A stretch of 64,000 bases of DNA from Eledone cirrhosa (lineage: Eukaryota), in contig OZ024740.1 in NCBI GenBank assembly GCA_964016885.1, positions 238,018,001-238,082,000 of the forward strand. Direction: 5' to 3'. Position 1 is the first letter of the stretch; the number at the start of each line of letters is the position of its first letter. Below, one piece after another: positions 1 through 64,000 of the stretch. Under the pieces are notes generated by a model, which saw nothing but the letters and a program-made list of their open reading frames with translations, had not been told where the DNA came from and did not search any database. A program made the translations under genes and the position numbers.

Positions 1-26
1 GATAACCAGAAGTTTGTTTATATATT

Positions 27-69
27 GTCGAAGCTTTTTTGTCACGCATTCTGTGACCTCCTCAGTGAC
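27..69 (-). ncRNA. Degenerate minimal type I hammerhead motif
   Basis: Minus strand: gtca-CTGAGGA-g-gtcac-agaatgc-gtgac-aaaaaagctt-c-gac. Stem II gtcac/gtgac and palindromic aagctt present, but GAAA reads AAAA. Confidence 0.45.
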
Positions 70-392
70 TAGGTTTTTATTTTGTGTGTCTCTCATTTCT
101 TCTGTCCTATACCGGGACGTAACGCATGTGCAAACTAAGCACACAACACACAACACACAAAAACAAGATGGTGTAGGACAGAACATGTGTTTTTATTAGC
201 AATATGACCCTCCCAATGTATAACAATATATATATATATATATTGAATGGTTGAATGGTTCTGAGCTGCTATTTTTGCGGTCTTTTGGTCTATTCACACC
301 ACCATGGGCTATGGAACACACGTCTTTCCTCTATATATAGGTATTTTCTTAGTTATCTCATATTTTTTTAGAAGTGTTGATCATATTGCTAG

Positions 393-476
393 GCACCCAC
401 TGATGAGCTACATCTACAATATGGAATCTTCACTTATTATAGTGAAACATACTCTTATTTGAGCATGTCCTGGTGT
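393..476 (+). ncRNA. Type I hammerhead motif in a PLE pseudo-LTR remnant
   Basis: CTGATGA 400-406; stem II gcta/tagt; GAAA 444-447; stem III acatactc/gagcatgt; GTC 467-469; stem I gcacc/ggtgt with two mismatches next to the core. Confidence 0.7.
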
Positions 477-730
477 TATTGTTATAATCGAATGGTTAGC
501 ATACTTTAGTATATTCATTTTATTGATTTATATTCACGATTCCTTCCGTAGGCAATATGTTCGACACTCTGGTGGTTTTTGATCCCCTATATGTATATAT
601 ATATATATATCCAATGTAGAAAAGTAACACACGAGTTTATATATATATAAACAAATAGTAGAAAGGAAAAATATTTTTTCAGTAGAAAGATTGATTTATT
701 TATAAAGAGGATATTTCCACATTTAATAAT

Positions 731-765
731 GGTACCGGTTTCAGCATTATACGCATTGTCAACTG
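731..765 (-). ncRNA. Minimal hammerhead motif, U3-A8 variant
   Basis: Minus strand: TTGACAA-t-gcgt-ata-atgc-t-GAAA-CCGG-TA. Palindromic stem III accggt; stem I weak. Confidence 0.5.
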
Positions 766-802
766 CGGATATGCATAATATGGTTAAGTTCCATATTTAT
801 AC

Positions 803-993
803 AAATAATTGTTTCTACTTTTGGCACAAGGCCAGCAATTATCCAGTGTATTACTGATACTTTATTTTATCGACCCTATAAGGATGAAAGGCAAAGTTAA
901 CCTCGGCTGGATTTGAACTCAGAATGGAAAGGGCCGTAAGTCTTTGCGTCAAAGCATGGCGTCCGACCCTCTACCGATACTACTAATCCACCG
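803..993 (-). mobile_element. tRNA-derived SINE with Meta-like central domain
   Basis: A/B-box-like head (gagttcaaatcc), core gccgaggttaactttgcctttcatcc...ggtcgataaaata; flanked by direct repeat ccatatttatacaaataat (791-809, 995-1013); two more copies in window. Confidence 0.85.
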
Positions 994-1518
994 TCCATAT
1001 TTATACAAATAATAATAATAAAAAGTGGAAGAAAAATTATTATTTTTTACATACATATTTTGAAAGGAGAGTTCATATCTCTGACCGTGTTTGTCCTTCT
1101 TTCTCTGTTAGTTGGCTAACAGAAGTTATATATATAACAGGGTTCTGTAGCTTGTGGAAACATTGTTGAATAGGAAACACAAATCTAAATAATTTTGAAA
1201 ATGAAACAATGCATTAGAAAGAACATTAAATTGCCAAAATTATATATATATATATAAAATTATATATATATATATATATATACAGACCGGGTCCGTAAAC
1301 AGCTAATCAACTTCTTCCGGGACTGGGGATTTAAAATCATCCTACAAACGTCCCTAACCCGAGTCAATTTCCTGGACGTTACCCTTAACCTCGAAAATGA
1401 TCTGTACTACCCATACAGGAAACGAAACGACAACCTGCACTACATCCTCCACCGCTCTAACCATCCTAGAAACATCACCAATAACCTGGTTAAAAACATC
1501 TCCCTCCGCATATCTCGT

Positions 1519-2343
1519 TTGTCCGCTAATGAGCAGATATTCGACGAACATGCGCCTCATTACAACCAGGCCCCCAAGCGGAGTGGCTTCCGGGAGGAAA
1601 TATCCTTTTATCCAGCTTCCCTTAGCGGAACCAGCAGGCGACACCGCCGCTCACGCAACGTAACGTGGTTCAATCCTCCCCATAATGCCGAGGTGGCAAC
1701 ACCTATCGGGAAAATCTTCTTTAGGCTCATCGAAAAACACTTCCCACTACAACACCGCTACCACAGCATAATCAACAAAAACACCATTAAACTCTCTTAC
1801 AGCACCACACCTAACTTCGCACAAAACATCTCCTCAAACAACAAAAAACTTAACCCCTATGGAAGAAACAACCTAGACATTAGTGGAGAGTCGACCAGGA
1901 GGTGTAACTACCCTGATAGATCTACGTGCCCCCTCAACAACAAATGCCGAGAAAGTAATGTGATCTACCAGTGCAACGTGAGGACGGACACCTCCAACAA
2001 AGCTTATATAGGATTAACCGCGTGTGACTTCAAGACCCGGCTCTACCAACACCGACATACTTTCCGAAACCCGGTCCGGCGACATGCCACTACACGTTCG
2101 GGCCACATCTGGGACCTCCAAGATAATAATATAACCTATGATCTCACTTGGAGCTTATTATCCAGAGCTAACTCTTACATGGGAGGACGCCGTCCGTGTA
2201 ACTTATGCTCAGAGGAAACATTACAAATGTTGTTTTCGAAGGACCAATTCCTAAACAAGAAAGACGAACTGGTAACCGCATGCAAACACAGATTGCATAG
2301 GACTTACATCGCCTTCAAACCCCATAACGACCCGCGTGGGTAG
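1519..2343 (+). pseudogene. PLE ORF fragment: RT thumb region and GIY-YIG endonuclease
   Basis: ORF track 274 aa; similar to ORFs at 13264-15131, 41159-42442 and 9178-9395. Confidence 0.88.
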
Positions 2344-2987
2344 ACAAGGGCTGATACCCCTTCCCCCCACTTGCCGAATAAGTTAGGGGAAACCCCAGCT
2401 TACATAGGTAGATGTATATCTTTTCTTTTCCTCTATGTCTTCTTCTTTCCCCTGTCTCATCCCATCACTTCCTTCCACTCCCTATTTTCTTCCTCGTCTG
2501 CTCTTCCCCTTTCGCCTACTCCGATGCAGCCCATTGGGCCTCTGTAGTGTCAGTTCCTCCACCCCTGTAATTTTAAGATAGAATTGGCCGAATACGTTTT
2601 ACTAACTACTTATAACAGATGTGTTAGACCCCTTTAATTTTGTATCAGTTTTGTTACTACTCCATTTCTACAATTTTTTTTTATTCATTTCTCACTATCT
2701 AATTTTATATATATTTTTTTATTTCTTTCTATTATCTTTTATTGTCTCCTACTATCATTCGAATTACCTATTCTATAACCTCCCTCCTCCATTTCATACA
2801 CTATCCTTAGAATCTGCTGTATACATATCACTTTCAACGCTTTACCGCTCCACGCACTCCCCTATTGTTCTACAGGCAAGTTCAGCCACCCCTACCTCCC
2901 ACCAAATCCCATGATAGACTTATTTGTGTTTACAACAAATGTTAACCAATCCTCTTGACAACTACAATCTTCCCAAATAAGGAAGTA

Positions 2988-3083
2988 CTCCCTTGACAAG
3001 TGCGGCTATTTATTCACCAGGCTAAAATTTCTAATTTAGTCCAGAAATAGCCGTCGAAACGGCTTGAGCTCTGCCGTCGGGGT
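2988..3083 (+). ncRNA. Type I hammerhead, U3-A8 variant with extended stem II
   Basis: TTGACAA 2993-2999; stem II cggctattt/aaatagccg; GAAA 3056-3059; stem III acggc/gccgt; GTC 3076-3078; stem I tccc/gggg. Confidence 0.85.
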
Positions 3084-3106
3084 CATACATTTTCCTATAT
3101 ATATAC

Positions 3107-3183
<77 letters not shown>

Positions 3184-3189
<6 letters not shown>

Positions 3190-4609
3190 GAAATACGTCC
3201 TTTCACGCACAAGGCGCCAAGGTACGCATGTATTGTCCAACCAAGTGCCAGTGTGGTTCAATGGCGGGTTAATAAATTAACGAGCCAGAACAAATATAAA
3301 CAAGGTTTAGTAAATAATGAAAAAGTTTCAAAATAAATTTTTAAAAATTGACTTTACCTCCTTTTGCCTCTATCTTTACTACGGCCCTTGATAAACCTGT
3401 TCTACATCATCCACTCTCATCCCAGGAACAGTCTTTGATAGCGCTAGTTTGTGATTTAAATTCAGGAATTTTATATTCTTTGAATGAAAAGAACCTTCTG
3501 ACGAGAATCTCTCTTTGCAACGAAGGCCGTATGGCCTACGTTTTATTTTTGGGATTCGAAACCGATCGGTAAAGGTAACTATAGTAGGTAAAGTCAATTT
3601 TTTAAAATTTATTTTGAAACTTTTTCATTATTTACTAAACCTTGTTTATATTTGTTCTGGCTCGTTAATTTATTAACCCGCCATTGAACCACACTGGCAC
3701 TTGGTTGGACAATACATGCGTACCTTGGCGCCTTGTGCGTGAAAGGACGTATTTCATATTACTACTACCTCCACAAACGTTGAGAACAAACCGGGTCATT
3801 CCGACTGCTGCTGATAACAGCGGTGGCTAGTTTGACCTACCTCCTTTTGCCTCTATCTTTACTACGGCCCTTGATAAACCTGTTCTACATCATCCACTCT
3901 CATCCCAGGAACAGTCTTTGATAGCGCTAGTTTGTGATTTAAATTCAGGAATTTTATATTCTTTGAATGAAAAGAACCTTCTGACGAGAATCTCTCTTTG
4001 CAACGAAGGCCGTATGGCCTACGTTTTATTTTTGGGATTCGAAACCGATCGGTAAAGGTAACTATAGTAGGTAAAGTCAATTTTTTAAAATTTATTTTGA
4101 AACTTTTTCATTATTTACTAAACCTTGTTTATATTTGTTCTGGCTCGTTAATTTATTAACCCGCCATTGAACCACACTGGCACTTGGTTGGACAATACAT
4201 GCGTACCTTGGCGCCTTGTGCGTGAAAGGACGTATTTCATATTACTACTACCTCCACAAACGTTGAGAACAAACCGGGTCATTCCGACTGCTGCTGATAA
4301 CAGCGGTGGCTAGTTTGACCTACCTCCTTTTGCCTCTATCTTTACTACGGCCCTTGATAAACCTGTTCTACATCATCCACTCTCATCCCAGGAACAGTCT
4401 TTGATAGCGCTAGTTTGTGATTTAAATTCAGGAATTTTATATTCTTTGAATGAAAAGAACCTTCTGACGAGAATCTCTCTTTGCAACGAAGGCCGTATGG
4501 CCTACGTTTTATTTTTGGGATTCGAAACCGATCGGTAAAGGTAACTATAGTAGGTAAAGTCAATTTTTTAAAATTTATTTTGAAACTTTTTCATTATTTA
4601 CTAAACCTT

Positions 4610-4618
<9 letters not shown>
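3184..4618 (+). repeat. 483-bp HHR-containing tandem repeat (~2.6 copies) preceded by an inverted partial copy
   Basis: Period 483 (identical ORFs at 3379, 3862, 4345); 3184-3359 is the reverse complement of ~3586-3761; (TA)n on both sides. Confidence 0.92.
3493..3576 (+). ncRNA. Type I hammerhead (repeated at 3976-4059 and 4459-4542)
   Basis: acctt-CTGACGA-gaatct...ggattc-GAAA-ccgatcgg-TA-aaggt; palindromic stem III, GUA cleavage triplet. Confidence 0.9.
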
Positions 4619-4646
<28 letters not shown>

Positions 4647-4653
<7 letters not shown>

Positions 4654-5424
4654 AGTTGATATGCCCACAGGTACTAAGTACCCCCGGAAATATATAGGTT
4701 GTCTATGATACAGGGTTGTTCAATGGTATTAATTTGACATACCAGAACTATAATATTGAGATAAGCAGAAAAAGCAAAATTCAAACAATTTTTTAAAATA
4801 AATTAAAAAATATAATTTAAATATTTACCTACTCCAGTTGCTTTTACCGATCGGTTTCACTTCACTGAAAATCCATGGGGACTTCCAATGGAAAAGTTTA
4901 GTTCATCAGAAAGCATTTTCCCTTCCTAGGACTAAAAGTCCCAGGAACGGCAAAATATATTGCCATCTGCCAGCTAGCACAGGATCGAATGGGGCCGAAA
5001 ATTTGACCTGTACATGAACCAGTCCGTAGAAAAAGCGGAAGTAAACATAGACGTGTTGTCTACTTCACGACTAAAAATAGCAGCCAAACAGAACAGATTT
5101 GTTCTCTACATAACGGAGAATATTAAAAGAAGTTAATATGCCCACAGGTACTAAGTACCCCTGGAAATATATAGGTTGTCTATGATACAGGGTTGTTCAA
5201 TGGTATTAATTTGACATACCAGAACTATAATATTGAGATAAGCAGAACAAGCAAAATTCAAACAATTTTTTAAAATAAATTAAAAAACATAATTTAAATA
5301 TTTACCTACTCCAGATGCTTTTACCGATCGGTTTCACTTTACAAAAGATTGGAAATCCATGGGGACTTCCAATGGAAAAATTTAGTTCATCAGAAAGCAT
5401 TTTCCCTTCCTAGGACTAAAAGTC

Positions 5425-5427
<3 letters not shown>
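4647..5427 (-). repeat. 477-bp HHR-containing tandem repeat (~1.6 copies)
   Basis: atgcccacaggtactaag at 4661 and 5138; flanked by (TA)n; one HHR per unit on the minus strand. Confidence 0.88.
4840..4914 (-). ncRNA. Type I hammerhead (second copy 5317-5398)
   Basis: Minus strand: gcttt-CTGATGA-act...agt-GAAA-ccgatcgg-TA-aaagc. Confidence 0.87.
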
Positions 5428-5468
<41 letters not shown>

Positions 5469-5470
<2 letters not shown>

Positions 5471-6186
5471 ATAAGTATGTATACGTACATACATATATGT
5501 ATACAGACGTATGTGCGTATGGGTTTACCGAACATTTATTATAATGCTCTGGTTTGTAAATAAATAAACACCCCGAATTATTAGCCGTACAGTGTTCGGC
5601 AACCATCGTTGTCATTTTGTTCAACACTGACAAAGGAACGATGAACTAGTTTCTAGCTTATTAGCTGCCATCAGCACCGTATACCTTCCTGTCAGTTGAT
5701 TGAACGTTTGAAAGTATATACTTTCCGTATGCATATTAACGGCTGAAATTTCATTTTTTCCATTTATCGTTTTGGGTACGCCCGGCCGACTAACTCATTC
5801 GATATGCAAATTAGGTTGCTCAGCCGTTAATATGCATAAGGAAAGTATATACTTTCAAACGTTCAATCAATTGACAGGAGGGTATACGGTGCTGATGACA
5901 GCTATTAAGCTAGAAACTAGTTCATCGTTCCTTTGTCAGTGTTGAACAAATAGGGCAGCGATGGTTGCCGAGCACTCTACGGCTAATAATTCGGGCTGTT
6001 TGTTTACAAACAAACCGAGCATTATAATAAATGTTCGGTAAACCCATACGCACATATATATACGTGTGCATGTATGTATATACATACTACTGTACGCTGT
6101 ATACATATATGTATGTACGTATACATACTTACATTTAAGTATCAGCCGTACTAAGAGTGAGAAATGAAATTTCATTTTTTCCATTT
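5469..6186. mobile_element. ~420-bp HHR family, fold-back insertion (copy A)
   Basis: 5469-5745 is inverted relative to the plus segment 5746-6186, which begins and ends with aaatttcattttttccatttat. HHR at 5887-5927 (+): cggtg-CTGATGA-cagctattaagcta-GAAA-ctag-TT-catcg; mutated copy 5639-5679 (-). Confidence 0.85.
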
Positions 6187-6195
6187 ATATATATA

Positions 6196-6260
<65 letters not shown>

Positions 6261-6289
6261 GCATATATGTGAAGAGGTGCCAGGAAATC

Positions 6290-6420
6290 CCAGTTGTAGG
6301 AAGCTGCAGTAGAGGTAGCTGATCTCAGGTGGAGAGATGCTATGCTGAAAAAGACCCATCCAACCCATGCAAGCATGGAAAAATAGATGTAAAAACGATA
6401 ATGATGATGATAGTGATGAT
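6290..6420 (+). mobile_element. RTE LINE 3'-end fragment
   Basis: aagacccatccaacccatgcaagcatggaaaaatagatgtaaaaacgat plus (ATG)n tail; resembles the 3' end of the RTE at 24536. Confidence 0.6.
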
Positions 6421-6430
6421 ATATATATGC

Positions 6431-6516
<86 letters not shown>

Positions 6517-6520
<4 letters not shown>

Positions 6521-8050
6521 ATAAAATGACAGGAGGCTGGACTTGTGTAAATCCTTGAAAGGTTTATTATACTATGATCATTTCAATGACCGGGTTCCGT
6601 ATGAATCCGGTGATATCATCAGGTATTCGAAATATAATAAATGAATGTAATAGATAAAATCCATGGGGCTGTAAATCATAGACCCGAGGACGACCGACCA
6701 TCTAGCATCTTCCACTTTAGCCGGTCGCCCTCAAGTGCTGGCTATTCGGTCTACTTGAGGCTATCTGGTGAGGGGGCTAAAGCTTATAGTGTGCTACTAA
6801 CCTACCGGTCAAATAGAAGAAAAACAGAAAGGAAGAGGAAGATAAGTCAGCGTTAATATCATGCTACAAGAAAAAAGACAGAAAGAAAGAGGAAGAAAAG
6901 GAAAGAAGAAGAAAAGTCAGCGTTAATGTCAAGCTACGAGGAGAAAGACAGAAAGAAAGAGGAAGAAAAGTCCGGCCAGGAATGCAGCTACAGTCAGGCC
7001 AGGAATGCAGCGAAAACAATTTTTTCTAAAGGACCCGTATCTTAACAGAGGTATATATTATAACAGAGGTAAATATAGTGGGGGTCTGCATGGTATAATG
7101 TGTGAGCAGAAGATTGGAACGTTAAATTTTTGTTTAGATTTATAGGATGAAGTTACAAAAATTTAAGATTAACATTATAAAATTAAAGAAATTAGAAAAT
7201 TGAAAATTAAACAGTTTAATATTTTTAAGGTTTTGGGTTGCGAGGTTTAGGTAAAGTTGCCAGGTTTAGGTAAAGAAAGAGTCTTTTATGAAGAAACTTT
7301 AATTGTATTATAGAGTAAAGATTATGTCCTTGTTTAGCAGTCAAACAGCATGCAGCGACTGCAGACCCCAGCCAGCCCAGCCTAACCGCGTGTCAGCCAT
7401 TCCGAGTGAGATCGCCTAGCGAAAGATATGGAAATCAATTTTTCTAAGCACTCTAGGAATGTATATCAGGCTTCAGGTGTGCTAGTGGGAAGTCAGCCCT
7501 CGTCGTTAGGCCATCCTAGTACCAAACCAGTACTATTAATTTACCCAGGAGGGGTATTTGTTTACGTAGAGGGAGGCATGATACATCTAATAGTTATGAT
7601 TAGGTCTATAATTTAAAGGTACTATATGGCGGCCAAAAGCCGGCTGCGCGCCGGGCCCCCGGGGCGGATGATACCGCTCGAGTAATTTCATTTGGCGACC
7701 GGCTAAAGTGGAAGATGTTAGATGGTCGGTCGTCCTCCGGTCTATGATTTTCAGCCCCATGGATTTTATCTATTACATTCATTTATTATATTTCGAATAC
7801 CTGATGATATCACCGGATTCATACAGAACCCGGTCATTAAAATGATCATAGTATAATAAACCTTTCAAGGATTTACACAAATCCAGCCACCTGTCATTTT
7901 ATTATAATATTTAACTCCGTACTAGCACCACCAACTACAAAAACGAAGACGGTTGTACTGCTTTACGTTGAGTACTCTCCATATTATTACATTAAGATTG
8001 ACCATACGGAATTGACCACCTCTATCCAGTGGTGAACCTTCAAACCTGAA

Positions 8051-8055
<5 letters not shown>
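6517..8055. mobile_element. Decayed PLE-derived element with ~213-bp inverted pLTRs
   Basis: 6517-6729 and 7694-7906 are inverted repeats, each with CTGATGA...GAAC-CCGG-TC (6585-6627 -, 7801-7835 +); minus-strand remnant NTIKVS resembles PLE NTIKISYS. Confidence 0.7.
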
Positions 8056-8100
<45 letters not shown>

Positions 8101-8102
<2 letters not shown>

Positions 8103-9623
8103 AACGAGTAGGACCCCGACGGCTGAGCTCAAGCCGTTTCGACGGCTAATTCTGGACTAAATGAAAATTTTTATCCTGGTATATGAATAGCCGAGCTTCT
8201 CAGGGGGTAATTCCATATATGGTAAAAGTGATTGTCACAAGGATTGGTCAAAAGTTTGTTGTTGAGACACATAATTCTATCATGGCAATTTGTGGAAGGA
8301 AGGGGTAGCTGAACCTGCCAGTAGAAGAAAGAGGGAGAGGGAGTGGGGGAAACCCAGTCGTGCGCTGATAGTGCCAACTACAGCAGGGCAGGAGGTCAAG
8401 CAAGTATACTAAGGAGGGGGAGGGGGAGGAAGTCGAAACAATAAGTAAATCAATATGGAGTAAAAATATAGAGAGTATATCTTACGGTGACAGGTCAACA
8501 AGTGGGGGGCCAAAACACTAAAGAAACTACCACGAAATAATAATTCAGAGTCCCGAAACTAATACGAAATAAATGTTTCTACCCTGGGAACAAAGCCAGC
8601 AACCACCCAGTGCAAAAAATAAACTAATACGAAATAATAATTCAGAATCCCGAAAATGAATACTAATACTATCTCTAAGGGTGCCGCTACGATACAAAAA
8701 TTCTAGTGCAAACTACATAAATGCTCGTACGAGGTATATGAAAATTTTGATACGGAAAATTAATTCAGAATCCCCCCCCCCCCAAAAAAAAATACTGATA
8801 TACAAGAAATTAAAGCAGAGATACCACTAAGAAATGTAGAGAGCACGGAAATAGGGCAGCCATCGGATAAGAAAGCAAGTATCTGGGGTCTATCACATCT
8901 GCTATAAAAAGCGGAGTCGGCCAATTCTATCATAGAATAGGGGATGGGGGTGGGGGTACTGAGGCTACAAAGGACCGAGGGGCTGCCTCGGGCGGGCGAG
9001 AAAATGAAAAGGACGACGACAAAGAAGGAGGACTGGGGAGGAAGGACTAGGAAGGGATGGGGGAAGAAGGAAATATAGAGGAAACGATAAAAAGATATAA
9101 AAAAAGATCTTACGTCTACCTTTGCAAGCAGGGGTTACCCATTACAAAGTCGGCAAGTGGGGTGTTACAGCCCATGTCTACCCCCCCCCCAGGTCATTAT
9201 GGAGTTTGAGGGCGAGGTAAGTCCTACGCAATCTGTGTTTGCATGCAGTTACCAGTTCGTCTTTCTTGTTTAGGAGTTGGTCCGTCGAAAACAACATTTG
9301 TAAAGTTTCCTCCGAGCATAAATTGCACGGACGGCGTCCTCCCGTGTAAGAGTTTGCTCCGGACAGTAAGCTCCAAGTGAGATCATAGGTAATATGACCA
9401 ATCCTTGTGACAATCACTTTTACCATATATGGAATTACCCCCTGAGAAGCTCGGCTATTCATATACCAGGATAAAAATTTTCATTTAGTCCAGAATTAGC
9501 CGTCGAAACGGCTTGAGCTCAGCCGTCGGGGTCCTACTCGTTCCTATTACCCACTCTACTACCCTAAGTATTGAGTACTTTGGTGCGTTATGGTCCACCT
9601 GGTTCCTTACCACATTTCCTTCG

Positions 9624-9625
<2 letters not shown>
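8101..9625 (-). mobile_element. 5'-truncated PLE (same family as 1284-3090) with inverted pLTR
   Basis: 9178-9395 encodes the GIY-YIG C-terminus nearly identical to the end of ORF 1519-2343; 8101-8250 is the reverse complement of ~9396-9544; HHRs at 8113-8208 (-) and 9437-9532 (+) with core CTGAGAA. Confidence 0.88.
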
Positions 9626-9677
<52 letters not shown>

Positions 9678-9689
9678 ATGTGTGTGTTA

Positions 9690-10516
9690 TATATGTATAT
9701 ATGTGTGTATATTTATATATATATATATAATATGTATATATACACACACATATATATATGTGTATTTGGTGTATACGTTCGTATGTGTGCGGGTATATGT
9801 GTCATGCCTGGGATACGGACGTGTGCGCGTGTTTATGTGTATGTGCATGTATATGTACGTACGGCGTGCGTTTTCGTGTATGCATGTGTATGTACATATA
9901 TAGATGTGTGTATGTATATATATATAATTGTTTAAATCTTAAATATTATTACTTTTGTGATTTTAATAACCTCTGTCGTTTTCGTTAAACTAATTTATTT
10001 GCATTGGTGGATTGGCAGTATCGGTAGAGTGTTGGACGCCATGCTTTCTAGCATAGTTACGTCCCTTTACGATCTGAGTTCAAATCCTGCCGAGGTTGAC
10101 TTTGCCTTTCATCCTTACGGGGTCGATAAAATAAAGTACCAGTAATGCACTGGGTAATTGCTGGCCTTGTGCCTAAAGTAGAAACAATTATTCTTAATTC
10201 CGAAGGTGAGAATCATTCGGTTTCCTAAATAGAATATTAGTCTTATGACTCCATTTATACCATAAACGTGGTTTTGTCTTTGCGTGTATTTGTTCTCATC
10301 ACTCTACATAACGACGTATTATGTTTGCTTTTTTCTGTTCATTGCCAGGGAACGTCTTCACGAACCAAAGTATCATCTTCCTGTTTTCCTTCGGTTGCAA
10401 CGTTTTTCGAAATATGTACTTCTGTGTCCACAGATTCATTTTTTTAGTTTCAGAAGATCCCCTTAAGGGTGAAAGCAGCAATTCTTTGCTTAAACTTTAA
10501 TCTGTTATTTTAATAA

Positions 10517-10520
<4 letters not shown>
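9690..10520 (+). mobile_element. 3' UTR/pLTR fragment of the PLE family at 13229-16108, interrupted by a SINE
   Basis: 10190-10515 resembles 15640-16105; carries the CAGAAGA hammerhead-like motif at 10446-10496. Confidence 0.7.
10006..10192 (+). mobile_element. tRNA-derived SINE with Meta-like domain
   Basis: tggcagtatcggtag A-box-like, gagttcaaatcc B box, gccgaggttgactttgcctttcatccttacggggtcgataaaataaagtaccag core. Confidence 0.85.
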
Positions 10521-10587
<67 letters not shown>

Positions 10588-10591
<4 letters not shown>

Positions 10592-11327
10592 TATGTACAC
10601 GTACATACATATATGTATACGGACGCACAGTAGTATGTATATATATATACATACATGCACACATACATATATGTACGTATGGATTCACCGAACATTTATT
10701 ACAATGCTCGGTGTGTTTGTAAACAAACATCCCGTATTAAGCCGTAGTGTCCAGCAACCATCGTTGCTCGTTTGTTCAATACTGACAAAGGAACGCTGTA
10801 CTAGTTTCAAGCTTATTAGCTATCATCAGCAACGTATACCTTCCTGCCAGATTGTTGAACGTATATACTTACCTTATGCATATTAACGGCTGAGTAGCCC
10901 AATTTGCATATCGAGTGGGTTAATCGGCCGGGTGCACCGAAAACGATAAACGGAAAAAATGAAACGAAATTTCATTTCCCACTCTTAGTACGTATATACG
11001 TTCAACAATCTGCAGGAAGGTATACGTTGCTGATGATAGCTAATAAGCTTGAAACTAGTACAGCGTTCCTTTGTCAGTGTTGAACAAACGAGCAACGATG
11101 GTTGCTGGACACTACGGCTTAATACGGGATGTTTGTTTACAAACACACCGAGCATTGTAATAAATGTTCGGTGAATCCATACGTACATATACGTATGTGT
11201 GCATGTATGTATATATATATACATACTACTGTGCGTCCGTATACATATATGTATGTACGTGTACATACTTATATTTAAGTAACAGCCGTACTAAGAGTGG
11301 GAAATGAAATTTCGTTTCATTTTTTCC

Positions 11328-11332
<5 letters not shown>
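10588..11332. mobile_element. ~420-bp HHR family, fold-back insertion (copy B)
   Basis: Minus segment 10588-10990 and plus segment 10991-11332; HHRs 10794-10834 (-) and 11025-11065 (+): cgttg-CTGATGA-tagctaataagctt-GAAA-ctag-TA-cagcg. Confidence 0.87.
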
Positions 11333-11357
<25 letters not shown>

Positions 11358-11361
<4 letters not shown>

Positions 11362-13169
11362 ACTAGAAATTGATTAACATATAAATATACATGAATAATC
11401 ACAGGAGATAATTTTTACACCCGTGTAACCACGCATAGCTAGTTTGGGTAATAATTAAATTTATACCTTTAAGTATGATTAACCTTCATTGTATATATCC
11501 CATTAAAGAAATATATTTCACCAATTAATCAGATGGTAAGTCACGGAAAGTGGATATTATTGGATTGTCAACAAGGAAGAATAATAATGTCCAGCTATCC
11601 ATCCTTACACAACGAGTTTAAATCCTCATCTGGCCGCTACCACGTGTTGCGTCTACACATGTGAAACGAAACTGCTGTCATGTGTAGACGCAACACGTGG
11701 TAGCGACCAGATGAGGATTTAAACTCGTTGTGTAAGGATGGATAGCTGGACATTATTATTCTTCCTTGTTGACAATCCAATAATATCCACTTTCCGTGAC
11801 TTACCATCTGATTAATTGGTGAAATATATTTCTTTAATGGGATATATACAAGGAAGGTTAATCATACTTAAAGGTATAAATTTAATTATTACCCAAACTA
11901 GCTATGCGTGGTTACACGCGTGTAAAAATTATCTCCTGTGATTATTCATGTATATTTATATGTTAATCAATTTCTAGTTATTATAAAATGCTCGGATTTA
12001 TCTTTGAGCTTATTTCCAGGTGATATGGCGCATGCCATTATGACATGACACCCGCAATTTCGATTTAGATTAAATTCATTTAATTTATCTTAATTTTGGA
12101 TATAGATATATATATACGGCTCCTTAATTGTAGAGCTATTTCTGTTGAAGAGAATTTGACTGCTATTTCTAGTTGTCGAATACCTATTCACACCACTGAA
12201 ACGAAACTGCTGTCATGTGTAGACGCAACACGTGGTAGCGGCCAGATGAGGATTTAAACTCGTTGTGTAAGGATGGATAGCTGGACATTATTATTCTTCC
12301 TTGTTGACAATCCAATAATATCCACTTTCCGTGACTTACCATCTGATTAATTGGTGAAATATATTTCTTTAATGGGATATATACAATGAAGGTTAATCAT
12401 ACTTAAAGGTATAAATTTAATTATTACCCAAACTAGCTATGCGTGGTTACACGCGTGTAAAAATTATCTCCTGTGATTATTCATGTATATTTATATGTTA
12501 ATCAATTTCTAGTTATTATAAAATGCTCGGATTTATCTTTGAGCTTCTTTCCAGGTGATATGGCGCATGCCATTATGACATGACACCCACAATTTCGATT
12601 TAGATTAAATTCATTTAATTTATCTTAATTTTGGATATAGATATATATATACGGCTCCTTAATTGTAGAGCTATTTCTGTTGAAGAGAATTTGACTGCTA
12701 TTTCTAGTTGTCGAATACCTATTCACGCCACTGAAACGAAACTGCTGTCATGTGTAGACGCAACACGTGGTAGCGGCCAGATGAGGATTTAAACTCGTTG
12801 TGTAAGGATGGATAGCTGGACATTATTATTCTTCCTTGTTGACAATCCAATAATATCCACTTTCCGTGACTTACCATCTGATTAATTGGTGAAATATATT
12901 TCTTTAATGGGATATATACAATGAAGGTTAATCATACTTAAAGGTATAAATTTAATTATTACCCAAACTAGCTATGCGTGGTTACACGCGTGTAAAAATT
13001 ATCTCCTGTGATTATTCATGTATATTTATATGTTAATCAATTTCTAGTTATTATAAAATGCTCTGGATTTATCTTTGAGCTTATTTCCAGGTGATATGGC
13101 GCATGCCATTATGACATGACACCCACAATTTCGATTTAGATTAAATTCATTTAATTTATCTTAATTTTG

Positions 13170-13170
<1 letters not shown>
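11358..13170 (+). repeat. 535-bp HHR-containing tandem repeat (~2.8 copies) preceded by an inverted partial copy
   Basis: tgaaacgaaactgctgtcatg at 11662, 12197, 12732; 11358-11660 is inverted; flanked by (TA)n. Confidence 0.92.
11761..11856 (+). ncRNA. Type I hammerhead, U3-A8 variant (also from 12296, 12831 and 11484-11580 on minus)
   Basis: cttccttg-TTGACAA-tccaat...attggt-GAAA-tatatttc-tttaat-gggatata-TA-caaggaag; 8-bp stem I, 9-bp stem III, AUA triplet. Confidence 0.88.
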
Positions 13171-13228
<58 letters not shown>

Positions 13229-16108
13229 TTATTAAACTAACAGATTAAAGTTTAAGCAAAGAATTGCTGCTTTCACCCTTAAGGGGATCTTCTGAAACTA
13301 AAATTCGTTCTATTAAGGATTCTAATGCGGTGCACGTCCATTCCGACAAAACTGGCAACCTATATCAAGTGGAGCACAGTACTTACCAGCAACTACTACA
13401 TAATGCTGTAACTAAGGATTACCGTAAAACTAATCGGTGCGTCATCAATGAAATCAACGATGCTGGGTTTAAAATCACCTCTGATCTCAACATCCTGGAC
13501 CGGAACGAACCTCTGGACCCTATTTCTCCCCACTTTTCCCTGAAAGATCACAAATCCAATTTTCCGAACAACCCCTCTATTCGGCTTATTAACCCTACGA
13601 AGTCCGATTTAGGTAGACTTAGTAAAAGGATTCTGGATAGAATTATACCTGAAATTAGAAGTTTGGCCCCTCTTGCACTGTGGAACAATTCTTTCGCGGT
13701 GATTGATTGGTTCAGCGGCATATGCAACAAGGAACATTGCCGTTTTATCCAATTCGACATCAACAATTACTACTCCTCTATCACTTTACCACTTCTCCTT
13801 AGAGCTATCAATTTCGCTAAAACACTCACAGTGGTTAAGGATTTCGAAGTTGATGTCATCCTCAATGCCCGTAAATCGGTGATTAATTTCGACGACTCTA
13901 TTTGGATTAAAAAATCCAATAGTACTCCATTCGACGTGAGTATGTGCGCCAGCGATTCTGCGGAGGTTACTGATCTTATCGGCCTTTTCCTTCTTTTCTC
14001 TATCAAGGACGAATTCCCCAACGCGGGCGGTGGTTTGTACCGTGATGATGGTCTTTTGACCATGACTAAGTGCGGACCTCGTGCTTGCGACAGGTTCAGA
14101 AAAGGACTCACAGCCTTCTTTAAAGGCTTCAACTTCTCTATACAGGTTGAGGCCAATCTCTCGGTCGTTAATTACCTCGACGTTACCCTCAATTTATCGA
14201 ATGGGTTGTATTACCCGTATAGAAAGCCGAATGATACGCTTAATTACATAAGTAAGCATTCCAACCATCCTGCCTGCATAACCAAGAACCTGGTAAGAAA
14301 CGTTTCGTTGAGGCTTTCCCGTCTATCTACTAACGAGCATATTTTCAACGACCATTCCACTTATTACAATGAAGCTCTTGCTCGGAGTGGATTTGTCGAT
14401 AAGGTAGCATATACAGAGTACGAAAATAGACCTAGAAGAAATAGATCCCGTCGCATTTGTTGGTATAACCCACCATATACTATGGAGGTGGCCACACCAT
14501 TAGCTAAGATCTTTCTTTCCCTTATTACGAAGCATTTTCCCCCTACACATAAATATAGTAAAATTTTTAATAGAAATACTATTAAAATTTCTTACTCTAC
14601 GACTCCTACCATTGCACATAACATCACAGCTTCAAATTTAGCTAAACTACCTAGCCGTAGGAACACGTGCAACCCTGTAGTTAGTACTAACTGTAATTGT
14701 AGGAATCGGGTTGATTGTCCCTATACGGGAAATGCCTCTCTAGTAACATTGTCTACAAATGTAAGGTTGAAACACCCACGTCCCGTAGGGCCTACATTGG
14801 GTTAACCGCCAATAGATTCAAGCAGCGTCTTTACATGCATAGCCATTCTTTTCGTTACCCTCTAAGAAGGAATATGACGTCACTTTCAGCTTATATCTGG
14901 AGTCTGAAAGACAACCACACCCAATTTAAGTTACACTGGGAGATCCTAGCTAGGGCTAGATCGTATAACGGAAATAAAAGACCATATGACCTCTGCGCCG
15001 CTGAGGCTCTGGAAATACTCTACGCCACAGACCACATCTTAAACAAAAAATCTGAGGCAATTTCGGCTTGTAAACATAAATTGCACAAAACTTTCCTGTA
15101 TTACAGCCCCACATTATACCCTAACGTATAGTACGATCTATACGTGGTTATTTTACGTCTTGATGTGGTAGCTAAGTATACGTTTTGTTTATACCATTAC
15201 TTATTTGCATAGTTAAGTATATATTACCTGTATGTTTTGTGTAGGTACGTATACTTTCTCATACGTATATTTGATTGATTATGTTATGGCGTATACATTT
15301 TTTATATATTCTGGTACATATGGTTTGGTTATGTGTATACGGGAGTTTTGCGTCTGCGTGAGTATGCAGGTTCGTACGTATGTTGGGTGTGTGTATATGT
15401 GTACTTCATGTTTTGGTTGACTTACGTCTCCGAACATTTATGTATTTACATGTAGGTATGTGTTTGCGCTTGTTATATACGTATTTATTTATTTATATAC
15501 GTTTATACACATATTTATATGTGCGTGGTTTTGTATACCTATGGCAAGTGTTTTGCGTATGCTTGTGTATGTACGTATTTGCATGCGTGTATGCATTTAT
15601 TTAATTTCAATTACCTCTGTATTGTATTTATTTACTTTATTCTTAACTCTGAAGCGGAGATTCATTCGGATTCTTAGTTAGAATTTAGTCTACGACTTCA
15701 GCTATACCATTTATGTGGTTTTGTCTTTGCGTGCAATTGTTCTCCACGCTCCACATATGACGTATTATCTTCGTTTTTTCCGTTCATTGCCAGAGAACGT
15801 CTCTATGAACCACCTAAGAGAACATTAGTCTACGACTTCTTTTACACCATAAACGTGGTTCTGTCTTTGCGCGTAATTGTTTTTCACCGCTCCTATTAAT
15901 GACGTATTATATTCGTTTTTTCCCGTTCTTTGCCAGCGAACGTTCCCACGAACCAAAGTATCGTCTTCCTGTCTTCCTCCGGTTGCAACTTTTTTTTAAA
16001 TATCCACTTCTGTGTTTACAGATTGACTTTGTTAGTTTCAGAATATCCCGTTAAGGGTGAAAGCAGCGATTCTTTGCTTAAACTTTAATCTGTTATTTTA
16101 ATAAATAT
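13229..16108 (+). mobile_element. Penelope-like element, 5'-truncated, with short inverted pLTR at the 5' end
   Basis: RT motifs FDINNYYSSI and GLYRDDGL, WYNPP; GIY-YIG (IVY...AYIG) in frameshifted ORF 14715-15131; 13229-13303 is an inverted copy of the 3' pLTR end. Confidence 0.92.
13304..15131 (+). pseudogene. PLE RT + GIY-YIG ORF with one frameshift near 14720
   Basis: ORF track 13264-14805 and 14715-15131 overlap in different frames at the Cys linker. Confidence 0.88.
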
Positions 16109-16226
16109 AAGTTGAAATAGAATGAAAACGAAATTTCATTTCTCACTCTTAGTACGGCACTTACTTAAATGTAAGTATGTGTGTATACGTACATACATAT
16201 ATGTATACAGACGTACAGTAGCATGC

Positions 16227-16257
<31 letters not shown>

Positions 16258-16727
16258 TATACATACAGGTACACATACATATATGCACGTATCAGTTTAG
16301 CGAACGCTTATTATAACGCCGCTTTGTTCGTTTGTAAACAAACTGAACAGCCTGAATTTTTATGCCGTACGGTGTTAAGGCAACCACGTCACTTTTTTGT
16401 TCAACTTGTACATCGTTCCTGTGTCAGTGTTGAACAAAAAGGTGACGTGGTTGCCTTAACACCGTACGGCATAAAAATTCAGGCTGTTCAGTTTGTTTAC
16501 AAACGAACAAAGTGGCGTTATAATAAGCGTCCGCTAAACTGATACGTGCATATATGTATGTGTATATATGTATATATATATATATATATTGTTATACTTT
16601 GGGAGGGTCATGTTGCCAATAAGAAACACACGCACCAGTTGCTTTCACTTCAATTTATTATATATAACAATATCGGTTTCAACACACGATTTCAGATAAA
16701 GAATCTTGCTAAACAAATTCAGAAACG

Positions 16728-16790
<63 letters not shown>

Positions 16791-16850
16791 TGCTACTGTA
16801 CGTCTGTATACATATATGTATGTACGTATACACACATACTTACATTTAAT
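16107..16850. mobile_element. ~420-bp HHR family, fold-back insertion lacking the ribozyme core (copy C)
   Basis: Minus segment 16107-16405; plus segment starts near gtacatcgttcc at ~16408; unrelated fragment inserted at ~16590-16730. Confidence 0.75.
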
Positions 16851-17038
16851 AAATATATATATATATATAACTAACAAAAAATTATCGCTCTACATGGCTG
16901 AATACAATAAATGTAATCTGAGTTTTTCGAATATTAATAATAATTTTTGATTCGTTTGCAATTATGCAAACAAGCCTCTTTTAAGCCATGTCAGTAGCAT
17001 GAGCCCCTCATTCTTGTTCTTGTGTTGGCATGTAAACA

Positions 17039-17089
17039 GAACTGGAGACACTAATGTTTCTGGGTGATTACCCTTCATCAGTGCAGTTC
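17039..17089 (-). ncRNA. Stand-alone minimal type I hammerhead
   Basis: Minus strand: gaactgca-CTGATGA-agggt-aatc-accca-GAAA-cattagtg-TC-tccagttc. Confidence 0.8.
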
Positions 17090-17147
17090 ACTGTTCACCT
17101 GCCAACTGTCAGAGCTAGTGAAAATATATGATATTTTCTAAAATATA

Positions 17148-17431
17148 CAATGACTGATTGGCCTGATTTGCATATTAGCAGACTGGCGGATCAGTCAGAT
17201 CTGCATATTAGCAGACCCACTGACCAGATTTGCATATCAGCAGATACGCCAGTCAGTTTCATGTATACGAGCGATTAATGGCCTATCTGTTGGCCTATCT
17301 GCTGATATGCAAATCTGGCTGATCAGTGGATCTGCTAATATGCAGATCTGGCTGATCAGTGGATCTGTTAATATGCAGATATGACTGATCAGCCAGTCTG
17401 ATAATATGCAAATCAGGCCAATCAGTCACTG
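17148..17431. mobile_element. MITE-like palindromic element with ~30-bp subterminal repeats
   Basis: ca(a/g)tgactgattggcctgatttgcatatta at both ends in inverted orientation; repeated (t/c)tgcatat(t/c)agcaga units; no TSD seen. Confidence 0.6.
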
Positions 17432-17488
17432 CTGGGTGCATTAACTCTAACATAGCTTTGTATATCTGGCGACATATGGTATGTTTAT

Positions 17489-17678
17489 AAATAAACATAC
17501 CATATAAACATGTTTATAAATAAACATACCATATAAACATACCATATAAACATACCATATAAACATACCATATAAACATGTTTATAAATAAACATACCAT
17601 ATAAACATACCATATAAACATGTTTATAAATAAACATACCATATAAACATACCATATAAACATACCATATAAACATAC
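17489..17678 (+). repeat. 11-bp minisatellite (ataaacatacc/cat)
   Basis: Direct inspection; interspersed palindromic ataaacatgtttat. Confidence 0.85.
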
Positions 17679-17918
17679 CGTCATCCTTTCTGACTTTTGC
17701 TCGTTATCAAACTAATGCTCTCAACTGCTTACTGCTGGAACTTAATATAAGCTAAAACAAATAAAAGGCAGAGTTAACTAGGTGAGCTTATAAGTTGGGT
17801 GTATTAAGGCTATTGTTTCTAGCCTATCCACTCACACCACTTTTGACTTTTAGTGCACGAGGTGGAATGTTCATTCGTGTGGCTTTTAGCTTTAGGTATT
17901 TATCACATTTAATCTAAT

Positions 17919-18186
17919 TCTCTCGTTGATGATGCCCACGGATTATCTGTTTTGGCAGTATTGGTAGAGGGTCAGACATGCTTTCCAGCGTAGTTACGTC
18001 CCTTTACGATCTGATTTCAAATCCCGCCGAGGTTAACTTTGCCTTTCATCCTTACAGGGTCGATAAAATAAAGTACCAGTAATACACTGGGTGATTCCTG
18101 GCCTTGTGCCAAAAGTTGAAACAAATATCTGTTACAAACACAATTCTCAGAGCGAAACAGATTAAATCTCTAATCTGTCCGGGAGA
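17919..18186 (+). ncRNA. Hammerhead split by a SINE insertion in loop II
   Basis: tctctcg-TTGATGA (17926-17932)...GAAA (18154-18157)-cagatta-aatctc-taatctg-TC-cgggaga. Confidence 0.72.
17952..18125 (+). mobile_element. tRNA-derived SINE with Meta-like domain, 8-bp TSD
   Basis: Similar to 10006-10192; TSD tatctgtt at 17944-17951 and 18126-18133. Confidence 0.87.
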
Positions 18187-18557
18187 TCTAATAGTTATTG
18201 AGACGGTCTGTATATTTTCCATTTGCTTCAGGTTAAATTTGTCAAACCAACGCGGTATTTCAACCCTCGTAATTTTAGACACGATTTACTGTGTTTATTA
18301 CTACATATATTATTATAAGGTAAAACATATAGTTTAGAAGCCTATTTACATTGACTGATCAGCCAAATTTGCATATAGAGTAACGGCTGGCTTTGCCGGG
18401 AGATAAAATAAGGGCATTAATTCTGACATAGCTTTGTATATGAAATACATGAAGTTGTATATCTGGCAACATACGGAATGTTTCCATAGCTGAAGGCTTT
18501 CAAAATGTTTTATTTATAAACATACCATATGTTGCCAGATATACAACTTCATGTATT

Positions 18558-18656
<99 letters not shown>

Positions 18657-19025
18657 AATAAGGGCGCTGCGGAGTTGCAAATGGGTTACATATGAAAAAA
18701 GTTTGTCCTTCATCAGTGATCTTCCAACCATCATAGGCATTTCATCGCTTTAAAGACCATATACCTCCGGTTGGTGCGAGCAACGGCTAAAAAAAGTCGT
18801 TGGGACACGTAAATAAAGGGGACGCGAGGGTAAACAAACAAAATGGTGAAGCAACAGAAAGTGAAGAAGAAAGAGACAAGTCCCAGATTTCTATGAATTT
18901 AAATTCGGTGAAATCGTGAACGAGAGAATAAAGACCATCAAACCTGGTTGAAATGTGAGCAAGGAAGGAATTTCGCACAGGCCTAACGGGAGGAAGAAGG
19001 GGTCTGGTCTGCGAATTCGGTAAAC

Positions 19026-19099
<74 letters not shown>

Positions 19100-19166
19100 C
19101 CGCACATTTCGAAGATTGTTTTTCGTTATTTCGTGGGCTGGAGTTTCGATTCTCGATAATTTTATT

Positions 19167-19199
<33 letters not shown>

Positions 19200-19350
19200 A
19201 TATATTGGTTGCAATATTGTAAAACTTATTCACAGTTTTGCCTTTTGACTTGTTCAAGCAAAATTCTGTGTAAATTGTGCTAGCTGCATTTTAGCTGAAA
19301 TAAATAACTTGCTGCTTCAAATCGAAATCAGTTATTATCATTATATACAG

Positions 19351-19508
<158 letters not shown>

Positions 19509-19679
19509 ATAATTAAAAGATTCTGTAGAAATATATCAATTTCCTAAAACCATCGAGTAAGTGTTCTCTAATTATTTTCTTCAATGTTAGCTTCTTAGTT
19601 TCTCTTCTATCTTCTCTTTGTCAATCTATCCTCCTTTGCTTACAGCATATTCCTTCTCATCTACCAGTCTCTCTTTGTT

Positions 19680-20165
19680 GCTTTCCCCTCTCTCTCTCTC
19701 TCTCTCTCCCTCTTTCACTCACTTTCTTTCTCCCCCTCTCTCTTTCCCTCTCTCTCTCTCTCCCTCTTTCACTCTCTTTCTTTCACACACACACACCCCT
19801 CTCTCTCTCTCTCTTTCTCCCCCTCTCTCCCTTTCTCTCTCTCTCTCCCTCTATCACTCTCTTTCTTTCGCCCCTCTCTCTTTCCCTCTCTCTCTCCCTC
19901 TTTCACTCTCTTTCTTTCACCACCACCCCTCTCTCTCTATCTCTTGCTCTCTCACCCTCTCTCTCCCTCTTTCATTCTCTCTCTCTCTTTCTTACTCACT
20001 CTCTCTCTCTCTTTCTCTTCATTTCTTTCTTCTCTCTCATTCTCTGCCCCTCTCTCTTTCTTTCTGTGTTTCTCTCTTTTCTCTCATTCACTCTCTTACT
20101 CTACTTTTATCCCCTCTTCTCTTTACTGTTTCCTCTCTTTTCTGTTCTCTTTCCCTCCTTTTTTC
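19680..20165. repeat. CT-rich low-complexity tract
   Basis: Direct inspection. Confidence 0.9.
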
Positions 20166-20307
20166 TTGGTGTTAACTTGTGCCCCTCTCCTCTCCCCCAC
20201 CCCTCAGCCACTTATATCCTTATCATATATTTCACTCAAATCTCACATCCAAAACCCTTCCCTGCCATTAACTGTATCACCTACATTACCACAAACGTAA
20301 TAACAGC

Positions 20308-21258
20308 CACCACCACCACCACCACTACCACTACTACCACCACTACCACCATACTAACACCACCACCACCACCACCACTACCACCACCACTACCACCATC
20401 ACTAACACCACCACCACCAGCACCACTACCACCATCACTAACACCACCACCACCACTACCACCACTACTACCACCATCACTAACACCACCACTACCATCA
20501 CCACCACTACCACTACCACCATCACTAACACCACCACCACTACCACCACCACCACTACCACCATCACTAACACCACCACCACCACTACCACCACCACTAC
20601 CACCATCACTACCACTATCACTACCACCACTACTACCACCACCACTAACACCACCACTACCACCACCACCACCACCACTACCACCACCACCACCACCACC
20701 ACTACCACTAACACCACCACTACTACCATCACTAACACCACCACTACCACCACCACCACCACCACTACCACTACCACCACCACTACCACCATCACTAACA
20801 CCACCACCACCACCACCACTACCACTAACACCACCACTACCACCATCACTAACACCACCACCACCACCATCACTAACACCACCACCACCACTACCACTAC
20901 CACCACCACTACCACCATCACTAACACCACCACTACCACCACCACCACCACTACCACTACCACCACCACTAACACCATCACTAACACCACCACCACCACC
21001 ACTACCACCATCACTAACACCACCACCACCACCACCACTACCACCATCACTAACACCACCACCACCACTACCACCATCACTAACACCACCACTAACACCA
21101 CCACCACCACTACCACTACCACCATCACTAACACCACCACTAACACCACCACCACCACTACCACCACTAACACCACCACTAACACCACCACCACCACTAC
21201 CACCATCACTAACACCACCACTAACACCACCACCACCACCCTAACACCATCACTACCT
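20308..21258. repeat. (CCA/CTA/TCA/ACA)n compound trinucleotide array
   Basis: Recurrent ccaccatcactaacacca units. Confidence 0.95.
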
Positions 21259-21626
21259 TCCTTAATATAAATTAATTTCTCACATAAACATCATCATTAA
21301 CCAAGTTGTCTTTAATGAAACTGACTTCACAATGCAAATGGAACAACCTTGTTATATTCTTCCATCACTTCTACAACAGCATTTTCTTCCATTTTCTAGC
21401 AGAAAAGAATAACAGAATAAGGCTAAGGAAAGAAGCTTCTTATGTGTAGTTAATATAAGCATCATGTATTCCTCATTGTTGACACTCAAACATTTAAAAC
21501 AAACAATTTAATTTTCCAATAGAAACTTTCCCATTTAAAATTCTCTTCTAGGGATTTTTGGGGGGTTTGTTTTTGTTTGTTTTTGCTTTAAATGTTGCTT
21601 TGCTTTTATTCTTCGCTTGTTCTTGC

Positions 21627-21657
<31 letters not shown>

Positions 21658-22789
21658 TATTTGTTTTTTGATTTTATTTATTTATCTATTCTTGTTTTAT
21701 TATTTATTTGTTTTTGTTTTTGTTTATTTATTTATTTATTTGATTGCGTATTTGTTTGTTTTCTGGAATTTGGACGACATTATTTTTTATTTTTTTGTAA
21801 TTCATTTCCATTCCTGTGAATGTTCTTCCTTTAATTAAGATCTCTTAAAATGTGTGGCTTCATTTATTTGTAAGAACTCATTATATGTTTTCAAGATTGT
21901 TTGCAAATTGTTATGTTGTTTACCTCTGGGTCAATGATGGTCAAATCAATGGTATCCCTGTCTCAACCATCCTGTCTTTTATTAAAACAGTGTGTCTAAG
22001 ACTACGTTATAAAATGTGTGAAACTGAAAATAGTACAGAAACTGTATCTAGGCCTCAGGTGTATTCCTCATTATGAAGAGATTGGTTAACTGTAGCAATT
22101 CTAGAACTAATAAAATGTGAAGTTTGACTGTATCATCATATCTGGCAAATGCCTAAACATGGAAAATGGACATTAAACGATGATGATGATTATTATTATT
22201 CAGGCATATTTTTTTAATGACTGTCAGGTGTGATTCGTGGTTGGGAGTGAAGATTTAACTCCTGTTTCTATCAGGTCGTGTGACCATGTAGAGGTTTCTT
22301 TGCTGGTATCATTGCTTGCAGATATATATAGAAGAATTATTCTCCAAACCAAATCTATGGTTTCTGCTCTGTTTCCACTGGAATGATTTTCATGATTTTC
22401 ATTTATACAGTCAATAATTTTGAATGTGTTCAGAATATTAAAACTTCTCATCATATATACCCCACTCTCACCCCCAAAACACCCACTAACACACACACTA
22501 TTAACTTTAAAGTTTTATGTCAATTTAAGAATGTATTATTCTCATAAAGCAGGGTACGAAGTTTAGGGTTTCAATCCTTGTATTAAAGGCAGAGTGTAAG
22601 CAGTGTGATGCTATATAGTAGTAAAATAGAGATAGTATAAAATATATTGAATTTTGAAAGAAATATGGCAAGTATCACCTGCAAGATGTATAATGTTAAG
22701 CTACATGGTAGGGACATATGAATGTAAGTAGTAGATCTACAGTCATTAGAGCAAAAATGAGATGTGTATGATCAGTTAGATATGTAATT

Positions 22790-23050
22790 CGTTTTATGGT
22801 TTAACCTGGAGAAGGGGCTGTGAGTATGACCTTTGTAGGACCTTTGAAACCTGTGAGAGCAATGTTTTTTTGTTCAACATGATCTGTAAGTTGACATCTG
22901 GAGAGAAAAACATGAACTGATAAAGGAAGGAAAGATTGATGTTCTATGGAGCAAAGATTGTTGAAAAGGGGTTTGTGTGGGAAATAGGAATGACACACAA
23001 TAGGGTTGACAAGATGAGAAGAGAGTATGTGCTGGAGAGATATGAGTAAA
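22790..23050 (-). mobile_element. Possible old CR1/L2-like LINE 3' remnant
   Basis: Only general resemblance to CR1-type 3' ends; no intact protein motif. Confidence 0.25.
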
Positions 23051-23554
23051 AGTGATATGCTACTAGCTATTTCAAAAGAGCTGTGGGCGTTACTATAATG
23101 TTGGTATAGTCAGAAATAGTATACCTAGTATCTTTGGGACAGAGACTGAAGTATGTTAGTCAGTTTATGCTAATCAGTTTGATGGCCTTTAGATAGGCTT
23201 CTGGTGGACCAATAAACTTATGTTGTGTTAGAAGGATAACTTAGCCACTCCATAAAATGAGTACCAGATTGAAATAATTACTGAGAACAATATGACTGAC
23301 TGCTTCAAAAACCCTTGAAGTCAGAGCCACTGATGGACAAGTTTATTGGTCCATCAGAAGCCCATCTATATATATATATATCATTTCATTCATCATCATT
23401 TCATTTTACGTCCGCTTTTCCCTGCTTGCAAGGGTGGGACGGGAACTGATTCTGGCTTGATTCTACAGCTGGATGCCCTTCTTAACACCAACCCCATTTA
23501 CAGTGAGTGCTGGATGCTTTTTTGCCCTGGCACCTCCACGACCACTTTGCAGTC

Positions 23555-23725
23555 GAATGATAGGGACCCCAGTCTCTATCATCTCATTTCTACAGCTGAG
23601 TAAACTGGAGCAATGTGAAATAAAGTGCCTTGCTCAAGGAAACAGCACATCACCCGGGGTGAGAATTGAACTCACAATCTTTCGATTGCAAGGCCAATGC
23701 TCTAACTACTAAGCCATGTGCCTCC
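23555..23725 (-). mobile_element. tRNA-derived SINE with CORE-like domain
   Basis: Minus strand: tggcttagtagttagagc (A box), gagttcaattc (B box), gtttccttgagcaaggcactt (CORE-like). Confidence 0.7.
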
Positions 23726-23742
23726 ATATATGTATATATATA

Positions 23743-24265
23743 TCATCATCATCATCATTATTTAACGTCCACTTTCTCTGATAGCAAGGGTTGGACAGGA
23801 CTTTGCCGACTGAGCCAGTATTGAAGTAAGGTTACCGACCTCCCAGACATGGGGTTCACATCTCGCCTACATATGGTTCCATGTTCTACCAAATGAATTT
23901 TATTACGGCACCAGCACTGGAGAGGTTGTTGTGTCTTTGATGCAATTGGAGAGTCCTCACCATTCTTTGCTTGGAAAGCTTTCTGTCACTGGATTCCTTC
24001 CTGTCACCAACCACATTACAGCATGTACTGAGTGCATTTATCATGTAGATCACCAGCAATAGGGAGGTTGTCATGTCATTGACATGATTGAGGGCTCCTC
24101 TCAACCACTTTATAGCAGGTACTGGGTGTGTTTATGGTGTAGATCAGCAACACGAAAGAGGTAGGTTTTGTGCCATTGACACAAGTGAGGGGTCCTCTCA
24201 ACTCTTTTAGGCATGGTTTCTACAGTGGAGTGCCCTTCCTGTTGCCAATCACCTTACAGTGTGTA
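23743..24265 (-). mobile_element. Decayed RTE-related non-autonomous repeat (similar pieces at 23385-23550 and 29330-29615)
   Basis: (CAT)n-tttaacgtccactttc end and repeated gatgcccttcct-type motifs shared with RTE UTRs in this window. Confidence 0.55.
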
Positions 24266-24535
24266 CCTTCTGGAAGACATGCTTGAAAAATCTGCCCCAC
24301 GACCATCCCAGGATTAAGTGGGCAAAGAAGAAGAAGAAGAAGAAGAAGAAGAAGAAGGAGGAGGCGGAGGAGGGGGAGGAGGAGGAGGAGGAGGAGGAGT
24401 GGGATATGGGGAGGGGGAGGGGGATTTGGATGACGGGGGGGGGGGGGGATAGGAAAGCTGGATATTCCTGATGATTTCATATGAATGAAACAGTTCGAGT
24501 CCTCTGTAGAAGTCATTTCTATCATTATCAACATC

Positions 24536-27185
24536 ATCATCATTTTACGTCTGCTCTTCCCTGCTTGAAAGGGTGGGACGGGTCTTATTCAGCACACCAT
24601 CTCTCCACTTGTCACAGTCCTTCATCATCTCCACCGTGGGCTTCAGCGATCTGAGGTCTGTTCTCACCACCTCTGCCCATGTTTTTCGTGGTCTTCCTCT
24701 ACCACGTCTTCCTTCAACTGGCATTTCCTGACACTTCTTCACCCATCGGTCATCCTCCATGCGCATCACATGTCCATACCACCTCAGTCTCCTCTCCCAT
24801 ACACTACACTCTATCCCTCTCAGACACAGTTTCTCTCTCAACACATTTATGCTGGGTCGTTCACGCACATTTACACTGCACATCCAATGGAGCATGCTTG
24901 CCTCATTTCTCTCCAGCCGTCGCATATCCTCTACAGTTGCTGCCCATGTCTCACTACCATGCAGCATCGCGCTCCTCACACAGGCATCATATAACCGGCC
25001 TTTTGTACGCAGGGAGAAACCCTTCTTCGTCAGCAGAGGAAGCAGATCCCTAAACTTCTTCCAACCCGTCCTTATTCTAGATACTATAGCCTCGGAACCC
25101 CCCCCCCCCCATGCTAATGTGATCTCCTAGGTACCGGAAGCTATCCACCACTTCTGTAGCATCCGCCTGCATTTAAAAAATGCGTCTATCAATGCGACTT
25201 CTACTGTCTAATTTCCCTGTACATCTACTGCATACGTATTTCTCCCTACCTGTTAGTTTGCCTGCTATCCCACTACATCTCTTGTGTACCCAGGATCTGC
25301 ATTGTGAGCATTTTATAGAATTTATGCTAGTTCCTTTTCTGCATATCGAACATGGCCATTTCCCTGATGGAATCAGAGTTTTGTCCTCTTTTCAACTCAT
25401 CAACACTTTTGTCTTAGCTTATGTTCACTCTCAGTCCTCTTGCTTCCAACTGCTGTTTCCATAGCCAGAATTTATTCTCTAGCTCCTCTACTGATTCTGC
25501 TATAAGAACCAGATCGTCAGCATAGAGAAGTTCCCATGGACAGCCAGTCTTAAAATCCTCTGTTATGGCTTGGAGGACTATAATGAACAAGAGTGGGCTG
25601 AGGACCGAACCTTGATGTACTCCTACTTGTATCTGGAATTCCTCACTAAACTCCATTCCTACCCTAACTTTACTGACGGTACCTCTGTACAAAGTTTGCA
25701 CTGTCCTCACAAGCTATTCCTCAACACCTAGTTTCCTTAGGGACCACCAGATGACAGATCGGGGTACCCTATCAAAGGCCTTCTCTAGATCAACAAAGGC
25801 TAAGTATAGTGGCTTATTTTTCTCTAAGAACCTCTCTTGTAATTGTCTCACCAAGAAGAGAGCATCTGTTGTACTCTTCCCAGGAACAAAACCAAACTGC
25901 ATCTCATCTAGTTTGACCCTTTCTCTAATTAGTTGTGCTTATATCCTTTCTACCACTTTCATCACCTGATCCATCAGTTTTATACCCCTATAATTGCTCC
26001 TCTCCTTTACCTTTGTAGCAATTTATGAGAATACTGCTGCACCAGTCTTTGGGTATGACACCACCATATATAGCCTGATTGATGATGTGTGCAACCAGTT
26101 TAGTGCCTACGTCCCCTGATGCCTTCAGCATCTCAGCAACTATCCCCGATGGTCCAGCAGCCTTACCATTTTTCATTTCCTTAATCGCCTCTTGGACCCT
26201 ATATTCGTCAATCTCAATAGCTCGTCCCTCTGTCGGATCTACTCAGGGTAATTTTTCTCTCTCCCATTCGTTCTCCACATTCATCAGTCTCTCATAATGA
26301 CATTTCCAGGCCTCCTTTTTCTGATCATTCGTGACACTAAGTACACTAGCATCATTCCGGACACATTTATCTCCAACAACATCCTGATTTGCATTGACAC
26401 ACTGCCTTGCAATGTGGAACACCGCACGCCTCTGATCTTCCCGTCGCAGAACATTGGCAAACCTCCTGCTCTCAGCCTCCCTGCGTGCTAAGTACACCTG
26501 ACGTCTAACTTCTCTCTTAGAGGCTGTATATTCTTCCCTACTCCCACCCTTTTTCCAAGCCTTCTATGCTAGTCTTTTGTCTCTAATGGCCTTATCTACT
26601 GTGCTATTCCACCACCAGGTCACTCTCTGTCTGGTTGGAGCTCTGCTCCAGCCACAAGTTTCCTCAGTAGCCTGCAGTAAGTTATCACGTAAGAAATTCC
26701 AATTATTATCTATGTCATACGTCTCTAAACCGTCTTCTTTTTCGTCATACACATCTTGAAGGGCTTTCCTAAATTTGTATTTTAGTGAAAGGTCTTTTAG
26801 CTTCCAGACCTTTCTTCTCCACACCTTCCTGTATGTCTCATTCCGTCTCTTGCCTACTGAGATATCACTAACGACTAACTTATGCTGTGGGGTACATTCT
26901 TCCCCGGGGTATGCCTTGGTATTTGACACCATCTGCTTGTCTTGCTGCCTAACTAGTAAGAAGTTAATCTGGCTTATGTACTCGCCAGATTTGTAGGTTA
27001 TTAGGTGATTGGCAGGTTTCTGGAAGTTAGTGTTGCAAATAGTCAGTGTACTTGCATCACAAAATTCAAGAAGTCTCACTCCTTCCTCATTTCTTGAGCC
27101 ATAACCGTGCCCACCATGTACCCCAGTGTAACCATCCTAGAGCTGTCCAACATGACCATTGAAGTCCCCTGCTAGCATAACGATA
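24536..27185 (-). mobile_element. RTE-clade LINE, decayed (endonuclease C-terminal part + RT + 3' tail)
   Basis: GDFNGHVG, AFVDLEKAFDRV, GVHQGSVLSPLLF, LLYADDL, RRLRWYGHVMR in broken ORFs; (CAT)n tail at 24532-24543. Confidence 0.93.
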
Positions 27186-27649
27186 TATATAGGGAGCTCA
27201 TAGATAGTACAACACACGGTTTTTCGTGGGGGTAAGATTTTACTAATTTTCGTATTCTGAAAGGCCAAAATACAACAAAAGTTTTTGCTCATTGAAAGCC
27301 GGAAGTTGTTGTGACAAAAGCTGTGGAAGCTACAGAAATATTCCATATATTCTTCCAGAGCAATCTCTATTTAAACATTTTACATTTTACGCTTACTTGT
27401 TCGCCATTGCAAAAGGCCATAAATTCAAATTTTGAAAAGAGAGGAAAAGGGAACTATGAACTATGAACTTGTACATCTCACTGCCCCCAATAACGTCTAC
27501 ACTCGCTCCCCACCACACCACATAAGTCATTACCCTATCTACATTAAGACCTGTTGACAAACTGCTAACTCCTTTGTTGTATGTATATGTATATATACAT
27601 ATATGTGTGTATATATATGTATGTATATATATATATCTCAGTGGATGCG

Positions 27650-28390
27650 ACCAGATTTCAACACAGCAACAACTACAACAACAACAGCAACTACAACAAC
27701 AGCGACAGCAACAACAACAGCAACAACACCATTGTCTGTGGTGAATGTGTATGTATGTATATATATATATATGTGTGTATGTATATATATATGTATGTGT
27801 ATATATCACACACGCGAAGCGAACAAATTTCAAAATTTCAACTCAGCGACTACAACAGCAACAATAACAGCAACAGCAACAACACCATTGTCTGCAGCAG
27901 CACCAGTGAAATGAACAACAACAACGGCAGTAGCAGCCGCAGCAGCAGCAGCAGCAACAACAACAACAACAACAACAGCAACAACAACAACAACAACAAC
28001 TGCCACCACCATCACTGACACCATCCATCACCACCACCATCACCATACTGACACCATCCACCACTTCACCACCACCACCATCACTGACACTATCCACCAC
28101 CACCACCATCACTGACCCAATCCACCACCATCACTGACCCCATCCACCACCTTCACCACCACCACTACTACTACCACCACCATCACTGACACCATCCACC
28201 ACCACTACTACCACCACCACCATCACTGACACCATCCACCACCACCACCACCATCATTGTCACAATCCACCACCACCATCATCACCATCACTGACACCAT
28301 CCACCACCTGTATCTCCACCACTACCACCACCACCACCATCTCTGGCACCACCACCACCATCACTGACACTATCCACCACCACCATCACC
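27650..28390. repeat. (CAA/CAG)n and (CCA/CAT)n low-complexity arrays
   Basis: Direct inspection; recurrent catcactgacaccatccaccacc. Confidence 0.85.
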
Positions 28391-28493
28391 AGCGTAAAGC
28401 AAACAATTATTATTATTATTATTATATAAAAACTGAACTGGACTGGCAAAGTCAACAGTTGACAAGATTTTGATTTTGTATCAGTACTGCCGG

Positions 28494-28545
<52 letters not shown>

Positions 28546-28689
28546 GAGTGGTGTGTGTCTTTGTATGCATGAGTGTTGGTGTGTGAGTGGCGTGTGTGTT
28601 TGTAGTTTGTATGCATGAGTGTTGGTGTGTGAGTGTGTGTGTGTGCGTCGTGTCAATAAGTGTTTTTTTTATGACCATGTTGTAAAATG

Positions 28690-29245
28690 GAGGGGTAGAG
28701 AGGGCCCTTGAGTCTAGTAAGACATCCTCTCTAGTGTTGGTGGCACAAACAAAAGCACCCAGTCCATGCCGTAAGGTGGCGCTGGTGTTAGGAAGGGCAT
28801 CCAACCAGTGTATCAATGCCAAAACGCTTAGCAGCACAACAACAAAGGGATAGGAACAACAACAAAATATGAAGACGTCGCATCTCAGAGTTGCAAGACT
28901 TAATGTTGGCACTCTCAGAGGTAGATCTGCTGAAATAGCGGAGATGCTGGAGAGAAGGCAGGTGGATGTGTGCTGCGTGCAAGAGGTGAGATGGAGAGGT
29001 GCCTCTGCGAGATTAGTCGTAGGCAAACATCTTAGCTATAAGCTTTTCTGGGTAGGTAAGGATAATGGGTTAGGGGGAATATGCAATTTCCTGGCTGAGA
29101 GATGGATCAATAAGACAATAGAGGTAGTTCGAGTTAGTAATCGAATAATTAAGCTTAGATTAGTTGTAGGCAGGAGACTACTGACAATCATCTCTGCCTA
29201 TCCTCCCTAGGCAAAGAAGAGAAAGACTGCTTTTACGAGCAACTC
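28690..29245 (+). mobile_element. 5' end of an RTE LINE (5' UTR + AP-endonuclease N-terminus)
   Basis: ORF 28869-29210: LNVGTLRGR...VDVCCVQEVRWRG...IISAYPP, then EKDCFYEQL; ttaggaagggcatcc motif in the UTR. Confidence 0.88.
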
Positions 29246-29909
29246 TATACTCTATAAATGTATTGAGTACCTTTTAAACTGTAGTTACACAACTTGAGAA
29301 TCTACATTTTATATATACATATAAACATATGCTGGTCCATGATGAAATGTACCCAAACCACACTGTAATGTGGTAGTGCTAGGGCTATGAGAAACCCACC
29401 CAATCCACCCTGTTAGGTGGCACTGATGGTACCACAAGAAAATGAACCCAGTATGTACTGTTAAGTGATTGGAATTAGAAAGAGCATCCAGCTATAGAAG
29501 CCATATCAGAATGGAGTGTATGAGGAAGATACAGTCATCTGACCTGTCTGGCCTCAGAGCATGACAACCAAATTAATTCATACAAGCATGGAAAATAGAC
29601 ATAAGTCAGTCGTTATGGTGGTGGTGGTGGTGGTGCTGCTGCTGTTACTGTTGGTGGTGATTTTGGTGTTTGTGGTGGTCGTGGTAATGGTCGTGGTGGT
29701 AGTGGTGGTGGTGGTTGGTGTGGTGGTGGTGTTGATGGTGGTGTTGGTGGTGGTGGTGATGATGGTGGTGTAGGTAGTGGTGGTGATGATAATGATGACA
29801 ACGATGTCACTATTTTATATACACTTATGAAATACAATACGTATCTAAAAGTTAGCTCAATCGCCAGAGGCAAACACCACACACAAACACACACACATAT
29901 ATATGTATG

Positions 29910-35280
<5,371 letters not shown>

Positions 35281-35296
35281 TATATATATATATATA

Positions 35297-35412
35297 TAAG
35301 TTGAAAAAAAATGAAAACAAAATTTCATTTCTCACTCTTAGTATGGCACTTACTTAAATGTAAGTATGTATGTATACGTACATACATATATGTATACAGA
35401 CGTACAGTAGCA

Positions 35413-35470
<58 letters not shown>

Positions 35471-36011
35471 TACACAAATGCATACAGGTACACATACATA
35501 TATGCACGCATCAGTTTAGCCGGCGTTTATTATAACGCCGGCCGCTTTGTTCGTTTGTTTGTCAACTGTACGTCTGTATACATATATGTATGTACGTATA
35601 CATACATACTTACATTTAAGTAAGTGCCATACTAAGAGTGAGAAATGAAATTTCGTTTTCATTTTTTTTCAACTTATCGTTTTCGGTATGCCTGACCGAT
35701 TTAACTCACTCAATATGCAAATTAGGCTGCTCAGCCGTTAATTTTCATAAGGAAAGTATATACTTTCGAACGTTCAACTATCTGGCAGATGGGTAAACGG
35801 TGCTGATGATAGCTAACAAGCTTGAAACTAGTACATCGTTCCTGTGTCAGTGTTGAACAAAAAGGTGACGTGGTTGCCTTAACACCGTATGGCATAAATT
35901 CAGGCTGTTCGCTTTGTTGACAAACAAACGAACAAAGCGGCCGGCGTTATAATAAACGCCGGCTAAACTGATGCGTGCATATATGTATGTGTACCTGTAT
36001 GCATATGTGTA

Positions 36012-36101
<90 letters not shown>

Positions 36102-36146
36102 TGCTACTGTACGTCTGTATACATATATGTATGTACGTATACATAT
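35297..36146. mobile_element. ~420-bp HHR family, fold-back insertion (copy D)
   Basis: Minus 35297-35565; plus 35565-36146 starts and ends in actgtacgtctgtatacatatatgtatgtacgtataca; HHR 35798-35838 (+) with CTGATGA, GAAA, GTA. Confidence 0.87.
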
Positions 36147-36651
36147 ATATATATATATATATATATATTGATATCACTGGGGAGATTATATCTGTTTAAT
36201 ATGAAAATATTAACCATTTATTCAAATACACATTGAATTTCAGGCATTTAATTAACATTTTAAAAATGAATTGGAAATTATTTGCTTTTTATAGACAATA
36301 ATTGATATTTATAGTTTTAGTCTGGTAGGACACTGTCTGATTAGCCTACCCAGACATCTTATCCCAGCAGTAGACATTTAACATGAAATATATAATTGCT
36401 TAAGAGATAGTGTATAGGTTATTTCCAGTTCAACTAACTTTATATTCATTGAATATTTCAACAGATTAAATTGACCAATCTATACAATGGCAAGTTTCAA
36501 ATAATATCTAATAAAAAAAAATATCTGGGACAAAAATTATCAACTGTTACTAAATTTTTTATTCATTTCCTTAATTAACTGTATTCATTAATTCCAAGTA
36601 AAAAAAAAAAGAATTAAAAAACATTAAATGAAATTAAGGAAATCATTTTAT

Positions 36652-38070
<1,419 letters not shown>

Positions 38071-38165
38071 TATATATGAAATTTTTGACTAAATATTTAT
38101 TTTAGCCTGATAGTGGGGTTTAGAACCCATGCCGAGGCCGAGGTATTACGTACTTCTCTGTACTG

Positions 38166-38260
<95 letters not shown>

Positions 38261-40325
38261 TATTGAAGTTTCTGTTGAAAATTGAAAAAGTCATAGGAGT
38301 GAAGAGTGCTCTATGTAAGTACCAGCGCTAAATTTAATGTATAATAAACAATACAATATAATTACCTCATTACCAGAGGTTTCCCGAATAAGACGAATTC
38401 AAGAAACGTCCTCATTCGTTCGTCGGACAAGGCAATTTAAAACATAGAGAAATATTTGAAAAATCTTCTCAAGAAAGGCGAAAGTTTAACGGGCAAAAAA
38501 ATATATAAATAAAAGTAATGCAAGAGATATATAAAAATAAAATAAGGAAATATAGTTAGGGTATGTGTATAAATGTGTGTATATTCACTCACAAATGTAC
38601 ATATGTGTGTATGTACAAATGCATGTGTATAGTGAAAAAATGTGTGCGTAAGTACATATATGAGGGCAAGCATATCAGTGTATGTGTGACCACAAATACG
38701 TATATAATATATGTTGAAAAAGAAATTGTAAGATAATAGAGTTAACGTACCTCCAGACTCAGGTACTAAGGATTGAAATATATATACATACAAGTATGAA
38801 AGCACGCGTATAAACACACACATACGCGCAACCACATACATGCGAGTGATATATACAGGGAAGGCAGTGTATCAGTCAAAGCAGTGTCAGGCTGAAGGTC
38901 GATACATATATAAAAATGAAAAAATGAAAAAATATATGAGAATAAAAAAAATTAAATCAAAGAGAAAGTAAGAGGGGGGGGTTATCAATTATAAAGTAAC
39001 ACTAGAAAAGATATAAAACATATATAGGTTCGTACGTACACACATATATATAAAAATATATATATAAATACGTACAGACAAAAGCACATACATGCGTACA
39101 TACATACAAAGGCGCGCATACATACACACGTAGCACATATATATATATATATATATATATACGTACATGTACATCTAATCACACGCACGCACGCAACTAT
39201 ATATATATATATATATACATACACACACATATATATATATATAAATATATATATATATACATATACATATCCACACACACACACATATATATAAGTATGT
39301 AAAAAACATAGATATAAAAACACACATACACACACACACACATATACACACACATATACACACACACACGCACATACGAATGCATTCGTATACATATACA
39401 AACACGCATACACACATATGCACGCTCACACGCATAGATACAATATAAAAACCAGCCGTATGAATAAATGAGTACACATTATACATAAAAGCGGCTGAGA
39501 GACAACAGAATATATCTGGAGTTGAAAACGCAAGTGACATGTTTTATCAGGTAGTGAAAGAAAACGGGGAAGTAAAATATGTAAAATTGTGAAGATATAA
39601 AGTAAGTGAATCAAAAGGCGGGTTGGAGTGGGGGGGGGGGGGGGTCACTGGTGGTTGTGAAGTAAAAATAAAGTTAAAAATAAAAATAAAAGTAAATCAG
39701 AAAGAGTCTGTAAAGTCTGTAAAGAGGGTAATTTAAGGAAAGTGAAGAACAAAAGTTTATGGAGGATAATTATCTGAAAGTGAGTTAAGTTTATATGAGC
39801 TGGAAAGCAAGTGTGATTTCATGTGTGGGCAACTGGTGAAAATTTCTGTTTTTGCATTTAGGCAGGTTTTTGATGATTTAAGGTTCTGTAAAATCCAATA
39901 TTTTTCACTTATGCAGAGTGCGCATCTTCTTGTTCCTCTTGCATATTCTTTAGATTGGTTCAAAATTGACCAATCTAATTTATATTGGATACCTTGGTCT
40001 TTCAAATCCCATATTCTGCTAGCCAGAGCTGTTGTAAATCTTTTTTCAGGATGTCGGAAAGATGCGACATGTGAGTAATAACGCGTTTGGAATGTCTTGT
40101 GTCCTACCCACATATCGTTCGCTGGTGGCTGGTAGGTTGTTGCTGGTGGTTGTCACTTTAGCCGTATATACAATGGCTTTGGTGTTGCATTTACCTTGTA
40201 ATGGGCATTCACTTTTGACTCTACAGGAGCAATTTTGATGTTCTCTGGGTATTTTCTTATTGAGGATTGAGCCCTTTTAAAGTCGAGCACTCTTCAGTCA
40301 AAACGATTTTTAACCAATACTGAAC

Positions 40326-42442
40326 ATGGATAGACATCATTTGGACTACTCCATCAAGAATATCCCAACACCTTCTAACACTTCCTACACTAAAATGTTG
40401 ATAGACAAAGTAGAGAAAGTTGTTAAAAGAATGAGATGGAAAGCTTTGATTTTCGATGGACACTTTAACACGGACTCTACAGAATATTTTGATATCAAGT
40501 CTCATAAATACCCGCAAAGAGTAACTAGACTTAGTTAATTTAATCAACCAAATCAAATTCCGTAAGTGCTCTAACCTTTTCAATCTAAACTATCTAACGA
40601 TATTTCAATATTCAAATCTTCTAAAAATAAGTTCATTTTCTCTGACAAAACTAAAACATTATACGAAGTTAATAATAACTTACATGACCAACTCTTAACA
40701 GATAACATCACCTCTAAATACCAAATAGGTAATATAAACACATATAATACTATAAATAAGGAAGCTAAAGAATTAGCTAGTTTTTTTTTAAATAGACAAT
40801 AGAACAGAAAGACTTGCTAAACGTAATGCCTATATCACCCTCAAAGACCACAAACCTGATTTTATTAATCGTCCTAGTTGTAGATTAATCAACCCTGCTA
40901 AGACAGAAATCGGTCTTGCTAGCAAAAAAATATTAAATAATATAAACAAACATTAGAAGTAAGTCTGAATTACTCCAATGGATAAATAGCTCTTCCGTAG
41001 TACATTGGTTAAATAATATTAAAGATAAAAATAGTTCTAGATTCACCCAATTTGACATTGTAGACTTCTATCCGTCTATTACTCACCTTCTTTTAACTAA
41101 AGCCTTAAATTTCGCTAGAAAGTTTATCAATATTTCTGATATTGAAGAGAATGTCATTTTGCATGCTAGAAACACTTTACTATTTACTAATAATGACACT
41201 TGGGTAAAAATATCTAACCCAGAGAACCCATTCGATGTCTCAATGGGTTCTTTTGACAGTGCTGACGTGTGTGATTTAGTCGGCCTATTCCTCCTACACA
41301 CACTTAAAGAGAAATTCCCTAACCATACCTTTGGGCTTTATCGCGACGATGGTCTAATGCTTTCCCATACCACTATAGGCCATAACTTAGATAGATTAAG
41401 GAAAGACTTAATAAAAACCTTCGCTAGCTTTAATCTTAAAATTACCATTGACACTAACCTTTCCAATGTTAATTTTCTAGATATAAACCTAGATCTGCCT
41501 ACTGCTTCTTATAAACCGTACCATAAACCTAATGAAAATTTAAAATATATAAATAAAGGCTCTTGCCATCCTCCTATAGTTTTTAAAAATCTTATCCCTA
41601 ATATTAGCCGTAGGATCTCCACCCTCTCTTCCTCAGAAGCTATTTTCAATAAGGTATCCCACTACTATAATAAAGCCCTTCAAAATAGCGGATTTAGCGA
41701 ACTGATTAAGTACATACCCAACAATACTAACTCCTTTACACATAATAATAGGAAAAGAAAAATAATCTGGTTCACACACCACTACTCTTTAGCAGTTAAA
41801 ACTAACGTAGGCAAAAAATTCCTAGAGCTCTTAGATAAACATTTCCCTAGAATACATAGATACTATAAGATCTTCAATAGAAACTGTGTCAAAATCAGCT
41901 ACTCCTGCGGTCTCCCTATTAAATCTTATATCCTCAATAAGAAAATACCCAGAGAACATCAAAATTGCTCCTGTAGAGTCAAAAGTGAATGCCCATTACA
42001 AGGTAAATGCAACACCAAAGCCATTGTATATACGGCTAAAGTGACAACCACCAGCAACAACCTACCAGCCACCAGCGAACGATATGTGGGTAGGACACAA
42101 GACAAATTCCAAACGCGTTATTACTCACATGTCGCATCTTTCCGACATCCTGAAAAAAGATTTACAACAGCTCTGGCTAGCAGAATATGGGATTTGAAAG
42201 ACCAAGGTATCCAATATAAATTAGATTGGTCAATTTTGAACCAATCTAAAGAATATGCAAGAGGAACAAGAAGATGCGCACTCTGCATAAGTGAAAAATA
42301 TTGGATTTTACAGAACCTTAAATCATCAAAAACCTGCCTAAATGCAAAAACAAAAATTTTCACCAGTTGCCCACGCATGAAATCACACTTGCTTTCCAGC
42401 TCATATAAACTTAACTCACTTTCAGATACTTATCCTCCATAA
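40326..42442 (+). pseudogene. PLE RT + GIY-YIG ORF, frameshifted in the N-terminal third
   Basis: ORF track 40326-40538 and 41159-42442; FDIVDFYPSI lies between them. Confidence 0.88.
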
Positions 42443-42940
42443 ACTTTTGTTCTTCACTTTCCTTAAATTACCCTCTTTACAGACTTTACACACTCTTTCT
42501 GATTTACTTTTATTTTTATTTTTAACTTTATTTTTAACTTTATTTTTAACTTTATTTTTACTTCACAACCACCAGTGACCCCCCCCCCCCCCCCACTCCA
42601 ACCCGCCTTTTGATTCACTTACTTTATATCTTCACAATTTTACATATTTTACTTCCCCGTTTTCTTTCACTACCTGATAAAACATGTCACTTGCGTTTTC
42701 AACTCCAGATATATTCTGTTATCTCTCAGCCGCTTTTATGTATAATGTGTACTCATTTATTCATACGGCTGGTTTTTATATTGTATCTATGCGTGTGAGC
42801 GTGCATATGTGTGTATGCGTGTTTGTATATGTATACGAATGCATTCGTATGTGCGCGTGTGTGTGTATATATGTGTGTGTGTGTGTATGTGTGTTTTTAT
42901 ATCTATATTTTTTACATACTTATATATATGTGTGTGTGTG

Positions 42941-43000
<60 letters not shown>

Positions 43001-43785
43001 CGCATGTGTATGTATATGTGTATATATATATATAGTCGCGTGCCTGCGTGTGATTAGATGTACATGTACGTATATATATATATATGTGCTTCGTGTGTAT
43101 GTATGCGCGCCTTTGTATGTATGTACGCATGTATGTGCTTTTGTCTGTACGTATTTATATATATATTTTTATATATATGTGTGTACGTACGAACCTATAT
43201 ATGTTTTATATCTTTTCTAGTGTTACTTTATAATTGATAACCCCTCCGACTTACTTTCTCTTTGATTTAATTTTTTTTATTCCCATATATTTTTTCATTT
43301 TTTCATTTTTATATATGTATCGACCTTCAGCCTGACACTGCTTTGACTGATACACTGCCTTCCCTGTATATATCACTCGCATGTATGTGGTTGCGCGTAT
43401 GTGTGTGTTTATACGCGTGCTTTCATACTTGTATGTATATACATTTCAATCCTTAGTACCTGAGTCTGAATGTACGTTAACTCTATTATCTTACAATTTC
43501 TTTTTCAACATATATTATATACGTATTTGTGGTCACACATACACTGATATGCTTGCCTTCATATATGTACTTACGCACACATTTTTTCACTATACACATG
43601 CATTTGTACATACACACATATGTACATTTGTGAGTGAATATACACACATTTATACACACACACTAACTATATTTCCTTATTTTATTTTTATATATCTCTT
43701 GCATTACTTTTATTTATATATTTTTTTGCCCGTTAATCTTTTGCCTTTCTTGAGAAGATTTTTCAAATATTTCACTATGTTTTAA

Positions 43786-43861
43786 ATTGCCTTGTCCGAC
43801 GAACGAATGAGGACGTTTCTTGTATTCGTCTTATTCGGGAAACCTCAGGTAATGAAGTAAT
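43786..43861 (+). ncRNA. Type I hammerhead, U4C variant (mirror copy 38361-38436 on minus)
   Basis: attgccttgt-CCGACGA-acgaatgaggacg...cgtcttattcgg-GAAA-cctcagg-TA-atga(a/g)gtaat. Confidence 0.78.
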
Positions 43862-43894
43862 TATACTGTATTGTTAATTATACATTATATAAAT

Positions 43895-44058
43895 ATATAT
43901 TTATATAATTATATATTCGTTTACAGACATTTTTGCATACACACTAACAAAATATATACAAACGTATTCATTTCATGAGGCTCGATAAGGATAAATATAT
44001 ATCAAATACATAAGAACCCTAGAGCAAATCCCGAGCATTGCCGGGCCATTCTGAAAGT
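43895..44058 (+). mobile_element. Helitron-like 3' terminal fragment
   Basis: Inverted homologue of 37091-37245; cccgagcattgccggg hairpin followed by a degenerate terminus. Confidence 0.5.
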
Positions 44059-44284
44059 TATCATCAAAATGAAGATGGATTGTTTTGTGCTGTCATTGGA
44101 AAATGTTAGATATATGATCTTCAATGTATTAAAATGTTTATTTACCTACCTAGTTTCTCTATATCATAAGGAGATCAATCTATCTCTGTCTTTCCACCTA
44201 CTTACTTATTCCTCTTTCTGACTATGTATTTGTTAATCTCTCAGTCAGTCTATGTTCATCAATCTCTCTGTTGGTAGATCTACA

Positions 44285-44320
<36 letters not shown>

Positions 44321-44323
<3 letters not shown>

Positions 44324-46620
44324 AGCGAGATTACTGGGTGTGTGAATGTAACAAAACGAGACAATGTTTGTGTATATAATATTTAATTAACGGTAGATAG
44401 AATACTTGACATGTCAAAGATAGATGTCGAAATTACTGGTTGTATGAATGTAACAAAACGAGACAATGTTTGTGTATATAATATTTAATTAACGGTAGAT
44501 AGAATACTTGACATGTCAAAGATAGATGTTAGAATGAAACAAAGTTAGTAGTTACCGTTTTGATTGCCAGGCAAACGCGGCTGGCAGAGGGCGCCTGGCT
44601 AAGGCCAGGCGCCTGTTGGCCAAATTAATGGCAGAGCCAAATGAGAAGACTCTTGACCTGGTGCCGAAAAGGCAAAGAGAGAAAGGAAGCTTAAAGTTGT
44701 TAGTTTTATAGGGCTCTGACCGGAAGTTGCAGAAAGGGTTCCACTTCCCGTCTAGATCCCAATCAAAACAAGGGAGACAACCGCTACATAACCTCCCGCC
44801 AGAATTTTAGTGTATAAAAATCGAAATGAAAATATGTAGCAAGTTGGCGAGAATGTTGTAACAGGCATGAAAATTACGACCAAAGAATGTTTGGAAAAAT
44901 CAATGATAGATATCAAGGTAGCCAACCGCTCTTGGCCAGAGAACGACTGGACATCCATCTATCCATCACCCAAAGATACAATGCAAAAAAGTAAAAGTAA
45001 TAGAAGAGCTCAAAGTTCAAAATATAGTTCACAGGTGTGCAATCACATGACAGCAGGAAAGAAAGTGTGTTCCAGAGAATGAATGCAGGTGGTTTCTGTT
45101 CTGTGGTATATCGTGAAATTTCAAACCTCCGAATGGATTTTCTCACAGGAAGAGTGCTGCAAAAATAAATTCTCTGGCTTTGGTGAAGCTGTGTTGATGT
45201 ATTGCTGTTGCTGTTATATTGCTGTTGCTGCTGCTGTTGTCTCGCTGAGTGAGCGTATTCGGTGTTTAAATTCACAGTAAAAAAAATTTTTTTTAGAAAA
45301 AAATGAGTTGCGCAAAGTGCTAGAAATAGCAGCCGAAGTTGATGGTCGATGTTGAGAATGCGTTGACCTGGAAGGGTCAAGAGGCCAGCGACCAGAGAAA
45401 TAAGCATTCTTAATAAATGCGCGGTTATCAACGGTAAATTTACATTGTAAATTTATAAACCGGCAAATAGAAGAATATAGCTTAAGGCTGAAGAATCCCT
45501 GGTGATAAATGGCGTGCGGCTGTCTGTGAGTAGAGACATCTCAGTGAATCGAGAATTTATGCTGCCTACACGTGCCAATACAAGGTTGAAAAAAAAATAT
45601 TTCTAACGCGCGAGAAAATGATAGTGCAATTTTGAAAGTGACAATGATGAAAAAGAAAGGCTTCAATCAGCATAATTATAGGTGTGAACTTTGGAAAAAA
45701 ACAAAAAACTTGAACGATGAAGAAAACGAAGAACAAAAGGCAATGGTTCATCGAAAATAAATGTTCCTGTTGAAATGTTTTTTAAAGAATATCAAATTTC
45801 TTTTTTTTTGTTTGTGTTTTGAAAGAGTTCGTTGTAAGAAACGAGAAACATATATATATATCGTGAAATGTTTTTTTTTGTTTTGAAAGTGTTCGTTGTA
45901 AGAAACGAGAAACATATATATATATATTGGTGAAATGCGACAGTTAATTGATGCGTGAGAGAAAAAGTATGTCTGTGCGAATTCCACATGTGCGTGTGTG
46001 CGTGTCCTTGAGTATTTTCATAGTTTGTCGCTAAATTTGCTGTGTATTCGTAATGTTACTCACAAAACCAGACGTGCTATTTTTTCTTTTTTTGGGGGGT
46101 GACCCTTATAGCGATGAACGGCTGCGTGTTCGTATCACGTCAGGGTTACCAATATAGCGAGATTACTGGGTGTGTGAATGTAACAAAACGAGACAATGTT
46201 TGTGTATATAATATTTAATTAACGGTAGATAGAATACTTGACATGTCAAAGATAGATGTCGAAATTACTGGTTGTATGAATGTAACAAAACGAGACAATG
46301 TTTGTGTATATAATATTTAATTAACGGTAGATAGAATACTTGACATGTCAAAGATAGATGTTAGAATGAAACAAAGTTAGTAGTTACCGTTTTGATTGCC
46401 AGGCAAACGCGGCTGGCAGAGGGCGCCTGGCTAAGGCCAGGCGCCTGTTGGCCAAATTAATGGCAGAGCCAAATGAGAAGACTCTTGACCTGGTGCCGAA
46501 AAGGCAAAGAGAGAAAGGAAGCTTAAAGTTGTTAGTTTTATAGGGCTCTGACCGGAAGTTGCAGAAAGGGTTCCACTTCCCGTCTAGATCCCAATCAAAA
46601 CAAGGGAGACAACCGCTACA
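44321..46620 (-). mobile_element. Non-autonomous LTR retrotransposon (Gypsy-like), 468-bp LTRs
   Basis: LTRs 44321-44788 and 46153-46620 look identical (TGTAGCG...CGCTATA on minus); PBS TGGTAACCCTGACGTGATACGAAC; PPT-like ctggcgggaggtta; TSD TATC. Confidence 0.92.
46128..46151 (-). promoter_or_regulatory. Primer-binding site complementary to the 3' end of tRNA-Trp
   Basis: Immediately inside the 5' LTR; close match to the complement of metazoan tRNA-Trp 3' end (recalled as TGGTGACCCCGACGTGAT). Confidence 0.8.
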
Positions 46621-46629
46621 TATCTATCT

Positions 46630-49600
46630 GGGGTCACCTGAGGGCTTCCTGTCCTAAACTAATGAACCAAAAAAAGGCTCTTCTGCCGACACCCATCAAA
46701 ACAACACAACCACCAACACCACCACAACAACAACACCAACACACAAAAATAACCACAACAAACACAGTCCCACCCAACCCCACTCCACCTAAAACCACTG
46801 CAAAATCACATACAGACACAACAGCTCCCCAAGACATACCCCTCCCCAATCACACAGACGATACAACAGATGAGGCTATCTCGCCATCACCCAGTGAAGA
46901 CGAGGGAGAACCCCATCGCTCGAAAAGAAAGAAAAGACATCACAAAAGCAAAAAACCAGCAAACACTACCACAAACATACAACCACCAACGCAAACAACA
47001 AAAATATCACAAACAAAACCCCCACCTCCTGAAAACAAAATACCTACAACAAAACGAAAGCACACACAAGAACTACAGACAAAAACAAACACAACACAAG
47101 AAAATTACACTTACACTTACATAAACACTGAAAACAAAACACTAATGGAGACCATCACGAACGACCCTTCGGTTTTCACCGAAGGGAAAACTTTCGCCCA
47201 CTCTATAAAAAATAGCAAAAAACTGAACCTAAAACTGATTAGGGTCCCTATACAAACTTATAGGTCCCTAAAAGAAACATTTGAGAAGGATGTGGGGAAT
47301 TCCTGCGTGAAACCACTCAACCGCGTCCTTCTCAAATGCCTCCCCACCCCAGACACCCCCATTCCACCAGACCCCACCCCACCAAACATCTGCGTCCCCA
47401 CCCCGCCGGAAACCACCACCCATCCAGACAACCCCTCCAACACCCCCATGGAAATCGTGCGGCCTGGTCCCCAGGAGGCGAAGGGTGAGTGATCTCTTTT
47501 CCTCTTTTAACTTTTCAGCACCAACATGGCCAATATAAGAGTTGGATGTGTGAACGTACGCGGCCTGGGGATGCCCTGGAAACAGGGCAAACTCTTAAAC
47601 GACCTCAGGTCACACAGTTTGGATGTGGTAGCCATTTGCGAGTCCAGGATCCACGGCGAGCGACAGCTGGCCCCCATCTTCGATGACTTTGAGATCTACG
47701 CATCTCTCTGTCAACCGGGGGGTGGGGGCGGAGTTGCCGTTTTGCTGCGGAAACACCTGGGCCTCGTAACACAGACGGTACATCTGGACCCGGAGGGTCG
47801 ACTGGTGGTCCTAGACGTTGACGGTAGTGAAGGTGGAGCCTTCAGGCTGGTGGCCGCATATGCCCCATCCGGGACACCGCGGCCAGACTTCTTCAAACGT
47901 CTAGAGACTTTTCTGGGAACGTCCCGCTCCTTGCTTTTAGTGGGGGACTGGAATGGAATCCTAGATGCACGTTGGGACTATGTGGGAGCATGTCCCGACA
48001 AAGGGGGGTGTAACAGCCTCAAACAGTTAATCGACCGATTTGACCTGGCCGATAGATATCGACTAGATTTTCCGACTGCGCCAATGTGGACGTGGAGTAA
48101 TCGTAGCGGAACATCTAGATCGTACCTAGATAGGGTTCTAGTTAGAAATAAGGATAGGGACATGTTAAGCTGTCCACAAATGTTCATGGTTGCCTATTCA
48201 GATCACAAACTAGTGACCTGCATGGCCAACCTTGATAGAACCCATAGACAAGGACCCGGCTACTGGAAGCTGAACTTGTCGTTACCGACAAGCAAAGCCT
48301 ACAGTAGACGGATTAGCACTTTAGTTAAACAGCACTTGACAGGGGCCATTGTCAACAACAGATGGTGGTACTCTCTCAAGAGGGCAGTTAGATTAGACTC
48401 GATAGTTTTTAGTAAAGAATTAGCGTTAGATAGAAATAGAACCGAGAAGGAACTGGTAGATAAAGTAGAAGAGGCAATTAGAAGTGGCAACGTAGCCAGC
48501 GTGCTAGCAACGAGAACGGCCTTGGACCAGTTCTTCGACGCAAAGCACGAGGGCTGCGTTGTCAGAAACAAAATACGTGCTCTGGGAAACGAGGGAGCCA
48601 AAGCTGTTAGCTGGGCCCGGGTGACGGAGGCAAAAAGTGGCAACAAGTCCACGATTCGGTCTTTGAAGGACCAAAACGGACGCGTGATACGTGAGCCGAA
48701 GCAGATGTGTGCGGCTTTTCAGCGGCACTTTGCTCAGCTGTTCGGGGGGAGCGGCACGCCGGGAGAGGCTATGGATTTCGGTCCATACCTCGACGGCCTA
48801 CCGCGACTCTCGGACAGTGAGGCGAAGTTCTGCGAAAAGCCGATTTCAGCCACTGAGATAGGGGACGCGCTGAGCCAATGCGGCAAACGCAAATCTCCAG
48901 GTCTCGACGGTCTACCCTACGAATTTTACGTAGCAATGCCGGACTTATTCTCCGGTCTCCTGGAAGCGGTCTACTGCAACTGGCAACAGAACAGGAGAAT
49001 TCCCAGTTCTGTAACCGGGGGCGTGGTCACACTAATCAGGAAGGACGAGAATAAGGGGGATGACATAGGCAACTTCCGGCCCATAACTCTGCTAAACACA
49101 GAGTTACAGATTTTGGCCAAGGTGTTGGCAAAGAGGCTGGCGCTTGTCGTCGAGAACCTGGTGGGAGAAACGCAGACATGCGCGATCCCGACCAGGTCCA
49201 TACACGACAACCTCCACCTCATGCGATACATCATAGAGAGGGTAGGGTGTTAACCCGGCTTCGGTGGGGCCCTGATCAACTTGGATCAGTCTAAGGCTTT
49301 CGATAGGGTTGACCATCGTTACCTGGATGCGGTGCTCGAGGCGGCAGGCTTCGGACCCGTGTTCAGGGGCTGGATTGCTGCAATGCACAACAGCAACATC
49401 TGCTCAAGGGTCAAGGTGAACGGTTACCTCTCGGAGCCGTTCCATATTACGCGATCCATTCGACAGGGATGCCCTCTCTCCTCCCTTCTGTACGTACTGA
49501 CTCTCGAGCCACTACTGCGGAAGCTGGAGCTATTGCAGGGCATCCCTCTGGAACCGGGACTGCGGAAAGCGGCGTCGGTCTACGCCGACGACGTGACAGT

Positions 49601-51199
49601 AATGGTGTCGAGCGCCTCGCAAATCGAGGAAGTCGGCACCTTACTAAAGGAATACGAAAGTCTCACAGGAGCGAAGCTGAACCGGGACAAGTCCATCGGT
49701 TTGCAACTCGGATCGTGGAGAGGCAGACCGATGCCTTCCGATGGCGTCGTCGGACGCTGGACGGAAGGACCGGTAAAGCTGCTCGGGGTCTGGTTTGGTC
49801 CGGACCTCCAGGTGGAGAAGAACTGGAACGAAGTGACGGCCAAGGTGTTTGCACTCACCCAGAAGTGGGCCGAGTGCAAACTATCCTTGAAAGGTCGAGC
49901 GGAGGTGGCGAACACTTTTATAGCGTCCGCCATCTACTACCGCTTGACCGTCGTGCCTTGTCCAGCCAAAACGCTCGCCAAAATGGAGCGCGCCCTCTTC
50001 CGATTCCTTTGGAAGAGGCGGGCTCCTTTGGTAAGAAGATCCATCTGCTGCCAACACCCTTCTAACGGAGGGCTGGGGATGCCGTGGTTGACGATGCGCA
50101 AACACGCGCTCAGGCTGCGGCATCTCTACGTATTCCTCACCGGACAACCGGTGTGGGCCCCGTTCGTGAGGCGAGCCTTCCCACGACTCGTCTCGCTGAC
50201 CGAGCTGCAGTCCTGGGTCAAGCAGAGACCGAGGAAAATGGGCGACTGGCACATCGAATGTGCTCAGGCGCTCACAGCCCTCTGGCAGGCGGACCCAGCG
50301 ATCAGTGGAGACTCCACTTCGTCATTCTATAGAGGGTTGGTCCGCAGCAAGTGCGACGACGCGCTCGGTGAAACTCTAGGCATGGAGGAAGATGAACTGG
50401 CCAGTCTGTTCGGTAGGACCTTCCGCCCGGGACCGATGGACAACTTCCAAAAGTCCCTGGCCTGGCAGTGCTACCGAGGAGCTCTACCAGTTCGAGACAA
50501 GCTCTACAGACATGGGCGCCCGGGCAGGGACCCTGCAAAAAAGATCTGTCCGAGGTGCGTGCGAGACGAAGAAACCGTCGCGCACGCATTCATACACTGC
50601 CCGGGCGTCAATGACCTGTGGGGCTATGTAGAACGACTATTGTCGCGGGTGGGACCAATCCAGTTGACCACCGAGTCCATTGTCATGATCAAACCGCCAC
50701 CCTCCTTCAAAAACGAAGGAGAGGCGGTTTTCCTTTGTGTGATAGCTATGGCGAAAGAGGTTGTATGGTGGACAAGGTTGAAAGGGCTGAGGTCAGACAC
50801 CTTTCTCTCCGGCCAACAACTGATTCTTTTTTTCAAATACCACTTTGGAAGAAGAATCAGGATGGAGAGAGAGGTGCTGTACCCCAGCAAGTTTTATGAA
50901 AGGTGGGTGAAAGTGGCGAGAATGGCCCGAGTGAATGGGCCTTCTCTCTATATCAGCCTGTAGGTTGAGGAAAAGGAGGAGGAGGGGAAAGGAGTACAAG
51001 CTCTTCGTACTCCTGGAGATGAGGGTTGCACATTTTTTTCGGGGGTCTGTGTTACCCATATAAACTGTCTCCCTCTATTGGGGAAAATCGACTAACTTTT
51101 AAATTCCATCTGTGATAACATTTTACACGTTTTTATTGTATGTAAACTTCCCCCTTTGTATTTGTCCCCTTCTTTTGTGCCCCTGTGGCTAATAAAGAA

Positions 51200-51200
<1 letters not shown>
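46630..51200 (+). mobile_element. Tx1/L1-clade LINE copy 1 (5'-truncated in ORF1)
   Basis: ORF1 tail to 47492; ORF2 47526-50963; AATAAA at 51191; bounded by (TATC)n. Confidence 0.93.
47526..50963 (+). pseudogene. ORF2: AP endonuclease + RT + CCHC finger with a single in-frame TAA (49251-49253)
   Basis: NVRGL, GDWN, YLDR, SDH, YWKLN, SPGLDG, FRPITLLN, DQSKAFDRV, QGCPLS, YADD, CPRC...HAFIHC; both ORF halves are in the same frame. Confidence 0.93.
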
Positions 51201-51247
<47 letters not shown>

Positions 51248-52546
51248 CGGAGAAGATAGACGTGTTTTTGTTTCGCTCCTGCATTTTCTCGGAATTTATT
51301 ACGGGAAGCGGTAGGTTTGTTTAAGTAACTTGTTATATGTTGTGTTTAACCCCTCGCCTGAGTCTGCAGACGTTGGGTAAAATAAATTTCGCCCCTTTTG
51401 GGGGCGAAATTTAATAGTTATAAGTTGTCGATGAAAAGTCGTCTAGTGACAATGGACGCCATTAATACGACACATGGCACGCCCCCCAAGGAAAGTGATA
51501 GAGAGAAGGTAGCAGCACAACGCTGTAAGCCTTCCCTCCTCATTCTCGCAAAAGACACCACGGAATCAAAAAAAAAAATTGTGAAAATGGGTGAAAACCC
51601 CAAAAGTAACAATTACACAAACAAGAATGACAATAACAACACAACCAACAACAGCAACAATGACAATAACAACACAACCAACAACAGCAAAAATGACAAC
51701 ACCAACAAAGGAAAAAAGCAAGCCAACACGAATAACAACAACAATGATAACAACGCGAAAGAAAACGGACCCACAGTTGCAATCTCCTTCGCACAAGCGG
51801 TCCGAGAAACGCAGACATACAAGGCACTGGACATCTCGAATGCCAAGAAATTGCTGAAAGAAGCAAGGAATTGTGTAACTTTCGTGGAAGGAGGGGAATT
51901 CACAATTACCTCCCCCGAAGAAATTAGAAGGGACATAGTGCTGAGGACTGTAATCTTTAGGACAGTTTCCAACACGACTAGGAAACCGGCTCAATTGTCC
52001 CAAAGCGAAATTGGCTGGTCCTAAGTAGTGCCTGGAAGGATATCGCTTTCATACAGAAAGGGAAACTGTATGGAAGCATATCTGTTTTAATGCAAGATGA
52101 ATTGGCGCCACGGAAATATTCTGTGTCGCCAATTGTATCCAAAACATACACCTTTTTCCCCACATATTTGGGAAAAAGAACTCAAAAGAAAAGAATCTCA
52201 GGCATCAGGCCAAATGCGAGCATTTGGTGGGTGCTAACGGGATTCTTAGAAGATGAGGACACAATCATTTCGATAGGCGAATCCACCGGGGGCGTATTCG
52301 GCGGCAATAGCCTTGAAGTTCTGGTACAAATGAGACCAGAACGGATAGCAAGAATACCGCAGTGTGTCCCTGGATGGAGTCGCCTTCATAAACATTTCTG
52401 TTGAGGGCAGGCGGGCTTCATGCTACCACTGTTCAAGAAGTGGTCACCTGAGGGCTTCCTGTCCCCTTTTAAATGCCCCCCCCCCCAAAAAAAAGACGCT
52501 TCTGCCCAGCCCACACACAACAACAACAACAACAACGACGACGACG

Positions 52547-52580
<34 letters not shown>

Positions 52581-52591
52581 CGACGACGACG

Positions 52592-52630
<39 letters not shown>

Positions 52631-54900
52631 CGAAAAAATAACAACACAAGATACTGTCCCACCCAACCCCTCCCTCGCGAAAACATAACACATACTACAA
52701 AACGCAAACATACACAAGAACAACAAATAAAAACAAACACAACACAACAAAAACAGTATACATACATCAACACAAACAACAAAACACTTGTGCAAACAAT
52801 AGACAAAGACCCTTCGGTGGAAACCGAAGGGAAAATGTTCACCAACGCGGCGACTAAACCGCATTTAAAAATGATTAGTGTCCCAAGGGACACCTACGCA
52901 ATGCTCAAACAGAACTTTCCCGAGGACGTAGGGAACCCCTGTACTAGACCTATCAACCGCGTCCTCTTGAAATGTTTCCCCACCACCACCCCAGACACCC
53001 CTCCCCCCACCAAACACCCCCACCCCACCACACACTGATTTCCCCCACCACATCCCAAACCACCACCCCACCAAACAACCCCGCCGACACCCCCGTGGAA
53101 ATTGTGAAGCCAGGTCCCCAGGAGAAGGACAGGTAGGTGTCTTTTCCTTTTTCTCCACTCTAAACTCTTCACCACCAATATGGCTGTTATAAGAGTTGGA
53201 TGTTTAAATGTGCGCGGCCTGGGGATGTCCTGGAAGCAGGGCAAACTCTTAAATGACCTCAGGTCGCACAGAATGGATGTGATAGCTATTTGCGAGTCCA
53301 GGATCAGCAGCGAGCACCAACTGGCCCCCATCTTCGACGACTTTGTGGTCTATGCATCTCTCTGTCAGCCAGGCGGTGGGGGCGGAGTGGTTGTTCTGCT
53401 GCGAAACACCTGGGCCTCGCAACACGGAAGGTACACCTGGACCCGGAGGGTCGACTGGTGGTTCTAGACGTCGGCAGTAGTTAAGGTGGACCCGTCAGGC
53501 TGGTGGCAGCGTATGCCCCAACTGGGACACCGCGACAAGACTTTTTCCAACGTCTAGAGACTTTTCTGGGAACGTCTCGCTCCTTGCTTTTAGTGGGGGA
53601 CTGGAACGGTATCCTGGATGCACGTTGGGACTATGTAGGGGAATGTCCCGATAGAGGGGGGTGTAACAGCCTCAAACGGTTAATCGGCCGATTTGATCTG
53701 GAGATAGATATCGACTAGATTTTCCGACTGTGCCACTGTGGACGTGGACTAATCGCAGCGGAACATCTAGGTCGTACCTAGATAGGTTCCTAGTTAGAAA
53801 TAAGGATAGGGACATATTAAGCTGTCCACGAATGTTCATGGTTGACTATTCGGATCACAAGTTGGTGACCTGAGTGGTCAACCTTGATAGAACCCATAGA
53901 CAAGGACCCGGTTACTGGAAGCTAAACTTGTCCTTGCCGACAAACAAAGCTTACAGTAAGCGGATTAGCACTCTAGTTAAGCAGCGGTTGACGGGGGAAA
54001 TTGTCAACAGCAGGTGGTGGGGATCTCTCAAGAGAGAAATTAGAATAGAATCGATAGGTTTTAATCAGGAATTAGCATCAGATAGGAATAGAACTGAAAG
54101 GGAACTGATAGATAGAGTAGAAGAGGCGATTAGGAGTGGCAACATGACCGGCGTGCTGGCGTCAAAAACGGCCCTAGACCAGTACTTTGACGCGAAGCAC
54201 GAGGGCTGCGTTATCAGGAGTAAAATACGTGCTCTGGGTAACGAGGGAGCCAAAGCTGTTAGCTGGGACCGAGTGACAGAGGCAAAAAGTGGAAACAAGT
54301 CCACGATTCGGTCTTTGAAGGACCAGGATGGCCGCGTGATCCTTGAACCAGAGCGGATGTGCGCGGCCTTTCAACGGCGCTTTGCACGACTGTTAGGGAG
54401 GGGCGGCGGGCCGGGTAGGGCCATGGATTTCGGTCCATGCCTCGACGGTCTGCCGCGGCTCTCGGACGGGGAGGCGAAGTCCTGCGAAAGGCCGATTTCA
54501 GCCGCTGAAATAGGGGAAGCGCTGAGCCAATACGGTAAACGCAAATCTCCCGGTCTCGATGGTCAACCATACGAACTTTATGTAGCGATGCCGGACTTGT
54601 TCTCCGATGTGAATGGCCCGAGTGAATGGGCCTTCTCTCTATATCAGCCTGTAGGTGAGAGAGGAGAAGAAGGAGGAGAGGAAGGGAGCACCCGCTCTTT
54701 GTGCTCCTGAGGAGGAGGGTTGCTCATTTTGTTCGAGGGTGTGTGCGACCCACGTCAACGGCCCCTCCCTATTGAGGACTTCGATTGTTGAATTTGATTT
54801 GTTATATGTTTTTACATGTCTCCTTTGAAATGTATGTAAACCCCCCCCCCCCTTGTATTTGTCCCAATCTTTGATGCCCTGGTGGCAAATAATAGAAAGT
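51248..54900 (+). mobile_element. Tx1/L1-clade LINE copy 2 (5' end retained, large ORF2 deletion)
   Basis: Broken ORF1 with CYHCSRSGHLRASC knuckle; ORF2 from 53180 jumps at ~54607 to the last codons; (TATC)n on both sides. Confidence 0.9.
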
Positions 54901-54927
54901 TATCTATCTATCTATATCTATCTATCT

Positions 54928-57900
54928 GCCTGACGCGTGGAACATCGCTAGTAAGCTTTTTTGTAAATTTCTATACAAAAAACTGGACTAATTGTTTGAA
55001 AAAACATATCATTTTGTAGATTAACCCCCAAGCTGAATTGTCAACTGGGTGGTAATCCCAATGTTCGCCCCTAAAGGGGCGAAAATTTTATTTAAAAATT
55101 GTTTTAAAAAATCAAATTTTGCCGACTATAAAAAATGAGTGACTCGGAAAGAACGCCGAAGAATGTTAACAGAGAGAAGAGAGGTAGAAAGGCAGATATT
55201 AACGTTATATCTGCTTCTGCCACTATGGACGTCGTCATGGATACGACTGTCAACAAAGAAAAAAATATATTGCCACTTGAACATTTTAAAATTTCTACCG
55301 TCGAAGCGGAGAAAAATAACACACAACATACACAGAAAAACACAGAAAACACAGAAATTAAACCTATTCATATACATACATATGGAAAAGCCAACAACAA
55401 CAACTCCATGGATACATCTATAGATAAAGTTTCACCTCGTCAAGAAATTGCGATTTCTAACACCGAGGCTGACAACAACAACAACAACAACAACAACAAC
55501 ACAAAAAAAATGTCTTTCGCTGAAACAGTGAATAAGAAACAAGATTTTATAAATCTTGACATCTCTAATGCAAGGGATATGCTCCAGCAAGGGAGAAAAT
55601 TTGTAACTTTCGAAGATAAGGGTGGGTTTAGAATCAACTCACCCCTCGAAATAAAAGAAGAGCCAGTTCGAAGGACTGTGACCTTCAGGACTGTCTCAAA
55701 CACAACGAGAAAGCCAGTATTTGTGAGTCAAGGAGACATAGAAGCCACCTTGAAGGAAACTCTAGAAAATATTGACTTTCTTCAACGAGGAAGACAGTAC
55801 GGAAGTATTTCCGTACTGTTTAAAAGCGAGGCACTCGCCCAAAAACGTTCTGTGACACCAATGGTGTCAAAAGCATTCACCTTTTTCCCTACGAACATGG
55901 GAAAAAGGACACAAAAAATAAAAATAAAAAATATACCACCAAACATTAACATCTGGTGGATCTTGGCTGGCTTCGTGGAGCCAGAAACTGATGCTATTCT
56001 TTCGATACGGAAGTCTATTAGACAAAGGTGGGCGGGTACTGATTTGGAGATTCTGATGCAGATGAGGCCGGAGAGAATCTCCAAAATACCCGAAAAAGTC
56101 GTCATCGACGACAACAACAAAATAAACATTTCGGTGGAGTGGCGTAAACCTCATTGCTTTCGCTGTGGTAGCACAGCACACCTAAAGGCCTCCTGTCCTT
56201 CACAAATACACCACAACAACATCATTAAAAAAACACTATTACCAACACCAACACCAAAACAACCACCACCACAAGTACAACAACAGACGAAACGAGCAAA
56301 CACACCAAAACAAACAGACACTCAACCAACAACAGAAAAAACACAGACAACATCTCTGACGAACACAACCACACCCCATCCCACTCCATCAAACATTACC
56401 ACAAACGCACACACCGAAACACCATCACCACACAACATTCCCCTACCCCACACTCCTGACGATGATCATTCATCGACGGATGAGGCTGCTTCTCCTTCTT
56501 TAAGTGAAGAAGAAGAATCTCAAATCGAAAAAACAAAAAAGAGACATCGCAAAACCCCCAAAACTCCAATCACCAGCATCAACACACAACCACAGACACA
56601 AACAACAACACAAACAACACCACAACCAAACCTCCCCTACCAACAAAACAAACACCAACACCACCCAAACACAAAAAGAAAACTCACAGACGAACAACAA
56701 CAAACTAAAACAACACAACCAAAACAAAAACAACAATATAAATACATCAACACTAACAATAAAAATTTAATAGAGATCATCTCCCAGGACCCCAAAGTCG
56801 AAACTGAAGGGAAAACATTTGTAAAGTCTGACACTGCACCAAACATCAAACTAATAAGGGTTCCGGTAGAAACTTACCAAAATCTAACGAACTAATTTCC
56901 ACACGACGTTGGCAACCCATGCCAAAAACCAAGAAACCGTGTCATGTTGAAATGTTTCCCCACCCCACTCAACACCTCCACAAAATGAAATGGAGATCGG
57001 AAAACCCGATCTCCAGGAAACGGAAAGGTAAGTGCATCCATTCGTCCTTGTTTTGTCAACTCTTCTACACCAACATGGCTGATTTACGAGTTAGAAGTGT
57101 GAATGTGCGTGGCCTAGGGATGCCCTGGAAACAGGGCAAACTCTTAAACGACCTTAGGTCACACGATATAGATGTGATAGCCATCACCGAGTCCAGGATC
57201 CACAACAGACAGCAGCTGACCCCATCTTCGACGACTTTGAGATCTACGCATCTCTCTGTCAGCCAGGAGGTGGAGGGGGAGTAACTGTCATGTTTCGGAA
57301 AAACCTGGACATCGAAATACAGCAAGTACACTTGGACCCGGAGGGTAGACTGGTAGTTCTAGACGTGAACAGTGTTGGAGGTGGAGCCTTCAGACTGGTG
57401 GCTGTTTAATCCCCGACCGGGCAATCGCAATCATGGCCAGACTTCTTTAAGCGTCTAGAGTCTTTTCTGGGAACGTCTCGCTCCTTACTTTTAATGGGGG
57501 ACTGGAATGGTATCCTAGATGCACGATGGAACTATGTGGGGGCATGTCCCAGTAGAGGAGGGTGCAACAGCCTCAAAACTTTAATCGGCCAATTCCAACT
57601 GGCCGATAGGTATCGACTGGATTTCCCGACTACACCACAGTGGACGTGGGCAAACCGCAGCGGGACATCTAGATCGTATTTAGATAGGTTCTTCATTAGA
57701 GAAAGAGACAAGGAGATGTTAAGCTGTCCACGAATGCACATGGTTGCCTATTCAGATCACAAATTAGTCGTCTGCATAGTCAACCGTGACAGAACACATA
57801 GACAGGGACCCGGATACTGGAAGCTGAATGTGTCGTTGCCGGCACGTAAAGCTTACAGTGAACGGATAAGTAGACTAGTCAAGCAACAGTTAACGGGAGC

Positions 57901-60754
57901 CATTGTCAACAATAGATGGTGGTACACTCTCAAGAAAGCAATTAGAGTAGAATCGATAGGGTTTAGCAGAGAGTTAGCCTTAGAGAAAAACAAAATAGAA
58001 AGAGAACTAGTAGCCAAGGTAGAGAAGGCACTTAGAAGTGGCGACGCGCTTAGAGTGTTAGCGTCGAGAACGGCACTAGACCAGTTCTTCGATGCGAAAC
58101 ACGAAGGCTGCATGTTCAGAAGCAAAACACGTGCTCTAGGAAACGAAGGAGCGAAACCTGTCAGCTGGGCTCGAGTGGCGGAGGCAACAAGTGGCAACAA
58201 GTCCACGATTCGATCTTTGAAAGACCAAAACGGACGCGTGCTACTTGACCCCAAGCAAATGTGCGCGGCCTTTCAGCAGCACATTGCGCGACTGTTTGAG
58301 CAGAACGACGGTGAGCCGAACGGGGCAATGGATTTTAGTTCATACCTCGTCAGCCTGCGGCGTCTCTCGAACACGGACGCCGAGTTCTGCGAAAGACTGA
58401 TCACAGACACTTAGATACGGGACGCTCTGGACCGCTGCGGGAAACGCAAGTCACCCGGTCTAGATGGTCTACCCTATGAGTTTTACATAGGCATGCCGGA
58501 CTTGTTCTCTGGCGTCCTTGAAGCCGTCTACTGCAATTAGCAGCAGAACGGGAGAATTCCCAGTTCTGCAGGCAAGGGCGTAGTAACGCCGATCAGGAAA
58601 GACGAGAACAAGGGGGACGAAATTAACAACTTCAGGCCCATAACTCTGCTCAACACAGAGTTAAAGATTTTGGCCAAGGTGCTAGCGACGAGGTTGGCGC
58701 TTGTCGTCGGGAACCTGGTAGGGAAAGCGCAAACGTATGCAATGCCAACCAGGTCCATACACGACAACCTCCACCTCATGCGATACATCATAGAGAGGGT
58801 GCATAGTAAACCCGGCTTCAGTGGGGCTCTGATCAATTTGGATCAGTCTAAGGCATTCGATAGGGTCGACTATCGATACTTGGAAGCGGTTCTCAAGGCG
58901 GCCGGTTTCGGTCCCGTTTTCAGGAGCTGGATCGAGCCGATGCACACCAGCATCTGCTCGAGAGTCAAGGTGAACGGCTACCTATCGGAGCCGTTCGCAA
59001 TCATGCGTTCCATTCGACAGGGGTGCCCTCTCTCCTACGTTCTGTATGTATTGACTCTAGAGCCACTACTGCGGAAATTGGAGCTGTTGCAGGGCATCCC
59101 TCTAGAACCGGGACTACACAAAGCGGCGTCGGCTTATTCCGATGACGTGACGGTAATGGCGTCGAGCACCTCGGAAATCGGGGTGATCGGCAACTTACTG
59201 AAAGAATACGAAACGCTGACGGGAGCAAAACTAAACCCGGAGAAGTCTGTCGGTTTGCAACTCGGTACGTGGAGAGGCAAACCGATGACATCCGACAACG
59301 TCGTTGGACGCTGGACGGACGGACCGGTGAAATTGCTCGGGGTCTGGTTCGGTCCAGACCTCCAGGTGGAGAAAAACTGGAACGAGGTCACGGCCAAGGT
59401 GTTTGCGCTCACCCAGAAGTGGGCAGAGTGCAAACTGTCCTTGAAAGGTCGAGCGGAGGTGGCGAACACTTTCATAGCGTGCGTCATCTACTACCGCTTG
59501 ACTGTCGTGCCTTGTTCCCGTGAACACCTCGCCAAGATGGAACGCATGCTCTTCCAGTTTCTGTGGAAGAAGCAGGCTCCGTTGGTGAGGAGATCCGTCT
59601 GCTGTCAGCACCCTTCCAACGGAGGGCTGGGAATGCCGTGGCTGATGATGCGCAAACATGCGCTGAGGCTGCGGCATCTCCAGGTATTCCTCACCGACCC
59701 CCAACCGGTGTGGGCACCGTTTGTGGGACAGGCTTTCCCGCAGCTTGTCTCGCTCATGGAGCTGCAGTCCTGGGTCATGAACAAACCAAAAACGATGGGC
59801 GCCTGGCACATTAAATACGCTCAGGCGCTCACAGTCCTCTGGGAAGCGGGCACAGCAATCAGTGGAGACTCCACTTCGACATTCTATAGAGGGATTGTAC
59901 GTTACAAGGGCGACGACGTGCTCAGAGAGACTCTGGGCGTCGAAGACGATGAGCTCACCAGTCTGTTTGGTAGGACTTTCCGCCCGGGACTTATGGACAA
60001 CTTCCAGAGGTTCCTGACCTGGCAGTGCTACCGAGGAGCTCTACCAGTTCGTGACAAGATCTACAGTCATGGACGCCCCGGCAGGGATCCTTCCAAGAGG
60101 ACGTGTCCAAGATGCGCGCAGGACATTGAAACCGTCCTGCACACAATTGTACACTGCCCGGGCGTAACCGACCTGTGGAACTATGCGGAACAACTGCTTT
60201 CGCGTATGGAACAAATCCAGTTGACTGCCGAGTCCATAGTAAGGATCAAACCGCCAACTTCTTTCAAAAACGAAAGAGAGGTGGTTTTCCTCTGTATAGT
60301 GGCTATGGTGAAAGAGGTTATATGGTGGATGAGATTGAGAGGACTGAGGTAAGATACCTTTCTCTCCGGACAACAACTCATTCCCTTCTTTAGGTACCAC
60401 TTTAGAAGCAGAATCAGAATGGAGAGAGAGGTACTGCACCCCAGTAAATTTACTAAAAGGTGGGCGAATGTGGCAAAAAGGGCCTGAGTGGTTGGGCCTT
60501 CTCTGTATATAAGCCTATAGGTTAAAGAAGAGAGCAAAAGGGAGAAAGGAGCACTTGCACAACACGCTCCTGAAGTTTAGGGTTGTTCTATCGACGGGGT
60601 ATTAAACAACCCATTTGTAACGCCTCTCCCCTATTGAGGATTTCGATTATTGCAATTGTTTGTTTTATATTTTTTACACGACTGTATGTAAAATCCCCGG
60701 CATGTCTTTGTTTTGTCCTCTTTTACTTGTGCGCCCTTGTCTCTAATAAAGAAA
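54928..60754 (+). mobile_element. Tx1/L1-clade LINE copy 3 (full length, multiple lesions)
   Basis: ORF1 from 55135; ORF2 pieces 57076-60520 with YSDD; AATAAAGAAA then (TCTA)n. Confidence 0.93.
55135..56895 (+). CDS. LINE ORF1 gag-like protein with CCHC zinc knuckle (disrupted near the C-terminus)
   Basis: 586 aa; SFAETV motif, CFRCGSTAHLKASC, Thr/Pro/Gln-rich linker; similar to ORF1 of copies 1 and 2. Confidence 0.85.
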   Translation: MSDSERTPKNVNREKRGRKADINVISASATMDVVMDTTVNKEKNILPLEHFKISTVEAEKNNTQHTQKNTENTEIKPIHIHTYGKANNNNSMDTSIDKVSPRQEIAISNTEADNNNNNNNNNTKKMSFAETVNKKQDFINLDISNARDMLQQGRKFVTFEDKGGFRINSPLEIKEEPVRRTVTFRTVSNTTRKPVFVSQGDIEATLKETLENIDFLQRGRQYGSISVLFKSEALAQKRSVTPMVSKAFTFFPTNMGKRTQKIKIKNIPPNINIWWILAGFVEPETDAILSIRKSIRQRWAGTDLEILMQMRPERISKIPEKVVIDDNNKINISVEWRKPHCFRCGSTAHLKASCPSQIHHNNIIKKTLLPTPTPKQPPPQVQQQTKRANTPKQTDTQPTTEKTQTTSLTNTTTPHPTPSNITTNAHTETPSPHNIPLPHTPDDDHSSTDEAASPSLSEEEESQIEKTKKRHRKTPKTPITSINTQPQTQTTTQTTPQPNLPYQQNKHQHHPNTKRKLTDEQQQTKTTQPKQKQQYKYINTNNKNLIEIISQDPKVETEGKTFVKSDTAPNIKLIRVPVETYQNLTN

Positions 60755-60790
60755 TCTATCTATCTATCTATACATCTATCTATCTCTCTA

Positions 60791-60863
<73 letters not shown>

Positions 60864-61012
60864 TTCTGTCTGCTTGCCGACCTACCTTTCTGTCTGCCTG
60901 CCCATCCGCCTTTCTGTCTGTCTATCTATCTATACATCTATCGATCTCTTAACCTACCTATTTACATATCTGTCTATCTTCCTACAAACTTTTCTACATA
61001 TTTATCTATCCA

Positions 61013-61084
<72 letters not shown>

Positions 61085-61089
<5 letters not shown>

Positions 61090-61290
61090 TAATATAGAAA
61101 TGGCTTCAACAGGACTAGAACTATTTCATTCAAAAGAAATCACCAGGAAAGCTGATGATTTCTTTTGGATGAAACAGTTCTAGTCTTGAAGAAGCCATTT
61201 GTATATTCAACTTCGTGTTCACACTCTACTACTATATTGAGTACCTTACTAACTGTCGTTACCCCTGATTGAACCCAAGACTCACATATA
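61085..61290. mobile_element. Fold-back PLE pLTR remnant with truncated hammerheads
   Basis: Inverted repeat around 61147; CTGATGA 61152-61158, GAAA 61171-61174, GTC 61183-61185; 5' strand of stem I lost. Confidence 0.6.
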
Positions 61291-61326
61291 TATGTCTCCC
61301 TCTCTCTCTCTCTTTCTATATATATC

Positions 61327-61408
<82 letters not shown>

Positions 61409-61503
61409 TGTATATACACTGCAATACACTGCATGCTTAGTTAAAAGCATTTCGAAGACCTTACGCTATTGTTTTAGAGTAGTGACAGTCTCACTTACTT
61501 TAA

Positions 61504-61597
61504 ATTTTCAGCAAACAGGGGAGATAAAGCTGACAGAGCTCTGTTTCGTACTTTTTGGTACTTATCAAAGCTAACTACTCCACCTGTTTGCTGAAAA
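61504..61597 (-). ncRNA. Type I hammerhead, U3-A8 variant, with long extended stem I
   Basis: Minus strand: agct-TTGATAA-gtac-caaaaa-gtac-GAAA-cagagctctg-TC-agct, enclosed by attttcagcaaacagg/cctgtttgctgaaaat. Confidence 0.87.
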
Positions 61598-61642
61598 TCA
61601 TGAATGTTTGATTCTTATAGAATTCTAGTAATAATCAGGAAC

Positions 61643-61857
61643 TGATTATACAGAGCAATTGCCGGTCAAGCAGAAATTGAAAATTAGAATTGGTGCTCTG
61701 AAATAGAGCACCAATTCTAATTTTCAATTTCTGCTTGAAATACACTAAATATACATTCATATATATATATATATACAATCATATATATATCGTTATTTCA
61801 GAGCACCAATTCTAATTTTCAATTTCTGCTTGACCGGCAACCGCTCTGTATAATCAC
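61643..61857. repeat. Nested inverted repeats (fold-back)
   Basis: Perfect ~33-bp-arm hairpin 61667-61737; 61795-61857 inverted to 61643-61705. Confidence 0.8.
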
Positions 61858-61880
61858 AACTCATGTGTCACACCTCTATT

Positions 61881-61920
<40 letters not shown>

Positions 61921-61922
<2 letters not shown>

Positions 61923-62492
61923 CTTGTGTATTTTAAAATCCCAGTATATCGCTTATTACTGTTATATGCTTGTCTAATTATGCCCAAAAGTCGAGGATTT
62001 TATTTAAAACCTTATCCTCGTTTTTCTAAAATAACAATCTCTCGTTTGTTTAATTTTGGCCGAAATTTTCCAGGATTCATAAAAATGGCCTCCCTCGTTC
62101 CTCTTAATCTCTAACCCCCCCCCCCCCCCCCTCTTTATCACAAACGTGCCTGCTTGCCTCTCTCGATCACTCCCTACTCGCACCAAATATAAATAAACCT
62201 GTTACGAGGTACGAATCTCAGAATTTGTCAACTCTTATTAATGGTCAGGCCACTTATACGAAATGTAAAAATACCATTTTCTTCTTGTCTCCCCATCCTT
62301 CGGTTCATTCATCCATATATCTGTATAATCGCCCAGAATCCAATCTTGCTTTCTCAATGCTATTCTATAATTCTGTCTGGTTGTTCTAAATAATCTTGTG
62401 TATTTTAGAATCCCAGTATATCGCTTATTACTGTTATATGCTTGTCGAATTATGCCCAAAAGTCGAGGATTTTATTTAAAACCTTATCCTCG
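61921..62492. repeat. Terminally redundant ~472-bp unit
   Basis: 61921-62020 recurs at 62393-62492; starts at a (TA)n tract. Confidence 0.8.
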
Positions 62493-62594
62493 CTAACTAC
62501 CCCATACCCCTCCCCACTCACCACCATTATTATTTGGACCAATCATAAGTCAGCGGCCTATGCTATCACTTCTCCTGGTTGATTTTCGATATGA

Positions 62595-64000
62595 TGGATG
62601 GACTAAGGAATTAGGTGTTGATGAATGGCTTGTGAGAGCTATACAAGCCATGTATAAAGAAACAGTCAGCAAGGTTAGAATTAACAACGAATATAGTGAA
62701 GAGTTTAGCATAAAGGTTGGTGTTCATCAGGGCTCCGTTCTTAGCCCCCTACTATTTATTATTGCCCTTCAGGCTATAACAGAGGAGTTCAAGACCGGCT
62801 GCCCATGGGAACTCTTATACGCAGATAATCTAACGCTCATAGCTGAATCAATGGCTGAACTAGAGAAGAAATTCCAAACATGGGAGCATGGCCTAGAATC
62901 AAAAGGCCTTCAAATTAACCTGTCTAAGACTAAAGTTCTAGTTTGTAGGAAGGAAAATAGGGCACCGGTCTCATCCGGGAAATGGCCATGCTCAGTGTGT
63001 AGGAAAGGAGTAGGCAGAAACTCCATTTTATGTCCCAAATGCAAAGTATGGGTGCATAAAAGATCACAGGTAAGCTAACTAAGAATATAGATTTTATATG
63101 TGGCCGGTGCTCTGGTGCAATAAGTAGCAGCAAGTGCCCACAGAATACTAGCTCATTCCATTGCACAGATGGTTCTATAGAAATAGTGGACACCTTCCGT
63201 TACTTGGGTGACAAAATCAGCAGTGGTGGAGGGTGCTCTGAAAGTACAGTAGCTAGAGTCAGAACTGGATGGAAAAAGTTCAGAGAGATTATACCACTAT
63301 TAGCCGCTAAAGGGTTCTCTCTAAAAATGAAAGGCAGGCTGTATGATGCCTGCATACGAACAGCAATGTTACATGGCAGTGAGACCTGGGCATTGTGTGC
63401 AGAGGATATACGCAGACTGGAGAGGAACGAAGCTTGCATGCTCCGCTTGATGTGTAATAGTAATATACGTGAACGGCAAAGCATAAACGAACTAAGGGAA
63501 AAATTAGGAATAAGAGGGATCAGATGTTGTTTACTCGAGAGAAGACTACGTTGGTACGGTCACGTGATGCGCATGAAAGACGACAGCTGTATAAAAAAAG
63601 TGCAGGGCAATAAAAATAGACGGTAGCCACGGAGTAGGCGGACCCAGAAAAACCTGGGACGACTTGATAAATTCCGACCTCATACACTTACACCTCTCCA
63701 AGACAATGTCACTGGACCGAGATCTTTGGTGCTACACAGTAATACAGAAGACCCGCCTTACCTAAGTACAAAGTGAAACCTACAGTCAGTAGGCACCTCT
63801 AACAAAAATACACCCATCCCACTACCCCCACCCCATCCACACCACCCCTTTCAATGTAAAGTTATGTTGGTACCACAACATCCAGTCCGAAACAAATGAT
63901 GTTGTGTAGGTCTCACGACAAAAAAACACACAGTCCACGCTATAATGTGGCCGTGTAGGTAACACGGTAAAAACCTCCCAGTCCACACTGTAAACGTGGT
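62595..64000 (+). mobile_element. RTE-clade LINE, 5'-truncated, with 3' UTR
   Basis: GVHQGSVLSPLLF, LLYADN, WPCSVCRKGVGRNSILCPKCKVWVHKR, FRYLGD, RRLRWYGHVMR. Confidence 0.9.

What the first reader, a model, noticed from the sequence alone, without database searches (positions are those of the whole stretch)
3184..13170. Candidate retrozyme-like circular-RNA system: four non-coding hammerhead repeat families clustered with PLEs
Seen: within 10 kb there are four families of short units (483, 477, ~420 and 535 bp) with no credible ORF. Each has one well-formed type I HHR per unit, sits in (TA)n, and occurs as head-to-tail multimers and/or with an inverted partial copy at one end. The PLEs in this window show the same inversion pattern. 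Established: tandem type I HHR repeats (non-LTR retrozymes) in some animals yield monomeric circular RNAs, and PLE pLTRs carry HHRs. Inference: these are non-autonomous RNA replicons processed by self-cleavage and re-integrated by PLE RT/GIY-YIG. I cannot confirm whether they are already described for this lineage.
Basis: partly seen in the sequence, partly recalled or inferred. Interest (0 to 1): 0.88.

Follow-up and report, generated by a model that had tools for sequence, protein, structure and literature searches.

The report
Four Penelope-inserted hammerhead retrozyme families
Four families of short non-coding repeats, each carrying a hammerhead motif predicted to cut its own RNA, sit here in TA-rich DNA and show the insertion pattern of Penelope-type jumping genes, which likely copied them from small RNA circles; they are new examples of a known kind of element.

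Summary
Four non-coding hammerhead families lie in (TA)n (A 483 bp; B 477 here, ~488 elsewhere; C 422; D 535), each spread genome-wide. All three predicted cleavage sites fit; D's core is the known U3-A8 variant. None of 60 position-sampled copies is fused to a PLE ORF. Each family ends at two fixed sites downstream of the cleavage site, and head-to-head arms pair one short with one long end (A: 39 of 42 pairs), as a coding PLE of this genome does (7 of 8). A-arrays are born uniform (0.35% divergence within arms, 7.3% between loci; up to 10 units per arm), which favours reverse transcription round a unit-length circle; a few older arrays look like mixed or linear templates. The cluster is a (TA)n insertion hot spot, not a system. 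Cleavage, circles and the partner PLE are untested; no RNA run was listed. Class known (non-LTR retrozymes), PLE link already proposed in print, and this scan already recorded the same two-armed model for other families in this genome, including C. New members of a known kind with good mechanistic evidence. Interest 0.5.

The parts
3184..3359 (-). Family A inverted arm (unit positions 15-190 after cleavage), long end at 3184 in (TA)n
3355..4617 (+). Family A forward arm, 2.61 x 483-bp units, short end (position 80) at 4617; 5-nt overlap with the inverted arm
3493..3576 (+). A type I hammerhead (core CUGACGA at 3498, palindromic helix III, predicted cleavage after 3571); repeated with cores at 3981 and 4464
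4647..5427 (-). Family B, one arm of 1.62 units, long end at 4647; hammerhead cores at 5393 and 4909, cleavage at 5322 and 4845; shares helix III and the following hairpin with A (73% over 79 nt)
5466..6188 (.). Family C, older subfamily, two-armed insertion (short end left, long end right); cores at 5892 (+) and 5674 (-, A9G)
6521..8053 (.).
8101..9627 (.). 5'-truncated coding PLE-type piece (ORF C-terminus on minus strand, 9411-9184) with inverted arm and ~83-nt tail; own hammerhead-like motifs at 8203 (-) and 9442 (+)
10585..11333 (.). Family C, young subfamily: minus arm 0.97 unit (short end 216), plus arm 0.83 unit (long end 275); cleavage at 10799 (-) and after 11060 (+)
11355..11661 (-). 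Family D inverted arm, short end (137 after cleavage); hammerhead core at 11571
11662..13187 (+). Family D forward arm, 2.85 x 535-bp units, long end (~268); cores at 11769, 12304, 12839
11760..11857 (+). D type I hammerhead with U3-A8 core (UUGACAA), 9-bp helix I, 45-nt helix II region, 9-bp helix III; predicted cleavage after 11848
13227..16104 (.). Neighbouring coding PLE-type element P2, whose genome-wide copies serve as the in-genome control for the two-end rule

Best explanation
These are four families of non-coding tandem repeats with one type I hammerhead motif per unit whose insertions end at two fixed sites in (TA)n, and they were likely written into DNA by a Penelope-like reverse transcriptase-endonuclease that likely ran round a unit-length RNA circle predicted to arise by hammerhead self-cleavage. 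Shown by sequence: units, motifs, genome-wide spread, no attached ORF, two fixed ends, short+long pairing of head-to-head arms, uniform arrays. Inferred: transcription through two hammerheads, cleavage (A and C probably as dimers, their helix III being a perfect palindrome), ligation to a circle, a cut in (TA)n, priming from both target ends at two internal sites 59-131 nt apart helped by a few TA-like bases of homology, variable run length (0.1-10 turns), and joining of the two cDNAs by 1-6 nt microhomology. A minority of older insertions probably came from uncut linear, dimeric or two different templates, or were reshaped later.
For: Two fixed 3' ends per family, counted after the cleavage site: A 80 and 188-196; B ~92 and 195-204; C 216 and 275; D 137 and ~268. 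Head-to-head pairs in A: 28 of 28 short+long among best-scoring loci, 11 of 14 among position-sampled loci (1 short+short, 2 with a broken end). Coding PLE P2: 7 of 8 pairs with both ends visible are short+long, tail ~85 nt (read; 30 loci examined). Same footprint published for PLEs (PMC8557442, PMC3846280 passages) and two internal RT start sites on both strands shown in vitro (PMC11167929). Arm junctions overlap by 1-5 nt in 19 of 28, blunt in 6. Ends are not at the cleavage site, and arms cross it up to 10 times (L170: 12 units, 2 variable sites, 11% from the window unit). Position-sampled A: divergence 0.35% within arms, 0.64% between arms, 7.3% between loci. 367 of 395 shared variants are all-or-none within a locus; site 205 is monomorphic in 29 of 29 arrays against a mean of 8.0, maximum 18, in 10,000 pool shuffles; 13 of 18 locus-private fixed variants span two or more units of one arm; none of the 9 multi-copy partial variants is phase-matched between arms. 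Helix I is intact in 78-79 of 79 A loci; D keeps UUGACAA in 44 of 49 copies. Young PLE families with open frames exist in the genome.
Against: No RNA or cleavage data; Li et al. saw cleavage in only 1 of 9 predicted Xenopus dimers, and Frangieh et al. found uncut RNA to be the dominant PLE substrate in vitro. 'Private' is relative to 79 sampled A loci out of several hundred. Exceptions: D L064 shares four differences in the terminal unit of both arms (fits a linear or dimeric template, or conversion); D L054 and L063 have arms of different haplotype; C L096 and L105 show partly alternating units; the window's own D array carries a helix I change in 3 of 4 copies; A L159 has one unit differing at four or more sites, and L016 and L142 have a variant in two adjacent units only. 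The pairing rule is less clean in B, C, D (short+long in 3 of 6, 4 of 14, 10 of 16 best-scoring pairs, the rest mostly with rearranged ends, 1 long+long in C; 1 of 10 in position-sampled D, where a diverged subfamily breaks the alignments). Only 5 of 39 position-sampled A loci have an arm of two units or more. No partner PLE with a related pLTR was found.
Confidence: 0.7

Rival explanations
1. PLE machinery moves the units, but the template is an uncut linear read-through transcript of an already uniform source array; circles, if made, are by-products.
For: [quoted passage not shown] Phase-matched ends in D L064, mixed units in A L159 and the window's D array. Most A insertions are under two units.
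Against: It needs long uniform masters of many haplotypes and cannot itself fix a new mutation across all units; 84 distinct variants are fixed across copies in A and 0 of 9 multi-copy partial variants are phase-matched between arms.
Confidence: 0.18
2. The units are stranded pLTRs of truncated PLE insertions that later grew locally by unequal crossing-over (the route suggested by Li et al. 2026).
For: Same ends as PLEs; variants shared by two adjacent units in L016 and L142 and alternating units in L096 and L105 show that some local duplication or conversion happens.
Against: 0 of 60 position-sampled copies is joined to a PLE ORF; both arms can be multimeric and share variants; 99-100% identical arrays lie on many chromosomes; helices stay intact while subfamilies diverge.
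Confidence: 0.08
3. The four families and neighbouring PLEs form a co-located functional system, or the arrays are assembly artefacts.
For: All four families within 10 kb is denser than any of 60 control stretches (none held three other families).
Against: Each insertion has its own (TA)n-anchored ends and age; co-occurrence is common (12 of 60). Contigs of four public runs hold family A at high depth and show the short end running into (TA)n; arrays differ in structure from locus to locus.
Confidence: 0.04

Closest known systems
Metazoan non-LTR retrozymes (Cervera and de la Pena 2020, PMC7229834, parts 2-4 of 6 read; Li, Clavereau and Pollet 2026, 10.64898/2026.07.22.740005, parts 1-3 of 5 read)
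   Same: Non-coding, low-GC tandem units with one type I hammerhead each; dispersed monomers to multimers; coexist with PLEs; circle-templated RT and PLE mobilisation proposed there.
   Different: Units are 422-535 nt (170-400 in the 2020 paper, 51-972 in the preprint). The parts read do not describe two fixed ends, paired head-to-head arms or array-wide variant fixation. RNA circles are shown there and untested here.
EN+ Penelope-like elements and their non-autonomous derivatives (PMC8557442 and PMC3846280, passages read; PMC11167929, parts 1-3 of 4 read)
   Same: Inverted 5'-truncated copy, tail at one end only, microsatellite targets, internal start sites downstream of the hammerhead; non-autonomous Chlamys with multicopy head-to-tail insertions are mentioned.
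   Different: No ORF; tails of 59-131 nt rather than 30-40; both arms may hold several whole units; start sites share a few TA-like bases with the target, unlike the anole element in vitro.
U3-A8 core hammerheads (PMC3088659 and PMC4209133, passages read)
   Same: Family D core UUGACAA, with an extra nucleotide pair at the foot of helix II as in PLE hammerheads.
   Different: Long, non-palindromic helix III, so D is predicted to fold as a monomer; activity untested.

Membership tests
Non-LTR retrozyme | Tandem units each with a type I hammerhead (two or more consecutive) | tested here: met
   A, B, D in the window; C at L108, L096, L105
Non-LTR retrozyme | No protein coding | tested here: met
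   Longest ATG ORF 13-59 aa; no join to a PLE ORF in 60 of 60 loci
Non-LTR retrozyme | Short unit, GC below 50%, dispersed in the genome | tested here: met
   422-535 nt, GC 0.33-0.39; 1129 exact A and 513 exact D motif matches
Non-LTR retrozyme | Self-cleavage of the transcript | not testable with these tools
   Motif and helix conservation only
Non-LTR retrozyme | Monomeric linear and circular RNA in cells | not testable with these tools
   No RNA holder listed; indirect support from array uniformity
Non-LTR retrozyme | Lack of PBS and PPT; long TSD when present | not tested
   PBS/PPT not searched; a TSD cannot be read inside (TA)n
Autonomous Penelope-like element | RT plus GIY-YIG ORF between pLTRs | tested here: not met
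PLE-mobilised non-autonomous element | Inverted 5'-truncated arm with a tail at one end, microsatellite target | tested here: met
   A 39 of 42 pairs short+long; control PLE 7 of 8
PLE-mobilised non-autonomous element | Sequence kinship to the pLTR of a partner PLE | tested here: inconclusive
   No kinship to the two PLE families sampled (60 loci); the genome holds many more

The most novel reading that the evidence does not exclude
A Penelope-type enzyme pair binds one hammerhead-made RNA circle, primes from both ends of a cut (TA)n target at two different fixed sites on that circle, and both polymerases roll round it, so that retrozymes are true rolling-circle retrotransposons and every PLE 'tail plus inverted repeat' is the trace of such double priming.
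Probability: 0.55. Interest if true: 0.72.

Novelty: new member of a known kind. Interest (0 to 1): 0.5.

Why it matters
How retrozymes get back into DNA and how PLEs form tandem/inverted insertions are both open in the papers read. These families give exact start sites, a strict short+long arm rule and very young uniform arrays (family A), which turn the proposed circle-templated, PLE-driven route into a bench test with an existing in vitro PLE system. The kind of element is known, and the scan has noted the same model elsewhere in this genome, so the gain is added families (A, B, D had no look-alike note for A and D) and a quantified test, with its exceptions.

Tried and rejected
Reading D's hammerhead as a defective CUGAUUA (G8U) core: dropped when the true helix I and U3-A8 core were found. 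A-to-I editing scars: in family A, fixed A>G 13 versus T>C 14, partial 11 versus 18, no excess; B, C, D likewise inconclusive. Rfam: no useful hit, mostly microRNA models on TA-rich hairpins. RNA evidence: no RNA holder listed. Laying public contigs on the A inversion junction showed no bridging record among those listed (553 not shown), which proves nothing. Partner search: pLTRs and flanks of 60 loci of two PLE families hold A-D only as separate neighbours; L164, the one A copy lying 122 bp from a PLE ORF hit without a long TA tract, follows the finished short end of a separate P2 insertion. Pfam names RT and GIY-YIG only for the 30.6-34.1 kb ORF; P1, P2 and P4 had no hit, so their PLE status rests on mutual similarity, structure and motifs that I recognise from memory. 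Rows dropped: L145 (a B copy) from A counts; a separate insertion in L159 and one arm of L140, and unit positions 24-35, 73-83 and 170-196 (homopolymer edge, arm ends, divergent tail); L001-L010 were replaced by larger fetches. Position-sampled loci were picked by an exact motif, so conservation inside that motif is not evidence. PMC8490949 (passages) added nothing. Supplements were not read; the preprint's are closed and those of PMC7229834 may list cephalopod or other invertebrate units.
Full report
Setting. The window is C1:238018001-238082000 of a 3.0-Gb animal genome, rich in (TA)n. Earlier notes of this scan call it a cephalopod; I did not test that.

Observation. All four families are present as described. 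A hammerhead scan allowing C3-G8 or U3-A8 cores finds 9 complete type I motifs in 3184-13170 and none in 100 shuffles. A and B share a palindromic helix III and the hairpin after the cleavage site (73% over 79 nt), so they are related; C has a minimal palindromic helix III. D escaped the canonical scan: its core is UUGACAA, with a 9-bp helix I and a 9-bp helix III, kept in 44 of 49 copies, and positions 101-200 of the unit are among its best conserved. U3-A8 is a published, active covariant (PMC3088659, PMC4209133, passages). Three of four D copies in the window have a helix I mismatch. No unit has an ORF above 59 aa. Circular folds are more stable than 30 shuffles each (z -2.4 to -8.5).

Spread. 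DNA searches gave 1640, 2591, 2241 and 1980 first-look candidates for A, D, B, C, of which 40 each were scored. Exact motif counts: 1129 for A, 513 for D, 1371 for the stretch shared by A and B. I fetched 39 A, 20 B, 20 C and 20 D best-scoring loci and 60 loci taken by position along C1 (39 A, 1 B, 20 D). In none of the 60 is the unit joined to a PLE ORF: 24 have a PLE ORF hit within the stretch, 23 with a (TA)n tract between, and the last follows the finished end of a separate insertion.

Ends. Each family stops at two fixed sense-strand sites that run into (TA)n: A 80 and 188-196, B ~92 and 195-204, C 216 and 275, D 137 and ~268 nt after the cleavage site. The 5' ends vary. Where two arms meet head to head, one carries the short and one the long end: A 28 of 28 (best-scoring) and 11 of 14 (by position; 1 short+short, 2 broken); B 3 of 6, C 4 of 14, D 10 of 16, the rest mostly rearranged, 1 long+long in C; position-sampled D is not interpretable because a diverged subfamily breaks the alignments. 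Junctions overlap by 1-5 nt in 19 of 28 A cases. The coding element P2 next to the finding obeys the same rule in 7 of 8 copies with both ends in view, tail ~85 nt (the exception is the window's copy). This is the published PLE footprint (inverted 5'-truncated copy, tail at one end; PMC8557442, PMC3846280) and matches two internal RT start sites with extension of both target strands in vitro (PMC11167929). Public contigs independently show A's short end running into (TA)n. Each end has a few TA-like bases, but longer TA-like runs inside C are mostly not used as ends, so homology alone does not choose the sites.

Template. Insertions do not end at the cleavage site and arms cross it up to ten times. 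In position-sampled A, divergence is 0.35% within arms, 0.64% between arms and 7.3% between loci; L170 holds 12 units with two variable sites while lying 11% from the window unit. Over 79 A loci, 367 of 395 shared variants are all-or-none within a locus; site 205 is monomorphic in 29 of 29 arrays (pool shuffles: mean 8.0, maximum 18 of 10,000), which excludes jumping among pooled monomers; 13 of 18 private fixed variants span two or more units of an arm; none of 9 multi-copy partial variants is phase-matched between arms. A unit-length template read repeatedly from both target ends explains this most simply. Against it: D L064 has four differences shared by the terminal units of both arms, L054 and L063 have arms of different haplotype, C L096 and L105 partly alternate, A L159 is mixed, and L016 and L142 have two-unit variants. 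Linear, dimeric or two-molecule templates and later conversion therefore occur in a minority, and uniform linear masters are not excluded.

Selection. Helix I is intact in 78-79 of 79 A loci, and changes in helix II and in the hairpin after the cleavage site are mostly wobble-preserving; the CUGA-GA and UUGA-AA halves, which were not part of the sampling patterns, are nearly invariant. This suggests, but does not show, that cleavage matters for spread. No A-to-I signal was found in A.

Clustering. 12 of 60 control stretches of 8 kb hold another of the four families, 3 hold two, none three. The window is a dense (TA)n hot spot; a fifth hammerhead element (6521-8053) and PLE pieces lie among the four.

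Known and new. The class is that of non-LTR retrozymes (PMC7229834), and descent from PLE pLTRs is argued in a 2026 preprint (10.64898/2026.07.22.740005). Searches listed no paper on cephalopod retrozymes or on paired two-end, rolling-circle footprints; subscription papers, supplements and repeat databases were out of reach. I had reached the two-end and circle reading before the first look-up, which showed that the scan had already recorded it for 310-, 422- and 467-nt families in this genome, and U3-A8 cores for others; no look-alike note exists for A or D.

Verdict. Real; new members of a known kind; mechanism PLE-driven, probably circle-templated (0.7); cleavage, circles and partner untested. 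Interest 0.5.

Noticed in passing
window 6521-8053: Fifth hammerhead element, two-armed with short and long ends ~140 nt apart, ~4000 first-look candidates genome-wide, with an internal repeat of several hundred bases; whether it is a long retrozyme or a PLE 3' region is open.
   Followed up: partly
window 1258-3090 and 8101-9627: PLE-type pieces whose hammerhead-like motif has a long helix II and III; the copy at 2993 has the same UUGACAA core as family D, the copy at 9442 has C3 with A8. No sequence kinship to D was seen.
   Followed up: partly
window 30703-34131: Very young PLE family with RT and GIY-YIG (Pfam), 98-99% identical open-frame copies genome-wide; a candidate source of enzyme by age only.
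   Followed up: partly
window 30250-30560: Small two-armed hammerhead insertion (cores at 30302 minus and 30404 plus) in (TA)n, apparently another non-coding family.
   Followed up: no
family A unit positions 1-72 (window 3572-3643): The 3' strand of helix I can pair instead with positions 68-72, closing a hairpin that ends just before the short start site; conserved in 77-78 of 79 loci; might switch the ribozyme off in the circle.
   Followed up: partly
L096, L105 (family C): Partly alternating unit variants, as a hetero-dimeric circle or later duplication would give.
   Followed up: partly
window 16126-16590 and 35300-35980: More diverged C relatives with perfect-palindrome junctions and rearranged arms.
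   Followed up: no
window 46500-60400: Nested non-LTR retrotransposon ORFs (endonuclease-RT type by motif, recalled) and a tRNA-like match at 23659-23716.
   Followed up: no
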